From Candidatus Margulisiibacteriota bacterium (GTDB taxonomy: Bacteria; Margulisbacteria; Riflemargulisbacteria; GWF2-39-127): 64,000 bases of DNA. The translations under genes were made by a program, and so were the position numbers. The notes below the pieces were generated by a model. The model saw only the letters and a list, made by a program, of their open reading frames with translations, searched no databases and was not told where the DNA came from. Shown in pieces: positions 1-64,000 of this stretch (positions are counted from its first letter, which is position 1; every line of letters starts with the position of its first letter). The DNA lies in contig QKMY01000058.1 in NCBI GenBank assembly GCA_003242895.1, positions 12,739-76,738 of the forward strand, written 5' to 3'.

Positions 1-3000
1 CCGGCCTTATATAACTATAGGTACTTCCAGTCTGATTAAATATTTTGATAGCGGTGACTTCAATATTGACACTTGTGCTGCGAAAATAGGATATACTTCT
101 GGTTACGGCCATATCATTAATGTTTCCAGCAGAATCCTTGACCCAGAGGTACACTGTTTTGATCCCAAAATCAGTATTCCTAAAAGTATATTCATAAGGT
201 TTTTCGTTACGCCAGTAATTGCTTGTAGGTGAAGGTCTTGTAGGTTGGACTTCACTTAGTATCCAGCTTACAACATCGGCATCACTATTTATGATAACGC
301 GAGGAAGCAGGTCATGGGTATAGTTAGTATCCCCCGTATCATAATCGAAGATAACAAAGGAAGGAGTACTTGCTACAGTATCGAGAACAAACTGCTTGTC
401 TCCTACCAGGGTATTCTGCACATTAGATGCATTATCTGTTACACAAAGATAAAAACTAGCCACCCCTTGAGGATCATTCTGGAAAACATTAAAGGTTGCA
501 GTATAAATATTGGGACTCACTCCGTTAAGTAAAAAGTTTAACGTGCTGCCATCAGCATAAACCAATTTAAGTTCAGGAGTTGCAGGCGTATCCTCTTGGA
601 TTGATAGCGTTAAGCTCACCGCTCCAATTGAAACAAAATCTCTTTTTGTCATATTTATCTGAGAAACAGGTTTAATGGTATCCAAAATTATGTTTTGAGA
701 TACTATGGTTTTATTAATATTCCTCGCGGAATCCTGTATCCATAAATATACTTTTCGATGCCCTTCCGGCCCAGCGTTTAATGTGTACAAGTTAGGCTTA
801 CTTGATTGCCAGCCTGCGGCGTTCCATTCAGGCTTAACTGATTGAGTCTCATTTACCATCCATTTAACCGCGGTATTGTCATTTCCAACATCGACGGCAA
901 TGGAGTACTCATTTGTATATATCTTATCTCCACTCGTTCTATCGGTTATATTCATTGTAGGATCTGCCAGAGTGATCAAAACATTAAAAGTAACGATACC
1001 GCCAAAAATCGACGTAACATTACCAGCATAATCCGTAACTCTGATATTTATTGTACATATTCCTTCCGGATAACCATCACTAATTATAATATCGCCAGCC
1101 CAATAGTTATTTATTGATCTTGACATTAGGATGGAATGAGTCGAACTGTCGCTCATTGAAAAATAAGCTTGTGGCGGGTTAATCGTATGTTCACTAACAT
1201 TTAAAGTAAGCGTATAGCTGCCAATTGCCAAATTAGGAGAATTTTTGATTGATTCCACGGTAAAATCAGCAGGAATTTTATCAATAGTATAAGGTTTGAC
1301 GAACGCAAGGCTTCTATTACCTGCGTTGTCAGTAACAGTAACATCCAGAGAAGCGCTGCTATCAAATCCCAGTGAATCGGAAATATACAAAGACCCAGTC
1401 CAGACATTAAGGCCAATGCAACTCATAATCACAGGAGCATCAATGTCAGAATGGAAAATAACTGACGGGGTAGCGCTCACAGCTTCCGAGACATTAAGGG
1501 TAATATTTAAAGTTGTATTGTTTAAATAACAATCCGGAATTGAATGAACACTAAATTCCGGAAGAAGCGTATCAACCTGAAATACAATGTCGCCACTAAG
1601 TTTATTAGATCTATTTCCAGAATAATCCACTAACTGAACATTAAATAAAGCTGCTCCATTAGCAAAATCCTCAGTAACATTAATCGTTCCGGTATAAGTC
1701 AGGGCACTTACTTGATTAAGAGTTACATTACGGGCTACCTCGCCATACCCATATAAAGTATAGTTCAAAGACACTCCAACTAAAGTTGCTTCACTGACAT
1801 TCAACGTAATATTAAGGATTCCAGCCTTAACATTAGGATATGTAGAGATTAGTATTGTTGCGGTCGGTTCATCATAATCGAGATAAATGCTCCGGCTGCC
1901 TGTTGAAGAAATATTACCGGCACGGTCCTGTATCCACAATTTGATATTTTTCGTGCTGATAACCATGTCGCTGAAAGTAAAGGTTGTCGGTTGTTGAGTA
2001 AGCCAGCCAACAGCGTCAAAGTCCGGGGTTACATTTGTTTGATCAGACAAATACCACATGTATACGCTACTATCAATGTTAACGCTAACGCCAATAGTAC
2101 GCTGATTGGTATAAGATTGAATAAGCGTAATCGGATCATAGGCGGTAAAACCCGGGGCCGAGGGCCTGGTCTTATCAATAACAAAAGTCTGCATTCCGCT
2201 AATTATCTTGTTTTGAACGTTGCTCGCATTGTCAGTGACGCTTAAACTAAAAGTTGCAACACCTTCGGGTGCCTCAGCATTAACGTTGATAGTGCCGACC
2301 CATAAATATCGAGAACTATCCATAGGAACAATATCGATTGCCAAGGCTTCTTGCCCTGCATATTGAACTTTGAAATCCGGCGTATTATTAAGTGCTAATA
2401 TTTCCTGGGTTATATTTAGAGTTATTTTGTAGTCGCCTTCTTTTATATATGGCCTGTACCCAAATTTTACTTCGGTCTGCGGAGGGGTATCATCATAAAA
2501 AATGTTAGCGCTCACTACATTTTTGTTTATATTTTTATAGGCATCCTGGACCCATAAATATAATTTTTTATTCTCATTCACTACATTCTTTAAAGTAAAA
2601 TTACTTGGTTTATCAGCGTTCCATCCCGGAGAGTTCAACGTCGGTTGAGTGCTTTGCGTATAACTGACCATATACTTGACCGCATCTTTATCGTTGCCAA
2701 TCTGCAAGCCGACAACCAAGTCGTTTACGTAGAGATTACTATCGGTATCAGTATCAATAATATTAAACGTCGGATCCGGGATCAGCGTATCAATACTAAA
2801 CGTAACGGTACCAAATAAAGAAGTTGACAGGTTACCTGCTCTATCAATAGTCTGCCCGCTTATTGTAGCCGTATCATTTACGTCAAAAGGCCTGATCTCT
2901 ACCTGGCCAATCCAGGTATGGTTTGATGATACACTATACAGTATATCGATTGAGCGTGTTAGCGCATTAGGGCTGCCGGAAGCTGGAGTCATAGTAATAA

Positions 3001-6000
3001 AATAACTCGGAGCAACCAGAATAGGTTCATTATAATTAAAGGTTACGGTAGAATACCCAATTCCTAAAGTCTTGCCTATCCTGATATTTACAGTTGGCTC
3101 CATGGTGTCCAGGGTAATCGTTCTGGTAATCAGCTTTGTATTGATATTAGCCTCAAAGGGATCGCTACTATCTTTTACCCAAAAGGCCAAGGTTTTTGGT
3201 CCGTCACCCGAGCTCAAGGTATAAGAATCAGTATACTCAGCCTTTGGCCTCCAAGCAGTAAAAGATCTCTCAGGACGAGTATAGTACGTCGCATTTTCTG
3301 TAATAATATAAAAATCAGCAAAATCATCACTGATAATATTCAAGCTGACTGTCAGTTCATTTGTAAACACCGGGGAACCGTTATTTGTATCAGTAATATT
3401 GAACGACGGATTCGGAACGACCGAAATATCGTAGGTAGTAGAAATATCGACCCTATTGCCAGCTTTATCGTATGTATTGAAAGATAACGTCATTTGTCCG
3501 CTTGGAGTATCACTATCGATATTGATGGTTGTCCTAAAAGTATTGTAAAAATTATTGCTATCAGGTGATCCGACAGGCGTAAAACTTAGTATCTTAGTTG
3601 CAGCATTAAAATAAGTAAATTTAGAATTCTTTATATTATTTGAAGGTATATACTCAGTAACAGATACGGTAAGAATATATTCTCCCGCATGAATTTTTTT
3701 AATGCCTTCGTTTAAGGATACTGTTACTTCAGGGGTTAGCAAGTCAACAAGGATAGACGCATTGATAGTACTTTCGTTATGGATATCGCTTGCGCCTTTT
3801 ACCCAAAGATTGTAAGTCACTACCGTCTCCTGATTGTCTGGCGCCAAGCTGGGGGAGATATAATAATTGTTTAAAGAAAACTCATTAGATTCACTGTTAT
3901 TCGGGCTAGTAATATCAACTAAAACGGGTTTAATCCCGATATTGCTCGTGATCATATAGTGAGTAACCAGTGCTACCTGATCGAATAGCATATTAATATA
4001 CCGTTCATTCGTATATTTCGAGCTGCTGAAATTATTAAGATTATCCCTGTCCAATATCTTTAAACTGACAAAACCTATTCCAGTAGCTACAACAAAAGTA
4101 TTAGGCCAATCGAGGTTCTCAAGATAATTACCCTGCGGCTTATCCGATACTCGCCTGTTGCCAACCAAATCCTCGGCGATGATCCTGAAAAACTGCCGTC
4201 CGTCCCCGAAACTACCATCAACAGAGAAACTGCCGGTTACAAGTTGAGAATTCACAACTGTATAGGTTAGTGTGTTTACCCGATTATCGGCCACACACAC
4301 AATATTAATAGATAGCGAGTCAGAAGCTATTGGTTCATTGAAATTAATGGTCACAGCAACGACCCCGATTCCATAAAATGTTGCGACACCAGGAGGCCGG
4401 GCCATTTCAACTGAAACAGTTGGAGCAATAGCGTCAAAATTAGTACTGACATACCGGGGCAAGCTAATGTTGCCGGCGTGATCTTTAACCCAAATATAAT
4501 AACCATACTGCCCTTGGGACTCACTATGAAAATACGTTTGAGGCCGTTCACTTAACCATGTGCCAGGAGGTATAGATGCAGGATCCGCAATTAGATTAGA
4601 GGAAATGTAATACCCTTTAATTGTAGATTCCGTAATAGCCATTGTTATATTAAAAGGGTTATCATTGGTTAGATTATAGCTGTTAGGTTTATCCATATCA
4701 TAAATAGCAGCGGTAGCTATTATGGGGATTACGGTATCAACATTTAATGTGGTTGTGCCATAAGAAAAGGTATCTGACGTAACGGTCCCGGCATTATCAG
4801 TAATCGTCATATGAAACGTTAAAAAACCATTCGGAAAGGCTTCAGTAACATTAAGTGTCGCAATGAATGCATTGCGGGTTATGTCAACAGGTGTTAGCTC
4901 GACTGAATAAGTCGTTCCACCCACTTCATAAGTCAAGTCCGGTGTTACTATAATGTTTTCTCCAATATCTAATGTTACCGAAACATCGCCTGTAGATATC
5001 CATCCGCTCTTTGTCAGCAGCAACCCGATATTAGGAACAGAAGGATCATAATAGATAGAAGTTGTAACGACGACATTATTAATATTTCCTGATTTATCCA
5101 TTAACCAACAATAGAGATACCTTGGACCTTCTTCAATGTTATCCGGGTCAAAATCGTAATTTGCGGGCTTAACTGCGGACCAAACTGCAGCTAATGGGTC
5201 TGGTTTCCCGAATTGTGCATTTTCAGTGATGATATAATAGTCGGTATCATTTGCTGCAAGTTCTACAATATTCGACAGCGAATTGGTGATCTGATTTGAC
5301 CGGTTAGCCTGACACTTGAGTTTTAAACTACCGGTAGGGATATCGATATCATATACTATAGAGTTAAAAGCGTACTGATTGGAAATATTCCCAGCCCTAT
5401 CTTTTACCCACAAATACAAATTTCTAGTTCCTTGCGTTTCATAAACAAATCTATATTGGACAGGTTCGGGCATCCAATCTTCAGCATTCTCTGATGGAAC
5501 TGCGGTCAACTCACGGATCACATACCGGAAATAATCAGGATCTTTGGATATCGTTACGTTTATTGTAGGCGTATTCGTATAACCACTACTATTATCAGGC
5601 CTGTTTAGACCACTGGTATTTACGCCCAAGGTAGGATCAGGTGGAAGTACTGTATCAAAATTAATAGTTGATATCAGTCCGGCAGGTATAACATTCGTAA
5701 TATTCAGCGCGTTGTCAGTAATAGTTAAATTAATCACAGCAGTGCCATTTTCATTTGGATCAACGGTAAAAAAACCCGCTAATGTCAGTCCGTCAAAATA
5801 ATCAAACGTAATAGTTCGCTTACTTCCCATAAAAGTTAAATAGAAATCGGGGGTCGCACTCACTGACTCAGAGATATTTACGGTTACACGGGAAGTCCCG
5901 GCTTTAATGTACCTGCCGCGCTCAAAATTGATGGAAGTAGCTTGAGGGAAAACATTATCATAATTAATGATAGCAATTGCCGGAACGGTATTAATATTGC

Positions 6001-9000
6001 CGGCAGCATCCTTGGTCCATAAGTAGGACGTCCGAGTTCCATTATTTGTATTTTTCAGTACAAAATAAACCGGAGGCGTACTCTGCCATAATGGGTCCGT
6101 CAAGCTTGGATTCGTTGACTGTGTCTCACTTATTAACCAGGCGGAAGACCTTTGATCGTAGTTATAACTTACGCCTACTACAAAATCATTGGTAAACTGA
6201 CTACTTTTCGAGTCAAGATCATACAGGATAAATGTAGGAGTAATTAAGGCAATATTAACGGTTAATTGATTACTAAAATAAATGCTCGAATATTTTAACC
6301 ATTGAACACTTGTACCGTAATTACGAGCATTATCTGTAACCTGAGCACTAAAATAAGCAGGCCCGTTGGCAGTTTGACTATTAATCGTGATTGAACCGTA
6401 AAACTGGGTTCCAGTTCGTCCTAAAATAGTTACCGGAACAGCAGCTTTCTGATATGGATTAAAATACAAATTAGGAGTGACTGATATTCCACTGGGGATA
6501 TTTAAAACATTAATAGTAACATTGAGGTTCTTTGTAGCAGTAATAGGATTTAACGGATTATGGTTAATATCGATTCCAATTTCCGGTATCAGGTTATCAT
6601 ACACAATGGTTGTAGTATTGGAGTTGATATTAAGCGCATAATCTTTGCCCCAGATATAGACATTATGAGTTCCCTGTACATTCGTCAGCTGATAGCTGGT
6701 TGGTTTGGCGCCCCAGTTACTATCTGCAGTATCAGGGACAAAAGCGCTATTTTCGGTTATTATCCACGAGTTGATATCACTGGAACCGCTTAAGGTCAGG
6801 TCAACTACCCGGGCATTTGTATAGAGTTCACTGCCAGTCAGCTTATCAAACAGTCTAAAGGTACTAATGTTCGGGGAAGTAGAATCAATAGAGATCTGCC
6901 CGCCAGCAAGAATCCCGGTCCCAACATTACTAGCATTGTCAGTTATCTTAATACCGAAGGTACCGAGGCCGTTCATTCCACTAGAATTGAACACCCAGGT
7001 ATATTTGGTACCGGATACCTTTGCCGCTGGGCCCAAAACAACACTTATTCCATTTACCGTTAAGCTCAGAAGTGGTGTTTCCTGTAGCGCTTCGCTTAGA
7101 TTAACGGTTATGGTTTTAACTCCGCCGTTTACATATGGACTGTTATCGATATCTACTGATACCGCGAAGGGAATGACATCATCATAATTAATCGTCGCAA
7201 CGGTTGAAACCGGACTTATTATTTCGTTCCGGTTCTTTACCCAGACGAAGAGGCTCTTCAACTCATTTACCCTATTTTTAAAAGTATAAGTTATTGGCCT
7301 ATCAATTCTCCAGTTTTGATCATTTGCTTCCGGAGCTACTCCAGTGCTGCTCTCACTTAATAACCAGCGTACCGCATCAGGATCGTTCCCGATATTCACA
7401 CCGATCATCTGATTATTAGTATACTGAGAGCTTGAGGTACCACGATCGAACATTGTAACGGTGGGTACTGCTACGTTTCTATTTATTCTTATTTCACCAC
7501 CGTTGATTGAGCTTATTCCGGTATTATAATAAATTTTATTTACCCGGGTTGTTGCATTACCTACAACATCGGTGACACTTACTTCAAAATTAGCAGTTCC
7601 AATAACGGTAAAAGGTACTATTCCCGAACAACTGTAACTGTTACCACCACTATTGATGATACTGCTTAAAGGCACCTCTACTTTATCCTGGCCATAGAGC
7701 TTAATCCATAAGCTAGCAGTACTTATTTGTGTTTCGTTATCCATACGTAAGGTAACGGTAACCGGGGTGCTGCTATAAACATTATGGATGTCTCCGATGC
7801 TTAATAACTGGATATCTACTGTGGGAGGAGTGTACATAGAATCATAAACAATACTGGTTGCCACATCAATCGGGCCACCCGCAAGATTATTGTTTGCGGT
7901 AGCTCGGGCAGATATATTTTGAGCAAGGTCTTTTACCCAGATGTACAATTTCTTTGCACCTTGGTCTCCGCTTAATGTGTATACCTCCGGCACTATGCCT
8001 GACCAATTACTATCATTAGCTTGAGGGGTAAAAGTATTATTCTCGGTTACCAGCCACCAGCCTATACCACTTCCACTATCACTGCTTTTTATCTCCAGAT
8101 CTACTCTATTTGAATTGGTATAGAGCGTGCTCCCAGTCAATCTATCCATAACCTTAAAACTTGTAACAACCGGGTTGGACTTATCAATAACGATACTTCC
8201 GCCACTCAGTATCTGCGAGCCAACATTATTCGCGTTATCAATTATCCTTACGCCAAATACTGCCGCACCTTCAGGTGTTGCGCCATCAATAGTCAGCGTA
8301 GCCGTATAGAGGCTGGGGCTTACTTTGGTCAGATTAAGGTTTGTTTTGACACCGCCATTAAAAGTGACCCACATTTCCGGGATCACCGCATATGGCAAAT
8401 AGGTTAGCTCTTCACTTAAATTAATGGTAACGGTTTTTGTTCCTGCACTAATATTAGGCATATTAGTAATATCTATAGAGACTACATATGGCAGCGTGGC
8501 GTCATAATTAATGGCAGCAGATGTACCGGCACTTATATTACCCATCGCATCCATGATCCAGGAATATATAGTCTTCAAGCCATTGGTATTATTTTTGAAA
8601 GTATACAAAGGCTGGTTCGAGTTTGACCACCGGCTATCCTGGGGAGAAACCGGAGGCGTATTTACTTCCGTCAGTAGCCAGTAGGAAGCTGCCCCTCCAC
8701 CCTGTAGAGTTACTGATACTACCAGATCATTAGTCCAAACCGTGCTGTAGGTGTCCTGATCGCTGAGGATCAACGTAGGTGTACCGATAATTCCCTGAGA
8801 AAAAATAAGTGACTGAATTAACTTCTCTTTTGTTGCAGTCCCGGCATTATTGGTTGCTGACAGATAGAATTCGATAGAATTAGGAGTTATGCCCGGATTA
8901 AATAAAAAATCGCCTTTATAAATATATTCCCCTGTATAATTTCCCAGACCATAATTTAAGCCTGATCCCGATAAAACAATTGGAGTCGAACTAGAATTAT

Positions 9001-12000
9001 CTTCATATCTATATACCATCTTTAATTCAGGTATAGACTGGAAATTGGGCAGTAACGAAATATCTTCTATCGACATATTTAAAGTAACATGTACCCAGGT
9101 CCCTCTGCTAATGATCTTCGGAGACAACTCAAGGGTACCATCCGGCGCACTCGCCATAATATATAGAGTTGTCGAACTTATGCTGACGTTACCTGCCCGA
9201 TCAGCTACTTCTAAATAAAGCGTCCGCATTCCTTCCGCTAATCCAGTAAACTGGAACTGCTGCCCGGTAAACCATTCAGACCAGGCGTTATTGTCAACCT
9301 TAGCCCGGAATGGACGATCTTTTAACTGACAATTATCTGCCGCCGGAGTCCAGCTTACAACAACATTATTCTTGTCATAGTAACCGGACTGCGGCCAATT
9401 AACGGCAAACCCGGTCGGACTGACAGTGTCCACATTTACTGTAACATCTTTTGTAGCCACATGGCCGGCAGCATCAGCCACTTTGATTTGGATAGATACG
9501 ATTCCCTGGACCGCCCCTACATTTATATCACCAATCGTATTCAGCGAAATACCCGATGACCAGGTTAGCCCATTATTCGTACTGAAAAAATAGGTTTTTG
9601 TATTAAGACTGACACTATCCCATGCCGGATCCCATTTTAAAGTAATCGAGCTATCATCATACCAGTTCGGTTCAGGATCAACTCCGTCTCCACCAGAATC
9701 AGAATCCTCACGAACTTCAACGAAATAAAAATTCGGAGTGGTAGTATCTACCCATTGCGAACCTACTGCTGAGGCTTTTATATTACCAGCCTTATCTGCT
9801 ACTGCCACATTAAAAGTAGCAGGTTTATAGATATTCGCCGAAGTATAGACATTCATCGTATTCGTATTATATGGAGTCCAGGATACTGTACCGATAGAAT
9901 TCTTTGCAAAATAAGGAGATGACGTGAACCCACCGACATCCTGCATTGCGGAAGTGGGAATTGTATATACGACAACAGTTTCTTTCCCATAATAGCCGAT
10001 GTCCGGCGTTACATCACCAATAAGGACCGGAGGACAAGGCAGAAAATTGACAGGAAGAAGCAGGTCCGGGCCTAGTATTACCGGGGCGACCATATCCACA
10101 TAAAACCCAGCCTGGGATTCAGTAACGTGTCCGGCCCTATCTCTTGCCTGAACATAGCCCAGGTTTTGATAACTGCCGTCATTGGAATAGGCGACAAAAT
10201 TAACGGCATTGCCATTATATGCAAATCCGCTCCAAGCATTCCATTCTGTATTAGCCGGAATATCGCTCGTTGCCACTCTGTAACGGTAAGCACCACCAGA
10301 TTGATATGGTCCGGAGGCATCTGACATTTCCCAGGAGAAATCTACAGTGTTGTCATCATAATAAGGAAATATGGGAGAGATTCCGTCACTATTGCTATCA
10401 CTATCAGGAGCAATCGCCATATTTAAGACAGGGGCCGTCAGATCGACAATTATGTTTTTTGAAAAAGTCGACGAATTGCCGACACTATCTCGAGCTATTA
10501 CGTATACGGTATGAACCCCTTCGCTTAAAGAACAGGTTAGACTTCCGTTCGCAGATTGTCCCCAAACAGGCGCAGCAGAATCAAGCTGATAAGCAACTGA
10601 GTTAATTCCTGAACCTGAATCACTAATACTCCAGCTAAAACCTACGGTTGTTTGATCAAAATACCCATTCTCCGGTTGATAAATGCTCGACCCGTCAGTA
10701 TCATCGGCAATAGTTATAGAACCGACAGGGCCAGTTGTGTCGATAAGGAATGGCCCTATATGGGTTGAATTTGTACTATAGTTAGCTACCTTGTCTTTTG
10801 ATCTGACATGAAACCATAGATTATTCCCATCAATCAATGAAGCCTGGTAATAAATATTAGCCGCAGCGACACCAGGCGCAGGCTCTGTATTGGAATTAGT
10901 ATCCCAAGAGTATACGTATCCATCTAATCCACTGTGTGCGTCACTTGCCTGGTTCCAATCGATTCTTACTACAGGGTTATTACTCCAGGTACCGGTAGTA
11001 TGTCCAGACGTACATCTAACGTTGGCTACATCAGTTGGGGGGGTTACATCCACCCAGAATGGACCACGATGAGCAGTAGAAGCAGAGATATTTATGGCTT
11101 GATCCTCCGGGCGAATATGCAGCCAATAATTCTGAGCAGATACTAGCGCAGAGGCAGGAAACGTATAATATGTCACGTTACCGAAACCATTATCGCTGCT
11201 CGTTACCAATGTACCGGAAACATTATCGAGCTTATATCTATAGGTATTAATGCCACTACCGCCTTGATCATACGATGTCGTCCAGTACGCACCGATATTT
11301 GGTAACCATGTACCAGTTGCAGGAGCGGTTATTGAAATGTCAGGAGGAATAGTCGTATCGATTTTTAGCAGAAAACTAGTAACATTCCCCCATGTTCCAG
11401 CATTGTTTTTTGCTCGTACATTGATTGAATAGGTACCTTCAGTTTTAGTTATTTGGAATGTTTGCAGAGGGTCACTGCCAGCAGGATCTACGATGATAAT
11501 CCCGTTTGTATCACCAGGGGTAGTGCCATCGGTTGTATAGCTATATCTATCAATTCCAGACACACTAAACGGGGCATTAATTGAAAAGGTAAAAACTCCG
11601 CTCTTATTCGTCCATCCGTTTACTCCATCCGGCATTGATGCGCCTCCGCTGTGGACACAGCTCAAAACCGGCCCTGCAGGAATAGCCGCATCAATCTTAA
11701 ATGGTCCTAAATTAGCTTCCACACCGACATTTCCGACATTATCCACAGCATGCACATGGAAATATGCGGTTGCTGAATTGGGCAGTACAATATTATTTAA
11801 TTGAGTTCCCACCGTATCATAGGTGCCATCAGCCAAAGTACCGGCAGATGCATTCGCGGCATACGAGTATCCGGCTACTCCTGATTGTGTGGCGTAGGTA
11901 ACATTATCATTTGAAGCATTCCACTGCATCGACAACATATTATTAGCTGTCCAGATCCCATTAGCCTGAACACCTGCTGTTCTTATTAATCCGGTAATAT

Positions 12001-13696
12001 TTGAAGGATTGGTCACATCTACCCAGAATGGCCCGCGATGAGCAGTATTGTAAGAAAGGTTGCTGGCGGAATCTTCAGGACGGATATGCAGGTAATAATC
12101 CTGTGCAGTAACGAGTGGAGAAGGAAGAAAAGTATAGCTAGTCACATTACCTACTCCGGAATCAGTGCTGTTTAACACTGTTGCTGAGGCCCTATCAAAT
12201 CTATATCGATAGGTGCTGATATTACTTCCGCCCATATCATTCGACATATTCCAGTATGCATTAACACTTTTCATCCAGGTGCTTGTATTCGGAGCTGTTA
12301 TCATGATATCCGGAGGGTTAGAAATATCTATATTTAATATAAAAGTCCTCGTTTGACTCCAGACGCCCGAAATACTTTTAACTTTTGCTTTAAAAGTATA
12401 AGTCCCTTGCGTTGAATAGGTACTTGGTAATGTGTATGAACTAGCAGCCTGGTCAATGATTGTGTCTGGTTCTGATCCATCCGTTGTATAGCTGATCCCT
12501 GCCATTCCGGAAATATTGCTCGGCGCTGTTATCGTAATCTGATGTCCAGTCAGGTTAGTCCAGACATTACTTACAGTACCCCTGCTGCTCACTATTGCCG
12601 GAGCGGCAGTGGAAGCATCTATCCAGACTTGGCTAAGGCTTGCCTCTGAACTCTCATTGCCTGCATTATCAACAGTCTTTACATATAACGTATATTTTCC
12701 ATCGATCGGACTGGCTTGAGAGGCACTTGTACCTGTAGTCGTACCTGAATAGGTCGTGTTAGTGCCAACCAACCTCCAACGATATTCTTTTAGTCCGCTC
12801 CCGCCAGAATCTGTAGCTGCAGTCCAGGAAAATGAAATCGGAGTTGCATTATTTGTATACCAGGTATTAAGTGTATGGGAAGTGCAGGAGAAACTTCCTG
12901 GTATCGAAGGGGCTATTGAGTCTATATAAAAAGGTCCCACATTAGTTGGAAGCGTTCCGGTATAGGTATGTCCCGCATCATCATTAACTACATTAAAATT
13001 AAGATATTGAGCGGTTGTGCTGGAAGTGTTGTAATCAAAAACATATGTTGGGCTATTTGAGGTATAATTTCCCCAATTCGTATATATATTTAATGGAGCG
13101 GCTCCACTGTCGTTTGTTTGCACTGTTACACGGACACTTTGATACCATGTTGGACCGCTGCCGGTTTTTACGGTTGATTGTGAAACAGAAGAAATAGGGT
13201 TCCAGTCAGCTTTGATTGTTATGGAATCAGAATATTGACTGCCATTAATGTAACAGGTTCCAGTATGAGTATTTGAACCCCCATTTGAGATTGCCCCATT
13301 CGGATTGTTAACATACAGAGAGTATGGGCTTGCATGACCACATCCTCCTGATGAGTAACTGATAGTGTAGCTTGAATATCCTGAGTTGGTAATATATCCG
13401 TTTGTCAAAGGAGCAGAACAGTAGAGACTGGCATAAGCTGAATAATAATCATGATAATCGTAATGTCCCGCAGAACAATATTGACAAGGATACGAGTAAT
13501 ATCCAGTACAATTCCCCATGCCGTCGTAGCCAGTGCAATAGCCGCAGGAGGTCCAAGCATACGAATCACACACCCACCAGTTATGGTATCCAGGCCAGGA
13601 AGCTGAAGATGCCCAGCTACCAGCGGCAGTGATTAGCAACATAATCACCCCGAAAAATAACGCATATAAAAATGTAATATTTTTAATCTTCCTCAA
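1..13696 (-). CDS. Giant secreted Ig-like repeat surface protein (partial, C-terminus lies beyond window start); >=4565 codons in window
   Basis: Manual minus-strand translation in the frame with codon first bases at coordinates = 1 mod 3 runs from TTG 13696 to position 2 without a stop. GAGGA 6 nt upstream; in-frame TGA at 13706-13708; alternative ATG at 13642. N-terminus MRKIKNITFLYALFFGVIMLLITAAGSWASSASW looks like a signal peptide. Recurrent motifs such as LYLWVKDRAGNIS and VTVTDNAGN. Not in the supplied ORF track, presumably because there is no stop inside the window. Confidence 0.85.
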   Translation of the reverse strand, partial: MRKIKNITFLYALFFGVIMLLITAAGSWASSASWPGYHNWWVCDSYAWTSCGYCTGYDGMGNCTGYYSYPCQYCSAGHYDYHDYYSAYASLYCSAPLTNGYITNSGYSSYTISYSSGGCGHASPYSLYVNNPNGAISNGGSNTHTGTCYINGSQYSDSITIKADWNPISSVSQSTVKTGSGPTWYQSVRVTVQTNDSGAAPLNIYTNWGNYTSNSPTYVFDYNTSSTTAQYLNFNVVNDDAGHTYTGTLPTNVGPFYIDSIAPSIPGSFSCTSHTLNTWYTNNATPISFSWTAATDSGGSGLKEYRWRLVGTNTTYSGTTTGTSASQASPIDGKYTLYVKTVDNAGNESSEASLSQVWIDASTAAPAIVSSRGTVSNVWTNLTGHQITITAPSNISGMAGISYTTDGSEPDTIIDQAASSYTLPSTYSTQGTYTFKAKVKSISGVWSQTRTFILNIDISNPPDIMITAPNTSTWMKSVNAYWNMSNDMGGSNISTYRYRFDRASATVLNSTDSGVGNVTSYTFLPSPLVTAQDYYLHIRPEDSASNLSYNTAHRGPFWVDVTNPSNITGLIRTAGVQANGIWTANNMLSMQWNASNDNVTYATQSGVAGYSYAANASAGTLADGTYDTVGTQLNNIVLPNSATAYFHVHAVDNVGNVGVEANLGPFKIDAAIPAGPVLSCVHSGGASMPDGVNGWTNKSGVFTFSINAPFSVSGIDRYSYTTDGTTPGDTNGIIIVDPAGSDPLQTFQITKTEGTYSINVRAKNNAGTWGNVTSFLLKIDTTIPPDISITAPATGTWLPNIGAYWTTSYDQGGSGINTYRYKLDNVSGTLVTSSDNGFGNVTYYTFPASALVSAQNYWLHIRPEDQAINISASTAHRGPFWVDVTPPTDVANVRCTSGHTTGTWSNNPVVRIDWNQASDAHSGLDGYVYSWDTNSNTEPAPGVAAANIYYQASLIDGNNLWFHVRSKDKVANYSTNSTHIGPFLIDTTGPVGSITIADDTDGSSIYQPENGYFDQTTVGFSWSISDSGSGINSVAYQLDSAAPVWGQSANGSLTCSLSEGVHTVYVIARDSVGNSSTFSKNIIVDLTAPVLNMAIAPDSDSNSDGISPIFPYYDDNTVDFSWEMSDASGPYQSGGAYRYRVATSDIPANTEWNAWSGFAYNGNAVNFVAYSNDGSYQNLGYVQARDRAGHVTESQAGFYVDMVAPVILGPDLLLPVNFLPCPPVLIGDVTPDIGYYGKETVVVYTIPTSAMQDVGGFTSSPYFAKNSIGTVSWTPYNTNTMNVYTSANIYKPATFNVAVADKAGNIKASAVGSQWVDTTTPNFYFVEVREDSDSGGDGVDPEPNWYDDSSITLKWDPAWDSVSLNTKTYFFSTNNGLTWSSGISLNTIGDINVGAVQGIVSIQIKVADAAGHVATKDVTVNVDTVSPTGFAVNWPQSGYYDKNNVVVSWTPAADNCQLKDRPFRAKVDNNAWSEWFTGQQFQFTGLAEGMRTLYLEVADRAGNVSISSTTLYIMASAPDGTLELSPKIISRGTWVHVTLNMSIEDISLLPNFQSIPELKMVYRYEDNSSSTPIVLSGSGLNYGLGNYTGEYIYKGDFLFNPGITPNSIEFYLSATNNAGTATKEKLIQSLIFSQGIIGTPTLILSDQDTYSTVWTNDLVVSVTLQGGGAASYWLLTEVNTPPVSPQDSRWSNSNQPLYTFKNNTNGLKTIYSWIMDAMGNISAGTSAAINYDATLPYVVSIDITNMPNISAGTKTVTINLSEELTYLPYAVIPEMWVTFNGGVKTNLNLTKVSPSLYTATLTIDGATPEGAAVFGVRIIDNANNVGSQILSGGSIVIDKSNPVVTSFKVMDRLTGSTLYTNSNRVDLEIKSSDSGSGIGWWLVTENNTFTPQANDSNWSGIVPEVYTLSGDQGAKKLYIWVKDLAQNISARATANNNLAGGPIDVATSIVYDSMYTPPTVDIQLLSIGDIHNVYSSTPVTVTLRMDNETQISTASLWIKLYGQDKVEVPLSSIINSGGNSYSCSGIVPFTVIGTANFEVSVTDVVGNATTRVNKIYYNTGISSINGGEIRINRNVAVPTVTMFDRGTSSSQYTNNQMIGVNIGNDPDAVRWLLSESSTGVAPEANDQNWRIDRPITYTFKNRVNELKSLFVWVKNRNEIISPVSTVATINYDDVIPFAVSVDIDNSPYVNGGVKTITVNLSEALQETPLLSLTVNGISVVLGPAAKVSGTKYTWVFNSSGMNGLGTFGIKITDNASNVGTGILAGGQISIDSTSPNISTFRLFDKLTGSELYTNARVVDLTLSGSSDINSWIITENSAFVPDTADSNWGAKPTSYQLTNVQGTHNVYIWGKDYALNINSNTTTIVYDNLIPEIGIDINHNPLNPITATKNLNVTINVLNIPSGISVTPNLYFNPYQKAAVPVTILGRTGTQFYGSITINSQTANGPAYFSAQVTDNARNYGTSVQWLKYSSIYFSNQLTVNIALITPTFILYDLDSKSSQFTNDFVVGVSYNYDQRSSAWLISETQSTNPSLTDPLWQSTPPVYFVLKNTNNGTRTSYLWTKDAAGNINTVPAIAIINYDNVFPQATSINFERGRYIKAGTSRVTVNISESVSATPDFYLTFMGSKRTITFDYFDGLTLAGFFTVDPNENGTAVINLTITDNALNITNVIPAGLISTINFDTVLPPDPTLGVNTSGLNRPDNSSGYTNTPTINVTISKDPDYFRYVIRELTAVPSENAEDWMPEPVQYRFVYETQGTRNLYLWVKDRAGNISNQYAFNSIVYDIDIPTGSLKLKCQANRSNQITNSLSNIVELAANDTDYYIITENAQFGKPDPLAAVWSAVKPANYDFDPDNIEEGPRYLYCWLMDKSGNINNVVVTTSIYYDPSVPNIGLLLTKSGWISTGDVSVTLDIGENIIVTPDLTYEVGGTTYSVELTPVDITRNAFIATLNVTEAFPNGFLTFHMTITDNAGTVTSDTFSYGTTTLNVDTVIPIIATAAIYDMDKPNSYNLTNDNPFNITMAITESTIKGYYISSNLIADPASIPPGTWLSERPQTYFHSESQGQYGYYIWVKDHAGNISLPRYVSTNFDAIAPTVSVEMARPPGVATFYGIGVVAVTINFNEPIASDSLSINIVCVADNRVNTLTYTVVNSQLVTGSFSVDGSFGDGRQFFRIIAEDLVGNRRVSDKPQGNYLENLDWPNTFVVATGIGFVSLKILDRDNLNNFSSSKYTNERYINMLFDQVALVTHYMITSNIGIKPVLVDITSPNNSESNEFSLNNYYISPSLAPDNQETVVTYNLWVKGASDIHNESTINASILVDLLTPEVTVSLNEGIKKIHAGEYILTVSVTEYIPSNNIKNSKFTYFNAATKILSFTPVGSPDSNNFYNTFRTTINIDSDTPSGQMTLSFNTYDKAGNRVDISTTYDISVVPNPSFNITDTNNGSPVFTNELTVSLNIISDDFADFYIITENATYYTRPERSFTAWRPKAEYTDSYTLSSGDGPKTLAFWVKDSSDPFEANINTKLITRTITLDTMEPTVNIRIGKTLGIGYSTVTFNYNEPILVAPSYFITMTPASGSPNALTRSIDILYSVSSNHTWIGQVEIRPFDVNDTATISGQTIDRAGNLSTSLFGTVTFSIDTLIPDPTFNIIDTDTDSNLYVNDLVVGLQIGNDKDAVKYMVSYTQSTQPTLNSPGWNADKPSNFTLKNVVNENKKLYLWVQDAYKNINKNVVSANIFYDDTPPQTEVKFGYRPYIKEGDYKITLNITQEILALNNTPDFKVQYAGQEALAIDIVPMDSSRYLWVGTINVNAEAPEGVATFSLSVTDNASNVQNKIISGMQTFVIDKTRPSAPGFTAYDPITLIQSYTNQRTIGVSVNIDSSVYMWYLSDQTNVTPDFDAVGWLTQQPTTFTFSDMVISTKNIKLWIQDRAGNISSTGSRSIYLDYDEPTATILISTYPNVKAGILNITLNVSEATLVGVSLNYTLYGYGEVARNVTLNQVSALTYTGTINVTEDFANGAALFNVQLVDYSGNRSNKLSGDIVFQVDTLLPEFSVHSIPDCYLNNTTLNITLNVSEAVSATPSVIFHSDIDAPVIMSCIGLNVWTGSLYISDSLGFDSSASLDVTVTDNAGNRSLAFVKPYTIDKIPADFTVESIKNSPNLAIGSYTLTLNVSEHTINPPQAYFSMSDSSTHSILMSRSINNYWAGDIIISDGYPEGICTINIRVTDYAGNVTSIFGGIVTFNVLITLADPTMNITDRTSGDKIYTNEYSIAVDVGNDNTAVKWMVNETQSVKPEWNAAGWQSSKPNLYTLNAGPEGHRKVYLWIQDSARNINKTIVSQNIILDTIKPVSQINMTKRDFVSIGAVSLTLSIQEDTPATPELKLVYADGSTLNFLLNGVSPNIYTATFNVFQNDPQGVASFYLCVTDNASNVQNTLVGDKQFVLDTVASTPSFVIFDYDTGDTNYTHDLLPRVIINSDADVVSWILSEVQPTRPSPTSNYWRNEKPYEYTFRNTDFGIKTVYLWVKDSAGNINDMAVTRSISYFRSTSVNIEVTAIKIFNQTGSTYSYIRP
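100..7960 (-). repeat. Tandem coding repeat array inside the giant gene: ~13 diverged copies of a ~200-220 aa two-domain module (period ~600-680 nt)
   Basis: Motif [LF]W[VI][KQ]D-x-AGNI recurs at approx. 135, 740, 1925, 2555, 3180, 3805, 4485, 5095, 5405, 6020, 6640, 7240, 7930, interleaved with a second motif (V-T/D-D-N-A-x-N). Copies are conserved at protein level but diverged at DNA level. Confidence 0.7.
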
Positions 13697-13727
13697 TAGA
13701 TATCCTCAATTATTCTATACGTAATAC

Positions 13728-15068
13728 CTATTTTGCACATCTGAACCCTGTACAGCCACAAGGACTCGAAGGAGCTATTCCGGCCATAATGGAAAAAACC
13801 CCTGATTGTTCATTCATTTTGTGTTCTCCGCCTCTCAGCAAAGCGGCAGGGAAGCATTGTCCTTCCGCTTGATTAGAAGCTGATTTAACTTCACTAACAC
13901 TATCGTTACCATAGGAAACTCCCGTATTAGGAAAAAATCCGGGATCATACTGACCTTTACCGATTCTTATCATTTTCAGGGTTTCTACTATCAATTTCTC
14001 TATATCCTTAAATTTTGGATCAATTTCTAATGTAAATGCTTTCATATCAGGCTGAAATCTACTCGATATCTTTCTGTTTTCATCGAGGTAATAATTCTTC
14101 TTTAATTCTTCCCAGATTTCTTCAGATTTAAACGAGGTTTTTTTTTCAATCTCATCAAAGGCATTTTTTTGTACTGGCCCCTGATAAAACATGCCATTAC
14201 CCTGCATCCAGTCGCTTACCCATTCATTTACATTCCCCGCCATGCCAACACAGCCAAAGGTAGAAATTTCCTGAGCGGCTATAGTGTCCCAGGAGGCCGG
14301 AAGTTCCCCTCCCCGCCCTTTGCTTAACGCCGTGCCTGCTGCGCCGTCCTGCCATTCGCCGTTTGTCACCAGCCGCTTCCCTGCGTTAACTGCTGCCCTG
14401 CGAGCGACAAACCAGGTCATTCCGGTCGAACACTCAGCCCTTTGAGAAAAAGCCATCCAATATGGTGGCACATTCTGGCCATTACCCGCCAAAATCCCAA
14501 AATCATTATGATTATGATCATGTTGGCTGTCTTTTTTATTTTCGTTCCGCTGAATAAAATATGTCCCTTTTACGTCAGCACCTTTATAATCTGCACCCAC
14601 ATCAATTATCCGGCAGGAATACTTATCTATCCAAACGGTACCTACCTTCACCTGTATATCATCTTGCCCGCATCGGTATGCCGGCATATCCGGATTGTAT
14701 TTGTTATTAATATGAGTTCCTGGCGGCAACTGATCCAGTTTGCCATGAAAAAAACCGACATTATTTCCTGTTACTATCCAGGAAACAGGATCTCCAGGAT
14801 CAATTGTGCCCCGGCTGGCATCTATGACTTTATTATATTTCCAGGCCCTTTCTTCATCATCCCACCCTACCCATAGAGCATTAAACATTAGATAACTCTG
14901 TCCATTATTGCTAAAATCCGGCCATTGATATACCGGAACAGAGTTAGCATAATAGTTGGGTAACCGGTTATCAACCTGCTGAACCGCGGCTTCGCCGACA
15001 ACTGAAAATACCATTAAAAAAAAGCATAGTGAAAGTATAATTCTGATCTTGTGATAAAATTGCATCAT
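13728..15068 (-). CDS. FGE-sulfatase/SUMF1-family domain protein (formylglycine-generating-enzyme-like; GldK/GldJ-like possibility), secreted
   Basis: 446 aa with N-terminal signal peptide. Motifs AGKRLVTNGEWQDGAAGT and MAGNVNEWVSDW resemble the FGE signatures RLPTEAEW..ARGG and GNVWEW. ~140-aa C-terminal extension ending PCGCTGFRCAK. 31 bp upstream of the giant gene, same strand. Confidence 0.65.
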   Translation of the reverse strand: MMQFYHKIRIILSLCFFLMVFSVVGEAAVQQVDNRLPNYYANSVPVYQWPDFSNNGQSYLMFNALWVGWDDEERAWKYNKVIDASRGTIDPGDPVSWIVTGNNVGFFHGKLDQLPPGTHINNKYNPDMPAYRCGQDDIQVKVGTVWIDKYSCRIIDVGADYKGADVKGTYFIQRNENKKDSQHDHNHNDFGILAGNGQNVPPYWMAFSQRAECSTGMTWFVARRAAVNAGKRLVTNGEWQDGAAGTALSKGRGGELPASWDTIAAQEISTFGCVGMAGNVNEWVSDWMQGNGMFYQGPVQKNAFDEIEKKTSFKSEEIWEELKKNYYLDENRKISSRFQPDMKAFTLEIDPKFKDIEKLIVETLKMIRIGKGQYDPGFFPNTGVSYGNDSVSEVKSASNQAEGQCFPAALLRGGEHKMNEQSGVFSIMAGIAPSSPCGCTGFRCAK

Positions 15069-15076
15069 CGTCTCCC

Positions 15077-15790
15077 TTATAATAAAAATAAAATACCTAG
15101 CGCTAAAAACGTAAAAGCCATAACCAACTTAAACCAACCTATTTTTTCTGTCAAAAATCCGGAAAGCTTCCGGGAAGAAAGCCCGCTGTAAGTTAATAAT
15201 CCGATTATGATTAAAGGAAAAACAAAAAATACGTTATAAACGAACAATAGCAATGTGCCCTTTATCGCAGAACCGGTTTTTATCATATACAGAATCGAAG
15301 GGAAATATATCTGTCCGGTACAGTTCAGCTCAAATATAGATACCAGGAAACCTAATACCAGTGAGGCAATCACGATATTTCCTGTCATGGTTTTCTCTCT
15401 GATTGCGTTTTTAATTCTTTTTTGTAAAAAGTCCGGTAACCGTAAGATGAACTTATTTTTTTTTGTAAATGCCAGATAAGCATCATAAAAAGAAAGGGCC
15501 GAACCAATGAATGCAAGACCTGCTATAACGCATTGAAAAAGCCTGGCAACAATAAAGTATGAACCGGTTTTATAAAGAAATTGAAATAAGCCAAACCCTA
15601 TCAAAAAATAGGTAACAAACACTGCTATCGTAAATAATGCAAAAGAAAGCATCATTTCCTGTTTTCTCTGTCGTACTGACAGGTACGAGAGCAAAAAAAT
15701 TACCGTACCAAATGCACACGGATTTATTCCGTCGATTAAACCTGCCATGCATATAGTAATAAAACTGAGATTAACCAAACTATTTAGCAT
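15077..15790 (-). CDS. CcdA/DsbD_2-family thiol:disulfide transmembrane electron-transfer protein
   Basis: 237 aa, polytopic and hydrophobic. N-terminal motif GLIDGINPCAF and a second membrane-embedded Cys (FELNCTGQIY), as in the cytochrome c biogenesis transmembrane (DsbD_2) family. Confidence 0.55.
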   Translation of the reverse strand: MLNSLVNLSFITICMAGLIDGINPCAFGTVIFLLSYLSVRQRKQEMMLSFALFTIAVFVTYFLIGFGLFQFLYKTGSYFIVARLFQCVIAGLAFIGSALSFYDAYLAFTKKNKFILRLPDFLQKRIKNAIREKTMTGNIVIASLVLGFLVSIFELNCTGQIYFPSILYMIKTGSAIKGTLLLFVYNVFFVFPLIIIGLLTYSGLSSRKLSGFLTEKIGWFKLVMAFTFLALGILFLL

Positions 15791-16880
15791 CCTCTCTCAT
15801 AATATGATCAAGCTGTCTCTCTATCTCAGTTTTACCTGCCAGTAACAGTCCATTAAAATATAGTGCCGGCAGATCAAGTTTATTTCCCATTATCTTCATA
15901 TAAGTCTTATAATTATCAGGCTCTTCCAGAGGATAAAAAACAACCTCATAATGTTTATTATGAGCAGCTAATACCTGCGGGATCTTCTTTGTTCTTAGTT
16001 TGTGACAATAGGCACAATTACTGTTAGAAAATACATAAATAATATCCCTGGATAACCTTGTATCTTTTTGCTTTTCCTGACCTCTTAACTCTTTATAATA
16101 TTCGAGCATCAGACCCTTAAGCTTTTTTGAGGCCATAAAACTGTCGGCAGGTATCATTTTCTGGGAGATGAGATTAACGGTCCCCTTCTCTATGCTAAAA
16201 ACCATCTTTCCAAGGAATTGAGCATCTTTTCCTGCTGATACAAAATGTGTCTGCCCTACTGTAAAAGAATTCTGATACTCACTTTCACTGGAGACAATAA
16301 TATCAATCCAAGGGAATTTCTTCGCGATTTCAATATTCTCTTTTTTAGAAAGCTGGGATAATAAAACTGTCAGGTCAGCTGATTTTTTTTGTACACTAAA
16401 GTGCCCTGACAAATACGTCTCGAATGCAGATTGCTTATCAGCAGCAACCCCGAGAATGATTATAGTGACTCCGGATTTCTTAACCGAAATGTATTTCTGG
16501 GTTTGTGCACCTGATTGAACAGAGGATACAAGAGGAAGTTCACGTACCTGGTTATCTGCCGGCACATCCAGGTTAATTGCATCATATTTAAATAAGTTCA
16601 TAGCGGCTGCAACATACTTGTTTTTTGCACTATTATCAGGTAAAAAAGTTCCTCCGTTATCAACTATTACTAAATTAGGATTGCGTTCCCTTTCTTTTTC
16701 AACAAGAGGCAATAGCAACTCTAGTCCGCCATTCGCTTCTGTTGAACAATTACACGATTCTAATTTCCCGTTGATATTAGAGGTAAACAGCAGGGTAATA
16801 GTTTCTGCATTCAAAAAATTACAACTGCACATCGATAATACAGTAATAAGAAAAAAATAATTAATAATAATTCTACCCAT
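15780..16880 (-). CDS. Exported thioredoxin/glutaredoxin-like CxxC protein with N-terminal degenerate metallophosphoesterase-like domain
   Basis: 366 aa with signal peptide. C-terminal thioredoxin-fold-like segment with CAYC (YVFSNSNCAYCHKLRTKKIP...). N-terminal part weakly resembles a calcineurin-like phosphoesterase (ITLLFTSNINGKL, LVIVDNGGTF) but lacks the usual His/Asp ligands. Overlaps the CcdA-like gene by 11 bp. Confidence 0.5.
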   Translation of the reverse strand: MGRIIINYFFLITVLSMCSCNFLNAETITLLFTSNINGKLESCNCSTEANGGLELLLPLVEKERERNPNLVIVDNGGTFLPDNSAKNKYVAAAMNLFKYDAINLDVPADNQVRELPLVSSVQSGAQTQKYISVKKSGVTIIILGVAADKQSAFETYLSGHFSVQKKSADLTVLLSQLSKKENIEIAKKFPWIDIIVSSESEYQNSFTVGQTHFVSAGKDAQFLGKMVFSIEKGTVNLISQKMIPADSFMASKKLKGLMLEYYKELRGQEKQKDTRLSRDIIYVFSNSNCAYCHKLRTKKIPQVLAAHNKHYEVVFYPLEEPDNYKTYMKIMGNKLDLPALYFNGLLLAGKTEIERQLDHIMREDAK

Positions 16881-16900
16881 CCGTACACCATGACCTCGAA

Positions 16901-19561
16901 TTATTTACTGTTCTCGATACTAGCTATAACTTTTTCAGCATCAACAGAATCGCTTATCAATAGAGAACCTGGGACCCCTCCGGGCAGAGCATTACGAATG
17001 AACGCATCAATATCCTCCTGGCTTGCTTTACCGATATGGCCAAAACTCTTTTTGATTAACGTAACTATACCTTGCTTGCTTAGGTGTTTAGCAACTCCGA
17101 CAACTTGTTCCTGTGCATCTATTACTTCAATATTAGTAATCGTTTTGCTCTTAAGCTCAATTACCTGATTGACCATATCACGCATACCTTCTGTCAGAAT
17201 GCTCCTAATGTGCTCACTGTCAGTGTTATCAATATGAACAATCGCTGCTGCTGCTATATAGGGATCAACAACGGAAAAGATCTGACGGAGTGCGGTGTCG
17301 TCCAGCAGCAACAGATCTTCGAATAACAGGATCATATCTCTGATCTCTTCAAGTACATCCGGGAACCTTTCAGCCATAACCTTAGTAAGCTCAGTCTTGT
17401 CGTTGTCCCTTATCTGATTAAGAAGCCCAAGGACAACTTCTCTTCCACCAACAAGGCTTGATAGTTTCTCCCTTATACGCGTGTCCAGAAACTCTATCTC
17501 TTCTTTACTATATTGGTTACTATAAACCAAATATGAAAGTACTTCTGCTTGCTCTAAATGGCATAACTGAGACAGAATAATATTAGCCATAGACGGCGAT
17601 AAATAAGATAAAATTATTGATATTTTTTCTAGATCGATTTGTCCCTGTTCATATTCTGACTTGAGCAAATTCCTTAGCTTAAAAATATTCCCTTCATTAA
17701 CAAATGCAAAAAATCCGACAAATGAATTCGATGTCAAATCAATGGACGCTGCCGCTCCAATCGGTCCCGAACCAGCATCTTTCGATCCCTCGCTTGCTCC
17801 ATATCCAGCCCCAAGAGTTAGCGCGCTTGACGAAGCTGCTCCAGATTTATCAGCCATTTTAGTCACACCATCGGAAACTACCGATAAAGATTTCCTGAAT
17901 AAAACGCCTATCAATAAAATAACTACAATGATTGCAGCAGTATTAGCTATAGAAACATAATGGTTGATTCCTAATGCCAGCGACTTTTTAGATTGTGAAT
18001 CCGAAAAATCCCCCGTTTGTGAGACACTCTTGTATTCTGCCCTAAACTTATCAACTATATTTTGTACGTCGAGAACAGTGTCCTTTCGAACTCTGTAAGC
18101 TATTTCTTCATTTTTCGATAGCCTGTCTTCCACCAACTTTAAATTTCGATTAAGTTCTTCCTGGATATTTTGATTATTATTAAAGAATTTATCTGCGACA
18201 GAAGACATAGATTCGTCACTAATTTTATCTTTAGTTATGAACAAATTTTTATTCATTTTTACCGGAAAATCAAAAAAACCATTCACAATACCAACGATTT
18301 TCTTCTCTTTATTACTATCGATATCAGTTGGCACAGTAATATATACATTTACATCTTTAATAAAATATTTGTCATATAAATTGGTCGATTGAATAGGAAC
18401 ACCAGGCAATAATGATTTTTCCTGAATTGGGGAAAACAGATCAATACCGATATCCAGCTTTAATAAAACAACGATATCTTTGATATTCAACTTTTTTCTG
18501 ATAACATTTTGTAACCTGGTTTCCAATGTCTGTTCCAGTTCTGTTTGTTTTCCAATAAAAGCACGGTCCTGTTGTCTGCCCTCATGCTGAAGAAATTCTC
18601 TCACCAGTTTGTTATCAGGATCGATTTTCAGGACGTTATTCCAGTCTTGTCTTGCCTTATCAAAATTATCCAGCAAAAAATTAGCGGACCCTCTTCTCAT
18701 TAACGCCGCTACATTTTTAGGGTCTACATCCAAAACTTCATTGCATTCTTTAACAGCATCATAAAACTTCCACTCGTTTATATATTTTAAGGCCCTTGCT
18801 AATTTCTCTTCAATTATTTCATCAAAATCATTCTGTTTGATAATATTGTGAACATCGTTTATTAAATCCTCAGATTTTTTTGTATTCAAGTATTTACTAA
18901 CGCTATCATCCAATAATTTATTCTTGATAAAAACATTAGCCTCTCTCTTCGGAAATTTAAATTCGTTCTTGAATTTAGCGATTTTGTCACTAAATCTATC
19001 TGTATTTGACAGCATTTCAACCATTTTTCCCCGAGACAAATAGATCCTATCTTCTAACGGAGAAGATCCAGAGGCCAGATTGGCGCTACCGTTATAATAA
19101 TTTTTTGGAAAAACCAACAATTTATTGATTATTTCAGCGGCTTCTTTTTCCTCGATGAATGACTTTGGATAAAATTTCTTATTGTCGGGAACACCAATTA
19201 ATTTCAGATTAACAGCTCTGCATATAGCCGGAGCTGCACTATAGTCTTCAGGCACATCAACAAAAAAGTTGGAATACTTATAGTTATCATCTTTATCTGT
19301 TAAAGAAACGATAAATGTAATGAATTGGCTTTTATTGATTAAACGGTCTGAATTAAATAAATTACCTTTATTAGGGATGAGGAGCTTGTTTGTAACAAAA
19401 TAATATATTTCTTTGGCATAAGGATCTTTTTCAGATATGTCTTTGAGAACAAACGTTTCCGATTTTTCGGCCTTCGTTACAACAACATCACCTATGGTAG
19501 CTTGAGCCATTATGAATATCAACGCTATTACAGCGATAATTGTCCGTTTTAATAACTTCAA
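16901..19561 (-). CDS. Bitopic membrane protein: periplasmic TPR-containing domain, one TM helix, Gly/Ala/Ser linker, cytoplasmic FliG-like (FliG_M + FliG_C / MgtE_N-like) domain
   Basis: 886 aa; TTG start with AAGGGGGA RBS. TPR-like segment YDAVKECNEVLDVDPKNVAALMRRGSANFLL..NNVLKIDPDN. TM helix SIANTAAIIVVILLIGVLF. C-terminal ILSYLSPSMANIILSQLCHLEQAEVL and MILLFEDLLLLDDTALRQIF resemble the FliG middle and C-terminal signatures. Confidence 0.6.
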   Translation of the reverse strand: MKLLKRTIIAVIALIFIMAQATIGDVVVTKAEKSETFVLKDISEKDPYAKEIYYFVTNKLLIPNKGNLFNSDRLINKSQFITFIVSLTDKDDNYKYSNFFVDVPEDYSAAPAICRAVNLKLIGVPDNKKFYPKSFIEEKEAAEIINKLLVFPKNYYNGSANLASGSSPLEDRIYLSRGKMVEMLSNTDRFSDKIAKFKNEFKFPKREANVFIKNKLLDDSVSKYLNTKKSEDLINDVHNIIKQNDFDEIIEEKLARALKYINEWKFYDAVKECNEVLDVDPKNVAALMRRGSANFLLDNFDKARQDWNNVLKIDPDNKLVREFLQHEGRQQDRAFIGKQTELEQTLETRLQNVIRKKLNIKDIVVLLKLDIGIDLFSPIQEKSLLPGVPIQSTNLYDKYFIKDVNVYITVPTDIDSNKEKKIVGIVNGFFDFPVKMNKNLFITKDKISDESMSSVADKFFNNNQNIQEELNRNLKLVEDRLSKNEEIAYRVRKDTVLDVQNIVDKFRAEYKSVSQTGDFSDSQSKKSLALGINHYVSIANTAAIIVVILLIGVLFRKSLSVVSDGVTKMADKSGAASSSALTLGAGYGASEGSKDAGSGPIGAAASIDLTSNSFVGFFAFVNEGNIFKLRNLLKSEYEQGQIDLEKISIILSYLSPSMANIILSQLCHLEQAEVLSYLVYSNQYSKEEIEFLDTRIREKLSSLVGGREVVLGLLNQIRDNDKTELTKVMAERFPDVLEEIRDMILLFEDLLLLDDTALRQIFSVVDPYIAAAAIVHIDNTDSEHIRSILTEGMRDMVNQVIELKSKTITNIEVIDAQEQVVGVAKHLSKQGIVTLIKKSFGHIGKASQEDIDAFIRNALPGGVPGSLLISDSVDAEKVIASIENSK

Positions 19562-19585
19562 ACAATAATCCCCCTTATTTATTCT

Positions 19586-20827
19586 CTAATACTGATTTTC
19601 CAAAGAATTCTCTATAAATTTAAGCAATTCCATTATCGAGCGGTTTGCCGGCATATACTTTTCTGCATTTTTCGCTTCATTATAAGCATCCATGACCCTG
19701 TCAGCCTTCAACAATTCCCTGGCTTTCTGAATGTGCTCCCACGCTTGCTTTTCATCCGCCAGCGAATATGTTTTCAGTTTTAAAATATTATCCAATTTCT
19801 CTATTTGCTCTTTAATCTCGGCAGTAAGCTCTGCAATAGTTCCCGCGGAGCTATAAGATTGCCTGGATAAATTGTAAAAACCTCTTTCCTGGTACATAGA
19901 ACCCTCAAGAATAAGTTTATCACACTCTTTCTTAATAACCTCTTTTTTATCGTCACCAAAGTTTAAAACCATAGAAAATTTCATCGTATCGCCTATGGTC
20001 TCTTGTTTACCTAACGCTAAATCGAACTTAAACATCAGATATTCTATACCTATGCCAAAAGTGAGTTCGTTATAATTAATCCCACTTCGAAGATAAAGCA
20101 TATCCAACAGCTTGTATTCCGCCCCTAAATACCACTGATCAAAGGAATCTGTGATATCATAGGCAATTATCCAGTCATTATCAGCGTAACTAATGCCACC
20201 ACGCCATACCATAGGGATAGTATCTGCAGTCATCGAAGGAGCATTATTCATCACATAAATATTATTAAGTACTGCGCCTATAGTCATTTTATCTAAAATC
20301 TTATAATTTAAGCCTAGATCAAAAACAAAAAAAGAATCAGAGCTAACATCCAACTCTCGATTAAACATTTTGAATCCAATACCGTAAGACAATTTATGAT
20401 CAAATTGTTTGGCATAGCCAAGGCACAATGCACTACTCTTATCATTAAATGAACCTATATTATTGTTGTCTTTATCTGTTTTTATAAATCCGACTGAATC
20501 AGATAAATTGATTAGCCCTCCTCCATACGTTTCGTATAACCCGGGATAAACAAATGAGAGAACAGAATAAGAGTAAGCTTGGAACATTGAGGCTGACATA
20601 AAAAGGAAAGACATTTTTGGTACATCTACTAAACAAGCAGGATTGCGATAAACAGATGAAGCATCCTTACTATTTGTTACATACGTTCTCCCCATTGCAA
20701 AAGACCTTGCATCTGCTCCGTATGAGAATAAAGCTCCAGGCTGACCCGCATCAAGCGCTTGAGAACCGCCGACGAAAAAGATCAGGTTTAAAACAAAAAA
20801 AATAATTAGAAAGACACTTTTTAACAT
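19586..20827 (-). CDS. Outer-membrane beta-barrel protein, PorV/PorQ-like N-terminal signature, plus C-terminal alpha-helical domain
   Basis: 413 aa with signal peptide. N-terminal motif GADARSFAMGRTYVTNSKDASSVYRNPACL matches the PorV/UPF0164-type signature. Alternating amphipathic beta pattern for ~290 aa, then a ~120-aa charged helical tail. First gene of the operon. Confidence 0.45.
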   Translation of the reverse strand: MLKSVFLIIFFVLNLIFFVGGSQALDAGQPGALFSYGADARSFAMGRTYVTNSKDASSVYRNPACLVDVPKMSFLFMSASMFQAYSYSVLSFVYPGLYETYGGGLINLSDSVGFIKTDKDNNNIGSFNDKSSALCLGYAKQFDHKLSYGIGFKMFNRELDVSSDSFFVFDLGLNYKILDKMTIGAVLNNIYVMNNAPSMTADTIPMVWRGGISYADNDWIIAYDITDSFDQWYLGAEYKLLDMLYLRSGINYNELTFGIGIEYLMFKFDLALGKQETIGDTMKFSMVLNFGDDKKEVIKKECDKLILEGSMYQERGFYNLSRQSYSSAGTIAELTAEIKEQIEKLDNILKLKTYSLADEKQAWEHIQKARELLKADRVMDAYNEAKNAEKYMPANRSIMELLKFIENSLENQY

Positions 20828-21430
20828 ATATGTCCACTATCAGCTGCTTATCTACTTAAACCAATATGAAATTGATAATAAAATTATCGTTAAACTCATC
20901 ACCTATCTTAATTTTATCAAAGATTTAACCAATCACACAAAAAAAGGCTTTATTATAACCCTTATTCTCGCCCCCAAATGAATCGATTTTTTCAAAATCC
21001 AGGGGTAAAGGCTTACATAAGCAGCTAATTATAACTGCTGTAAAAATCTATCGGGGAAATATGCCCAACGACTTGTATCGACTGATTATGGTTTATTGAG
21101 GACGGCACCTAGGAGATGTCTTTTTAAGTTTTAAGTGAGAATTAGTTTTATTGAATGTTAAAATTTTTAAAGCTAATAATTAGAAGAATAATTGAACTAT
21201 TCTATAAGCTTTTGCCGAAGTAAAAATATAGTAATCATCGTCAAAACATTTTAATTTGAAAAGAATTATGTGGATTTAAGAAATAGATAATTATCGTTTT
21301 GATCTATCGAGAATCAAATGGATTTGGAGATATTCCCTACAAGCTGCCAATCATATTATATGGAAATAATAGAATTATTAAAATCTAAAGAAATAAATTT
21401 TAAGGATTAAACTTGCTTATACATTTAAAA

Positions 21431-21507
21431 TGGTCGGGGCGACTGGATTTGAACCAGCGGCCCCCTGTTCCCAAAACAGGTGCGCTACCGAGCTGCGCCA
21501 CGCCCCG
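21431..21507 (-). tRNA. tRNA-Pro (anticodon UGG)
   Basis: Minus-strand sequence CGGGGCGTGGCGCAGCTCGGTAGCGCACCTGTTTTGGGAACAGGGGGCCGCTGGTTCAAATCCAGTCGCCCCGACCA folds as a cloverleaf: 7-bp acceptor stem, anticodon loop TTTGGGA, T-loop TTCAAAT, encoded CCA. Confidence 0.9.
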
Positions 21508-21539
21508 AAAAAACATATTAAATGATAAGCCTAAACATT

Positions 21540-22136
21540 CTAGCTTATTGTCTTATATTTTTCAAGCAACATTTTTGCTTTAGTTAACGCTTGTCCTCTA
21601 TGGCTTATTTTATTCTTTTCAGACAAATCTATTTGAGCTAACGTTTTGTCGAGAGGGGGATAATAAAAAATCGGATCATAGCCGAATCCGCCTTCACCAT
21701 TTAGTTCATTAAGAATATAGCCTTCAACAGTTCCCTGAGCCAAGTCTAATTTATCACCACAAACAATAGCTATAACACAACGAAATCTAGCCGTACGCTT
21801 CTCCCATGGAACACCGGACATTAGGTCGATGATCTTCTTACACATCTCTTCACCTGAAGCACCCGGACCTGCAAAGCGAGCACTGAGAACCCCCGGCTTT
21901 CCTCCTAAAATATCAACTTCTAATCCGGAATCATCTGCGAGAGTTAATATCCCGGTTTGCTGCATGCACTCTCTAGCTTTTTTTATCGCATTTTCTTCAA
22001 ATGTATTTCCATCTTCGATAGTTTCTGGAATTTCTGGGTAATCTAATAAAGATTCCAGCTCAAGACCGCTCCCTTCGAAAAAAGCACGGATTTCCATAGA
22101 TTTATGATTATTTTTAGTAGCAATTAATAGCTTCAC
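21540..22136 (-). CDS. rdgB: Non-canonical purine NTP pyrophosphatase (dITP/XTP pyrophosphatase, RdgB/Ham1 family)
   Basis: 198 aa; motifs LTLADDSGLEVD, FGYDPIF, SHRG. Confidence 0.85.
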   Translation of the reverse strand: MKLLIATKNNHKSMEIRAFFEGSGLELESLLDYPEIPETIEDGNTFEENAIKKARECMQQTGILTLADDSGLEVDILGGKPGVLSARFAGPGASGEEMCKKIIDLMSGVPWEKRTARFRCVIAIVCGDKLDLAQGTVEGYILNELNGEGGFGYDPIFYYPPLDKTLAQIDLSEKNKISHRGQALTKAKMLLEKYKTIS

Positions 22137-23401
22137 TTTAATCCTTTTGCACCAATATCTCGTCTATAATATGCACCAGCAAAAGAAATGTTCAAAATAT
22201 CTGAATATACTTTATCAATCGCTTTATCTAATGTAGAAGCAAGAGCCACAATATTAAATACCCTTCCTCCATTAGTAACGACGTTGCCATTCTTAATTTC
22301 TGTTCCGGCATGAAAGGCAAAAGTATCCTGGATATTTTTAAATGTGTCTAGGCCATATACCTTCATTCCTTTTGCATAGTTTTCCGGATAACCTTGAGCG
22401 GCCATTACAACACCAACACTAAACTTTGTATCCCAAGATAATTTGATATCGGCAAGTTTATTCTCAATAATCGCATTAAACACTTCAGCTAAGTCGTTTT
22501 TCATTCTTGGCAAGACTACTTGTGTTTCGGGATCTCCAAATCTTACATTATACTCGATCACTTTTGGTCCATCTTTAGTAAGCATCAATCCGGCAAATAA
22601 TATACCGCGAAATAAGATACCTTCTTTTCGTAACGCATCAATAGTAGGTTTAAGTATCGTTTCCTGTATTTCGGATTCAAGCTCGCTTGTCACGATAGGA
22701 ACAGGGGAATACGCGCCCATTCCACCGGTATTGGGTCCTTCGTCATTGTCAAATATCCTTTTATGATCTTGAGCACTTGCCATAGGAAGAATAGTAATAC
22801 CGTCACAAAAAGCCAGTATGGAGGTTTCCTCTCCCTGCAAAAATTCTTCAATAACAATATTGTTCCCAGCTTCCCCGAAAATCTTTTCTTCCATCATCTT
22901 ATTCACAGCATCCAGGGCTTCTTCAACTGTCATTGCAACGGTAACACCCTTACCTGCAGCAGCTCCATCAGCCTTGACAACAATAGGGGCGCCTACTTGC
23001 TTAATATAAGATTTAGCAGAAGCAGCATCAGAAAACGATTCGAACTGAGCTGTCGGAATATTGTACTTTTTCAATATATTTTTACAGAACACTTTGCTAC
23101 CTTCGAGCTGAGCTGCATCCTTATTTGGTCCAATTATATTCAAACCAGCAGCGTTAAAAGTGTCTACAATCCCGTTAATCAAAGGAATTTCAGGGCCTAC
23201 AACAGTCAGATCAATGGCTTTCTCTTTAACAAAAGAAAGAAGAGCCTCAATATCATCTGCATTAATCGCTACGGCGTTCGCAATCTCTGAAGTTCCTGCG
23301 TTGCCGGGAGCACAATAAATTTCTTTTACAATAGGACTTTGAGCGAGCTTCCATACTATAGCGTGTTCTCGCCCGCCACTTCCTACAACCAGAACTCTCA
23401 T
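22133..23401 (-). CDS. purD: Phosphoribosylamine--glycine ligase
   Basis: 422 aa; MRVLVVGSGGREHAI N-terminus and ATP-grasp motifs; 4-bp overlap with rdgB. Confidence 0.9.
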   Translation of the reverse strand: MRVLVVGSGGREHAIVWKLAQSPIVKEIYCAPGNAGTSEIANAVAINADDIEALLSFVKEKAIDLTVVGPEIPLINGIVDTFNAAGLNIIGPNKDAAQLEGSKVFCKNILKKYNIPTAQFESFSDAASAKSYIKQVGAPIVVKADGAAAGKGVTVAMTVEEALDAVNKMMEEKIFGEAGNNIVIEEFLQGEETSILAFCDGITILPMASAQDHKRIFDNDEGPNTGGMGAYSPVPIVTSELESEIQETILKPTIDALRKEGILFRGILFAGLMLTKDGPKVIEYNVRFGDPETQVVLPRMKNDLAEVFNAIIENKLADIKLSWDTKFSVGVVMAAQGYPENYAKGMKVYGLDTFKNIQDTFAFHAGTEIKNGNVVTNGGRVFNIVALASTLDKAIDKVYSDILNISFAGAYYRRDIGAKGLK

Positions 23402-23510
23402 CTAACATACCTCCTGCAATTTCAATTTGTATTAGATTTTCATAGAATCCAAAAATAGCTTGTTGGCTAGCTTAAAAAATCATTATTAAAGTCAACCGGC
23501 CCATAAATGA

Positions 23511-23546
23511 AAAAGATATAAAAAGGGGTTTGATTAATCAAACCCC
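23511..23546 (-). terminator. Rho-independent terminator candidate downstream of the 776-aa PorV-like/SLH gene
   Basis: Hairpin GGGGTTTGA-TTAA-TCAAACCCC (23525-23546) followed on the minus strand by TTTTTATATCTTTTT. Confidence 0.5.
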
Positions 23547-23579
23547 ATTAAAATGCTCTGATATATTGTAAATAGATTT

Positions 23580-25910
23580 TTATAATCCGGCAAGTGAAGA
23601 GTTTTTTGAGCTATCTTTAACTATCACTTTAAGTATCGTATTCGGATTCCCACTATTCTTAACTTTAGAGAAAAACTGCCCGGTTGGCTTTATATATAGA
23701 GACTTATTATTTACTGCCACTACAAGACCCTTATTTGCCATTCCTTGAACAATTATGTTCCCTTGAGAAAAGCTGACTATAATTTCTACTTCTTTATCAT
23801 TGTTATCAATTGCAGTTATAACTATTTCTTTATCTTTTGCGTAATCTACTTTTGCAAATAACTTATAGCGTAAAGAATTTATACTGGTCTTTTTCCCATC
23901 AATAATAAGTCCCTTAATACCCTGGGCACTACCTTTAATTATTACTTTATTAGCTTTTGTCTTATATACTTCCAAAGAGATATTCTGAGTAATTATTGAG
24001 CTCTCAATGTTGACGACTTCCCTATTATTTAAATCAGCATTTGCCTCAGTATCGAATACCTTGTTTGTGCTAAGATACCTCGCCAATATAGTCGCAGCCT
24101 CTACTCTGTTAATCCTCTTATTCGGATTTAATGCGCCTTTTTCATCTCCACCAGCACCTAATGCTGAAATATATATTTTTATAAATTCATCATATTTATG
24201 AGGGATCAATACAGCATCTTTATAGGATATCTCAACATTTTCTTCGGCTTGGTAACCCTCTTTTTTCAACGCTTTCGCTATCGCAACTACCAACTCTAAT
24301 TTTGTGAATGGTTTAGTCGGTTTAAATAACATAGCAGATTCACCATTAACTACACCTAAAGTTACAGCTTCCTGAATTATACCTGATGCCCAGTGACTAG
24401 AGCTTACATCGTTAAACCGGGTATTCGTCTTGTCGTTTGCTTTAATATTGATGTATTCAGTTGTTACATGAAGCTCTTTTGCTGTATTCATCTCTTCATA
24501 CGGATTCTCTACCACAACTTTAACTTTATAAACTCCATCTTCTACAACTTTGTTTGATTTATCAGTGCCATCCCAAACTAATTTTTTTTCTGAAGTATTT
24601 ACATCAAGTATAGTATTAATATTCTTTACTAAAACTCCATCTTTATTATAGATATCCACTCTTATTGGTATATGATTATTTTTTTCATCTTTATTCAATT
24701 TTATTGAGAACTCTGCATTTCCGGCTTTTTGTTTCAATTTTAGTGCTAGTAAAACTATTTTTGTAGCTTCAGATTTTTTAATGATTCCATTCGGATCATA
24801 GTTTCCATCAGGCCTGCCATTTACTACTCCTAAGCTAGCCATATCTTCTACAGCCTTCTTGCCCCAGTGATCTTCCATATCGGAAAACTTAACATCCAGC
24901 CCGGCAGGCTTAATTACTGTTGATGAGACGACATCCAATTTTACCATCTCGTCTTTTTGTGGAAGAGTTGCTCCAAGCCCAGTTGATTTATCAATGGATA
25001 CGCTATCAAAGCTTAATCCGAAAGAGAAAGAATTATTATTCTCAAGCACTCCATCAGGAGATCCCATATATGCGTAATTAAAATTAAACACGTCATATTT
25101 GATTCCAGCTCCAAATGTTAACGCAGAATTGTTTAAGCCCCCACGAAATGACAATAAATTCTGATAATTGTATTCGACACCTAGTCCATACCCCATTTTA
25201 CGATTATTGCGAAGCGTCGCATCATAAAGCAATGTAAAATCATTTATTTTCTGGGAAACTCCAATGGTAGCTTTAAAAGGGATAGTGTCAGTATTATTAC
25301 TTTCGGTATCCCATCTCAGAGCCGGCTTTACTACATTTTGAAGATTAACGCCAACTTTCAGATCTTCAAACGGATTGTAAAGGAAGCCTATATCCATGCC
25401 AAAACCGGTTGCCTGTTTATTGTACATACTTTCATTGATATATTTGGTTGTTACTCCTAAGGCTAATGAAGGAAGAACGTTAACTCCATATCCGATCATA
25501 ATCGCCTTAGCCCCATAATCAAAATTCTTGCCAGTTTCCGTAGCTCTAAACTGGCTGCCAATCTGGTCTAACGTTGTTTCTTTTATTCCTGCAACTCCAG
25601 CAGAAAAATACGTAATACCTAAACCTGCATTATCTCCAATTGGAATTACTCCGCCGAAATAAGTCTGGTCGACATCTCCATATAGTTTTGTGTACATTGA
25701 ATCAAATTGGATGTTTTTTATTTGGGCAAGCCCTGCACTATTGTACATTGTTGCATGGGCGTCATTGCTGAGGGCTGTAAAGGCTCCTCCTAATGACTGA
25801 GGCCTTGCACCGGCACCCTTTTCGAGAAATGCGCCGGCATTTGAATAATCCTTCGCATAACCTACGTTTGCAAATGTGAGTAGTGTTAATATTAAAAGTA
25901 GCTTTTTCAT
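23580..25910 (-). CDS. Mosaic outer-membrane protein: PorV-like beta-barrel N-domain + SLH domains + FlgD-Ig-like domain + C-terminal beta-rich domain
   Basis: 776 aa with signal peptide. N-terminal GAGARPQSLGGAFTALSNDAHATMYNSAGLA (PorV/UPF0164-like). SLH-like segments FSDMEDHWGKKAVEDMASLGVVNGRPDGNYDP and FNDVSSSHWASGIIQEAVTLGVVNG. FlgD-Ig-like KKLVWDGTDKSNKVVEDGVYKVKVV. Confidence 0.55.
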   Translation of the reverse strand: MKKLLLILTLLTFANVGYAKDYSNAGAFLEKGAGARPQSLGGAFTALSNDAHATMYNSAGLAQIKNIQFDSMYTKLYGDVDQTYFGGVIPIGDNAGLGITYFSAGVAGIKETTLDQIGSQFRATETGKNFDYGAKAIMIGYGVNVLPSLALGVTTKYINESMYNKQATGFGMDIGFLYNPFEDLKVGVNLQNVVKPALRWDTESNNTDTIPFKATIGVSQKINDFTLLYDATLRNNRKMGYGLGVEYNYQNLLSFRGGLNNSALTFGAGIKYDVFNFNYAYMGSPDGVLENNNSFSFGLSFDSVSIDKSTGLGATLPQKDEMVKLDVVSSTVIKPAGLDVKFSDMEDHWGKKAVEDMASLGVVNGRPDGNYDPNGIIKKSEATKIVLLALKLKQKAGNAEFSIKLNKDEKNNHIPIRVDIYNKDGVLVKNINTILDVNTSEKKLVWDGTDKSNKVVEDGVYKVKVVVENPYEEMNTAKELHVTTEYINIKANDKTNTRFNDVSSSHWASGIIQEAVTLGVVNGESAMLFKPTKPFTKLELVVAIAKALKKEGYQAEENVEISYKDAVLIPHKYDEFIKIYISALGAGGDEKGALNPNKRINRVEAATILARYLSTNKVFDTEANADLNNREVVNIESSIITQNISLEVYKTKANKVIIKGSAQGIKGLIIDGKKTSINSLRYKLFAKVDYAKDKEIVITAIDNNDKEVEIIVSFSQGNIIVQGMANKGLVVAVNNKSLYIKPTGQFFSKVKNSGNPNTILKVIVKDSSKNSSLAGL

Positions 25911-26145
25911 TTTTTCTCCCCTATTTACAAACCTTTTTAAACATCTCTCTTACATAAATTTATCGTAAATAAAAAATGATTATTTCATATTTTTTAAATC
26001 AAAGTAACTATCCCACTATATGCGAAGGTAAAATAATAGTACATATACCATGATATTTTTCTTTTGGCAACATACCATAAACAAAACGACATATAATACT
26101 TTATCAATATTATATAGGTGGGGATAAACCAGATTTTTCATAAAT

Positions 26146-26181
26146 AAAAACAAAAAGGCAGGTAAAACTACCTGCCTTTTT
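26146..26181. terminator. Bidirectional rho-independent terminator candidate
   Basis: Perfect hairpin GGCAGGTA-AAAC-TACCTGCC (26157-26176) flanked by A-run on one side and T-run on the other; immediately downstream of the minus-strand 1268-aa gene stop. Confidence 0.55.
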
Positions 26182-26205
26182 GTTTTTATTTTAAAATGTT
26201 AAATA

Positions 26206-29200
26206 TTATTTCAAAACTGCTATCTTAACTTTTTCTTTTGTTTTATGCTTGCCGTCATCTATTATGAGATATCCGAGATAGACACCATTCGAAACAACTT
26301 CACCGAATTTATTTCTACCATTCCAAATTATCTCATTATATCCAGCTTGAGCTCCCGGTTCGTCTTTCGATGCTTCCATATTAAATAATAACTCACCACT
26401 AATTGAGTAAACCCTTAGTTCCGTATCCGCCGGCTGACTTAGGTAATAACTAATATAAGCACTTCCCTTGTTAGGATTAAAAGGATTCGGCGCAGATAAA
26501 AGTTTAGTTACCGTTTCCCCTGACACCAGGAAACTAACCTGAACTACTATGCTCGACGTCGATAAATCATTCGCCTGGACAAGAATAGAATATCTTCCCG
26601 GAGCAAGAGTTATAGCAGGATTGAAGACATATGATGCAGTAGCCACAATTGATGCTGTTGGGAATGCTACTATTCCTGATACAGTTACAATATCGTTCTT
26701 CCAATCTTGGATTAGCACATTGTAAGTTGTCAGGAAAACATCATCAACAAAACCAACCTTCACTTCTCGAACTTCATTCGAGATATAATCCCCAGTAACT
26801 ACCACTTTATCGTTGACATAAAGATCTGAAGCTGATCGAGGACTGTCTACTATTGAGGTTATTACAAATGCCTGCGAATTATTAACAAGTTCATTACCGA
26901 AAATGTCTTTGATATTACGAATCTCTATCTTTGCAATACCAGTATTCATTAAATTGCCTATTTCTGTTTCTGCCACCCATACGGCATTCTTAACTCCGGA
27001 GGATTCCAATCTAACAGCAAACTGCTCGGTTACTCCTAAGATATCAACACACGTTATAATTGGAAGTGAAGTACTATCCACTCCTGTATCGTCAGAAACA
27101 TTTATAGTTAGAGTCATAGTATTGCCGAAGGGGACCCTTCGATCCAATTTATCAAAACTCGTAGCAAATGCATTAATAGTCGGGGCCCTTAGCTCCGCTG
27201 CATATACTATAGATGCGAAGCTAATTACCGTCCCATTGTCACTACTAACGTACTGAGCAGTATGCCCAGCTAAATCAACTATACACGAAGTATCAAAATA
27301 AAGGTTTCCTGTACCAACTGCTAAGCTATAATCAATCGGAATAACTCCTCTTATTATATTATTAACAATATTCACGCTAGCAGCGTTAGCATATATCTTC
27401 TGATGGTCTTTTGACATCTCTAGCCAAATCTTAGGTTCAGAGTCCGCAGATATCACAACTATGCCTTTTTCGATAATAGGGATTACAAAGTGAATGCCGT
27501 TAGGACCAAGCTTCACAATGGAACCCGTTACGATTTCTTCCTCGAAAGCAGTCTTGGAAATAGATACCTTTTCTTTAGTAGATTTTGCTTTCGCAACTTT
27601 ACTAAAGATGCTCCTAAATGTATCCTTCTTCGTAGCTACTGATAAGGCACTAATACCTGTGTTACTTGCAGCAATATCATCTGATGTGAAAATCAGGGTA
27701 TCGGCACTGAATTGAGGTAACATCGGCGAAGTTTGATCTGTTTCAAAAGAGATATTATCAACAGTAAACCTATCTTTGCCCGCATTATAAACTTTAAATT
27801 GAAAAGCAAGTATATTTTTAATTAAATCTTCAATCGGAACTATATTTCCAAAATCCCCATTCAATCTAAAATCACTATAGGAAAGAACAACTCGATTAAA
27901 CTGACCATTAATCCAAGTATCCGGGTCCATATGTTCTACAAAGAATGCTTCATAGTTGTTACCGAGCGTTAAATCATCATTTGCAAGAGCTACCGATACC
28001 TGACACATACTATCGTAATTTCCACTAACATATAAAGTTACAGTATCGTATTGGCTAAGATCAACTGCAACATTGCTGTTAGCAAATGGCCTGCTTACCA
28101 TCATCCAATTCGCGTCATCAGTACTATTGTATGCGATATTTAGCCCTTTCGACCCATCAACACCATTATTGGATATCCAAGCATTTATTGTAGCTTCAGA
28201 AGAAGGAGAATCCGCTCCGGACCACCAGTATTCACCGTAAGATTCCATGTCAAATGATTGCATAAAGTTAAAGGTTGTTGGGATCGGCGGAGTGTTAGCA
28301 TCATAATCAAATGACAGCTCATCGAAATATATGTTTCCAGCCCCACTACCATTAACTCGGAACTGAATTGTTTTTGCTTGAGCTAAGAGGTCTTTAACTG
28401 AAACAAGATTACCAAACAGCCCTTGAGGCATGAAGCTGCTTAGCGGGATCGATATTCTAGTAAAAGTAGAATTATTAACAGAATCCGTCACTACTTGACT
28501 TAAATCAACGAAATAGTTGTTATAACTAGTAACATCATCATTAGCGATGATCAATTTCAACCGACCGACTTCTTCTTTGTTGCCCTTTACATAGAGGTGC
28601 ATCACATTATACATCGAAAGGTCGACGGTTGGAGTTACCGCAGTTCCTAGAGCTCGACCAATAATTGACCATGAACTGTCAGACGTATTGGAATAATTAA
28701 TCTGGAATGACTTCATTGTCCCGTCGGCACCTTCATAGACAATATTATGATTGATAGTCGCGCCATAGGCTGCTGTATCCCACCACCAGTTGCTTCTGTC
28801 TTTCTCAAAATCGTATTTGCCAGCAAAATTCAAGTTCAGGGTCGGCACATACGGTGGATTCTGCGCAACATCGAACCCTAAGTTATCGACGATAAAGGAG
28901 CCTGAAACTTGCCCTTCTATCCTGAACTGTATTGCTTTTATATTACTTAATATTGTTCCAAAATCTATGGCGGTTTCCATACTATTCATCGGCCTAAAGT
29001 CACTGAACGGGATCACGACTTGATTATAACCATTGGCATTATAGCTGTCTTTATCGATACAATCATAAATATTTGCTCCATAGTTGTTGTATGAGGTAAT
29101 CGTATCGTTCGCCAGTACCATCAAGATATTCTTGAACTGCTCGACGTCACCCTTTAGCGACACCGTTATTGATTTGTAATTATTCATTGCGACAATGTCG

Positions 29201-30012
29201 ACATTTGGGTTACTACCATTTATGTCTGAGTTAGTAACTTGCCACCAATATTCGGTTTTATCCTCGATGTCGCTATACAAAGTAACATCTTTCAAATTAA
29301 TACCAACAATTTTCCAGGCATCTTTACTTGCGAGATTGTAATCTACAGGCATCACAAAAGCAGGAATATACGGAGGATTTAGAGTTAAATTAAAATTAAC
29401 TTCATCAACAGTAAAAGTACCTGAACCGGCACCTGTGTTTTTAAATTGTACTGCATTGGTATTTTTCAATAAATTAACAAAATCTGATATTCTACTTGCA
29501 CCTGACGATGCTCTAAATGCATCAAAAGGTATTATTATCCTATTGAATAAGTTCGGATTGTAATTGCTCGGATTTATAAATGGATTGATTTTCGCTTCAT
29601 AGTTACTACCTAGTGCATCATTTGCTAATACAAAAGATAGTTGCTGTAGACAATTAATGTCACCTTTAACATAAAAAGAAACCGACTCGTAAAGAGTCAT
29701 ATCGATCGTGCTACTCAGATTCTTGCCAACTATCGACCATGAATCATCAGAAGGATTCGTATACGTTATCTCCAGTGCTTTCTGAGTTGCTTCGGCACCA
29801 CCAGCTACTATCGAGTGATTGATTGTTGCACCGGAGGAGGATGCATCCCACCAACTATCACGAGACTCAAAATTCAGAATACCGTTAAATACTTCGACAA
29901 TACTAGCTTGAATTGCAATAAGCCCGTAATTCGCAGCAAAAACCTCGCTATTACAGGTAATAACGAGAAACAAGGCTAATAACAGTAATGACTTTATTTT
30001 TTTGCCAATCAC
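26206..30012 (-). CDS. Large secreted protein: signal peptide, N-terminal ANYGLIAIQA motif, four ~190-aa carbohydrate-binding-module-like repeats, Ig-like region, C-terminal FlgD-Ig / T9SS-CTD-like beta-sandwich
   Basis: 1268 aa; GTG start with GAGGTG RBS. Repeats each contain WW..(S/A)..ATIN and ANDxxxSYNNY-type motifs. C-terminus NPFNPNKGSAYISYYLSQPADTELRVYSISGELL...GYNEIIWNGRNKFGEVVSNGVYLGYLII. Overlaps the upstream gene by 4 bp (GTGA). Confidence 0.6.
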   Translation of the reverse strand: MIGKKIKSLLLLALFLVITCNSEVFAANYGLIAIQASIVEVFNGILNFESRDSWWDASSSGATINHSIVAGGAEATQKALEITYTNPSDDSWSIVGKNLSSTIDMTLYESVSFYVKGDINCLQQLSFVLANDALGSNYEAKINPFINPSNYNPNLFNRIIIPFDAFRASSGASRISDFVNLLKNTNAVQFKNTGAGSGTFTVDEVNFNLTLNPPYIPAFVMPVDYNLASKDAWKIVGINLKDVTLYSDIEDKTEYWWQVTNSDINGSNPNVDIVAMNNYKSITVSLKGDVEQFKNILMVLANDTITSYNNYGANIYDCIDKDSYNANGYNQVVIPFSDFRPMNSMETAIDFGTILSNIKAIQFRIEGQVSGSFIVDNLGFDVAQNPPYVPTLNLNFAGKYDFEKDRSNWWWDTAAYGATINHNIVYEGADGTMKSFQINYSNTSDSSWSIIGRALGTAVTPTVDLSMYNVMHLYVKGNKEEVGRLKLIIANDDVTSYNNYFVDLSQVVTDSVNNSTFTRISIPLSSFMPQGLFGNLVSVKDLLAQAKTIQFRVNGSGAGNIYFDELSFDYDANTPPIPTTFNFMQSFDMESYGEYWWSGADSPSSEATINAWISNNGVDGSKGLNIAYNSTDDANWMMVSRPFANSNVAVDLSQYDTVTLYVSGNYDSMCQVSVALANDDLTLGNNYEAFFVEHMDPDTWINGQFNRVVLSYSDFRLNGDFGNIVPIEDLIKNILAFQFKVYNAGKDRFTVDNISFETDQTSPMLPQFSADTLIFTSDDIAASNTGISALSVATKKDTFRSIFSKVAKAKSTKEKVSISKTAFEEEIVTGSIVKLGPNGIHFVIPIIEKGIVVISADSEPKIWLEMSKDHQKIYANAASVNIVNNIIRGVIPIDYSLAVGTGNLYFDTSCIVDLAGHTAQYVSSDNGTVISFASIVYAAELRAPTINAFATSFDKLDRRVPFGNTMTLTINVSDDTGVDSTSLPIITCVDILGVTEQFAVRLESSGVKNAVWVAETEIGNLMNTGIAKIEIRNIKDIFGNELVNNSQAFVITSIVDSPRSASDLYVNDKVVVTGDYISNEVREVKVGFVDDVFLTTYNVLIQDWKNDIVTVSGIVAFPTASIVATASYVFNPAITLAPGRYSILVQANDLSTSSIVVQVSFLVSGETVTKLLSAPNPFNPNKGSAYISYYLSQPADTELRVYSISGELLFNMEASKDEPGAQAGYNEIIWNGRNKFGEVVSNGVYLGYLIIDDGKHKTKEKVKIAVLK

Positions 30013-30827
30013 AAATTCACCTCAAAGACTTTAGTTTCTGACTTAATTTTACTAGAAAGATACTCATATTGAGCGTTAATCTCCGCCAAATATTTTCCGT
30101 GATTAAAATCCTCGATGTTCGGTAACGTCATCTGGATTATCCTGTCGGCCTCAGGGAAAACAGGCCAATCTTTCGCAATTAAAAAAGTATCTTTTCCCTG
30201 ATCATCAAGCAGGTACTTCCCGTCTGCCACACTCTTTAACCGTAAATATATTTCTGGTCTCATATGAACATTCCCATAATTTTTTAAAATAATTGTCGTA
30301 CTGAGAGAAACATTGGTTGATGCTAAACCAGCTGCTTGCGTTGCCGCTATATTAAAACTAGTAACTCGTACATCCGTTTTTTTATTTTCTTCACTCATCA
30401 TATATACTGGAACCCTTATCTCGCTAACATAAGGAGACCCTGGCGCCCGTTCGGTAAATGAAAGGTAGATCTTTTTCTCCCCAACAAAATCTGAAGGAGC
30501 ACTTATAACAATAGTTTTTTTGACTGTCTTATTCGGAGAAACCTCAAGATCTACAAAAGAGTCGATTTGAACCCAAGATACTTCTTCTTCGGTGAATACG
30601 ACCGATTGGTTTTGATCAAAGCGCCATGCAGTGATTCCATTATTCACGATAACATCGTCATCACAGTTATTTTTAATATAAAAACTAGTAGTCGTTGTCT
30701 CCCCAGGCAGGACTTCGACTTCTATCATCGAGGGATGGACACTTAATGCGTGAAGAGCAGAGGTGCTACACAAAAGAAAGATAGCACTAACTACTAAACA
30801 GGTACTTTTTGCACTAATGACTTTCAT
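30009..30827 (-). CDS. Secreted two-domain beta-sandwich protein, possible PapD-like periplasmic chaperone fold
   Basis: 272 aa with signal peptide; N-terminal LSVHPSMIEVEVLPGETTTTSFYIKNN resembles a chaperone N-domain strand pattern. Assignment is weak. Confidence 0.35.
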   Translation of the reverse strand: MKVISAKSTCLVVSAIFLLCSTSALHALSVHPSMIEVEVLPGETTTTSFYIKNNCDDDVIVNNGITAWRFDQNQSVVFTEEEVSWVQIDSFVDLEVSPNKTVKKTIVISAPSDFVGEKKIYLSFTERAPGSPYVSEIRVPVYMMSEENKKTDVRVTSFNIAATQAAGLASTNVSLSTTIILKNYGNVHMRPEIYLRLKSVADGKYLLDDQGKDTFLIAKDWPVFPEADRIIQMTLPNIEDFNHGKYLAEINAQYEYLSSKIKSETKVFEVNL

Positions 30828-30959
30828 TAACTACTCCCTATATTTGCTATCAGTTTTTATTCAAACTTATTAAGTCCCCCGACAACTTAATAAGTTTGAT
30901 TTTAAAGGTTTCAGGTATTCTCCGGCAAGAACCGGAGAATACCTGGCTAAAAATACCTA

Positions 30960-31634
30960 TTATTGTGTTTGTAAACTATATTGTAAAACAGCTGTCCAGG
31001 TAGCCGGAGCTGTTGTTGCTGTAAAACCGAGTCGATACCAAGCTTTTATTGTGGTTTCTGTTAGCTGTTGTTCACCAGATGCAATTTGACGTGCAGAATC
31101 AGCAAGTGTAGCTGAACCTTTAGTCCACGTTGTCCCATCTGCCTTCCAGCATGGATCTTGTTGTGCTGCAACGCCAACTTTGTACCATGGCCAGTATTGA
31201 CTATCCTTTACATTTAACCATGCAGCCGCAGCGGTGTTTGTTGGTAGAGTTGCGCTAACGGTTACACCAAGAGGTTGCTGTGATCCGGAATAATCAACTC
31301 CCATATTTCCAAGTGAGTAATCAACCAGACCATCGATTTTAACGTTTTCATCAGCATTTGTTGTAGCCGCAACGTGACTCGCATTCATAACGAATAGCTG
31401 CCATGATGATTTGTTTGTCGAATAAGCAATATTGGTTGCTGTTGTAACAATTATTGTAGTCGCATTGACTGTAAGGGCATTTAATGTAGGCGCCTGTCCC
31501 CCTGAAACAGTATTTACTTTCAATATTGTGGTATCGGCAACTGTTGCCTGAATACCAATCAAACCATAGTTTGCAGCGAAGGCTGCTGAACTCATAAGCA
31601 TTAAAGCTAAAACCATAAATAGTATTTTTTTCAT
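30960..31634 (-). CDS. Secreted Thr/Ala-rich protein (candidate fibre/pilin-like subunit) with mature N-terminus ANYGLIGIQATV
   Basis: 224 aa; ATG with AAAGGTGGG RBS; signal peptide MKKILFMVLALMLMSSAAFA, then the same motif as the mature N-terminus of the 1268-aa protein. Confidence 0.5.
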   Translation of the reverse strand: MKKILFMVLALMLMSSAAFAANYGLIGIQATVADTTILKVNTVSGGQAPTLNALTVNATTIIVTTATNIAYSTNKSSWQLFVMNASHVAATTNADENVKIDGLVDYSLGNMGVDYSGSQQPLGVTVSATLPTNTAAAAWLNVKDSQYWPWYKVGVAAQQDPCWKADGTTWTKGSATLADSARQIASGEQQLTETTIKAWYRLGFTATTAPATWTAVLQYSLQTQ

Positions 31635-32209
31635 GTACTATTCCCACCTTTCAATATAATTATTTTAATAATTAAAATATATTTTCATACATCACAGTCG
31701 CGATTATCTAAAAACGTCAAGAATCTATTTCTCCAGCTAGCCCCTCCTTTCACATACCTTATCAAAATCAAGTAACAAAATACCATTACTATTAATATAT
31801 CGTATCGTCATCAAAATGATTTCATTACATTTGCATTTTTTATTGCCAGTAATTATAGCAAAAACAAAACATTAAATCAAATACATATTTTATATTTATA
31901 ATATTGCCATTGTTTACTTATATTTTTTAGCTATACTTATGATTGTTTTCTTTAACAAAAACATTTTATTACTTGTTAATTCTCAAGGATTAATAAAAGC
32001 ATGAGGATACAACCATATTAATTTAGCGATACATATAATATATTTTTTTTTCAAAGGTAGCAATGACTAAATATTAATCTCTCCTTTCATTACTTACTAT
32101 ACCCGTGCATTATGTAGTTCAAACATAGATTTACATAACATTTTCATGTCGAATGTTGCGTTTCTGTGAAATATCCTTCATTTATAAATAATTTGACAGT
32201 TATTTCAAT

Positions 32210-33235
32210 TTGTTTCATACTTTCTGTAAAATAATCGTAAATAGAGGTTCCACTGTGATAACGACTGTTACACTAAACCCGGCTTTAGATAAGATATATA
32301 CGATATCTAATTTTACTATAAGTAAGCTCCACAGACTTGGTGATTTTTCCAGACTTTTTATGGATGGAGAAATCGACACAGTAATTTCTTCGCCGGGTGG
32401 AAAAGGTATAAATGTTGCTGTTTTCACCCAGCGAATGGGGATCAAAACCATGGCAATGGGCATTATCGGAGGACATGCCGGGAGATTACTGGAAGATCTG
32501 GTCATAAGAGAAGGCATTACGATTAATTGCATCTACGGGGCTGGAAATACAAGAACAAATCTTTCTATATTTGATACAAAAAGCAATACGCTAACCGTCA
32601 TTAACGAGCCAGGAAACCCGATACTTGAAGAAGATCTTGATACTTTTCTAAAAAGATTCAGCCTGGTCGTTAGTTCTTCGCAATACATAATAATCTCAGG
32701 GAGTATTCCACCGGGGACCGACCCTGATTTCTATGCCAAACTTATCAATATTTCCAACGCAAAAAAGGTACCGGTTATCCTTAACACACTAAAAACACCG
32801 TTACTCAAAGGAATAGAAGCCGGACCAACAATTGTTTACCCTGACCTTCGAAGTGACTATACTTTTCTTGACCATAAAACTGAAACAAGAGAAGATTATT
32901 TTGATCTTGGACAGATAGTTCTTACAAAGCACAAAAACATTAAAATCGTCATCTTTTCGAAAATGACCAATGGACAGGTTTTCTACATCACGAGACAGGG
33001 CCAGTACGAAGTCACGTTCAACAATCTTAAAATAGCGAACCTTTTTGGTTTCGGCGACCAGCTTATTGGTGGTCTTACTTATGCTCTCGTCAATAACATG
33101 GAGATTGAAGATGCACTTAAATATGCCTCGGCTGCTGGCCTTACCAATGCTGAATCTCTATCGAAATTTGTTACAAATCCCAAAATTATCAATAATAATA
33201 TTAACCGAGTTTCAATAATAAAAAGGGAGGGTTAA
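32210..33235 (+). CDS. PfkB-family carbohydrate kinase (1-phosphofructokinase / tagatose-6-phosphate kinase-like)
   Basis: Motif TVTLNPALDK near the N-terminus; GG and DxxGAGD-like regions. True start is probably GTG ~32256 (RBS AGAGG upstream) rather than 32210. Confidence 0.7.
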   Translation: MFHTFCKIIVNRGSTVITTVTLNPALDKIYTISNFTISKLHRLGDFSRLFMDGEIDTVISSPGGKGINVAVFTQRMGIKTMAMGIIGGHAGRLLEDLVIREGITINCIYGAGNTRTNLSIFDTKSNTLTVINEPGNPILEEDLDTFLKRFSLVVSSSQYIIISGSIPPGTDPDFYAKLINISNAKKVPVILNTLKTPLLKGIEAGPTIVYPDLRSDYTFLDHKTETREDYFDLGQIVLTKHKNIKIVIFSKMTNGQVFYITRQGQYEVTFNNLKIANLFGFGDQLIGGLTYALVNNMEIEDALKYASAAGLTNAESLSKFVTNPKIINNNINRVSIIKREG

Positions 33236-33649
33236 ATGAAAGTTAAAAATTATATGACCAGGGATATTACCTCTGTACTTGAAGATACCTCGATGGAATA
33301 CCTCATAAAAGTTCTCTTCCGACATAAGCGGTCCACAATTCCTGTAGTTAATAATGAAAATAAAGTAATTGGATCAGTCAGCACTACTAACATTTATGAA
33401 GCATTGCAACCAGGGCAAATCAATCATTCAGCTGATCTGGAAGACTTACTCCGTACTATGAAAGAAAAAAAAGTTTCTAATTATTTGCATACGGGACTTC
33501 CCATTGTTTATGAAAACGACGAAATAATCAAGGCAATCAATCTATTACTAAGAAATAATCTTGACGCAATATTTGTTGTGAATAATGAACATATTCTTAC
33601 TGGGTTCATTAGCAGCATCGACTTACTTGCATCGATAATAAAACACTAG
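33236..33649 (+). CDS. CBS-domain pair protein
   Basis: 137 aa; two CBS-like repeats (PVVNNENKVIGSVS...; DAIFVVNNEHILTGFIS). Confidence 0.6.
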   Translation: MKVKNYMTRDITSVLEDTSMEYLIKVLFRHKRSTIPVVNNENKVIGSVSTTNIYEALQPGQINHSADLEDLLRTMKEKKVSNYLHTGLPIVYENDEIIKAINLLLRNNLDAIFVVNNEHILTGFISSIDLLASIIKH

Positions 33650-33771
33650 AATAAGCAAATAAGCTAAAAACACTCTTCTGCTATACTTGGAGATAATTGC
33701 GTAAATAAGGTCCCTTTTTCTCAACGACCTATTAGAAATTATTATTTTCATTAAAGCTATAAGCGAAATTC

Positions 33772-34599
33772 CTAAAATATTAAACTTCTACTAACAATCC
33801 ATTCGGAAATATCTGAGTAGATGGTATCCCTATCAACTGGAACACTCAGGGCATGGAATTCCGGATACGAATTGATCTTTTTATCCAACACTTGCAATGA
33901 TTGAAAAAAATTATTCGCAGTCTTATTATCGACCAAAAGATCATCATCGGCGAGCAAGAAAAACACTGGCGTCTTAATTTTCTTCTTCTTGAAAAGAACC
34001 TGCTTAGACATGAGAGCAAATTCCCCCCAAAATTTCGCGCTATACCAATATTCTTTCTCCCCAGTTTCATTGAGTGCGTCCAGATACCACTGATCTTTGG
34101 TAACCATAGACGTTTTGATTGGAAAACAAAAACTTTTTTGAGGACGGAGAAAATAATCCCTTATTATTGAAAGCTTCTTTATTATATTAAACGAAATATC
34201 GAAAAAGGGGGACAAGACAATCACTCCGGACAATAATGAAGGGAAAGCCTGTGCGAAGTACAAAGCGACAACTGCACCATACCCTTCTCCGCATAAAAAA
34301 ATCGGGGTATCTTTGTATTTTTTTTTGTGTTCGTTAATTAAGAAATTAATTTTTTCAAAACTTGCTTCTATCTCATTGCTTCGGATAACTTCACGGTCAT
34401 GACGGATATCCGGGGATAATATATCCGGCGCTACTCCATAGATACCATTATTACACAAATATTCTGCTAAGGCAGAGAACCTCGACGGTTTAGCATTAAA
34501 GTCCTGCAAAAAAATACAGGTCCCCTGGCTTTTCGTCGTAGGCCATTTTAGATAATTGATCCTGGGCTCTGAATGATCCCTATTATTTTCATTGTGCAT
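33772..34599 (-). CDS. Alpha/beta-hydrolase-fold protein (lysophospholipase-like), nucleophile position apparently Gly
   Basis: 275 aa; nucleophile-elbow-like FLCGEGYGAVVALYF, where GxSxG would be expected. Confidence 0.45.
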   Translation of the reverse strand: MHNENNRDHSEPRINYLKWPTTKSQGTCIFLQDFNAKPSRFSALAEYLCNNGIYGVAPDILSPDIRHDREVIRSNEIEASFEKINFLINEHKKKYKDTPIFLCGEGYGAVVALYFAQAFPSLLSGVIVLSPFFDISFNIIKKLSIIRDYFLRPQKSFCFPIKTSMVTKDQWYLDALNETGEKEYWYSAKFWGEFALMSKQVLFKKKKIKTPVFFLLADDDLLVDNKTANNFFQSLQVLDKKINSYPEFHALSVPVDRDTIYSDISEWIVSRSLIF

Positions 34600-34816
34600 A
34601 TTATCATTTTATCAAAAAAAACACATAATTAGCACATTGATAGCCATACATTTCTCTGTTTAACTGATTATTCTACAAAATCACAAAACATGTTATTCTA
34701 TATTCTCCATTTCCACTTCGTTATAAGATGAAGTGGATTGACGGTTCATTTCGAAACGTATCAGTTGATTATAGGCATACCAACACATCAATAAGCGCAC
34801 CAAGGTTAAGGTAATT

Positions 34817-35680
34817 ATGGGTAAGCTCCCGGAATGGCTTAAAACAAAAACCAGCAAAGGTCTCCACCAAAAAACAATCCGTTCCATTATTGATGACCAA
34901 TCAATTCATACCGTTTGCGAAAGTGCAAAATGTCCGAACAGAGGCGAATGTTTCAGCAAGAAAACTGTTACTTTTATGATCTTGGGTGATGTTTGTACAA
35001 GAAATTGCGCCTTTTGTGCAGTAAGTAAAGGAATCCCGAAAACACCAGAAGAAGATGAGCCTCAACATCTTATTAACACGATAGTCAAACTCGGCCTTAA
35101 ATACATTGTTATCACCTCGGTTACCCGCGATGACCTCCCTGATGGCGGAGCATCCCATTTCGCAAAAATAATATCTGCAATTAAAAGCTACGATTCCACC
35201 ATAAAGATCGAAATACTCACTCCCGATTTTCAAGGAAATTACACACATCTTTCTATAGCCCTCGATGCCCAGCCTGATGTGTTCAATCACAATATCGAAA
35301 CAGTGCCGAGACTATATCCGCTCGTTCGGTCCAAAGCTGACTACAACAGGTCCCTTCGCTTACTGAAGTATTCAAAGGAAATGTTCCCCAATATCGTCAC
35401 GAAATCAGGTCTCATGGTTGGGCTTGGGGAAACTATCGAAGAGATCAAAGAAACCTTGAAGAACCTTTCAACTCATCTAGTAGATATCGTTACTATTGGT
35501 CAATATTTACAACCATCATCAAAAAATGTAATTGTTCACGAATATATCCATCCAGATATTTTTGAGGATTATAAGTCGATTGGAAAAACCCTGGGATTAA
35601 AAGTTGTCAGTGCTCCTTTTGTCAGAAGTTCCTACAACGCACTGGAAGTTTGTAATGAAGTATTGAATAGTGACTCGTAA
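34817..35680 (+). CDS. lipA: Lipoyl synthase
   Basis: 287 aa; N-terminal Cys cluster CESAKCPNRGEC and radical-SAM CTRNCAFC motif. Confidence 0.9.
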   Translation: MGKLPEWLKTKTSKGLHQKTIRSIIDDQSIHTVCESAKCPNRGECFSKKTVTFMILGDVCTRNCAFCAVSKGIPKTPEEDEPQHLINTIVKLGLKYIVITSVTRDDLPDGGASHFAKIISAIKSYDSTIKIEILTPDFQGNYTHLSIALDAQPDVFNHNIETVPRLYPLVRSKADYNRSLRLLKYSKEMFPNIVTKSGLMVGLGETIEEIKETLKNLSTHLVDIVTIGQYLQPSSKNVIVHEYIHPDIFEDYKSIGKTLGLKVVSAPFVRSSYNALEVCNEVLNSDS

Positions 35681-35825
35681 TATAACTCATGTTACAATAA
35701 AAATAAGCATAAATCTGCCACATATTTAAATGTTTGTTTTACTTCCATCAGCTTGTATTTTTAAGTTGAGACGGATATTTTTTTATTCTTTATTTTGGTC
35801 CTTTCATGGACAAGGAGGCATATAA

Positions 35826-36314
35826 TTGATCAAAAAACAGATTATCGATATTTTAGAGCAAGATTCGAGAACAACCTCAAAAGAAATTGCCACTATGCTT
35901 AATATAAGCGTAGAAGAGGTAGAAACAAATATTAAGCAGATGGAAGCAGATAAAGTAATTGTAAAATACACTGCTATAGTTAATAAAGAAAAGGTTTCGG
36001 GAAGTGTACAAGGAGTCGAAGCTTTTATTGAAGTGCAAGTAAAACCTGAAAGAGATAAAGGGTTTGATTCAATAGCAGAAAGGCTCTACAGCTTCCCTGA
36101 GGTTAAGTCCCTTTATTTGATGAGTGGAGGTTATGATCTGCTTGTTGTAATTCAAGGCGCCAACCTCAATGATATTGCGTCTTTCGTCTACCAAAAGTTG
36201 GCAACCCTGGAAAATGTAAAAAGCACAAGGACTCACTTTCTTCTAAAAAAATACAAAGAAAATGGGATTACCTTTGAAAAAACTGAGATCGAAAGGCTAG
36301 CAATAACCTTATGA
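35826..36314 (+). CDS. Lrp/AsnC-family transcriptional regulator
   Basis: 162 aa; N-terminal HTH (ILEQDSRTTSKEIATMLNIS) followed by a RAM-type ligand-binding domain. Confidence 0.7.
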   Translation: MIKKQIIDILEQDSRTTSKEIATMLNISVEEVETNIKQMEADKVIVKYTAIVNKEKVSGSVQGVEAFIEVQVKPERDKGFDSIAERLYSFPEVKSLYLMSGGYDLLVVIQGANLNDIASFVYQKLATLENVKSTRTHFLLKKYKENGITFEKTEIERLAITL

Positions 36315-37468
36315 AACATAAATATTCCAGGATCGCTGAGACAATCCCCCCTTCCGGCATCAGAAAATTCTTTGATCTCGTCATGAATGCCAAAGATATA
36401 ATTTCATTAGGTGTTGGAGAACCGGATTTCGTAACTCCGTGGAGAATACGGGAAGAGGTATACCACACGCTTGAACTTGGAAAAACATGCTATACCTCTA
36501 ACTGGGGACTGCTCAGTCTCAGAGAAAAAATAGCACAGTATTTAGGCAAAAAGTACAACTGCGATTATAATCCTGAAAATGAAATTATTATTACTGTAGG
36601 TGTAAGTGAAGCTATCGACATTACGCTTCGGGCCCTTCTTAATCCAGGTGATGAAGTGATAATTCCTGAGCCGTCTTTCGTCGCGTATAGCCCGCTCGTG
36701 TCGCTAGCAGGAGCACAGCCTGTCACCGTTGACACTTCGTCCGTTGAATTTAAAGTTACAGCTGAGCAGATTAAAGAAAAGATTACTGCTAACACTAAGA
36801 TTATCTTTCTTTCTTATCCGAACAACCCTACCGGAGCTACAATCGATCGAAACGAACTCGAAAAGATAGCACTTTTGGCAAAACAAAATGATCTATGGGT
36901 CATTTCTGATGAAGTCTATTCAGAGCTTACTTACATTGGAGACCATGTGTCGATTGCCTCACTGGAAGGCATGAAAGAACGGACAATTATGTTTAACGGT
37001 TTCTCAAAAGCATTTGCGATGACCGGTTGGAGAATGGGTTATATGTGCGGTCCTGAAGATGTTGTGGGAATAGCTTTAAAAATTCATCAGTATGCTATGA
37101 TGTGCGCACCGATTATGTCCCAATACGCTGCGCTGGAAGCAATTGTCAACTGTCAAAAAGAAGTCGACCTCATGAAACGATCGTATGAACAGAGAAGAAA
37201 CCTGTTTATTTCCGGAATGCGTGAAATAGGCTTTGAGATTAATACTCCAGACGGAGCATTTTATGCTTTCCCTTCGATCAAATCGACGGGATTATCCTCT
37301 GAAGAATTTGCAATGCAGCTTCTCAACCAGGAAAAAGTAGCGGTTGTCCCGGGAAACGCCTTTGGTACCTGTGGCGAAGGCTATATCAGATGCTGCTACG
37401 CTACCGATATTAACTTATTAAAAGAAGCCATAAAAAGAATTGGCAACTTTGTTAAATCATTAGGCTAA
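36311..37468 (+). CDS. Class I/II PLP-dependent aminotransferase (aspartate/aromatic aminotransferase-like)
   Basis: 385 aa; NGFSKAFAMTGWRMGY PLP-lysine region. Confidence 0.8.
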   Translation: MKHKYSRIAETIPPSGIRKFFDLVMNAKDIISLGVGEPDFVTPWRIREEVYHTLELGKTCYTSNWGLLSLREKIAQYLGKKYNCDYNPENEIIITVGVSEAIDITLRALLNPGDEVIIPEPSFVAYSPLVSLAGAQPVTVDTSSVEFKVTAEQIKEKITANTKIIFLSYPNNPTGATIDRNELEKIALLAKQNDLWVISDEVYSELTYIGDHVSIASLEGMKERTIMFNGFSKAFAMTGWRMGYMCGPEDVVGIALKIHQYAMMCAPIMSQYAALEAIVNCQKEVDLMKRSYEQRRNLFISGMREIGFEINTPDGAFYAFPSIKSTGLSSEEFAMQLLNQEKVAVVPGNAFGTCGEGYIRCCYATDINLLKEAIKRIGNFVKSLG

Positions 37469-37471
37469 ACA

Positions 37472-38410
37472 ATGATAAAAGCAACACTGGTAACATTAGC
37501 AATTGGATATTTAATCAACTATTTTGGCATTAAAGCGCTGAAGAAATTAAATTTTCGACAGAATATACGTGAAGATGGGCCCTCCAGCCATCTCAAAAAA
37601 TACGGCACCCCGACAATGGGTGGAATATTTATCATAGCGACAGTCCTGCTAAGCATGCTCATCACAATGCAGATAGTTGATACTAAAATAATTATCATCA
37701 TCATATCATTCATCGGATTCGGGAGTGTCGGTCTGCTGGATGACCTTCTAAAAAAATTACGGGGCAAGAACCTTGGATTAAGAAGCTGGCAGAAAATGCT
37801 TGGTATTTTAATTATTTCTCTCTTTATTATCAGCTATATGTTAAAAAGTGGTGAGTATAACAATCTTCACCCGTTTTTCTTAATGTTTAACCTGAACAAC
37901 CCGCTGTTATTCTTCTTATTTGGGTTTACTGTTTTGGCAGGAACTTCAAACGGAGTTAACCTTACAGACGGGCTTGACGGATTAGCTGCTGGAACGAGCG
38001 CAATTATATTCGTGGCCTTTGCTTTCTTAAATTTTAATATTGGCAATCACTCCATAAGTTATTTCTGTATCTTAATAGCAGCTGCACTTATGGCTTTTCT
38101 CTGGTTCAATCATCACCCTGCCCAAGTTTTTATGGGTGATGTCGGTTCTCTTGCTATTGGAGGAACTCTCGGGACCATTGCCTTATTAACACATACCGAA
38201 CTCAATTTATTTTTCTGCGGATTTATTTTTGTGATTGAAACAATGAGCGTTATCATGCAAGTTATCTCCTTTAAATTAACTAAAAAAAGAATTTTTAAAA
38301 TGAGCCCTATCCACCATCATTTTGAATTATCAGGCTGGGTGGAAACCAAAGTTGTAACCAGGTTCTGGCTCACTTCGATAGTGTTTTCACTTATTGGTTT
38401 GTTGGTTTAA
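37472..38410 (+). CDS. mraY: Phospho-N-acetylmuramoyl-pentapeptide transferase
   Basis: 312 aa polytopic membrane protein; GTPTMGG, NGVNLTDGLDGLA and HHHFE motifs. Confidence 0.9.
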   Translation: MIKATLVTLAIGYLINYFGIKALKKLNFRQNIREDGPSSHLKKYGTPTMGGIFIIATVLLSMLITMQIVDTKIIIIIISFIGFGSVGLLDDLLKKLRGKNLGLRSWQKMLGILIISLFIISYMLKSGEYNNLHPFFLMFNLNNPLLFFLFGFTVLAGTSNGVNLTDGLDGLAAGTSAIIFVAFAFLNFNIGNHSISYFCILIAAALMAFLWFNHHPAQVFMGDVGSLAIGGTLGTIALLTHTELNLFFCGFIFVIETMSVIMQVISFKLTKKRIFKMSPIHHHFELSGWVETKVVTRFWLTSIVFSLIGLLV

Positions 38411-38466
38411 TTCATAAATTCCCCTCTGCCTATGGGGGGGAAATATTACTTTATGGAGACAAAAGC

Positions 38467-39654
38467 ATGAATATTGCTGTTCTTGGAGAAGGTTTGACAG
38501 GTAACGCCATAAAACAAAAAATTTCCATACTCCCGGACCATATAATAACCTCAGTTGACGAAGCAGACGTAATTATTGCGAGTCCCGGAATCCCTCCCGA
38601 ACAGTTCCCGAAAACAGAGAAACCGATTATTAGTGAAATAGAGCTTGCTTATAGACTATTTCAAGATTATCAAAAAAAGCCTAGGTTCATTGGGATAACC
38701 GGCACCAATGGGAAAACTACGATTACCACATTAATCGGCGATATGCTTGATTGTCCGGTAGCCGGAAATATCGGGAAACCGCTGATTTCATTTATACCCG
38801 AGAATAAAGAGCAAGAAGCTGCCATTCCTGACTATATTGCTGTCGAACTGAGCAGTTACCAGTTAGAAACAACGATATCGTTCAGACCTGACGTTTCCAT
38901 AATCACCAATATTACCGAAGATCATTTGACCCGGCACAAGACTATGCAGAATTATGCTAAGGCTAAAGCCAAAATATTTGAGAGCCAGACACCAACAGAC
39001 CTCTTCATTTATAATGAACTGGATCCCTTGATACTTGAAATGCTACCGACGTGCCAGGCACAAAAAAAAGGTTTTGATGTTAACCATGATTATCTCAGGA
39101 TAAAAGAACACCTGAATATCCCCGGGGATCATAATCTGGAGAATGCAATGGCAGCGGTATATTGTTCTCAATTTTTTGGTTTAGCTGTTGAAACAATATT
39201 TTCAAAACTGGAAAAATTCACGGGAGTAGAACACCGGATAGAATACGTGGCTACGATAAATAATATTGACTGTTACAATGACTCGAAAGGTACTAACCCA
39301 GAATCGACGATCACAGCCTTAAAAGCACTTCATGGGCAAGGAATACTTATCTTGGGAGGAAAAGATAAATGCACATCTCTTGACCAACTTTGCAAGTGCG
39401 TCAAGGAGCATGCTTCGAAAACGATTCTTATAGGAGAAGCAAAGGAGCGTTTTTGTAATGCCTTAACCGCACACGGATATACTTCAATTTATATGGAGAC
39501 TGATTTATCGTCCGCAGTCAAAAAGGGATTAGAACTCGCGACCGATGAAAAGTATTTACTTTTATCCCCTGCCTGTGCTAGCTTTGATATGTATAATAAT
39601 TTCGAAGAGCGTGGAACTCATTTTAAGCTGTTAATTAAAAAATACTTCAAATAA
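38467..39654 (+). CDS. murD: UDP-N-acetylmuramoylalanine--D-glutamate ligase
   Basis: 395 aa; Mur ligase P-loop GITGTNGKTT; position between mraY and ftsW. Confidence 0.85.
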   Translation: MNIAVLGEGLTGNAIKQKISILPDHIITSVDEADVIIASPGIPPEQFPKTEKPIISEIELAYRLFQDYQKKPRFIGITGTNGKTTITTLIGDMLDCPVAGNIGKPLISFIPENKEQEAAIPDYIAVELSSYQLETTISFRPDVSIITNITEDHLTRHKTMQNYAKAKAKIFESQTPTDLFIYNELDPLILEMLPTCQAQKKGFDVNHDYLRIKEHLNIPGDHNLENAMAAVYCSQFFGLAVETIFSKLEKFTGVEHRIEYVATINNIDCYNDSKGTNPESTITALKALHGQGILILGGKDKCTSLDQLCKCVKEHASKTILIGEAKERFCNALTAHGYTSIYMETDLSSAVKKGLELATDEKYLLLSPACASFDMYNNFEERGTHFKLLIKKYFK

Positions 39655-39691
39655 TATTCATAAAATTCACTATATAGATAATGGAGACAAA

Positions 39692-40855
39692 ATGCCCTCC
39701 GAAGCTGCAACGATAATAAACAAAAAAAAGATCAACACCAATATTTCACAAAAATCAGCACCGGATTATATTTTTTTATTTTCTGTTTTTCTGCTATTGA
39801 TCATTGGTTTCATTATGATCCTCAGCTCATCTCAGGCAGTAGGCTTAGATTTTTTTAACGATAGTTATTATTTTATTAAACGTCACGCAATATATTTATT
39901 TCTCGGCATGGGTGCTTTTTCCTTAGGGGTTTTCATTGATTACAAAAATTACAGAAAATGGGCTGCTGGAGGACTCATTCTGACCGTATTTTTGTTATTC
40001 CTCACGTATGTACCGGGAATAGGCAGGAATGAGCTAGGTGCAACCCGATGGGTAAACTTAGGAATTTTTTCTTTTCAACCATCTGAGCTTGCAAAGTTGG
40101 CAATTATTATTTTTGTGGCTACTTACCTTGAAAATAAAAAAATAGTAATACGTTCGTTCCTTCAAGGCGTAATGCCGGTATTAATGGTAGTCGGATTCAT
40201 CGGTGCTATCGTCTTAATTCAACCAGATCTGGGTACAACTATTGTAATTCTCTCTATATCTTTCATTATGATATATGCCTCCGGAGCAAAAACTTGGCAT
40301 ATGTTTATTCTTGCACTTATTGGAGCTCGAACCGCTTTATGGGTAATCTGGAGGAGTCCTTATCAGAAAGAAAGAATTCTCGCCTTTCTGGATCCATGGA
40401 AAGATTCACTGGGCATTGGCTTTCACATTATTCAATCGTGGCTGGCAATCGGATCAGGAGGTTTTTTTGGGTTAGGCCTTGGTAACTCCAGGCAAAAGTT
40501 TTATTATCTCCCTCAACAATTTACTGACTTTATATTTGCTATCTTGTGCGAAGAAGGCGGATTTATCTTTGCAACTTTCGTGGTTGTTTTGTTCGGAATT
40601 TTCCTTTGGAAAGGTTTGCTGATATCAGTAAAAGCACCGGATTATTTTTCAAGATATCTCGTATTAGGACTAGTTTGCTGGATTTTTTTACAGGCATTTA
40701 TAAATATATCGGTCGTACTAGGATTATTACCAACAACAGGCATCCCGCTTACTTTTCTTAGTTTTGGAGGAACGGCCCTTGTAGTAAACCTCTATTCAGT
40801 CGGTATTATTACACAAATCTCTACATTAAAAAAACCAGATAAAGACAACAAATAA
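39692..40855 (+). CDS. ftsW: Peptidoglycan glycosyltransferase FtsW (SEDS family)
   Basis: 387 aa polytopic membrane protein; SEDS motifs; located between murD and murG. Confidence 0.8.
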   Translation: MPSEAATIINKKKINTNISQKSAPDYIFLFSVFLLLIIGFIMILSSSQAVGLDFFNDSYYFIKRHAIYLFLGMGAFSLGVFIDYKNYRKWAAGGLILTVFLLFLTYVPGIGRNELGATRWVNLGIFSFQPSELAKLAIIIFVATYLENKKIVIRSFLQGVMPVLMVVGFIGAIVLIQPDLGTTIVILSISFIMIYASGAKTWHMFILALIGARTALWVIWRSPYQKERILAFLDPWKDSLGIGFHIIQSWLAIGSGGFFGLGLGNSRQKFYYLPQQFTDFIFAILCEEGGFIFATFVVVLFGIFLWKGLLISVKAPDYFSRYLVLGLVCWIFLQAFINISVVLGLLPTTGIPLTFLSFGGTALVVNLYSVGIITQISTLKKPDKDNK

Positions 40856-40866
40856 AGGATTGATTT

Positions 40867-41970
40867 ATGAATATTATTATCACCTGTGGCGGTACTGGAG
40901 GTCATATTTATCCAGCTTTAGCAATAGCGGACGAATTGCCGAAACAGTCTGTAACCTTCATCGGGACGAACGACAGACTAGAGAGTTCGCTTATACCGCA
41001 AGAAGGATATAAGTTCAAACATATTACTGCAAGCAGAAAAAATCCGGCAAAAATCTTTTTCAGCTTAGTAAAATCCTTATGGATAGTAATACGCCTTAAT
41101 CCAATCTGTGTTATCAGTACTGGTGGTTACGTAACCTTACCGGTATGTCTAGCAGCATTATTGCTGAAAAAACCAATCATACTCCAGGAACAGAATGCAA
41201 TCCCTGGGAAAGTAAACAGACTGATTGGAAAATTCGCGTATAAAGTTGCGATAGGACTACCGACCCCAAAAGAGTATTTCCTTCCGGAAAAAGTACTATT
41301 AACCGGAAACCCTATTAGAAAAATATTTCTACAAAACACCGAAAGTCCGATTAACTATAATATTAACGAAAACAACAAAAAGGTACTTGTTATCGGAGGA
41401 AGCCAAGGCGCCATGATTTTTAATCAGACCATAATTGATCTGATAAAAGATAAAAAATTATCTTCCACTACTTTTTTTCTTATTACAGGAAAAAAACACT
41501 ATATCCCTACAAGGAACACATTATCCGCACTTTCGGAATCATCACTAAAAAAGGATTCCGAAGGTTACTGTCACATAGGATTCAAAAACAAAACAGAAAT
41601 TGTAATTTTATCGTATACATCGAATATACATTATTTAATGAAAATTGCAGATGCGGTAATTGCCAGAGCCGGGGCATCAACCCTAACCGAAATTGCCGCA
41701 TTAGGCAAACCTTCCATCTTGGTACCTTATCCCTACGCAGCAAACGATCACCAACATTGGAATGCACAGTATTATGCAGATAACGGAGCGGCTAAAGTCA
41801 TTACGAATAGAGAGTTGTCACCCCAAAAGTTAGAAGCTATAATAAAGTCAATTCTTACAAATAAAACTCTTTTAGAGGATATGAGTAAAAAAGCGTATTC
41901 ACTTTATCAGGATAATTCTGCGGCAAAAATAGCAAAACTGGTAACTTCTCTCAAAAGTTATGGTCACTGA
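40867..41970 (+). CDS. murG: UDP-N-acetylglucosamine--N-acetylmuramyl-(pentapeptide) pyrophosphoryl-undecaprenol GlcNAc transferase
   Basis: 367 aa; N-terminal ITCGGTGGHIYPALA motif. Confidence 0.85.
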   Translation: MNIIITCGGTGGHIYPALAIADELPKQSVTFIGTNDRLESSLIPQEGYKFKHITASRKNPAKIFFSLVKSLWIVIRLNPICVISTGGYVTLPVCLAALLLKKPIILQEQNAIPGKVNRLIGKFAYKVAIGLPTPKEYFLPEKVLLTGNPIRKIFLQNTESPINYNINENNKKVLVIGGSQGAMIFNQTIIDLIKDKKLSSTTFFLITGKKHYIPTRNTLSALSESSLKKDSEGYCHIGFKNKTEIVILSYTSNIHYLMKIADAVIARAGASTLTEIAALGKPSILVPYPYAANDHQHWNAQYYADNGAAKVITNRELSPQKLEAIIKSILTNKTLLEDMSKKAYSLYQDNSAAKIAKLVTSLKSYGH

Positions 41971-42041
41971 AATTACTCCATTACGAAAAAAGTAAATTAT
42001 AATAATTTAATAATCCAGGATTACATAGGTGGTAAAAAAAC

Positions 42042-43469
42042 ATGCAAAAAAGACATAAAGACATAAATGAAGTAAAAAATATCCACTTTATCGGTATTGG
42101 CGGCGAAGGGATGAGCCCTATTGCTAAAATTCTGCTTGAAAAGAAATTTAATGTTTCCGGCTCAGATATGAGAGAAAATCTTCATACTTTCAGATTAAAA
42201 GATAAAGGCGCGCAAATCTACTTCAAGCATGATGAAACCAATATTAGATCAGCAGATGTTGTTGTTATTTCTACCGCGATTCCAGAGGACAACCCTGAAC
42301 TCCAAGCAGCCAGAGCCCATAAGATACCGGTACTAAAACGGGCTCAAATGTTATCCTGGCTGATGGAGCAGGAAGAAAAAAAAATAGCGGTAGCCGGAAC
42401 ACATGGAAAAACGACCACCACTTCAATGATTTCTCAGATTTTTTCGAACTGTAACCTATCTCCTACATTCATAATCGGCGGAGAAATTAATGGTATTAAT
42501 GCTAATTGTGCACTAGGAGAAGGCAAATATTTTATAGCCGAGGCTGATGAGAGCGATGGTTCGTTTCTAGAGCTTAACCCTAATATTATGGTTATTACCA
42601 ATATTGAACCGGAACATCTCGATTACTACCGGGACCTCGATCACATATTTGAGACTTTCAAACAATTTGTTAGTAAGCTTCCTCCTGATGGTTATCTGGT
42701 CATTAATTACGATCATCCTAATAATAAACAGTTCATCGAAAGCATTGATTGTAATATACTCACCTATGGTTTCGACAATTTTTCTGATATTCGGGCAGAA
42801 AATATTGAGTTTTTCGAAAACAATACTTCTTTTGATGTTATCTATAAGCATAAGTACCTGACACGGATTGAACTACAAATCCCAGGAAAACATAATGTAC
42901 AAAATGCGTTAGCCGCGCTATTGATAGGATTAGAGCATGGACTACCTATTGAACCGATGAGGCAAGCATTGTATTCTTTCTTAGGCACAAAAAAACGATT
43001 CCAGAAAATCGGCGAGTTTAACGATATAACTTTCATTGATGATTACGCACATCATCCTACTGAAATAGCCGCAACACTGTCTGCAGCACGAGCCGGATGG
43101 CCTGATCGACGTATTATCGTAATTTTTCAACCTCACAGATACACCAGGACGAAACTTCTCGCTCATGAATTCAGTGAGTGCTTTAACAACGCGGATACAG
43201 TCATAATTACCAACATTTATGCCGCTTCTGAGAAGCCAATTCACGGTATTTCGGGAAAAATAATTTACGATCTTCTAGAAAAAAATCAACACAATGATAT
43301 ACACTATATCAGCAAAAAAAATGAGATACCTGAATTCTTGCTTAGTTTTGTTAAGCCGAATGATATGATAATTACTATGGGCGCCGGAGATATACATAAT
43401 GTCTCAAAAGAAACACTCACACGGCTTAAACAACTTGAATTAATTGAAGAAGAAGAGACCGATAATTAA
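42042..43469 (+). CDS. murC: UDP-N-acetylmuramate--L-alanine ligase
   Basis: 475 aa; HFIGIGGEGMS and AVAGTHGKTTTTSM motifs. Confidence 0.9.
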   Translation: MQKRHKDINEVKNIHFIGIGGEGMSPIAKILLEKKFNVSGSDMRENLHTFRLKDKGAQIYFKHDETNIRSADVVVISTAIPEDNPELQAARAHKIPVLKRAQMLSWLMEQEEKKIAVAGTHGKTTTTSMISQIFSNCNLSPTFIIGGEINGINANCALGEGKYFIAEADESDGSFLELNPNIMVITNIEPEHLDYYRDLDHIFETFKQFVSKLPPDGYLVINYDHPNNKQFIESIDCNILTYGFDNFSDIRAENIEFFENNTSFDVIYKHKYLTRIELQIPGKHNVQNALAALLIGLEHGLPIEPMRQALYSFLGTKKRFQKIGEFNDITFIDDYAHHPTEIAATLSAARAGWPDRRIIVIFQPHRYTRTKLLAHEFSECFNNADTVIITNIYAASEKPIHGISGKIIYDLLEKNQHNDIHYISKKNEIPEFLLSFVKPNDMIITMGAGDIHNVSKETLTRLKQLELIEEEETDN

Positions 43470-44313
43470 TATACTGAATGACTTATCATTAAAACCATAC
43501 TCTAATTTGGGAATTGGAGGAAGTGCCAGAACCATTCTAATTCCTGAATCAGAGGAAGATTTCGTACAAACAGCAATCGAGAATCCGTTGATCCCCTTAA
43601 TAGCCGGTGGTTCAAACACACTCATAGCTGACAAGCTTTTCGATCAAATATTTTTGCTCAAAAATCCGTTTTATGAACCTCGTTTTTTATCTGGAAATAT
43701 ACTGGAAGTATCCGCTCCGCAAAAAATTCCGGCATTAACTACTTTCTTCAAACAAAATAATCTATCTGGAATTGAATTCATGGCTGGAGTCCCTCGGGTA
43801 AGTTTTGGAGGAGCTATATACCAAAACTTTGGTGCTTTTGACAAGAAAATCGAGAATATAATAATCTCTGTAAAAGCTCTTGCAAACAATAAAATTATCA
43901 CACTATCAAAAGATGAATGCGGCTTTGCATATAGAAGTAGTATTTTTAAAAAAAATAATTATAAAATTATCTCCGCACAAATGCATTATACCAAGGGTGA
44001 CAGTTCGAGATTCACCGAAGATATAGAAAAAATCATTAATTTCAGAAAAAAACACCAGCCGTTAAAATTTCCGAATATAGGGTCTATTTTCAAAAACCCT
44101 CAAGGGTGCTACGCCGGTAAATTAATTGAGGATTTAGGACTGCGAGGATTCTCTATTGGCGGAGCGCAAATCTGGGAACACCATGCTAACTTTATAATTA
44201 ATAAAAACAATGCTACCTACAATGATGTCATAGAATTAATTGAAACTATTCAAAAAAAATCAAAAAAAAGGTATAACATACTATTAGAACCGGAAATTTC
44301 GATTTTACGTTAG
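43444..44313 (+). CDS. murB: UDP-N-acetylenolpyruvoylglucosamine reductase
   Basis: 289 aa; FAD-binding-like N-terminus; position after murC with 26-bp overlap. Confidence 0.75.
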   Translation: MKKKRPIINILNDLSLKPYSNLGIGGSARTILIPESEEDFVQTAIENPLIPLIAGGSNTLIADKLFDQIFLLKNPFYEPRFLSGNILEVSAPQKIPALTTFFKQNNLSGIEFMAGVPRVSFGGAIYQNFGAFDKKIENIIISVKALANNKIITLSKDECGFAYRSSIFKKNNYKIISAQMHYTKGDSSRFTEDIEKIINFRKKHQPLKFPNIGSIFKNPQGCYAGKLIEDLGLRGFSIGGAQIWEHHANFIINKNNATYNDVIELIETIQKKSKKRYNILLEPEISILR

Positions 44314-44378
44314 CAATTATTTAAAAATAGATTCTATTTGAAGTGAATCCAACCGGATTCGGCAATAAAAAATAAAGG

Positions 44379-45281
44379 GTGCAGATTATGACAAGAAAAT
44401 TCAATAAAGTCGCCGTACTTATGGGAGGTAATTCTCCGGAGAGAGAAATATCGCTTCGATCAGGAAAAAATGTTCTAAATTCACTTTTACGGCAAGGTTA
44501 TGATGCTATCGGCATTGACCCAAGCGTTCAGTCGATTCCGACAGATATTGATGCAGCATATATAACGTTACATGGCGAAGGTGGCGAAGATGGCGTTATC
44601 CAAGGAGTTCTAACTCATATGGGAATCCCTTATACAGGCCCTAAAATACTCGCGAGCGCCATTGCTATGGACAAAATATTTACGAAAAGAATACTCTTAT
44701 CTTCTGGGATTCCAACCCCTTTATTTGAGATTATTACCGGATCTAAAACAACACTTCAATTCCCTTTTGTACTAAAACCTTCCAATGCAGGTTCCAGTAT
44801 CGGTGTTTTTATAATAAAAAACCAAAAAGATTTTGATGAAAAATATGCTTCAATCAGCCAGCAGTTCGACTCCATTTTTGTAGAAGAATACGTCCACGGT
44901 AAGGAAGTAACTATCGGTATTGTAGACCTAGATAACCAGTTAAAGGTATTGCCAATTCTCCAGCTTATCCCTCATAATGAATTTTATGATTTTGACGCTA
45001 AATATACAAAAGGGAAAACCGATTTCATCCTTCCTGCGCCTTTGTCAAAAAATACAGAGGCAAAGGTTCAGGATATAGCGATGGCAACCTACAGAGCAAT
45101 AGGATGTCGAAGTGTTAGCCGTATTGACATGCTGATCGACAAAAATGACGAGATCACTGTATTAGAAGTTAATACGAGCCCGGGGATGACAGACACCAGT
45201 GACCTTCCCGCTCAAGCGGAATGTGCCGGAATAAGTTATGACGAATTAGTCAGTACTATAATGAATTCGGCAAGTTTATAG
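44379..45281 (+). CDS. ddl: D-alanine--D-alanine ligase
   Basis: 300 aa; VAVLMGGNSPEREISLRSG N-terminus and ATP-grasp C-terminus. Confidence 0.9.
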   Translation: MQIMTRKFNKVAVLMGGNSPEREISLRSGKNVLNSLLRQGYDAIGIDPSVQSIPTDIDAAYITLHGEGGEDGVIQGVLTHMGIPYTGPKILASAIAMDKIFTKRILLSSGIPTPLFEIITGSKTTLQFPFVLKPSNAGSSIGVFIIKNQKDFDEKYASISQQFDSIFVEEYVHGKEVTIGIVDLDNQLKVLPILQLIPHNEFYDFDAKYTKGKTDFILPAPLSKNTEAKVQDIAMATYRAIGCRSVSRIDMLIDKNDEITVLEVNTSPGMTDTSDLPAQAECAGISYDELVSTIMNSASL

Positions 45282-45385
45282 ATTTCCCCCGCGTGTTCTT
45301 ATATATTATTACTGGCAGGTGAAAGATCATTACTAGAAAAGCTAAACTTTTTATCAGTATATTCCTAATTATTATTGTAGCGGCA

Positions 45386-46075
45386 TTGCTTCAAATACCT
45401 CTAAATATTGAATATTTTTCTATAAAAAATATCATCATAAAAAACAATCAAATAATTCCTACGGCGATTGTAACAGAAAAAAGTAATTATATTCTTAAGA
45501 AAAATATTTTCTCTTTTGGAAAGCAAAGGATTTTGAAGACATTAATGACAATCCCTCAGTTTGAGAGTATCAACGTTATTAGGGCTTACCCTGACAAAAT
45601 AGTTATAGATATTAAAGAAAAAAAGCCATGGGTTAATTTACTCCTCAATAATAAAGACATTATCATCGATAAAACCGGTATTATTTTAAATATGCCCGGG
45701 ACTAATGAGATAGATTCAACCATACTTCCTGTAATCAAAGGATTGCCTCCCGGGGTAACCAGTGACCACAAAATAGATATATCTACATTAAATATGTTAA
45801 AAAATGTATTAACGCCGTTAGAAACCTTATTTAAACCAGAACAGTTACAGTTTAATTTGGTTGACGAGACAAACATTGAAATACTTGCTGACGATATCTT
45901 GCTTATTAAAGTAGGAGATTCTTCTTTTATTGAACAAAAACGGACTACACTAAAAACCTTCCTGAATTATATTCAAAACAGATGGAATGAGGTCGAATAT
46001 ATAGACATCAAATGCATAAAAAATCCTGTAATCAAGTTTAAACAGGAACTAAATTTAACGAACCAAACGGAATAA
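45386..46075 (+). CDS. ftsQ: Cell division protein FtsQ/DivIB (POTRA domain); annotated start probably truncates the TM anchor
   Basis: Position between ddl and ftsA; POTRA-like region. The in-frame upstream extension back to 45323 encodes a hydrophobic helix (LFISIFLIIIVAALL) but has no ATG/GTG/TTG. Confidence 0.65.
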   Translation: MLQIPLNIEYFSIKNIIIKNNQIIPTAIVTEKSNYILKKNIFSFGKQRILKTLMTIPQFESINVIRAYPDKIVIDIKEKKPWVNLLLNNKDIIIDKTGIILNMPGTNEIDSTILPVIKGLPPGVTSDHKIDISTLNMLKNVLTPLETLFKPEQLQFNLVDETNIEILADDILLIKVGDSSFIEQKRTTLKTFLNYIQNRWNEVEYIDIKCIKNPVIKFKQELNLTNQTE

Positions 46076-46080
46076 CAACC

Positions 46081-46713
46081 ATGAAAATCAGAATAATAAA
46101 ATATGCTACTTTAGCAACGGTTCTTTTTATTCTTGGCTTTTTTAGCGGGAATATTTATCAATTATACAAAAACTACAATTACAATCTGAAAATCATTAAT
46201 TATCTCCAAAAAGAACACAAACTATTACAACACAAAAATGTTTCGCTGAAAAAGCTCGTTTCTTCATTTAAAAAAATATCCGGATTAGCCGACATACAAG
46301 GAGCAGGAATTATTATAAAAGTTGATGAGCCTATATCATCAAATCACGCAGAAAAACCTAAACAGCCTGACAATATTGTAACAGATAAAGATCTTCAAAA
46401 CATTGTAACTGAACTTTGGTCATTTGGTGCGCAAGCGATTTCAATTAATGGTAACAGGTTGGTAATCAACTCCGTTATAAACAATAATAACTCCATTATA
46501 TCAATCAACCAAAATACAGTTACCCCACCCTATACTATTAATGCGGTAGGAGAAAGACAGCAATTATACAACTCGGCCGGTAGCGACAATGGATATCTAA
46601 GCTTTTTAAAAACAAAAAACGTGACTGTTGTGATTACAGTTCAAGACAACGTAATAATTCCTGCCTATAAAGGCACGCTGTTACTGAAAAGCATGAAAGT
46701 TCAAAGCAACTAA
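46081..46713 (+). CDS. DUF881-family division-cluster protein (YlxW/YlxX-like)
   Basis: 210 aa; N-terminal TM helix; located between ftsQ and ftsA as in Firmicutes-type division clusters. Confidence 0.55.
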   Translation: MKIRIIKYATLATVLFILGFFSGNIYQLYKNYNYNLKIINYLQKEHKLLQHKNVSLKKLVSSFKKISGLADIQGAGIIIKVDEPISSNHAEKPKQPDNIVTDKDLQNIVTELWSFGAQAISINGNRLVINSVINNNNSIISINQNTVTPPYTINAVGERQQLYNSAGSDNGYLSFLKTKNVTVVITVQDNVIIPAYKGTLLLKSMKVQSN

Positions 46714-46830
46714 AAAATATTCTCAGTTCTGAAATCTTGGTATTTGAACTTGTCAGTATGCTTGGTTATAAAGTAAGATAAGCTATAAAAAAATGAAAAA
46801 ACAAATAAACAGATACATCGACAACCAATC

Positions 46831-48063
46831 ATGCAAGAATTAATCAACGATAATTCAATAATAGGATTAGACTTGGGCACATCTAAAATATGTGCCTCTC
46901 TCTGCACTTTTGATGAAAATGGACAAATCCATATAGCGGGAGTTGGAACTAGCATCACAGAAGGAATAAACAAAGGTTCCATTACAAATACCGACCTGTT
47001 GATTAAAGCGATTAAACGAGCTATCACTCGTGCCGAAAGAATAGCAAAAATATCGAGTAAAAGCGTAATCATAGGCTTAGCTTCTCCGACGTATAAGACA
47101 AAACAAGCATCCGGAGTTATCTCTTTACCGGACTCACGAGATCATATAACAACCGAAGATAAAATAAGCGTTATCAAAAAAGCTCGGCAATTAACCGATA
47201 TCAAAGATTATTCTGTTATCCACACAGTACCACAGAAATTCTTTATTGATGACAAGCTCTGCAATTCTGACCCTATCGGGACGTTCGGTTCGTCACTAAA
47301 AGCAGATATTTTGACAATACAATACCGAAATAATGATATAGAACTCATAAAAGCGATCTTTGACAAACTCAACCTTTCGATCCTTGCAATAGTCGCAAGT
47401 CCTCTTGCTACAAGCAAAATTGCCCTAACAACTTCTGAGTTGAACACCAGCGTCGCTTTAATTGATATCGGCGGCGGAACAACGCAGCTTGCTTATTACC
47501 AAAATAACATAATAAGGCACCTAACGATCCTTCCTATCGGCGGCGACCATATATCTTCAGATATAAAGATTATACTCAAAACATCAACTGGTGAGGCTGA
47601 CCGGTTAAAAATACTTTATTGCCATTTGAATAAAGAACACTATGATGAAAACAACACTATTGAGTACATAATGAAGGATAATGATAAAGAGCTAAAAACT
47701 AATACTAGCGAAGATTATCTCTCTCAAATAATTAAAGCAAGACTTGAAGAGATTTTCAAATTGATCTCACAGGAACTGAAGAAAGCTATTGGAAACAAAG
47801 CTCCTGAGATTATTGTCATTACGGGAGGAACATCAAATCTCCCTGGGATAGATGATTATGCAACAAATTTTTTCAAAATTCCAGTAAGAATCGGGATTCC
47901 AAAAGACAAAAAAGAAGTTATTGAGTCTCAGAATTATGCAACCAGCATCGGACTTGTAGTCTACGCTATCAAAAGTAAACTCATTGATATTAACAAGTAC
48001 AAAATTCCTTCAAGAAAAAAAGTTAGCAATTTTGTTAAAAAATGGTTTAAAGATTTTTTTTAG
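46831..48063 (+). CDS. ftsA: Cell division protein FtsA
   Basis: 410 aa; actin-like ATPase motifs (IGLDLGTSKI, DIGGGTT); immediately upstream of ftsZ. Confidence 0.9.
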   Translation: MQELINDNSIIGLDLGTSKICASLCTFDENGQIHIAGVGTSITEGINKGSITNTDLLIKAIKRAITRAERIAKISSKSVIIGLASPTYKTKQASGVISLPDSRDHITTEDKISVIKKARQLTDIKDYSVIHTVPQKFFIDDKLCNSDPIGTFGSSLKADILTIQYRNNDIELIKAIFDKLNLSILAIVASPLATSKIALTTSELNTSVALIDIGGGTTQLAYYQNNIIRHLTILPIGGDHISSDIKIILKTSTGEADRLKILYCHLNKEHYDENNTIEYIMKDNDKELKTNTSEDYLSQIIKARLEEIFKLISQELKKAIGNKAPEIIVITGGTSNLPGIDDYATNFFKIPVRIGIPKDKKEVIESQNYATSIGLVVYAIKSKLIDINKYKIPSRKKVSNFVKKWFKDFF

Positions 48064-48185
48064 CATGCTATAATTACATTCAATTTCAGTTTTAATTTTT
48101 GAAGATGTTTGAGAAATTATGTCTGATAATTTTTCTTTTCCTTATCAATATTTTTTTATAATAATTATAATTTAGGAGTTAATTT

Positions 48186-49361
48186 ATGGAAAATGGATTG
48201 AGACAGTTTGCAAATATCAAAGTAATCGGTGTTGGAGGCGGAGGAAGTAATGCGGTTAACAGAATGGTCGGATCCGGGCTATCGGGTGTTGAATTCTGGG
48301 CAGTTAATACTGACCTTCAAGCTCTCAACGTTTCACTCGCAGACCATAAACTCCAAATAGGAAGTAAATTAACCAAAGGACTCGGGGCCGGTTCGACCCC
48401 TGAAGCCGGATTAAAAGCAGCAGAAGAAAGTCTCGAAGATATTATGCTCGCCCTTGAAGGAGCTGATATGGTTTTTATAACAGCTGGCATGGGTGGCGGA
48501 ACCGGAACAGGTGCTGCGCCTATAATTGCAGATGCTGCAAAAGAAATTGGTGCACTAACAATCGCGATTGTTACTAAACCATTTCGATTCGAAGGTCCGG
48601 TGAGAATGAGACAGGCTGAAGAAGGTGCAAACATACTGAAAAATAAAGTTGATGCGCTTATCGTAATTCCTAACGACAAGCTCCTTCAGGTTGTCGAAAG
48701 AAACACAACGATTATTGATGCTTTCAAAGTAGCAGACGATGTACTTAGGCAAGGAGTTCAAGGCATTTCCGACTTAATTACCATTCCTGGTTTAATTAAT
48801 CTTGATTTTGCTGACGTAAAAACTATTATGCAAAATGCCGGATCAGCAATGATGGGAATCGGCAGAGGGGCTGGCGAACAAAGGGCAATTGAAGCCGCCG
48901 AAGCAGCGATATCTTCACCGCTCCTTGAAGAAACAATTATGGGTGCTAGCGGAGTTATTTTAAGTATATCCGGTGGAACTGATTTATCTCTCCATGAAGT
49001 CCATGATGCGGCAGACGTAATTTATAATGCGGTTGATCCAGATGCTAACATTATTTTTGGAGCTGTTATTAATGAAGACCTAGGGGACGAAATAATAATT
49101 ACAGTTATTGCAACTGGTTTCAAAGGAAGCAACAGACCTCAAAGAAATACAACATCATCTTTTTCTCAAAGGAGCGATTCAATAACTACCTCACCTGCTG
49201 CACGAAATGAACAGCCAGTCAGGCAAACCATTGCAGTTCCGAATATAGAACAGGCAATTAAAGATCATGACGTATCTCAGACGAGTAATGACAATGAGGA
49301 AGTAGATGAGCAGGATGACGATTTTAATATACCTGCATTTATCAGAAAACGCTCTATCTAA
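48186..49361 (+). CDS. ftsZ: Cell division GTPase FtsZ
   Basis: 391 aa; tubulin signature GGGTGTG and N-terminal [15 protein letters not shown]. Confidence 0.95.
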
Positions 49362-49400
49362 CTTAATCCTCTGCGTTGACACTGCAAATACAGCAAAAAG

Positions 49401-49430
49401 TTGACTTATGTCCTTTGCGTTTCATATTAC
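49401..49430 (+). promoter_or_regulatory. Candidate sigma70-like promoter for the OmpM-like gene
   Basis: TTGACT (49401-49406), 18-nt spacer, TATTAC (49425-49430), about 20 nt upstream of the ATG at 49452. Weak -10; speculative. Confidence 0.2.
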
Positions 49431-49451
49431 AATTAATGAATAGATTTAGTA

Positions 49452-50798
49452 ATGAACAGATTATTATTTATCATACTAGCCCTTATTTGTTTAACCACCC
49501 CAGTCGGCGCTTTAACCTTTACTGATATCCCGGAAGGACATTGGGCGCGAAATGCTGTGTATGGCATCGTACGATACGGCATCACCCAAGGATACCCAGA
49601 CCTTACCTTCCAAGGCACAGCCACTATAAACAGATATGAATTGGCATCCTATTTCTGGAATTACATTCAGGCAAATGAAGCTAAGAAAAAAAATACCGAG
49701 ATAGAAAAATCTACACTGGTTGCCGACAAACTGGCAGAAGAGCTTAAAGATGAAATGTATCGAATTAGAACAGAACTTGCAGCTATCAAAAAGTTAAAAG
49801 AACCTGCCCCACCAGCTTCAACGATCAAGACAGAGTTCTCTTTCGGAACTCGTGGAAGATTCTCCAACATCTTCGAAGACAAACTCGAATCAAAGCTGTA
49901 TGAAAACAGATTTACAGCGCAAATATCAAATCAGATTAACAGCAATACCAGCTTCTTTGCTCTTTACGATTCACATTGGCTCGATATCACTTCAAAAAAC
50001 GTATTTAATACACTGGAAAATGTTGATGCCAAGATGTCCACGAGTTTTGATATCGGCATGCCAAGTCCACTTACAGTAACAATTACTTCCGGCCCAGGAT
50101 ATAATATCAATAAATATAATCACTTTGCCAACCAGCTGTCACTATCAACCTCGATAACAGGTTTCGTCATAGAAACCAATCATCAACAAAACTACAACGC
50201 ACTAAAACTTTCTTTTAAAGTTCAAGATACCATAGTTGGTACCATTGATGCCAAGCTTACCGGAGAACTCTACAACAAATCAATAAATACGTTCAAAGCG
50301 AGCGATAGCCAATCAATGAAAACAGCTCTCAACTTAAATTTTGCACCGACCAAACAACTTAAAATAGAAACTTTAGTCGGCGCTAAGCTGAAAAAAAAGT
50401 TTGGAGCTTTTACTCAGATTATTGCATCGATTGGTGATATTCTTAGAAGTGGAACCACCTATAAAATAGGAATCCTAAGAATAGCCAATAATTATTATCA
50501 CCAACAAGACACATCAACTGAAGAAATACTCTTACGCCAGCTATTTGATAATGAAGTTGTTTTCCAAAATGATAGATATGTCTACGAACTTATAGTAGAT
50601 CAGAAAATATCGAAGGATTCCCATGTTATTATAGAGTTTAATCAAAATGGCAAAGGATTCTGGCAAAAAAACGGAAAAGCGATTTTCAGATTAACACTGA
50701 TTAAAGAGCTAAACAAATCATCTTCCTGGTTTACCAATTTTTACAAGGATAATAAACACGTTAATTATCTAAGGTCAGGACTGGCTTTTTCTTTCTAA
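49452..50798 (+). CDS. SLH-domain outer-membrane porin (OmpM/Slp-like: SLH + coiled coil + beta-barrel)
   Basis: 448 aa with signal peptide. N-terminal SLH (FTDIPEGHWARNAVYGIVRYGITQGYPDLTFQG...TINRYELASYF), coiled-coil segment, beta-barrel-like remainder ending in aromatic ...GLAFSF. Confidence 0.7.
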   Translation: MNRLLFIILALICLTTPVGALTFTDIPEGHWARNAVYGIVRYGITQGYPDLTFQGTATINRYELASYFWNYIQANEAKKKNTEIEKSTLVADKLAEELKDEMYRIRTELAAIKKLKEPAPPASTIKTEFSFGTRGRFSNIFEDKLESKLYENRFTAQISNQINSNTSFFALYDSHWLDITSKNVFNTLENVDAKMSTSFDIGMPSPLTVTITSGPGYNINKYNHFANQLSLSTSITGFVIETNHQQNYNALKLSFKVQDTIVGTIDAKLTGELYNKSINTFKASDSQSMKTALNLNFAPTKQLKIETLVGAKLKKKFGAFTQIIASIGDILRSGTTYKIGILRIANNYYHQQDTSTEEILLRQLFDNEVVFQNDRYVYELIVDQKISKDSHVIIEFNQNGKGFWQKNGKAIFRLTLIKELNKSSSWFTNFYKDNKHVNYLRSGLAFSF

Positions 50799-50894
50799 AA
50801 CTTCGCACCCCCCTTTTATTTTTTATCTTACCGGTGTATACTTTTTTAGCGTATATTTATTATCTGCAAATAGCAGTACAAAGGAGTATTATTA

Positions 50895-52418
50895 ATGATT
50901 TTATTAACAATTCTTGATGGTTGGGGTATCAACAAAAACGAAGAAGGAAATGCCTGCAAACTAGCAAACACTCCCAATATTGATTCCCTCTTTGAAACCT
51001 ATCCGAATACAGTACTAACTCCATCAGGAGTTCATGCCGGATTGCCAGAAGGGCAAATGGGCAATTCTGAGGTCGGACATCTTAATCTTGGGGCCGGAAG
51101 AATCGTGAACCAGTCATTGCAGCAAATCAACTTATCCATTCAAGATGGCTCTTTTTTTAACAATACAGAGTTCATCGAAGCTATTAATAATGCCAAAACC
51201 AATAATAGTTCCTTACATCTTATGGGCTTACTCTCCGACGGAGGTGTACATACAAACAACAAACATCTCTACGCGTTGCTTGAGCTAGCAAAACAAGAGG
51301 ATTTCACAAGAGTCTATATTCACTGTTTTATGGATGGTAGAGACACGTCACCAACAAGCGGGATTGGATTCGTTACAGAATTATTGGAAGAAATCAAAAG
51401 AATCGGCGTAGGTGAGATAGCAACAATCACAGGTAGATACTATGCGATGGACAGAGACAATCGATGGGATAGAGCGGAAAAAGCCTATAACGCTTTAGTA
51501 AATGGAAAAGGAGTCTTAGCTCAAGATCCGATAGCAGTTATGCAAGTATTATACGATCAAAACATAACCGATGAGTTCATAGACCCTATTGTCCTTACTA
51601 AAGACAATAGTCCTGTCGCAACGATCAACAATCACGATTCAGTTATTTTCTTTAATTTCAGGCCGGACAGAGCAAGACAACTATCATATATTTTTCTTGA
51701 TCAATCATTCGATGGATTTAAAAGAACTCCGATTCATCAGCTTCATTATGTTTGCATGACAGAATACGACAAAAAAATTATAGCCCCTGTAGCTTTCAAA
51801 CCAATCAGATTAAATAATGTTCTGGCTGAAGTACTTGCTAACAATAACAAAAAACAACTTCACATAGCTGAAACCGAAAAATATGCTCACGTCACTTTTT
51901 TCTTTAACGGAGGTGTCGAAAAACAATATCAGGGAGAAGAGCGAATACTAATTCCATCTCCCAAAGTAGCGACATATGATCTTCAACCGGAAATGAGTGC
52001 TTATGAAGTTACCGAAAAAGTTATTGAATCGATAGACAGCCGCCAATTCGACGTAATTATTCTTAATCTGGCAAATCCTGACATGGTAGGACACACAGGA
52101 ATCATTGAAGCGGGTATAAAAGCGATGGAGACAATTGATATCTGTATCGGAAAGATTGTAGAGAAAATATTATATTATAATGAGAAAATGATCCTTACAT
52201 CCGATCACGGCAACCTCGAATACATGACCGATGAGCAAACCGGAAAGCCATTTACAGCACACACCACGAATGATGTGCCAGTCATTTTCATATCTAACGA
52301 CAAAACTGATATACGCTTACGGGATAACGTTATTCTTGCAGATATTGCACCGACTATACTTGATTTATTAAATATAGAAAAACCAATAGAAATGACCGGG
52401 ACTTCGATCATATGTTGA
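50895..52418 (+). CDS. gpmI: 2,3-bisphosphoglycerate-independent phosphoglycerate mutase
   Basis: 507 aa; ILDGWGI, GNSEVGHLNLGAGR and DGRD motifs. Confidence 0.9.
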   Translation: MILLTILDGWGINKNEEGNACKLANTPNIDSLFETYPNTVLTPSGVHAGLPEGQMGNSEVGHLNLGAGRIVNQSLQQINLSIQDGSFFNNTEFIEAINNAKTNNSSLHLMGLLSDGGVHTNNKHLYALLELAKQEDFTRVYIHCFMDGRDTSPTSGIGFVTELLEEIKRIGVGEIATITGRYYAMDRDNRWDRAEKAYNALVNGKGVLAQDPIAVMQVLYDQNITDEFIDPIVLTKDNSPVATINNHDSVIFFNFRPDRARQLSYIFLDQSFDGFKRTPIHQLHYVCMTEYDKKIIAPVAFKPIRLNNVLAEVLANNNKKQLHIAETEKYAHVTFFFNGGVEKQYQGEERILIPSPKVATYDLQPEMSAYEVTEKVIESIDSRQFDVIILNLANPDMVGHTGIIEAGIKAMETIDICIGKIVEKILYYNEKMILTSDHGNLEYMTDEQTGKPFTAHTTNDVPVIFISNDKTDIRLRDNVILADIAPTILDLLNIEKPIEMTGTSIIC

Positions 52419-52481
52419 CGCAACTGCTATTTTGCTTTAGAATTTATAATATTTTCTAATTCATAAAAGAAAGAGTTTACT

Positions 52482-52700
52482 ATGATATATTTATTATTAA
52501 CTATTGAATTCGTTTCGGCAGTGTTATTAACTTTTGCTGTTTTGCTTCATTCAGCAAAAGGAGAAGGTTTAGGAAGTATCGGGGGTACGGCACGAATTTT
52601 CGGCACACAAAAAAGTCTTGAAACTGGACTTAATAAAGTCACATTAGTTCTCGCAACACTATTCTTGACCAGTTCAGCATTAATATATTTTTTAAGCTGA
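52482..52700 (+). CDS. secG: Preprotein translocase subunit SecG
   Basis: 72 aa, two TM segments, GGxARxFG-like motif (SIGGTARIFG). Confidence 0.75.
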   Translation: MIYLLLTIEFVSAVLLTFAVLLHSAKGEGLGSIGGTARIFGTQKSLETGLNKVTLVLATLFLTSSALIYFLS

Positions 52701-52728
52701 TTCATATACAAGGCTATCCTTTATAATA

Positions 52729-53400
52729 ATGAAAACTTATCTAAAAATAGTTATTCTATTTATCGTACTTTTAGTGAACCCTGTTTATGCTTATCAATCT
52801 GACAAAGTAACGAAAGTAGTAATTTCAACAAATATCGTTGATGGCAGCGAGAATAAACCTAATCAGCAGGAACGATTGCCATCAAACAGTGAATCCGGCA
52901 CAAAAAACACTGTTTCAAAGAAAATTACGACAATTCCTATTAAAAACAGTAATAAAGCTGCTAAAATTAATGATAATAAATCAGGGCCATTGATTAAGAT
53001 GTTGGCAATAGATTTTTTTTATCATAATCAACAAAGCATTAAGCCAAGCATTCCTGGACTTAGATTCTTTCTAAGTGACTTTTCTTCTGTAGGACTATCC
53101 GTTTCATTCAAAAACATTACCAATAAAGATAACTTTTTCCTCTTTGATAGTTATTATCTTCTATCGATTATCCACAATCCAGACATCCAGATGTCTTTAG
53201 GGTTAGATTTTTCCTATTTCACAGACCCTAAAGATAACTATTCACTTTCCTTGCTTTTTGGTATCCAAAAAGAAGTTTCATCAAAAATAAAATTCGGAGT
53301 ATTGTACGAACCCTTAGCAATAAAATTTCTTAATCAGAATTACGATCCTTACGTATACGTGAACAACGATTTTACAACATACTTATCCTGGGAATTGTAA
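52729..53400 (+). CDS. Hypothetical secreted protein (possible small outer-membrane beta-barrel)
   Basis: 223 aa with signal peptide; Ser/Asn/Lys-rich linker, then alternating hydrophobic pattern. Confidence 0.4.
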   Translation: MKTYLKIVILFIVLLVNPVYAYQSDKVTKVVISTNIVDGSENKPNQQERLPSNSESGTKNTVSKKITTIPIKNSNKAAKINDNKSGPLIKMLAIDFFYHNQQSIKPSIPGLRFFLSDFSSVGLSVSFKNITNKDNFFLFDSYYLLSIIHNPDIQMSLGLDFSYFTDPKDNYSLSLLFGIQKEVSSKIKFGVLYEPLAIKFLNQNYDPYVYVNNDFTTYLSWEL

Positions 53401-53458
53401 ATTATTGCTTGCCAAAAAAGCCAATTTATTGTATCCTTTAGCTCAGTTGCAAAACTTT

Positions 53459-53545
53459 GGAGGGGTGGCCGAGTGGCTAATGGCAGCAGACTGTAAATCT
53501 GCCGCGCTTTGCGCTACGTAGGTTCGAACCCTACCCCCTCCACCA
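53459..53545 (+). tRNA. tRNA-Tyr (anticodon GUA), type II with long variable arm
   Basis: GGAGGGGTGGCCGAGTGG...GACTGTAAATC (anticodon loop)...long variable arm...GGTTCGAACCCTACCCCCTCCACCA; encoded CCA. Confidence 0.9.
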
Positions 53546-53705
53546 TATTTCCCTTAAATAACAATCATAAATATCTATTTGCAAATCGAAGTAAAAAATA
53601 CTATTATATAGTAGAAAAAGTAATGGGCACTGTTTCAATATGACATTGATTGATAAAATCAATGATTGCAACAATACCTAATCAATTAATAAGAGGTGTT
53701 ATTCT

Positions 53706-53903
53706 ATGATTACGAAAGATATGTCAATTATTGATATAGTACAAAAATATCCGGAAACCAGATTGGTTTTCGAAGATTACAACTTAGGATGTATAGGTTG
53801 TCTCGCAGCAGCGGGAGAAACAATATCTGACGGACTTATTGCACATGGTCTTGATCCTGATACAGTTATTGCCGACCTTAACAAGGCCATTCAACCTAAA
53901 TAA
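53706..53903 (+). CDS. DUF1858-like small redox (disulfide) domain protein
   Basis: 65 aa; paired Cys in NLGCIGCLAAAGETI context typical of the hybrid-cluster-protein-associated small domain. Confidence 0.45.
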   Translation: MITKDMSIIDIVQKYPETRLVFEDYNLGCIGCLAAAGETISDGLIAHGLDPDTVIADLNKAIQPK

Positions 53904-54517
53904 TGCGTGTTCGGTCTCATCAAAATCCATTTTCATTATTTAAGGAACATTCTTTATTAGAGTTAAGTAAATTATTCCCCCAGCCTGACAACACACTTGT
54001 TGTTGAAATTGGATCGGCTGGGGGATTTTTTTTGCTAAATTTTTGCAAAAAACATGCTAATTACAATATTATAGGGATTGAGATCAGAAAATTATTAGTC
54101 GAAAGTGTCCTCAATGCGATTCAAAAAGATAAACTTACGAACGCACACATACTTCATGCAAATGCCAACACATCAATACCGCAGCTGTTTAAACCAGGAC
54201 AAGTTGATAATTTCTTTATTTTTTTCCCTGATCCCTGGATTAAAAAAAGGCATCTTAAAAGAAGAGTTGTTAATGCTGCCCTCGTCCAAGATCTCTATGA
54301 TATCATCAAAATAGGCGGAGAAGTTTTCATTCAATCAGATGTACTAGAATTAGCACAAGATATACAAATGTATTTCGAAAATAGCAAATTTACCAACTTA
54401 TTCGGACCAAAAGGATGGGCACCAGAAAATCATACTGGAATAATAACCGAGAGAGAATCTTTCTGCCTTGAAGACAATAAACCGGTCCATCGTCTACGAT
54501 ACAAAAAATTACATTAG
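53903..54517 (+). CDS. trmB: tRNA (guanine-N7)-methyltransferase
   Basis: 204 aa; SAM-binding VVEIGSAGG and FPDPWIKKRHLKRR motif. Confidence 0.8.
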   Translation: MRVRSHQNPFSLFKEHSLLELSKLFPQPDNTLVVEIGSAGGFFLLNFCKKHANYNIIGIEIRKLLVESVLNAIQKDKLTNAHILHANANTSIPQLFKPGQVDNFFIFFPDPWIKKRHLKRRVVNAALVQDLYDIIKIGGEVFIQSDVLELAQDIQMYFENSKFTNLFGPKGWAPENHTGIITERESFCLEDNKPVHRLRYKKLH

Positions 54518-55330
54518 ATACTTGGCACATTCATCAGGGATTAACGAATCATTATGCGCATGTCCAAGCGTCTTCCCTGGAATATTTGCCCCATGGAAAT
54601 CGCTACCGCCTGTAACAAACAAGCCCAAATCCTTTGCGATTGAAATATAATACTCAGTTTGAGAAGGACTATGCTCAGGATAGTAGACTTCGATTCCATT
54701 TAATCCGGCATCTTTAAGAGATTTACAAAAATCCCATAATTCAGATTTATTAAAACCGTATAAATGAGGATGAGCCAACACGCTTAAGGCTCTAAATGAT
54801 TTAAGAAAAATAACTGCCTCGTGAGGATTCATTGTGACTCTGGGGAAATAGACAGCTCCTTTTGGCGATAAATATTTCTGGAATGCCTCTGCGATATTTT
54901 TGACATACCCTTTTTCGATCAGAATATTGGCAAAATGTAGTCTTCCGATCTGAGCTGGAAGATATTTTTCCATATCTAACATGGAGACCTCAATCCCGAG
55001 ACTATGAAATTTCTCTATCATTTTCTGATTGCGGTCACGACGTTTCTGCTTAAGTACTACTAGTTGTTCCTGGAATGCCGGAGATTTGTAATCCAACTTA
55101 TAACCTAAAATGTGTATTTCGTTTTCCTTGAAAAGAGAACTAAGTTCAATACCAGGGATAAAATGCAGGTTATACTCTGAGGCACAGGTAATGGCTTCAT
55201 CTAATCCATCAACAGTGTCGTGATCAGTGAGTGACATAACATCGACACCAAGTTCCTTGGCTTTATGCAGCAGCTCTTTAGGAGAATCAGTTCCATCTGA
55301 ATGATAACTATGAACATGCAAATCGATCAC
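54509..55330 (-). CDS. PHP-domain phosphoesterase (TrpH/YciV-like)
   Basis: 273 aa; MIDLHVHSYHSDGT...LTDHDT metal-binding motifs. Confidence 0.75.
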   Translation of the reverse strand: MIDLHVHSYHSDGTDSPKELLHKAKELGVDVMSLTDHDTVDGLDEAITCASEYNLHFIPGIELSSLFKENEIHILGYKLDYKSPAFQEQLVVLKQKRRDRNQKMIEKFHSLGIEVSMLDMEKYLPAQIGRLHFANILIEKGYVKNIAEAFQKYLSPKGAVYFPRVTMNPHEAVIFLKSFRALSVLAHPHLYGFNKSELWDFCKSLKDAGLNGIEVYYPEHSPSQTEYYISIAKDLGLFVTGGSDFHGANIPGKTLGHAHNDSLIPDECAKYLM

Positions 55331-55446
55331 AATTGGACTCCAATCTCACGCGGAATAACCTATATTTAATTGAAATAATTAATCTAATTAAGCTCACTCA
55401 TTATTATACCGATAATTAATAACACATACCAAAGGTGGCAATAATT

Positions 55447-55602
55447 ATGGATGGTCAATATTTAGAATATTTAATTATAGCATGCCTAGATAAATTACGA
55501 AAGAATTCCAATAAAGACGAGAAGAAAAAACTACAAATAAATCCGCATACCCGTAAATTTATAGATAAAAGAAAATCCGTAAAAACTGTTATATATGAAT
55601 AA
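55447..55602 (+). CDS. Small basic hypothetical protein (51 aa), not in ORF track
   Basis: ATG 55447 preceded by strong SD AAAGGTGG (55431-55438); stop TAA at 55600-55602; Lys-rich product MDGQYLEYLIIACLDKLRKNSNKDEKKKLQINPHTRKFIDKRKSVKTVIYE. Confidence 0.3.
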   Translation: MDGQYLEYLIIACLDKLRKNSNKDEKKKLQINPHTRKFIDKRKSVKTVIYE

Positions 55603-56182
55603 TTTTTAGAGTACAGCCAAATGTCTGAGTAAAAAGATCTGACTTTTTAAATCCGGCTACGATATCATGATCATCATAATATCCATAGATATTAAAAATT
55701 ATCTCAGGAAATATCTGCTTAACCTTGATTTTTTTAACATTCTGATTATGAGAGCGATCCAAACCATCTGCAACTCTGATAAAAGCAGCTAACTTAACAA
55801 CCAAAGATTTATCGAACTTACTTAAATACTTGATAGCTTCATGATGATCGCTAGGTAATGCCCGCCTATGGTACCTTGCTACTGCAGCAATTATAGCCTG
55901 CTCTCTCCTCGAAAAATAATTCATATTTTGATTGATAATAAGAGAATAGGAGTGTTTATGGTGCTTCTTTACATCCACTGACAAGCCGATATCATGCAAC
56001 AACGACGCCATCTCCAGATAGAAAGCATAACGTAACGGCAACCGATGGAGATTTTTTAACTGAAGAAAGATATCAACTGCTATTTTTGACACTTGAACCG
56101 CGTGCTGAGGAGAACTATTATATTTGTATAAAATCGAAAGAACTTCTCTCCTCTTTTTATTCTTTCTAAATACAAATAACAT
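55589..56182 (-). CDS. HD-domain protein
   Basis: 197 aa; LLHDIGL..H..HHKHS motif arrangement. Confidence 0.55.
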   Translation of the reverse strand: MLFVFRKNKKRREVLSILYKYNSSPQHAVQVSKIAVDIFLQLKNLHRLPLRYAFYLEMASLLHDIGLSVDVKKHHKHSYSLIINQNMNYFSRREQAIIAAVARYHRRALPSDHHEAIKYLSKFDKSLVVKLAAFIRVADGLDRSHNQNVKKIKVKQIFPEIIFNIYGYYDDHDIVAGFKKSDLFTQTFGCTLKIIHI

Positions 56183-56304
56183 TTTTTCTCCCCGTAAATT
56201 TTTTTAAAATCATCCTCCAAAGGTAACTTTACGTATTATAGTTGATTCCTTTCGGGATCTAATTCGGGGTAAAATGGACAATTCGAGGCATTATATCCCA
56301 TTAG

Positions 56305-57534
56305 CTATTTCTCGCGTGCTTTGCGCCTGACAATGCTTCCGACTGGAACTTCATGCGTTACTGAGACGAAAACCTCATTAGTATTATGTGCAACACCAAT
56401 ATTATTCCCATTGAAGTCCTTTATACTATTCGGCTTAATAATGTATTGATCATCAGCCTTCGGTAAAAGGATTTCGAGTTCGTCTTGAGCTAATATATGG
56501 TTACGAACTGCAATTTTTATCATATTTTTGTGAGGATAATACTCTTCTACCATTCCAACAAAATCGTAATTCTTTATATATCCGGAGGTTAAATAATTGT
56601 GATCCTGCGGTCCGGGAGCTCCAAAATAGAAACCGGTACTATACCCTCGATAACTCACATTTTGAAGCTCAGCAATCCACTCAGGCTTGCATACATAATT
56701 GTCAGGATCTTTCATGTATTCATCAATCGCTTTGCGATAAATCTTTGTAACAAGCGCTACATAATAAGCCGACTTCATTCTTCCCTCTATTTTGATTGAG
56801 CCGATATTTGATTCGATTATCAGAGGAAGATGCTCAATAAGACACAAATCTTTAGAGTTCATAATATACGTGCCATGCTCATCTTCTTCAATAACAAGAG
56901 GTTCTTTTCTCGTTGCTTCTTTAAGGTAATATTCCCATCTGCATGGATGTGAACACTCACCTTTGTTAGAAGGTCGGCTGGCCATATAAGAAGACAAAAT
57001 GCATCGTCCGGAGTACGCGATACACATTGCTCCGTGAGCGAATACTTCGATTTCCACATTCTTAACATTTTGAGCAATTTGAGCTATCTCGTTAATGCTC
57101 AGCTCTCTGGCAAGAACAATTCGCTTAATACCATTTTTTGCCCAAAATCTAACAGCTTCAATATTTGTTGTGTTAGCCTGTGTACTTAAATGTATATCCA
57201 TCGTTGGAGCGACCTTTTTAACAAGTGCAATAACGCCTGGATCACTGACCACTATGGCATCAATTTTTTTGTTTACAAGCCTTGGAATGGTTTCTTCTAT
57301 TAATGCGAGATCACTATTCTGCGGGAAAATATTAAGTGCTGCGTATACTTTAACTCCATGCTGATGGGCAAATGCCACACCTTCTTTAATCTGTTCAAAA
57401 TCCATTTCTGAGGCCCGAGTCCTTAAGCTAAGTCCTGGAGCTCCTACATAGACGGCATCTGCGCCGTATTGTACTGCTGTTTTTAATTTTTCTAAATTAC
57501 CAGCTGGTGCAAGTAGTTCTAACCTCGCGGACAT
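56305..57534 (-). CDS. Peptidase U32 family protein (collagenase-like)
   Basis: 409 aa; LELLAPAGNLEKLKTAVQYGADAVY N-terminus and conserved Cys/Glu region typical of U32. Confidence 0.8.
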   Translation of the reverse strand: MSARLELLAPAGNLEKLKTAVQYGADAVYVGAPGLSLRTRASEMDFEQIKEGVAFAHQHGVKVYAALNIFPQNSDLALIEETIPRLVNKKIDAIVVSDPGVIALVKKVAPTMDIHLSTQANTTNIEAVRFWAKNGIKRIVLARELSINEIAQIAQNVKNVEIEVFAHGAMCIAYSGRCILSSYMASRPSNKGECSHPCRWEYYLKEATRKEPLVIEEDEHGTYIMNSKDLCLIEHLPLIIESNIGSIKIEGRMKSAYYVALVTKIYRKAIDEYMKDPDNYVCKPEWIAELQNVSYRGYSTGFYFGAPGPQDHNYLTSGYIKNYDFVGMVEEYYPHKNMIKIAVRNHILAQDELEILLPKADDQYIIKPNSIKDFNGNNIGVAHNTNEVFVSVTHEVPVGSIVRRKAREK

Positions 57535-57720
57535 GGCTAATCTCCTATCGGTTTATGATTATTTTTTTACTTTTGTATTATACACGTTTTTTTACAAATT
57601 ACATACAGCTTCTCGGCCTAAATCGACTGCAGCTTTTAGTTTTCGCAATTCTTTTTCATAAACCAACCAAATTTTTCTGTATTTTATTCTCAGGACAGCC
57701 AGCAGTCAAAAATTGACATA

Positions 57721-58431
57721 CTATAATGACTTTAACGATTGTATTTCTTCTTTAGTTAAATCTCTCCATTCCCCAAGCTTAATGTCATCCAGATTTATGG
57801 TATGAATTCTTATCCTTTTTAGCTGTACAACGGGATATCCAACTTTCTGGCACATCCTGCGTATTTGCCGATTCTTTCCTTCTACGAGCGTAATAAGGAA
57901 AGAATTTGGGCCTCTCCTTTTAACCGCTGCTGATTTCGTCTTAACTCCCCATAAACTAATTCCGGTGCGCAATTTTTCCAGAGCTCCGTCAGGAATCTGT
58001 CCAACAACTTTGACATAATACTCTTTTTCGCAATGGCTTTCTTCTCCGATAATCTTCTTTGGAAGCGAAGAATCATTGGTAAACAGCAAAAGACCACTAC
58101 TGTCTTTATCCAATCTCCCTATCGGCGCCAAACCCTTCTCATGTTTAACGAGATCGTACACGGGCTTCCCCTCTTCCTCATTCGTAGAAACTACGTATCC
58201 GGTAGGTTTATTGAGGGCAATATAGGTCCTTTGGCTTTCCAATTCCGAAACATCGAAGGCATATGAGACTTTTTCGTTTTCAGGATCGATTTTACGTCCT
58301 GGATTTCTCTCAATCTCGCCATTAACTAAAACAGCTCCATCTTTAATGAGATTATCAGCTTCCCTGCGAGAAGAAATATTGTTTATTGCCATATATTTAT
58401 TTAAACGTATCAATCTTTCATCTGAATTCAT
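57721..58431 (-). CDS. rRNA pseudouridine synthase (RsuA/RluB family, S4 domain)
   Basis: 236 aa; S4-like N-terminus (RLNKYMA...ISSRREADNLIKDGAVLVNG) and catalytic GRLDKDSSGLLLFTND motif. Confidence 0.8.
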   Translation of the reverse strand: MNSDERLIRLNKYMAINNISSRREADNLIKDGAVLVNGEIERNPGRKIDPENEKVSYAFDVSELESQRTYIALNKPTGYVVSTNEEEGKPVYDLVKHEKGLAPIGRLDKDSSGLLLFTNDSSLPKKIIGEESHCEKEYYVKVVGQIPDGALEKLRTGISLWGVKTKSAAVKRRGPNSFLITLVEGKNRQIRRMCQKVGYPVVQLKRIRIHTINLDDIKLGEWRDLTKEEIQSLKSL

Positions 58432-58599
58432 ATTAACAAAAGCCCCTTATCTCTAAATAGTATAATGTTTAATTCTTCTTTTTTGTATTATTATATAATT
58501 ATAGGCGTGCTGCAAATAATTATTGCTAATTATACTACCTATTAAATAATAATTGAAATTATTTTCATTTTTTATCGAAAATATAGTAAAGGGAAAAAA

Positions 58600-59097
58600 A
58601 TGAAATTCGTTAACAAACTATTATTTGTTTTATTAATCTCAGTAATTGCTTCTGCCGTAACCGGATGCGGAAACGTTATTACCCAGACGACGGAGCAAAA
58701 TCATATAAATGTCACAGCAAATCAGGAACAACCCGATTTTTCTTACCAATTCGACATACAGAAAATTGAAGGTAAAACATACAAAATCGGATTCAAAATC
58801 ACCAACAATGGTTCTCGTGCAGTAAATATTACATTCCCTAACACTCCGGTATCCTATCTTTACAGAATCAATGACACCAAAGAAAATCTATTAAGCAACT
58901 TCGGAGATGATTCAGGTATATATCAAGACGGCATACTCACTGCCCTATCGACAATAACCATTGAACCGGGAACATCATTCTATAGAGAAAGCTTCCCATA
59001 TACCAAGGACAACGAATCAGTGCTCACTATCTCAAATCAGGTATTCTTTTCTTGTGACGGCAAAGGATATAGCGAAATAATCAACGGTACTTTTTAA
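58600..59097 (+). CDS. Hypothetical lipoprotein
   Basis: 165 aa; lipobox-like signal (LISVIASAVTGCGN). Confidence 0.5.
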   Translation: MKFVNKLLFVLLISVIASAVTGCGNVITQTTEQNHINVTANQEQPDFSYQFDIQKIEGKTYKIGFKITNNGSRAVNITFPNTPVSYLYRINDTKENLLSNFGDDSGIYQDGILTALSTITIEPGTSFYRESFPYTKDNESVLTISNQVFFSCDGKGYSEIINGTF

Positions 59098-59120
59098 TTA
59101 ATTAAGTTTTTTTATTAAAA

Positions 59121-59150
59121 AAGACATCCTTCCTCGGTATGTCTTTTTTT
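59121..59150 (+). terminator. Rho-independent terminator candidate after the lipoprotein gene
   Basis: Hairpin AAGACATCC...GGTATGTCTT followed by TTTTTTTGTTTTTT. Confidence 0.45.
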
Positions 59151-59329
59151 GTTTTTTAAAATAACGATTTAATGAAGCATTTCATCTCCCACAGGCAAAG
59201 ACTTCCTCCGCCTAAATATTTAAGATTCTATTGATATCTATCTATTTTATTAATATTTGCTAATAGAGTCTTTTTTACTTATAATAAGATATTCATGACA
59301 CTTAAAAAACTAAACAAAAAGGATAGTAT

Positions 59330-62083
59330 ATGAAAAAGCTTTTTATCATTGATGGGCATTCGATTGCCTATAGAGCCTATTTCGCGCTACCAAACACGAT
59401 GAAAACCCAGACAGGATTATCATCTAACGCGATCTACGGGTTTACCTCCATGTTGCTTAATATTATCCTTAATGAAAAACCGGATTATATTGCGGTAACC
59501 TTTGATCGAAAAGAACCTACTTTCCGGCATACCATGTACACTGAATACAAAGCCCATAGACCGATACCTGATAAAGAGTTCATCGAACAGCTTCCTGTTA
59601 TAAAAAAAATGGTTGATACGCTCGCAATAAAGCATTTTGAAATTGCCGGCTATGAAGCTGACGACATTATTGGGACCATTGCGCTTAAAGCTGAAAAGCA
59701 CGGAATCGCTACCGTAATAGTCACGGGAGATCTTGATGCTCTCCAGCTTGTAACTGATGACATCTCTGTATTAACCACCAAAAGGGGAATATCGGATACT
59801 ATCCTTTATAATCCTGAAGAAGTGAAAAACAGATTCAGGCTGGCACCTTCCCAAATTGTCGATCTCAAGGGGTTAAAAGGCGACCCGTCAGATAATATAC
59901 CCGGGGTTCCGGGCATCGGAGAAAAAACAGCAACAAAATTATTACTAGAATTCGGATCAATAGAAAACATTATTAATCATCTTAATGAAGTTACCCCACC
60001 TACCCTGCAAGATAAAATAAAAAACAATATTGATTTAGCCCGATTAAGCTATCAGCTCGCTAAAATCAACACAGAGGTCCCACTTGATCTCGATATCAAC
60101 TCGTTAAGTACCAAAATAAACTGGAAGGAAACAAAACTATTTTTTCAAGAACTACAATTCGCAACCTTAATTAGCAAAATACCAAGAGAGTCTCATCAAA
60201 CAAACTCGGCACCACAGTCAAACCATATTAAAGGAAACTACAGAGTTCTACTTCTAAATGAAGAACTTAATGAATTAAGAGACACACTTGTTAATATTAA
60301 TGAGTTTTCCTTTGATTTTGAAACCACTTCTACCAATACAATGGAAGCAGATATAGTTGGAGTATCATTTTGCTGGAAGGAAGGAGAGGCGAGTTATATC
60401 CCTTTCCCACAAAAACATGTCGGAACAATACAGCAAGACCTCTTTAGCAGTCCGGAAAAAAATTATTCCCCGTTGAGTAGCGGCCTTGAAAAGACAAAAA
60501 TACTCGAATTCCTCAATGCTATATTCGATAACCCTAATTCAATAAAAATCGGGCAGAACATTAAATTTGATATTAACATCCTAAAAAATGCCGGAGTATC
60601 AGTCAAAGGGTTTCTCTTTGATACAATGCTGGCAGACTACCTGCTAGAACCTACTCGTACATTTCATAATCTGAAGTTTTTATCGCAGCATTATTTTAAT
60701 ATTACAATGACCCCGATCACTGAGCTTATCGGTACAGGGAAAAAGCAGATTACCCTTGCTCAAGTCCCTATCGAGAAGGTTGCTCAATACTGCTGTGCTG
60801 ATGCTGATATGACTCTTAGGTTAAAAACCCTGCTTGCATCCAAATTGCAGGAATCCGACTTATTTTCTTATTACAAAGACTTTGAAGAACCATTGATCCA
60901 TATTCTCTCTGATATGGAAGTTACCGGAATCAAACTTAATCTCGATTATTTAAGCACCCTAGCAAAAGAACTGAGCGGAAAAATAAAAAAGGAAGAAGAA
61001 AATATATACATACTTGCAGGTGAACATTTTAATATAAACTCTCCTCAACAATTAGGAGATATTCTTTTCAGAAAGCTTGGACTTCCCCCCGTAAAAAAAA
61101 CACGAACCGGGATATCAACAGATATTGAAGTACTCGAAATACTGGCACAGAATTATGAAATTGCACAAAATCTCATCGTATACAGACAATTATCAAAACT
61201 CAAAAACACCTATGTTGATACGCTACCGCAACTAATTAACAGAAAAACAAAAAATATTCATACAACATTTAATCAAGCAATCACTGCTACAGGACGTCTC
61301 AGCAGCTCGAATCCAAACTTACAGAACATCCCTATCAAAACTGAAATCGGCAGCAAAATAAGAACGGCATTCATACCTTCAAACCCGAATAACTATCTCG
61401 TTTCGGTTGATTATTCGCAAATGGAATTACGTATCCTTGCAGAATTATCAAAAGACCCGCTATTAACCGAGTCGTTCATGCAGGGAGAAGATGTCCATAC
61501 TGCAACGGCTGCAATACTTAATGAGATACAAGCAGAACTGGTAACCGATGAAATGCGACGTAAAGCCAAAGTCATTAATTTTGGGATTATTTATGGTATG
61601 AGTTCGAAAGGTCTTGCGGACTCGCTGCATATTTCTTATTCAGAAGCTAATCAGTTCATATCCCATTATTTTGCAAAATACATTGGAATCAAAAACTATA
61701 TAGACCGGACTATTGAAGAGGCAACAAAATCCGGAGTAGTAAAAACTTACTTTGGTCATATTAGACATATACCTGAACTAAACCTACCAAATCAACAAAG
61801 AAAAAAAGCTGCCAACCGCATTGCGGTTAATACTGGTATCCAGGGAACTGCCGCAGACATTATGAAGCTCAAAATGTCCAGTATTAGTAAAATTATTAAT
61901 TCGTTACCCTTCTATGCAAGAATGCTCTTACAAGTTCATGACGAACTTGTTTTTGAAGTTGATAAAAACCATATAAATGAATTTAATGAGCTTATAAATA
62001 AAGAAATGCAGGTAATCCCCGGGTTTACAATTCCTTTTCCTGTCTCGATCGCATATGGAACGAACTGGAAAGAAGCCAAATAA
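59330..62083 (+). CDS. polA: DNA polymerase I
   Basis: 917 aa; 5'-3' exonuclease N-terminus, 3'-5' exonuclease-like middle, polymerase motifs (RRKAKVINFGIIYGMS, QVHDELVFEV). Confidence 0.95.
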   Translation: MKKLFIIDGHSIAYRAYFALPNTMKTQTGLSSNAIYGFTSMLLNIILNEKPDYIAVTFDRKEPTFRHTMYTEYKAHRPIPDKEFIEQLPVIKKMVDTLAIKHFEIAGYEADDIIGTIALKAEKHGIATVIVTGDLDALQLVTDDISVLTTKRGISDTILYNPEEVKNRFRLAPSQIVDLKGLKGDPSDNIPGVPGIGEKTATKLLLEFGSIENIINHLNEVTPPTLQDKIKNNIDLARLSYQLAKINTEVPLDLDINSLSTKINWKETKLFFQELQFATLISKIPRESHQTNSAPQSNHIKGNYRVLLLNEELNELRDTLVNINEFSFDFETTSTNTMEADIVGVSFCWKEGEASYIPFPQKHVGTIQQDLFSSPEKNYSPLSSGLEKTKILEFLNAIFDNPNSIKIGQNIKFDINILKNAGVSVKGFLFDTMLADYLLEPTRTFHNLKFLSQHYFNITMTPITELIGTGKKQITLAQVPIEKVAQYCCADADMTLRLKTLLASKLQESDLFSYYKDFEEPLIHILSDMEVTGIKLNLDYLSTLAKELSGKIKKEEENIYILAGEHFNINSPQQLGDILFRKLGLPPVKKTRTGISTDIEVLEILAQNYEIAQNLIVYRQLSKLKNTYVDTLPQLINRKTKNIHTTFNQAITATGRLSSSNPNLQNIPIKTEIGSKIRTAFIPSNPNNYLVSVDYSQMELRILAELSKDPLLTESFMQGEDVHTATAAILNEIQAELVTDEMRRKAKVINFGIIYGMSSKGLADSLHISYSEANQFISHYFAKYIGIKNYIDRTIEEATKSGVVKTYFGHIRHIPELNLPNQQRKKAANRIAVNTGIQGTAADIMKLKMSSISKIINSLPFYARMLLQVHDELVFEVDKNHINEFNELINKEMQVIPGFTIPFPVSIAYGTNWKEAK

Positions 62084-62155
62084 AGTCTGCATAGCAAAAT
62101 TTACTATTGAGCATACTCAAATACCTCCGAACCCTGAATTCTTCCGGCAAAAGGG

Positions 62156-62184
62156 TTATCAAATGCCTGGTTTAGGTCTATAAT
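62156..62184 (+). promoter_or_regulatory. Candidate sigma70-type promoter for the small membrane-protein gene
   Basis: TTATCA (62156-62161), 17-nt spacer, TATAAT (62179-62184), about 55 nt upstream of the ATG at 62241. Confidence 0.3.
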
Positions 62185-62240
62185 ATACTCGTGAGTTTTG
62201 ATCCTCTAACATCAAGCAAATTTCCCAAAGGATTAATATT

Positions 62241-62504
62241 ATGAAAAAAGAAACCTTCTCGTTTATAGCTATGGTTATACTTATGGCTATCGGCGGCTTA
62301 TATCAATATTCGTTTTTGTGCGGCACAGGGCTTATTATATATGGTCTACATGGCGCAGTAGCAAAGGAATACAATAACGGCAGCAAAAAAGTGGAAGGCA
62401 TGAGTGCTGCAATTTTAGGTCTATTATTTATAATGACAGGGGTAATTATTATCATTCATAGCTATAAATATGGTGTCAACTATATGTGGCATAGATGGAG
62501 CTAA
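62241..62504 (+). CDS. Small hypothetical membrane protein
   Basis: 87 aa with two hydrophobic helices; RBS-like AAAGGATTAATATT before ATG. Confidence 0.4.
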   Translation: MKKETFSFIAMVILMAIGGLYQYSFLCGTGLIIYGLHGAVAKEYNNGSKKVEGMSAAILGLLFIMTGVIIIIHSYKYGVNYMWHRWS

Positions 62505-62563
62505 TGTCCAGATGAAAATAAGCACCTAGCATGGAATGAAAATACCAAACTAGGTGCATTGAG

Positions 62564-62791
62564 TTATTCTACTTCTCCTATACCTTTTGCAACATCAATT
62601 GGGCTAGTATAGGTTTTATCAGGAATCCTTCTAAGAATGTCAAGAATATCACTTGTTGCTCCGTGATTTTGTGCAAATTGAACCATGGAATCCCTTGAAG
62701 CAGGAAAATCGATCCCTTTTAAATACTTTTCTATAGCAGCTGGACTTGGATTTGGCATATAATATTCCCCCCCTTTGTTTTTAAATAACAC
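62564..62791 (-). CDS. DUF2795-like small protein
   Basis: 75 aa; internal sequence NPSPAAIEKYLKGIDFPASRDSMVQFAQNHGATSDILDILRRIPDKTYTSPIDVAKGIGEV is typical of this conserved family. True start is probably the internal Met (MPNPSP...). Confidence 0.5.
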   Translation of the reverse strand: MLFKNKGGEYYMPNPSPAAIEKYLKGIDFPASRDSMVQFAQNHGATSDILDILRRIPDKTYTSPIDVAKGIGEVE

Positions 62792-63431
62792 ATAAGTGCT
62801 GAGCGAAGTATATGCATTTGCGGCTATTGGTCAAGCTCAAATATATTATAGACTGAAGGAAGAAATTACTGCTTTTCATTATAATTTGATAAATAAAATA
62901 ATTAAAGGTTTGGTTGGAATAGATAAAAAATTTGCCGCAAAGATCAAAAAACTTCGAAAATCCAAAGGGATTACGAAAGAAAAGTTTGCACATGGACTCA
63001 ACATATCTTTGAAGGATTTGTTTGATTATTAAATTAATCTTGTAAAATTTAGTTTTCTCTGAAATTTTCACAGTCTTAAAAGCAATTTATTCCATTTTAA
63101 ATTTTTTACTTTCTTGTAATGGAATTATTCCTTAACTTAGCTGACATGTTAAAATTTTGTTTCGATAAACTCCGCCAGTTTCTGCACTGCCGGATCAGCT
63201 ATATGATAAATTCTCTCGCTCTATAAAGTTCCAGTAGAACAGTAAGCCTGTGTATATGGCTCAATCCCTCAAGACGAGATGCGATATTCTGAACGTTGTT
63301 TTTTATCAACATACTGTGTTTCCTCTTTTTAAACCAAAGGTTCATAAAAAAACGACCAGTTAGAGTACATCTATATTAGAATATATTTGATATAATAATA
63401 TCAATAATATCTTAACACAGAAAGAAAAAAC

Positions 63432-64000
63432 ATGACTAATAAAGGGATTGTTTATAAAACTGCTGAGACGGAAGAAGATTATAAGGGGATTTATCTTGTA
63501 AGAAAAAGTATTTTTGTTGATCAATTCCACTATCGAGAAGATACGATTGTGGTAGAATCTTCACCTAAAGATAGACACTTTATCGCAATAAAAAATGAAG
63601 AAATAATAGGTTCTATCACTGTTTCAACACCAAAAGATGAGAAATTATCTATAGAGAACTATTTCGATATATCTTCATTTAAATCGAATAAGGATATCGA
63701 AATAAAAAAATTAGCAGTAAAAAATCCTACAAAAAATCTACTTGTAGGTCCTACATTAATAGCACTTGCCTATGAGTATATAAAAAGTTTATCTAAACAT
63801 AGAATATTTATTTTTGCCCCTATAGTAGGCAACTTATATCATGTGAAATTATGGGAAAAGTTTGGATACAAAATCGTAGGCAGTTTTAATTATGAACAAA
63901 TTTGTGATGCATATGCGATGTACTTGGATATTAATAGTTTTGAGTCAAGTACAGATTTTATTAAGAGTCGTGAATTCGCTAAAAGAAAATATTCTAAAAT
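63432..64000 (+). CDS. GNAT-like N-acyltransferase (partial, runs off window end)
   Basis: ATG 63432; open frame to the window end (189 codons, no stop); GNAT/N-acyl amino acid synthase-like composition. Not in the ORF track because no stop lies in the window. Confidence 0.45.
   Translation, partial: MTNKGIVYKTAETEEDYKGIYLVRKSIFVDQFHYREDTIVVESSPKDRHFIAIKNEEIIGSITVSTPKDEKLSIENYFDISSFKSNKDIEIKKLAVKNPTKNLLVGPTLIALAYEYIKSLSKHRIFIFAPIVGNLYHVKLWEKFGYKIVGSFNYEQICDAYAMYLDINSFESSTDFIKSREFAKRKYSK

Follow-up and report, generated by a model that had tools for sequence, protein, structure and literature searches.

We analysed a window of 64,000 nt, the whole stretch taken from Candidatus Margulisiibacteriota bacterium (GTDB lineage Bacteria; Margulisbacteria; Riflemargulisbacteria; GWF2-39-127; GCA_003242895.1, contig QKMY01000058.1, positions 12,739-76,738 of the forward strand); coordinates are window positions. 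In and beside the region of interest (26206-31634), the minus strand carries four of four genes, encoding a small secreted protein, a pilus-chaperone-like protein, a large secreted protein that shares an N-terminal strand with the small one, and an outer-membrane barrel (Table 1). This gene set is previously undescribed. The start codon of the small-subunit gene is preceded, at a distance of ~215 nt, by a candidate promoter. As the initial annotation had reported, the large gene begins with a GTG that overlaps the stop codon of the chaperone-like gene (TTGTGATT), with a GAGGTG Shine-Dalgarno sequence upstream. The barrel gene is set apart by an upstream region and a terminator (23525-23546) of its own. 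Related loci of at most ~20 kb each were used for comparison.

Table 1. Features of the locus, in order of transcription (window positions).
Feature	Position	Strand	Basis or detail
Candidate sigma-70 promoter (TTGATT, 17-nt spacer, TGcTATAAT)	31852..31880	-	Consensus scan and sequence; pattern match only
Small secreted protein, 224 aa, putative major subunit	30960..31634	-	ORF
Signal peptide of small protein, aa 1-20, cleavage between AFA and A	31575..31634	-	AxA directly before motif in every related locus
N-terminal strand of small protein, ANYGLIGIQATV, mature residues 1-12	31539..31574	-	Sequence, BLASTP, pairing test
Two long stem-loops, 15 bp (30912-30945) and 16 bp (30861-30899)	30861..30945	-	RNA fold; intergenic, after small-subunit gene
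PapD/WxLIP-superfamily two-Ig-domain chaperone-like protein, 272 aa	30009..30827	-	Signal peptide aa 1-27
Large secreted protein, 1268 aa, GTG start overlapping chaperone-gene stop	26206..30012	-	ORF
N-terminal strand of large protein, ANYGLIAIQASI, mature residues 1-12, cleavage between VFA and A	29899..29934	-	Sequence, BLASTP, pairing test
Four tandem CBM11/CIA30-like modules, ~175 aa each	27718..29898	-	PF08547 CIA30 E=9.3e-10
Conserved Ig-like middle region of large protein	26494..27717	-	Colinear with L001 and L040 orthologues, 30-33% identity
C-terminal T9SS type-A-like / FlgD_ig-like domain, last 95 aa	26209..26493	-	FlgD_ig E=2.4e-4
Intrinsic-terminator-like hairpin and T-run	26156..26173	-	After large gene
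PorV/PorQ-family outer-membrane barrel (aa 25-301), 776 aa	23580..25910	-	NF033709 PorV_fam 121.1 bits, cutoff 90

The small protein reads MKKILFMVLALMLMSSAAFA up to the predicted cleavage site and ANYGLIGIQATV after it, and the large protein reads MIGKKIKSLLLLALFLVITCNSEVFA followed by ANYGLIAIQASI. The shared mature N-terminal motif described in the initial annotation is real, follows an AxA site in both proteins, and lies within a few bases of the positions given there (~31548-31583 and ~29905-29937). Over AANYGLIxIQA, the two copies agree at 10/11 residues and at only 23/33 nucleotides, with different codons at 7/10 of the identical residues, and BLASTP aligns the two mature proteins over residues 1-14 only. 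An [AV]-x-A site immediately precedes the motif in 8/8 instances from five related loci, and the motif is thus the mature N-terminus rather than the hydrophobic core of a signal peptide. Apolar residues alternate at motif positions 6, 8, 10 and 12, the pattern of a beta-strand that is apolar on one side. In the related loci, the strand is followed by a Pro-rich linker (LLPPA, AIPAF, EDTEPP, DDTMPPE or APAPTPAP) and is thus separate from the next domain. The best reading of these sequences is a strand that may act in trans, in line with the donor-strand role first proposed for it.

The pairing of small and large N-termini on either side of the chaperone gene recurs in six loci. Between lineages, these N-termini are wholly different, with the small and large copies matching within each locus (ANYGLI..; DDWALV../ADWALI..; TVTDTS../TVINDTS..; DTLTDTS../EKLTESV..; HDMSVTL../PDMTVHL..), and across the six loci the true within-locus pairing outscores 719/719 alternatives. 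Chance similarity, recent partial duplication or gene conversion has nothing more in its favour than the shortness of the match; it is refuted by the codon differences, which are likewise seen in four other loci, and by the six-locus pairing, and we give it a negligible probability. The earlier claim that the peptide is kept by selection and not by recent DNA duplication is borne out by the same codon comparison.

No other protein of the window carries the motif. A degenerate-DNA scan of 185,579 species genomes returned 30 matches, none of them after a signal peptide, and the JGI metagenomes, among them the sample of the organism itself, yielded no in-frame matches other than the two copies that the contig of the window carries. 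With no further ANYGLIxIQA protein outside such loci in these scans (596 Gb of genomes plus the JGI metagenomes), the motif is not a general sorting signal, which had been the alternative offered by the initial annotation. Another reading takes the motif not for a structural strand but for an N-terminal signal that outer-membrane or maturation machinery would use in export or processing. This would fit its position exactly at the mature N-terminus of both proteins, and no outer-membrane export route was found among the operon proteins and ten further window ORFs. We nevertheless regard such a signal as improbable: the motif is confined to these two proteins in the scans of the window, the 185,579 species genomes and the JGI metagenomes, its sequence is lineage-specific rather than universal, and a paralogous subunit in L001 does without it.

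The small protein, rich in Thr, Ala and Asn, has a conserved strand at its C-terminus (...TWTAVLQYSLQTQ). It has only two homologue clusters among 5.8 G proteins and no Pfam or PDB sequence match, and an AF2 model from the two-sequence alignment reaches a pLDDT of 29. Its C-terminal 44 columns match the small proteins of the distant loci (hhalign probability 75%, E=2.5e-5). Locus L001 also contains an extra small paralogue without the motif (GTYAELDVTVNV). The stem-loops behind the small gene are strong (-48.1 kcal/mol, z=-7.5 versus shuffles) and without an Rfam match, and L001, L037, L039 and L042 each have a strong hairpin at the corresponding place. Because such structures follow it in five loci, the window included, we see the small gene as a likely major-subunit gene, as originally suggested; the stem-loops are probably an attenuator or mRNA stabiliser yielding an excess of the small subunit.

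The middle gene encodes, as had been proposed, a pilus-chaperone-type two-domain beta-sandwich protein: its two Ig-like domains adopt the PapD arrangement found in chaperone-usher chaperones. Its only helix is the signal peptide, and it ends in beta-strands at residue 272, with no C-terminal TM helix or typical lipobox. The window protein has no match to PapD_N (PF00345) or PapD_C (PF02753) at E<=1, and only 1/73 family members matches PapD_N (E=0.003). The closest solved relative, in both sequence and Foldseek comparisons, is a WxLIP. EfmWxLIP1 (9i25_C; PDB 9i25 is a WxLIP bound to a long WxL) is matched by the family profile over both domains (E=4.5e-10) and is the top Foldseek match. PF06030 (DUF916) is matched by 14/73 family members, with no E-value below 1.2e-5, and the window protein itself lacks any Pfam match. 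Judged by these profile comparisons, the 272-aa protein is best regarded as a superfamily relative rather than as a member of the WxLIP family itself (DUF916/PF06030 plus DUF3324/PF11797). Putative F1 and G1 strands span aa 117-127 and 134-145. PapD has the cleft residues Arg8 and Lys112. Here the best-conserved residue of the first strand is a Glu (Glu36) and not an Arg, and a conserved basic residue in the putative G1 strand (R in the profile, R138 in the window) aligns with the QMR of CsuC.

The large protein does bear the CBM-type modules noted at the outset, separated by Pro-rich linkers at ~aa 213, 386, 574 and 762. Among its orthologues, the number of CBM11/CIA30-like copies varies from 1 to 4, and CBM_11 is faint in L039/L040. 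The middle region has only weak Ig-type Pfam matches. The C-terminal domain (PNPFNP...RVYSISGELL...WNGRN..GVYLGYLII...KIAVLK) scores 16.1 bits against TIGR04183, below the cutoff of 23, and is homologous to the C-terminal domain of L045 (BLASTP 9e-10), which passes at 29.6 bits; L046 and L040 score 26.8 and 22 bits. The orthologues in L001 and L040 hit the PorU model at its C-terminal end (E=1e-10 and 1e-11). By BLASTP against the small protein, no subunit domain is detectable in the large one.

In the neighbouring 776-aa protein, the fusion partners of the barrel are SLH, FlgD_ig, SLH and additional C-terminal domains (SLH E=2.9e-23; FlgD_ig 29.5 bits), and its orthologues in L039 and L045 score 125.8 and 131.7 bits against NF033709. 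The set of small, chaperone and large proteins with a PorV/PorQ-family barrel recurs in three divergent lineages. Within Margulisbacteria, the synteny of the barrel gene may be plain gene-order conservation because all genes flanking it are also syntenic. The order small, chaperone, strand-bearing protein with a C-terminal domain, PorV-like barrel is also present in the distant loci L045 and L047, and L042 has a dockerin and a cohesin-PEP-CTERM in place of the domain/barrel pair. No usher (PF00577) is found among the four operon proteins or the ten further window ORFs scanned, including both remaining ORFs >800 aa, and none was seen in the related loci; nor is any other obvious export pore for folded subunits present among those operon proteins and ten ORFs. 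We know of no PorV-type barrel that exports folded proteins and, likewise, of no T9SS core genes outside the FCB group.

The initial annotation placed the large protein at the distal tip of a fibre, where a stalk of small subunits would present its CBM-like modules. The four modules would suit such an adhesin, and tip adhesins of chaperone-usher pili are indeed large multi-domain proteins (FimH, PapG, CsuE). These adhesins, however, have a grooved pilin domain and no N-terminal extension, and the large protein is the reverse, with the strand present and the subunit domain absent. It further carries a C-terminal cell-anchoring module, and its counterparts in L045/L047 are only 237-370 aa long and devoid of adhesin modules. 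We therefore think a tip position doubtful, with a low probability. Because the T9SS-type C-terminal domain adjoins the barrel gene, with dockerin/cohesin instead in one locus, the large protein is more likely, by analogy with TapA and TasA, a cell-proximal anchor or nucleator.

Among known systems, the Gram-positive WxL clusters (small WxL, large WxL and WxLIP = DUF916/DUF3324; Csc clusters) contain the protein nearest in sequence to the chaperone-like one and share the gene logic of one small client and one large client. Strand insertion is predicted between the partners there, with a WxLIP strand inserting beside the WxL N-terminus (PMC10599100). The operon could accordingly encode a hetero-complex without a polymer, in which the shared strand docks each client on the two-Ig-domain protein by edge-strand pairing with its donated hairpin, giving stable 1:1 complexes at the surface, comparable to WxL-WxLIP. 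TM-anchored versions in the CPR-like locus L043 are in keeping with this arrangement. In our operon, however, the 272-aa protein has neither TM helix nor lipid anchor and cannot tether clients, an unequal stoichiometry is favoured by the stem-loops that follow the small gene, and the large protein already has an anchoring module of its own. No WxL domain (PF13731) is detectable at E<=1 in the small or large protein of the window, and none in the small proteins of the related loci. In addition, the host is diderm, and the small and large proteins share a 12-residue N-terminal strand rather than a C-terminal domain, a contrast softened by L041 and L046, whose large proteins do carry a C-terminal subunit-like domain. 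On balance, we consider such a complex possible though rather unlikely.

Chaperone-usher pili (the archaic Csu type with CsuC; EcpB/CfaA/SafB/PapD) are also among the closest known systems. Set against them, the operon has an N-terminal amphipathic strand on its small protein, no usher gene, no PapD_N/PapD_C Pfam match, a subunit family unrelated by sequence, a large protein with a strand in place of a pilin domain, and a PorV/PorQ-type barrel with a T9SS-type C-terminal domain where the usher would be. In Bacillus subtilis, the major subunit TasA and the low-abundance accessory protein TapA share an N-terminal donor strand, with TapA serving as nucleator or anchor of the filament (PMC9674648, PMC10151520). 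The parallel with the strand common to the major and accessory proteins of the operon is purely functional. The two systems are unrelated in fold and sequence, the operon proteins have no Pfam or NCBIfam match to the TasA/camelysin fold family or the SipW peptidase, the gene between tapA and tasA encodes the SipW signal peptidase and not a chaperone, and the TasA/TapA system is monoderm without an outer-membrane component. In T9SS, the C-terminal domains of PorU and PorZ stay in place, and PorV and PorQ hold these two proteins at the surface (PMC5562754). The operon resembles these sub-complexes in that the gene for the protein with the C-terminal domain adjoins a PorV_fam barrel gene, but the host lies outside Bacteroidota with no T9SS core genes in view, the barrel has SLH domains fused to it, and the C-terminal domain of the window is sub-threshold for TIGR04183.

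Of the fibre originally envisaged, we retain the chaperone, selection on the motif, the CBM modules, the small major subunit and, as the best reading, the donor strand, and we set aside the general sorting motif and the tip adhesin. Our preferred reading, to which we tentatively assign a probability of about 45%, is that the operon specifies a cell-surface assembly of four parts in a diderm Margulisbacteria cell, with the shared motif as a trans-acting donor strand and the large protein as anchor or nucleator. The 224-aa protein would be a structural subunit made in excess, and the 272-aa protein a periplasmic two-Ig-domain chaperone of the PapD/WxLIP superfamily that keeps the subunit assembly-competent, probably by lending it beta-strand G1. 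A single acceptor site, most likely a groove of the small subunit, would receive the donor strand from the small and the large protein alike. We infer that the small subunits polymerise by joining head to tail and that the assembly has a route across the outer membrane. There, the 776-aa barrel would hold the C-terminal domain of the large protein, and its SLH domains would tie the barrel to the cell wall. In this topology, the large protein, with the subunit's 12-residue N-terminal beta-strand ahead of its CBM11/CIA30-like modules, Ig-like region and T9SS-type domain, would contribute, at the end nearest the cell, the strand by which the polymer is nucleated or anchored, a part like that of TapA towards TasA.

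Two secreted proteins encoded in the window carry nearly the same segment at their mature N-termini. Both signal peptides are classical, ending AFA/A in the small, 224-aa protein and VFA/A in the large, 1268-aa protein (the slash marks cleavage). Across the motif AANYGLIxIQA, 10 of 11 residues and 23 of 33 nucleotides are identical, seven of the ten identical residues are encoded by different codons, and the BLASTP alignment of the mature proteins is limited to residues 1-14. These results confirm both the common N-terminus and the differing codon usage reported in the initial annotation, as does the sequence for the gene overlap described there: the TGA of the intervening 272-aa chaperone-like gene overlaps the GTG start of the large gene, upstream of which lies a GAGGTG Shine-Dalgarno sequence. 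Chance and duplication are excluded as the source of the shared motif. All four genes, including that of a 776-aa barrel protein, are co-directional.

Positions of the genes and regions discussed, in the window or in the related locus named
Feature	Locus	Positions	Strand
Small protein, 224 aa	window	31634..30960	minus
Chaperone-like protein, 272 aa	window	30827..30009	minus
Large protein, 1268 aa	window	30012..26206	minus
Barrel protein, 776 aa	window	25910..23580	minus
AT-rich intergenic region	window	31635-32209	
Open frame, at least 4568 codons	window	2-13705	minus
FliG-domain protein, 886 aa	window	16901-19561	minus
SLH protein, 448 aa	window	49452-50798	plus
Small-subunit paralogue, 187 aa	L001	11571-12134	
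Two-chaperone locus	L041 (JGI Ga0366824_1006564)	5393-12792	
WxLIP-like locus	L043 (GCA_964459595.1)	1322-10024	
Second CTD-protein/barrel pair	L045 (JGI Ga0366833_1002349)	11696-14768	
GH2-family glycosidase, 1143 aa	L046 (ENA ERZ23498930)	668-4099	

The motif appears, on the searches made here, to be confined to loci of this small/chaperone-like/large type. The degenerate DNA pattern A-[NS]-[YF]-G-L-I-x-h-Q-A gives 30 matches in 185,579 species genomes from GTDB, against approximately 50 expected by chance from an information-content estimate. None of the 30 follows a signal peptide, in a collection that holds one genome per species and apparently lacks the window's MAG, and with patterns that would miss variants such as ASWGLIPIQA. 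In JGI metagenomes, a stricter pattern returns, besides three out-of-frame chance matches, just the pair of copies on the 95-kb contig that contains the window, and a relaxed six-frame search finds no third copy in the window. The DNA-pattern search for other proteins starting with the motif thus recovers the contig's own two copies and no others, and the suggestion of a general sorting signal is rejected. A role as an export signal is very unlikely, as these searches find no other carriers and the strand sequence is lineage-specific.

Relatives of the locus were collected through the chaperone-like protein, which is identical to hypothetical protein DKM50_10490 of a Candidatus Margulisiibacteriota MAG. 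A word-indexed search of 5.8 billion proteins yields only two clusters each for this protein and the small protein, the second cluster coming from the syntenic contig L001, and a profile search of the same database finds only 10; it took an exhaustive HMMER search to uncover the family. With two orthologues as queries, that search finds 79 relatives, nearly all of 245-285 aa and matching over their full length. Where the neighboring genes can be read, the small and large proteins of each related locus can be compared at their N-termini.

N-termini of small and large proteins in the window and in loci related through the chaperone-like gene (slash, signal-peptide cleavage)
Locus	Small protein	Large protein	Remark
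Window	ANYGLIGIQATV	ANYGLIAIQASI	
L001	AFA/ANFGLIPLQATI	VQA/ASWGLIPIQATL	
L037	truncated by contig end	ANYGIIKILAEI	
L038	gene off contig	ADWGMIMLEATV	
L039/L040	DDWALVKLAATV	ADWALIRLSGMV	syntenic Margulisbacteria; PorV-SLH gene next
L042	TVTDTSVVSATV	TVINDTSLISTDV	
L045	DTLTDTSDVSAVVA	EKLTESVEVSVCVV	PorV-like barrel next
L047	..HDMSVTLTAQATL	..PDMTVHLVAEAVV	PorV-like barrel next

In a 6x6 comparison, the true within-locus pairing of small and large proteins has the highest total score of 720 permutations, and five of six small proteins find their best match in the large protein of their own locus. The codons of the two strands differ in every pair compared. The strand has thus changed wholly between lineages while the two copies within a locus stayed alike, as expected if both copies bind one co-evolving acceptor site. 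Pro-rich linkers follow the strand in several loci (LLPPA, EDTEPP, DDTMPPE, APAPTPAP), which makes it a detached N-terminal extension rather than the first strand of the next domain.

The initial annotation called the product of the middle gene chaperone-like, and profile, structural and database evidence all show this call to be right. The family profile matches the solved E. faecium WxLIP (9i25_C, 9i1y_A) over both domains with E=4.5e-10 and the archaic chaperone-usher chaperone CsuC with E=5.7e-4; in the latter alignment, the conserved R-x-x-x-P-x-Y strand of the family falls on a CsuC segment that we take to be its G1 donor strand. In the 272-aa protein, the putative G1 strand spans aa 134-145. 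Using the family alignment, AlphaFold2 predicts two beta-sandwich domains (pLDDT 92.7) with the signal peptide as the sole helix, and Foldseek ranks WxLIP first (6.6e-11) and CsuC next (4e-9) for this model. The only functional name met in the family is the IMG label 'P pilus assembly chaperone PapD', carried by one member. Pfam matches among 73 aligned members are limited to 14 weak ones to WxLIP_PGBD (DUF916), four to WxLIP_HBD (DUF3324), and one to PapD_N. The 272-aa protein therefore belongs to the PapD/WxLIP superfamily and to neither curated family. A predicted strand insertion between WxLIP and WxL proteins (PMC10599100) suggests that this superfamily works by strand complementation.

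The small protein has no match in Pfam, NCBIfam, or PDB profile searches, and AlphaFold2 with a two-sequence alignment gives an unusable model (pLDDT 29). Nonetheless, the small proteins all share a conserved strand at the C-terminus, G-x-Y-[ST]-x-x-L-x-[FY]-x-L (..AVLQYSLQTQ in the window), and an hhalign comparison relates the Margulisbacteria subunits to subunits from the other loci across the 44 C-terminal alignment columns (probability 75%, E=2.5e-5). The small gene is followed by a 132-nt spacer that folds into a pair of stem-loops (15 and 16 bp; -48.1 kcal/mol, z=-7.5). L001, L037, L039, and L042 each have a strong hairpin at the equivalent place, in L037 with a U-run. A hairpin placed here is typical of genes for major structural subunits that are produced in excess of their assembly factors. 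Terminator-like hairpins also lie 3' of the large and barrel genes, and no Rfam family reaches threshold in the operon. These signals bear on the possibility that the proteins form 1:1 complexes as in Gram-positive WxL clusters, with the strand serving as a docking tag for the two-domain protein. Although such clusters hold the closest sequence relative of the chaperone-like protein, the window system has no WxL domain, its two-domain protein lacks an anchor, including the C-terminal TM helix of WxLIP, and the hairpins 3' of the small gene point to unequal amounts of the proteins. We regard 1:1 complexes as plausible but as less likely than a fiber.

The large protein consists of the N-terminal strand, four CBM11/CIA30-type modules of approximately 175 aa each (PF08547, E=9.3e-10) separated by Pro-rich linkers, a conserved Ig-like region, and a 95-aa C-terminal domain (CTD). 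Its description as CBM-bearing thus holds, and module number varies among orthologues (two in L001, one in L040). The CTD carries the motifs of T9SS type-A and FlgD_ig domains (PNPF.P ... IYsisG ... W[ND]G ... GvY.y). Its own score against TIGR04183 is sub-threshold (16.1 bits, cutoff 23); its homology to the CTD of L045, which passes at 29.6 bits, is clear (BLASTP 9e-10). The L046 CTD scores 26.8 bits, and for the orthologues in L001 and L040 the PorU model matches with its C-terminal end (1e-10 and 1e-11, respectively). The adjacent 776-aa protein joins a PorV/PorQ-family barrel (NF033709, 121 bits; cutoff 90) to SLH, FlgD_ig, and SLH domains. Within Margulisbacteria, this adjacency could be plain synteny, but L045 and L047 independently show the same order of small protein, chaperone, strand-bearing CTD protein, and PorV-like barrel. 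In L042, a dockerin replaces the CTD and the next gene encodes a cohesin-PEP-CTERM protein, such that one anchoring pair is swapped for another. As the T9SS proteins PorU and PorZ retain their CTDs and are tethered at the cell surface through PorV and PorQ (PMC5562754), the C-terminus of the large protein is best read, by analogy, as its cell-anchoring end. The initial proposal of a CBM-bearing tip adhesin is accordingly disfavored: with a strand-only architecture and a C-terminal anchoring module, a position at the fiber tip is very unlikely. L045 also contains a second pair, in which a CBM11/CIA30 protein with a T9SS-type CTD is immediately followed by a PorV-like barrel, which suggests that this organism uses such pairs as a general means of anchoring.

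By analogy with known systems, the locus would work like a donor-strand fiber. The small protein would be the building block, chaperoned in the periplasm by the PapD/WxLIP-like protein, and the N-terminal strand of one subunit would complete the fold of the next to give a polymer. Having the strand and no subunit domain, the large protein could only donate and would cap the groove end; with its CTD seated on the PorV/PorQ-type barrel, and the barrel tied to peptidoglycan by SLH domains, it would act as a proximal anchor or nucleator. A comparable case is TapA, whose N-terminus resembles the TasA donor strand and which starts or anchors the filament (PMC9674648, PMC10151520), although the window system lacks the TasA fold. 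With chaperone-usher pili it shares the chaperone fold but differs in having no PapD Pfam match and no usher: a scan of the operon proteins and of ten more ORFs in the window, among them the only two others longer than 800 aa, finds none.

Several other features of the window and of related loci are worth recording. Upstream of the small gene is an unusually long (~575 nt), AT-rich intergenic region, in which a promoter-like site would give a 5' UTR of ~215 nt with no Rfam match. The frame running off the window start probably encodes a giant surface protein, with a signal-peptide-like N-terminus, a Cys/Tyr/Gly/Trp-rich stretch (..WVCDSYAWTSCGYCTGYDGMGNCTGYYSYPCQYC..), and no ANYGLI motif. In the 886-aa protein, a weak SLH match and TPR repeats occur together with the middle and C-terminal domains of FliG (FliG_C E=1.5e-12), an unusual setting for a domain of the flagellar-switch type. 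The 448-aa protein carries an SLH domain at its N-terminus (E=3.6e-7) and may serve as an OmpM-like tether of the outer membrane, a role that would suit a diderm envelope with SLH-mediated attachment. L001 has an extra small-subunit paralogue between its chaperone and large genes; the C-terminal strand is preserved (..YSAVLQYQLSMQ) but the N-terminal one differs (GTYAELDVTVNV), and the protein could be a minor or adaptor subunit. The distant L041 encodes two chaperone-like proteins, a pair of small subunits, and a 1317-aa protein with a C-terminal domain similar to the small subunits, a WxL-cluster-like architecture, next to Wza/Wzz polysaccharide-export genes. In L046, the glycosidase gene lies directly upstream of the chaperone-like gene, and its product ends in a subunit-like domain (..TYSTKIILEFFIP); enzymes may thus be displayed through the same system. 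L043 looks like a monoderm-style version: two WxLIP-like proteins (336 and 339 aa) have C-terminal TM helices, their partner proteins (271 aa, ending ..YATVIRFLATPSF, and 483 aa, ending ..YYFNKIKYTAVAKF) give no match to WxL in Pfam, and the genome context includes ComEA/ComEC and SecE/NusG.

Our literature searches returned no account of PapD-like chaperones occurring with PorV-type barrels, nor of pili in Margulisbacteria. There is a moderate chance that the locus represents a distinct, undescribed class of surface fiber. To the full reading we assign a tentative probability of roughly 35%: an undescribed, usher-independent class of donor-strand surface fiber in uncultivated diderms, with an orphan subunit family, a chaperone that bridges the WxLIP proteins of Gram-positive bacteria and the PapD-like proteins of chaperone-usher systems, and an anchor protein that imitates the donor strand of the subunit and whose T9SS-like CTD fastens it to a PorV/PorQ-type barrel. 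The CBM-like modules, judged by sequence, are a hint that glycans are bound at the cell surface. The gene set of small subunit, chaperone, strand-bearing CTD protein, and PorV-like barrel is directly searchable in metagenomes. If the reading is correct, PapD-type chaperones can work without an usher, CTD-barrel anchoring operates outside Bacteroidota and independently of a full T9SS, and the TasA/TapA principle, in which the anchor copies the subunit's donor strand, extends to diderm bacteria. It would link chaperone-usher pili of Proteobacteria, WxL/WxLIP complexes of Firmicutes, and CTD/PorV-PorQ anchoring in the Bacteroidota T9SS, which are usually treated separately. For Margulisbacteria, a sister lineage of Cyanobacteria of which we know no cultured free-living representative, it would be the first candidate surface appendage.

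What the first reader, a model, noticed from the sequence alone, without database searches (positions are those of the whole stretch)
26206..30012. 1268-aa protein with four CBM-like repeats and a FlgD-Ig / T9SS-CTD-like C-terminus
Four ~190-aa repeats each contain WW-(D/Q)...ATIN and ANDxxxSYNNY-type motifs, suggestive of sugar-binding beta-sandwiches. The last ~90 residues (NPFNPNKGSAYISYYLSQPADTELRVYSISGELL...GVYLGYLII...KIAVLK) resemble the FlgD-Ig-like/C-terminal sorting domains used by secreted cargo. This suggests a glycan-binding adhesin directed to the surface by a C-terminal domain.
Basis: partly seen in the sequence, partly recalled or inferred. Interest (0 to 1): 0.45.

Follow-up and report, generated by a model that had tools for sequence, protein, structure and literature searches.

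The report
Sugar-binding-like adhesin with dedicated outer-membrane anchor
This is a large secreted surface protein of an uncultured Margulisbacteria bacterium, with four sugar-binding-type modules and a tail that most likely docks onto a partner barrel protein encoded next door; that gene pairing recurs across this phylum, where such a system has not been described.

Summary
ORF 26206-30012(-) encodes 1268 aa with a signal peptide and four tandem ~180-aa repeats (30-38% identical, E 1e-17 to 1e-33).

The repeats are CBM11/CIA30-type beta-jelly-rolls:
- Pfam CIA30 scores 39 bits against a cutoff of 24.
- The repeat profile hits C. thermocellum CBM11 at E=7e-6.
- An AF2 model (pLDDT 82) has CtCBM11 as its best PDB match (TM 0.7).

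The last ~210 aa are an Ig-like domain plus a FlgD-Ig / T9SS type-A-like C-terminal domain (CTD). The target alone falls below the curated cutoffs. The family profile, however, matches the C-terminal two domains of the PorU sortase (6za2, E=1e-7), and 25 of 30 members hit TIGR04183.

New findings:
- The genome is Candidatus Margulisbacteria, a sibling phylum of Cyanobacteria.
- The next gene encodes a PorV/PorQ-family barrel fused to SLH domains.
- In 20 of 21 testable loci with this CTD subtype, a PorV-like gene lies directly downstream. FCB-type CTD loci show this in about 1-2 of 27.

Best reading: a Sec-exported, probably glycan-binding adhesin held on the surface by its CTD docking onto a dedicated, wall-tethered PorV-like barrel. 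Glycan binding, CTD retention and the outer-membrane crossing route are inferred, not shown.

The parts
29935..30012 (-). Signal peptide, aa 1-26 (VIGKKIKSLLLLALFLVITCNSEVFA|A). Sec / signal peptidase I type.
   Evidence: Read from the sequence. The orthologue g900 has an equivalent ...VQA|A site and no Cys.
29875..29934 (-). Conserved mature N-terminal motif, aa 27-46 (ANYGLIAIQASIVEV...). It is shared with the 224-aa protein two genes upstream.
   Evidence: Conserved in the syntenic locus L049 (ANFGLIPLQATI / ASWGLIPIQATL). Function unknown.
29356..29874 (-). Repeat 1 (aa 47-219), a CBM11/CIA30-like beta-jelly-roll.
   Evidence: AF2 pLDDT 82.5 and pTM 0.81. Foldseek top hit CtCBM11 1v0a. phmmer hit to 1v0a over aa 47-206.
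28825..29355 (-). Repeat 2 (aa 220-396). Same fold family, but the WW segment is displaced into an insertion.
   Evidence: The best Pfam CIA30 stretch is aa 276-374.
28261..28818 (-). Repeat 3 (aa 399-584).
27694..28257 (-). Repeat 4 (aa 586-773).
26842..27693 (-). Stalk region (aa 774-1057) of unresolved fold. It starts with a Lys/Ser-rich predicted helix and is then beta-rich.
   Evidence: Conserved in P0002 (33% identity over 908 aa) and P0004. AF2 confidence is low. Only weak Ig-like Pfam hits: Big_12 and DUF4625.
26518..26841 (-). Pre-CTD bacterial Ig-like domain (aa ~1058-1165).
   Evidence: Present in about half of the top 150 relatives, immediately before the CTD. The A2 profile aligns it to PorU residues ~936-1040 and to SiiE-type BIg domains in 2yn3.
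26209..26517 (-). C-terminal domain (aa ~1166-1268), FlgD-Ig / T9SS type-A-like. Motifs: PNPFNPN, NGVY and KVKIAVLK, with the near-invariant Lys1263.
   Evidence: AF2 pLDDT is about 90-96 for this part. Foldseek hits PorU, PorZ and FlgD. Terminal position in 151 of 179 relatives.
23580..25910 (-). Partner gene, 776 aa. Architecture: PorV/PorQ-family barrel (aa 25-301; 25008-25838), SLH (aa 341-382), FlgD_ig (aa 396-468), SLH pair (aa ~497-619) and a C-terminal beta-rich region.
   Evidence: NCBIfam PorV_fam scores 121 bits against a cutoff of 90. Pfam SLH 82 bits and FlgD_ig 29.5 against 27. PDB hits to the Sap SLH domain and the OmpM SLH domain. The adjacency is conserved.
30009..30827 (-). 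Upstream gene, 272 aa. Secreted and beta-rich (SVHPSMIEVEVLPGETTTTSFYIKNN...). Its stop overlaps the target's start.
   Evidence: No family or PDB hit. The orthologue g269 in L049 is 38% identical.
30960..31634 (-). First gene of the cluster, 224 aa. A secreted Thr/Ala-rich protein that shares the mature N-terminal motif with the target.
   Evidence: No family or PDB hit. The orthologue g223 is 53% identical, and L049 also carries a paralogue, g187.
23525..23546 (-). Terminator-like hairpin (9 bp, 5 GC, T-tract) just after the partner gene. It may mark the end of the transcription unit.
   Evidence: This is a consensus scan only. A weaker hairpin lies at 26156-26173, between the target and the partner gene.

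Best explanation
The gene encodes a Sec-exported, cell-surface adhesin-like protein of a Candidatus Margulisbacteria bacterium.

Four tandem CBM11/CIA30-type beta-jelly-roll modules form the distal part, which is presumed to bind glycan. A ~280-aa stalk and an Ig-like domain connect them to a T9SS type-A-like (PorU/PorZ-like) C-terminal domain.

After the protein crosses the outer membrane by a route not identified here, the CTD most likely docks non-covalently onto the extracellular loops of the PorV/PorQ-family beta-barrel encoded directly downstream. This mirrors the way the uncleaved CTDs of PorU and PorZ sit on PorV and PorQ. That barrel carries three periplasmic SLH motifs, which would tie the complex to the cell wall.

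Cargo and barrel form a conserved two-gene cassette in this phylum, into which different passenger domains are plugged.

- Shown: the domain homologies, the fold of a repeat and of the CTD, the gene pairing and its conservation.
- Inferred: surface location, CTD retention and docking, glycan binding, and wall tethering by SLH.
For: **Repeats**
- Internal similarity at E 1e-17 to 1e-33.
- Pfam CIA30 above its gathering cutoff.
- The repeat profile hits CtCBM11 at E=7e-6 over the whole domain.
- The AF2 model is confident. Its top four PDB matches are CtCBM11, followed by CIA30/NDUFAF1 and CBM8/27/30/4.
- Relatives carry 1-2 copies (P0002, P0004, P0146). P0004 gives Pfam CBM_11 at 25.4 bits against a cutoff of 27.
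- The Trp aligned with CtCBM11 Trp19 is kept. The equivalent Trp17 of a Paenibacillus CBM11 is needed for substrate binding (PMC12603373).

**CTD**
- 5340 library proteins match at E<=1e-3, almost all through their own C-terminal end.
- The family profile matches PorU 6za2 residues 936-1153 of 1156 at E=1e-7, and FlgD at 1e-5.
- 30 of 30 members hit the C-terminal end of the PorU sortase model, 25 of 30 hit TIGR04183, and 19 of 30 hit the PorZ CTD.
- The structure search returns PorU, PorZ and FlgD.
- A near-invariant Lys lies five residues from the end. This fits the conserved Lys that contacts PorV (PMC10994853).

**Partner**
- The downstream gene passes the NCBIfam PorV/PorQ family cutoff.
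- A PorV-like gene follows the CTD gene within 0-300 nt in 20 of 21 testable loci of this CTD subtype, often with overlapping stop and start. The figure is 1-2 of 27 loci with FCB-type CTDs.
- The syntenic orthologous locus keeps the whole cluster.
- CTD and barrel distances correlate, with Mantel r=0.68 and p=2e-4.

**Precedent**
- PorU and PorZ keep their CTDs and are held on PorV and PorQ (PMC5562754; PMC10202324).

**SLH**
- Pfam SLH at 82 bits, plus PDB hits to the Sap and OmpM SLH domains.
Against: - The target alone does not reach the curated cutoffs of FlgD_ig or TIGR04183, and Pfam CBM_11 gives no hit.
- The three tyrosines that I recall as critical in CtCBM11 (Tyr22, Tyr53, Tyr129; from memory, not checked in a paper here) align with Ala/Thr, Ser/Ala/Asn and Ala/Met. 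Only R3 and R4 have Phe at the Tyr129 position. Ligand specificity therefore cannot be transferred, and binding itself is unproven.
- No outer-membrane translocon (SprA/Sov, PorKLMN) was seen in the window or in about 700 kb of related loci. Whole genomes could not be scanned, so the crossing step is unexplained.
- The PorV-like partner scores far below the PorV and PorQ equivalog cutoffs.
- The Mantel correlation is confounded by shared phylogeny.
- The CTD-barrel interaction is not modelled or measured.
Confidence: 0.6

Rival explanations
1. It is a canonical type IX secretion cargo. The CTD is only a transient export signal, recognised by a SprA-PorV translocon encoded elsewhere in the genome. 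A PorU-type sortase then cleaves it, and the protein is either released or linked to a surface lipopolysaccharide.
For: - The CTD is homologous to type-A CTDs and keeps the PNP, GxY and C-terminal Lys motifs.
- A Sec signal peptide is present.
- PorV-family genes are present.
- Cargo families with the same tail include subtilases and dockerin/cohesin proteins typical of secreted enzymes.
Against: - Reviews state that T9SS and its CTD proteins are restricted to Bacteroidota (PMC10202324). No paper in the library links Margulisbacteria with T9SS.
- One dedicated barrel per cargo is not how type-A cargo is handled: all type-A CTDs use the single PorV (PMC12618676).
- The closest solved and curated matches are the uncleaved CTDs of PorU and PorZ.
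- No translocon or sortase gene lies near any of the ~20 cassettes.
Confidence: 0.2
2. The four jelly-roll modules do not bind carbohydrate. They act as protein-binding or purely structural spacer modules of a surface layer, as the name of the CIA30 family (a complex I assembly factor) might suggest.
For: - The best Pfam family is CIA30, not CBM_11.
- The CtCBM11 tyrosines are mostly replaced.
- No glycoside hydrolase or sugar-uptake genes are nearby; the neighbours are purD, ham1 and cell-wall synthesis genes.
- The most conserved motif (ANDxxxxNNY) has no known role.
Against: - The best structural and PDB sequence matches are a genuine CBM, and most further fold matches are CBMs.
- The motif-bearing loop aligns with the Asp99-His102 cleft loop of CtCBM11. 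That this loop lines the cleft is my own recollection.
- A Trp shown to matter in another CBM11 is conserved.
- Tandem multiplication of a domain is typical of avidity-driven lectin-like adhesins (general knowledge).
Confidence: 0.3
3. The protein is one component of a fibre or layer assembled with the 224-aa and 272-aa products of the two upstream genes. The shared mature N-terminal segment (A-N-Y-G-L-I-x-I-Q-A) acts as a donor strand or a common recognition tag, and the 272-aa protein acts as a periplasmic chaperone-like factor.
For: - A near-identical 14-residue mature N-terminus occurs in two otherwise unrelated proteins of one operon.
- It is conserved in the orthologous operon despite 33-53% overall identity, and that operon has an extra paralogous small subunit.
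- The stop of the 272-aa gene overlaps the target's start.
- The 272-aa protein is secreted, beta-rich and of two-Ig-domain size.
Against: - Neither small protein has any Pfam, NCBIfam or PDB similarity to pilins, chaperones or ushers.
- The three-gene arrangement appears only in this locus and L049, whereas the cargo-barrel pair is general.
- No usher-like gene is present.
- This reading is compatible with, rather than exclusive of, CTD anchoring.
Confidence: 0.15

Closest known systems
CBM11 of Clostridium thermocellum Lic26A-Cel5E (PDB 1v0a/6r3m; CAZy CBM11, Pfam PF03425) and the related CIA30 family (PF08547)
   Same: The beta-jelly-roll fold and domain size (~170-180 aa) match. Sequence homology is detectable over the whole domain (profile E=7e-6, about 22% identity). 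Trp19-equivalent and Trp54-equivalent residues are conserved.
   Different: - Four tandem copies on a non-enzymatic surface protein, rather than one copy appended to a glycoside hydrolase.
- The Tyr22/Tyr53/Tyr129 equivalents are mostly not aromatic.
- It has its own invariant ANDxxxxNNY motif.
- Pfam assigns CIA30, not CBM_11.
- The ligand is unknown.
PorU-PorV and PorZ-PorQ sub-complexes of the Porphyromonas gingivalis T9SS attachment complex
   Same: A secreted protein with an Ig-like domain plus a type-A-like CTD is paired with a PorV/PorQ-family barrel. The C-terminal module of this family is most similar to the last two domains of PorU. PorU and PorZ retain their CTDs and are held on the barrel (PMC5562754, PMC10202324). 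From my own knowledge, porU and porV are adjacent genes in P. gingivalis (PG0026/PG0027) and in F. johnsoniae.
   Different: - The passenger is not a C25-type sortase or PorZ-type beta-propeller but CBM-like modules. In relatives it is fn3 arrays, beta-helix-like regions or subtilases.
- There are many such pairs per phylum and several per genome.
- The barrel here carries SLH domains.
- The organism is Margulisbacteria, not Bacteroidota.
Type-B CTD cargo with cognate PorP/SprF-like shuttle barrels (e.g. SprB-SprF) in Flavobacterium johnsoniae
   Same: The logic is the same: each surface adhesin is genetically linked to its own outer-membrane barrel, which determines its anchoring (PMC12618676, PMC9143113).
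   Different: The CTD here is type-A-like (TIGR04183/FlgD_ig) rather than type B (TIGR04131, hit by 1 of 30 members). The barrel is PorV/PorQ family, not PorP/SprF. Dependence on a T9SS translocon is unknown.
Ordinary T9SS type-A cargo such as RgpB (TIGR04183 / PF18962 Por_Secre_tail)
   Same: Both have a Sec signal peptide, a C-terminal 7-strand-type beta-sandwich preceded by an Ig-like domain, and the PNP, GxY and C-terminal Lys motifs.
   Different: - The score is below the curated cutoff for the target.
- This subtype is much more conserved (PNPFNPN ... KIAVLK).
- It has a dedicated partner gene.
- No evidence exists for cleavage or lipopolysaccharide attachment.
SLH-anchored outer-membrane proteins of Terrabacteria diderms (OmpM of Negativicutes; SLH porins of Cyanobacteria and Deinococcus)
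   Same: A beta-barrel is fused to SLH motifs. The SLH region matches the OmpM SLH domain 8bz2 and the Sap SLH domain 3pyw. The window also holds another SLH-led 448-aa protein.
   Different: The barrel is at the N-terminus and belongs to the PorV/FadL-like family. The SLH triad is C-terminal and is interrupted by a FlgD_ig domain.

Membership tests
CIA30 (Pfam PF08547) | Whole-protein score at or above the Pfam gathering cutoff of 24 bits | tested here: met
   39.2 bits, E=9.3e-10, two stretches.
CBM11 (CAZy family 11; Pfam PF03425) | Significant sequence match to the family model or to a founding member | tested here: inconclusive
   Pfam CBM_11 gives no hit for the target even at E<=10. The relative P0004 scores 25.4 bits against a cutoff of 27. 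The repeat profile does hit CtCBM11 at E=7e-6 over residues 19-166, and the single sequence hits at E=4e-4.
CBM11 (CAZy family 11; Pfam PF03425) | Beta-jelly-roll fold superposable on CtCBM11 | tested here: met
   The AF2 model has pLDDT 82.5 and pTM 0.81. Foldseek ranks 1-4 are CtCBM11 entries, with E=3.8e-9 and TM 0.67-0.71.
CBM11 (CAZy family 11; Pfam PF03425) | Conserved cleft aromatics (Tyr22, Tyr53, Tyr129 of CtCBM11, as I recall them from Carvalho et al. 2004) | tested here: not met
   In the HMMER alignments, Tyr22 aligns with Ala/Thr and Tyr53 with Ser/Ala/Asn. Tyr129 aligns with Ala/Met in R1-R2 and Phe in R3-R4. The Trp19 equivalent is conserved.
CBM11 (CAZy family 11; Pfam PF03425) | Demonstrated carbohydrate binding (required by CAZy for a CBM) | not testable with these tools
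   Needs recombinant protein and glycan arrays or ITC.
T9SS type-A C-terminal sorting domain (TIGR04183 / PF18962) | Score at or above the curated cutoff (23 bits for TIGR04183) | tested here: not met
   The target scores 16.1 bits as the whole protein and 18.7 bits as the C-terminal 211 aa. At family level, 25 of 30 members hit at E<=0.01, the best at 1.7e-7.
T9SS type-A C-terminal sorting domain (TIGR04183 / PF18962) | Located at the extreme C-terminus of a protein with an N-terminal Sec signal | tested here: met
   The domain ends at the last residue. 151 of 179 relatives end within 5 aa of the domain's end. The signal peptide was read from the sequence.
T9SS type-A C-terminal sorting domain (TIGR04183 / PF18962) | Conserved motifs (PxP near the start, GxY, Lys near the C-terminus) and a beta-sandwich fold | tested here: met
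   PNPFNPN, NGVY and K1263 are invariant or near-invariant in alignment A2. The CTD is modelled at pLDDT ~90-96 as a beta-sandwich. Fold hits are PorU, PorZ and FlgD.
T9SS type-A C-terminal sorting domain (TIGR04183 / PF18962) | The genome encodes the T9SS core (SprA/Sov, PorK/L/M/N, PorT, PorU) | not testable with these tools
   Only 64 kb of this genome plus ~20-kb flanks of related loci could be read, and no core component appears there. An FGE-sulfatase-like 446-aa ORF (the PorK/GldK fold class) gives no NCBIfam hit.
FlgD Ig-like domain (Pfam PF13860) | Score at or above the gathering cutoff of 27 bits | tested here: not met
   21.5 bits for the whole protein and 24.1 bits for the C-terminal 498 aa. 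The profile still hits FlgD 7eh9 at E=1.2e-5. The relative in L007 reaches 30.3 bits.
PorV/PorQ family (NCBIfam NF033709), for the downstream 776-aa partner | Score at or above the curated cutoff of 90 bits | tested here: met
   121.1 bits, covering model positions 3-326 of 326. It is well below the equivalog cutoffs of PorV (42.5 against 250) and PorQ (53 against 220), so it is a family member but not an orthologue of either.

The most novel reading that the evidence does not exclude
The Margulisbacteria cassettes (a passenger with a PorU-type Ig+CTD tail, followed by its own PorV/PorQ-like barrel) are a self-contained surface-display system. It would work without the Bacteroidota T9SS translocon and motor. 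The adhesin would be permanently plugged by its uncleaved CTD into a dedicated barrel, which here is tethered to the wall by SLH domains. This would make the CTD-PorV interaction an older and more widespread module than the T9SS itself, and possibly the ancestor of the T9SS attachment and shuttle step.
Probability: 0.3. Interest if true: 0.75.

Novelty: new variant of a known kind. Interest (0 to 1): 0.55.

Why it matters
Type IX secretion signals and PorV shuttles are treated in the literature as a Bacteroidota speciality (PMC10202324). This locus shows the same two pieces, a type-A-like CTD and a PorV/PorQ-family barrel, in Margulisbacteria, a sibling phylum of Cyanobacteria.

The two pieces are wired as one-cargo-one-barrel gene pairs. 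The pairs recur in nearly every locus of this CTD subtype, with interchangeable passenger domains.

If the pairs work on their own, they offer:
- a minimal, testable model of how a CTD is recognised and held by a PorV-type barrel;
- a clue to the origin of the T9SS attachment step;
- a simple rule for predicting the surface proteome of an uncultured phylum whose cell envelope has not been described. The Riflemargulisbacteria genome paper does not mention secretion or the outer membrane.

For the protein itself, four tandem CBM11-like modules predict a multivalent glycan-binding adhesin. Its ligand would indicate what these groundwater bacteria attach to.

Tried and rejected
- **Word-indexed homologue search.** The full protein returned only itself. 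The four-repeat alignment returned nothing. The exhaustive HMMER search was needed, and its top 150 hits were all driven by the C-terminal module.
- **Related-locus scan.** The 30-sequence CTD alignment was too diverse for the scan, so a 6-sequence alignment was used.
- **AF2 of aa 770-1268.** With a CTD-only alignment the overall result was poor (pLDDT 47.7). Only the last ~85 residues are usable, so nothing is claimed about the stalk fold.
- **The 224-aa and 272-aa neighbours.** Pfam, NCBIfam and PDB searches found nothing. The chaperone/pilin idea stays a guess.
- **Other copies in the window.** There is no second CTD gene. The CBM-like repeat is absent from the giant ORF and from all related loci except the orthologue.
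- **PorK/GldK candidate.** The FGE-sulfatase-like 446-aa ORF gave no NCBIfam match, so this idea was rejected.
- **SprA-sized ORFs.** None lie near any cassette.
- **Literature.** Searches for T9SS, PorV or secretion in Margulisbacteria found nothing relevant.
- **Lipoprotein reading of the signal peptide (VITC).** Rejected, because the orthologue has no Cys and both have an AxA-type site.
- **ORF 26903-27256(+) on the opposite strand.** Treated as a shadow ORF inside a well-supported gene.

Full report
**Observation.** The window carries an uninterrupted 1268-codon ORF at 26206-30012 on the minus strand. An independent JGI gene call agrees. The GTG start overlaps the stop codon of the upstream 272-aa gene by 4 nt. 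The N-terminus (VIGKKIKSLLLLALFLVITCNSEVFA|ANYG) reads as a Sec signal peptide.

Masked self-BLAST gives four tandem repeats at about aa 47-219, 220-396, 399-584 and 586-773. They are 30-38% identical, with E-values of 1e-17 to 1e-33. The WW and ATIN motifs are present as described. The exception is repeat 2, which has SDIN and carries its WW segment in an insertion after the first strands. The quoted C-terminal sequence is the true end of the protein.

**Source organism.** Exact-sequence look-ups place the housekeeping genes of the window (PolA, FtsZ, PurD, FtsW) and the operon genes in MAGs named Candidatus Margulisbacteria bacterium GWD2_39_127, GWE2_39_32 and GWF2_38_17. There every gene of this cluster is annotated 'hypothetical protein'. 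Margulisbacteria are a sibling lineage of Cyanobacteria (PMC6349859). That genome paper does not mention secretion, the outer membrane or adhesion.

**The repeats.**
- Pfam assigns CIA30 above its gathering cutoff (39.2 against 24 bits), but gives no CBM_11 hit.
- A profile of the four repeats hits the family-11 carbohydrate-binding module of C. thermocellum Lic26A-Cel5E (1v0a/2lro) at E=7e-6 over the whole domain. The single sequence hits at E=4e-4.
- AlphaFold2 on the four-repeat alignment gave a confident jelly-roll (pLDDT 82.5, pTM 0.81).
- The four best PDB matches of that model are CtCBM11 entries (E=3.8e-9, TM 0.67-0.71, 22% identity). NDUFAF1/CIA30 and CBM8, CBM27, CBM30 and CBM4 follow.

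The repeats therefore belong to the CBM11/CIA30 branch of the galactose-binding-like superfamily.

Functional transfer is weaker. In the HMMER alignments, the tyrosines I recall as critical in CtCBM11 behave as follows (these residues come from memory and were not verified in a paper here):
- Tyr22 aligns with Ala/Thr.
- Tyr53 aligns with Ser/Ala/Asn.
- Tyr129 aligns with Ala/Met in R1-R2 and Phe in R3-R4.

The Trp19 equivalent is kept. The corresponding Trp17 of a Paenibacillus CBM11 is required for binding insoluble substrates (PMC12603373). The invariant NNY loop aligns with the Asp99-His102 loop of CtCBM11.

The same repeat occurs in two copies in P0002 and in one copy each in P0004 and P0146. 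P0004 gives Pfam CBM_11 at 25.4 bits against a cutoff of 27. Copy number therefore varies among relatives. The repeat is otherwise rare: nothing else among the best 150 of 1.84 billion representatives matched through it.

**The C-terminal module.** The exhaustive search found 5340 proteins at E<=1e-3 and 365 at E<=1e-10. Nearly all match only the last 100-210 residues of the query, through their own C-terminal end. In a local check, 151 of 179 hits end within 5 aa of the domain's end, and only three carry the domain internally as repeats. The consensus is strongly conserved: PNPFNPN...YQLS..A.V...IYSISGE...G.N...WDGRN..GE.VANGVYIAY...K.KIAVLK.

About half of the hits also share the preceding ~100-aa domain. 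A 30-sequence profile of both domains gave these matches:
- P. gingivalis PorU (6za2), residues 936-1153 of 1156, at E=1.1e-7 across both domains.
- SiiE-type BIg domains for the first domain.
- FlgD (7eh9) at E=1.2e-5 for the second domain.

Scanned individually against NCBIfam, the 30 members gave:

| Model | Members hitting (of 30) |
|---|---|
| C-terminal end of the PorU sortase model | 30 |
| TIGR04183 (type A sorting domain; best E=1.7e-7) | 25 |
| PorZ CTD | 19 |
| Type B domain | 1 |

The target on its own stays below the curated cutoffs: TIGR04183 16.1-18.7 against 23, and FlgD_ig 21.5-24.1 against 27.

AF2 of aa 770-1268 was poor overall, but confident (pLDDT ~90-96) for the last ~85 residues. 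Foldseek then returned PorU, PorZ and FlgD.

A Lys five residues from the end (K1263) is near-invariant. In type-A CTDs, an almost invariant Lys near the C-terminus contacts the PorV main chain (PMC10994853).

**The partner gene.** The gene immediately downstream (23580-25910, 776 aa) passes the NCBIfam PorV/PorQ family cutoff (121 against 90 bits, full model length). It is far from the PorV and PorQ equivalog cutoffs. After the barrel it carries an SLH motif, a FlgD_ig domain (29.5 against 27) and two further SLH motifs. These match the Sap and OmpM SLH structures. A second PorV-like gene (413 aa, 80.7 bits) lies 2.8 kb further on.

A scan of GTDB species genomes with the CTD profile returned 47 loci. 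The best 18 come from Margulisiibacteriota, Marinamargulisbacteria or UBP8 MAGs. Weaker matches come from Krumholzibacteriota, Fibrobacteraceae, Calditrichaceae, Cloacimonadota, Zixibacteria and others. HMMs of the CTD module and of the barrel, run on all ORFs of all loci, gave:

| CTD match to the family HMM | Loci with a PorV-like gene directly downstream (same strand, 0-300 nt, often overlapping stop/start) |
|---|---|
| Strong (above ~58 bits) | 20 of 21 testable loci |
| Weak (FCB-type) | 1-2 of 27 loci |

Among the strong matches, L012 is the only negative; in L003 the contig ends too soon to tell.

The partner is usually a bare ~300-aa barrel. In L007 and L018 it has a C-terminal FlgD_ig extension. 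Only the window and its orthologue add SLH domains.

The locus of the closest homologue P0002 (L049) is syntenic with the window. Its gene order is PfkB | 223 aa | 269 aa | 187 aa | 900-aa adhesin with two repeats | 769-aa PorV-SLH | PurD | Ham1. Identities to the window proteins are 53%, 38%, 33% and 51%.

CTD and barrel pairwise distances over 18 pairs correlate (Mantel r=0.68, p=2e-4). This fits inheritance and evolution as a unit, but shared phylogeny confounds it.

**Mechanism.**
- Shown: the domain homologies, the folds of a repeat and of the CTD, the signal peptide, and the conserved cargo-barrel gene pairing.
- Inferred: the protein is exported by Sec and reaches the cell surface. Its CTD is not removed but docks on the extracellular loops of its cognate barrel. 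This is how PorU and PorZ, whose CTDs are retained, sit on PorV and PorQ (PMC5562754; PMC10202324). It is also how type-B cargo sits on genetically linked PorP/SprF barrels (PMC12618676). The SLH motifs would tie the barrel to the wall polymer, which is established knowledge for SLH domains and OmpM-type tethers. The four CBM-like modules would give multivalent binding to a glycan.
- Unexplained: how a ~135-kDa protein crosses the outer membrane. No translocon gene is visible in the DNA I could read, and whole genomes could not be scanned.

**Comparison with the known, and novelty.** As a protein it is a new, divergent member of known domain families. As a system it differs from described T9SS biology in three ways:
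- The phylum. Reviews state that CTD proteins are restricted to Bacteroidota, and no paper in the library links Margulisbacteria with T9SS or PorV.
- The pairing. It uses one dedicated PorV/PorQ-type barrel per type-A-like cargo, whereas type-A cargo normally shares one PorV.
- The SLH fusion on the barrel.

I therefore rate it a new variant of a known kind. The stand-alone reading (no T9SS core at all) is not excluded; I give it about 0.3.

**Rivals.**
- Canonical cleaved T9SS cargo (0.2).
- Repeats that do not bind sugar (0.3; compatible with the anchoring model).
- A fibre or layer built with the two upstream small proteins through the shared N-terminal segment (0.15).

**Verdict.** The glycan-binding and surface-sorting functions remain inferences. 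Interest 0.55.

Noticed in passing
window 2-13705 (-): A giant ORF of more than 4568 codons is stop-free from 13705 to the left edge of the window, so the ORF listing does not list it. It has a signal-like N-terminus. Pfam finds only Y_Y_Y and Big_13 near aa 300-360, and the CBM-like repeat is absent. Its C-terminus lies outside the window, so whether it carries the same CTD is unknown.
   Followed up: partly
window 29875-29934 (-) and 31500-31570 (-); L049 5696-8100: The mature N-termini of the 1268-aa protein (ANYGLIAIQASI) and the 224-aa protein two genes upstream (ANYGLIGIQATV) are nearly identical. The motif is conserved in the orthologous operon (ANFGLIPLQATI / ASWGLIPIQATL), which also has an extra 187-aa paralogue of the small protein. 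The 272-aa secreted beta-rich protein encoded between them has no detectable family. This may be a donor strand or a recognition tag; it remains unexplained.
   Followed up: partly
window 16901-19561 (-): An 886-aa protein combines, in order, an N-terminal signal/anchor, an SLH-like motif, TPR repeats, a central transmembrane segment (~aa 560-575) and a FliG middle plus C-terminal domain (FliG_C at 48 bits). A wall-binding periplasmic part joined to a cytoplasmic FliG-like domain is an unusual combination. It sits directly downstream of the second PorV-like gene.
   Followed up: no
window 19586-20827 (-): A second PorV/PorQ-like barrel gene (413 aa) scores 80.7 bits for PorV_fam, just under the 90-bit cutoff. 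It has a ~110-aa helical C-terminal extension and no CTD-bearing gene next to it. The L017 partner has a similar long helical extension.
   Followed up: partly
window 24507-24725 (-); L007 10404-11843; L018 10262-11707: Some PorV-like partners carry a FlgD_ig (CTD-like) domain of their own after the barrel, where it would be expected to face the periplasm. Its role is unknown.
   Followed up: no
window 49452-50798 (+): A 448-aa protein with an N-terminal SLH motif lies just after ftsZ. It may be an OmpM-like outer-membrane tether or porin, which fits an SLH-tethered outer membrane in this organism.
   Followed up: no
window 13728-16880 (-): Three genes sit between the FliG-like protein and the giant ORF: a 366-aa thioredoxin/UshA-like protein, a 237-aa DsbD-type membrane protein and a 446-aa FGE-sulfatase-like protein. 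The last has the fold class of PorK/GldK but no NCBIfam match, so it is not evidence for a T9SS.
   Followed up: partly
L016 (CAXPTH010000003.1) 9125-11196, compare L011 and L015: A contig binned as 'Alteromonas sp.' carries a cargo-PorV-like pair with the same '...KCKVVVYK' tail, and a purD arrangement like that of the UBP8 (Margulisbacteria-related) contig L011. The contig is probably mis-binned.
   Followed up: no
L009 4093-5366 and 6065-11393: One Marinamargulisbacteria-like locus holds two cargo-barrel cassettes 5 kb apart. One cargo is a short CTD protein and the other a 1413-aa fn3-array protein. This makes it a natural test case for cognate specificity.
   Followed up: no
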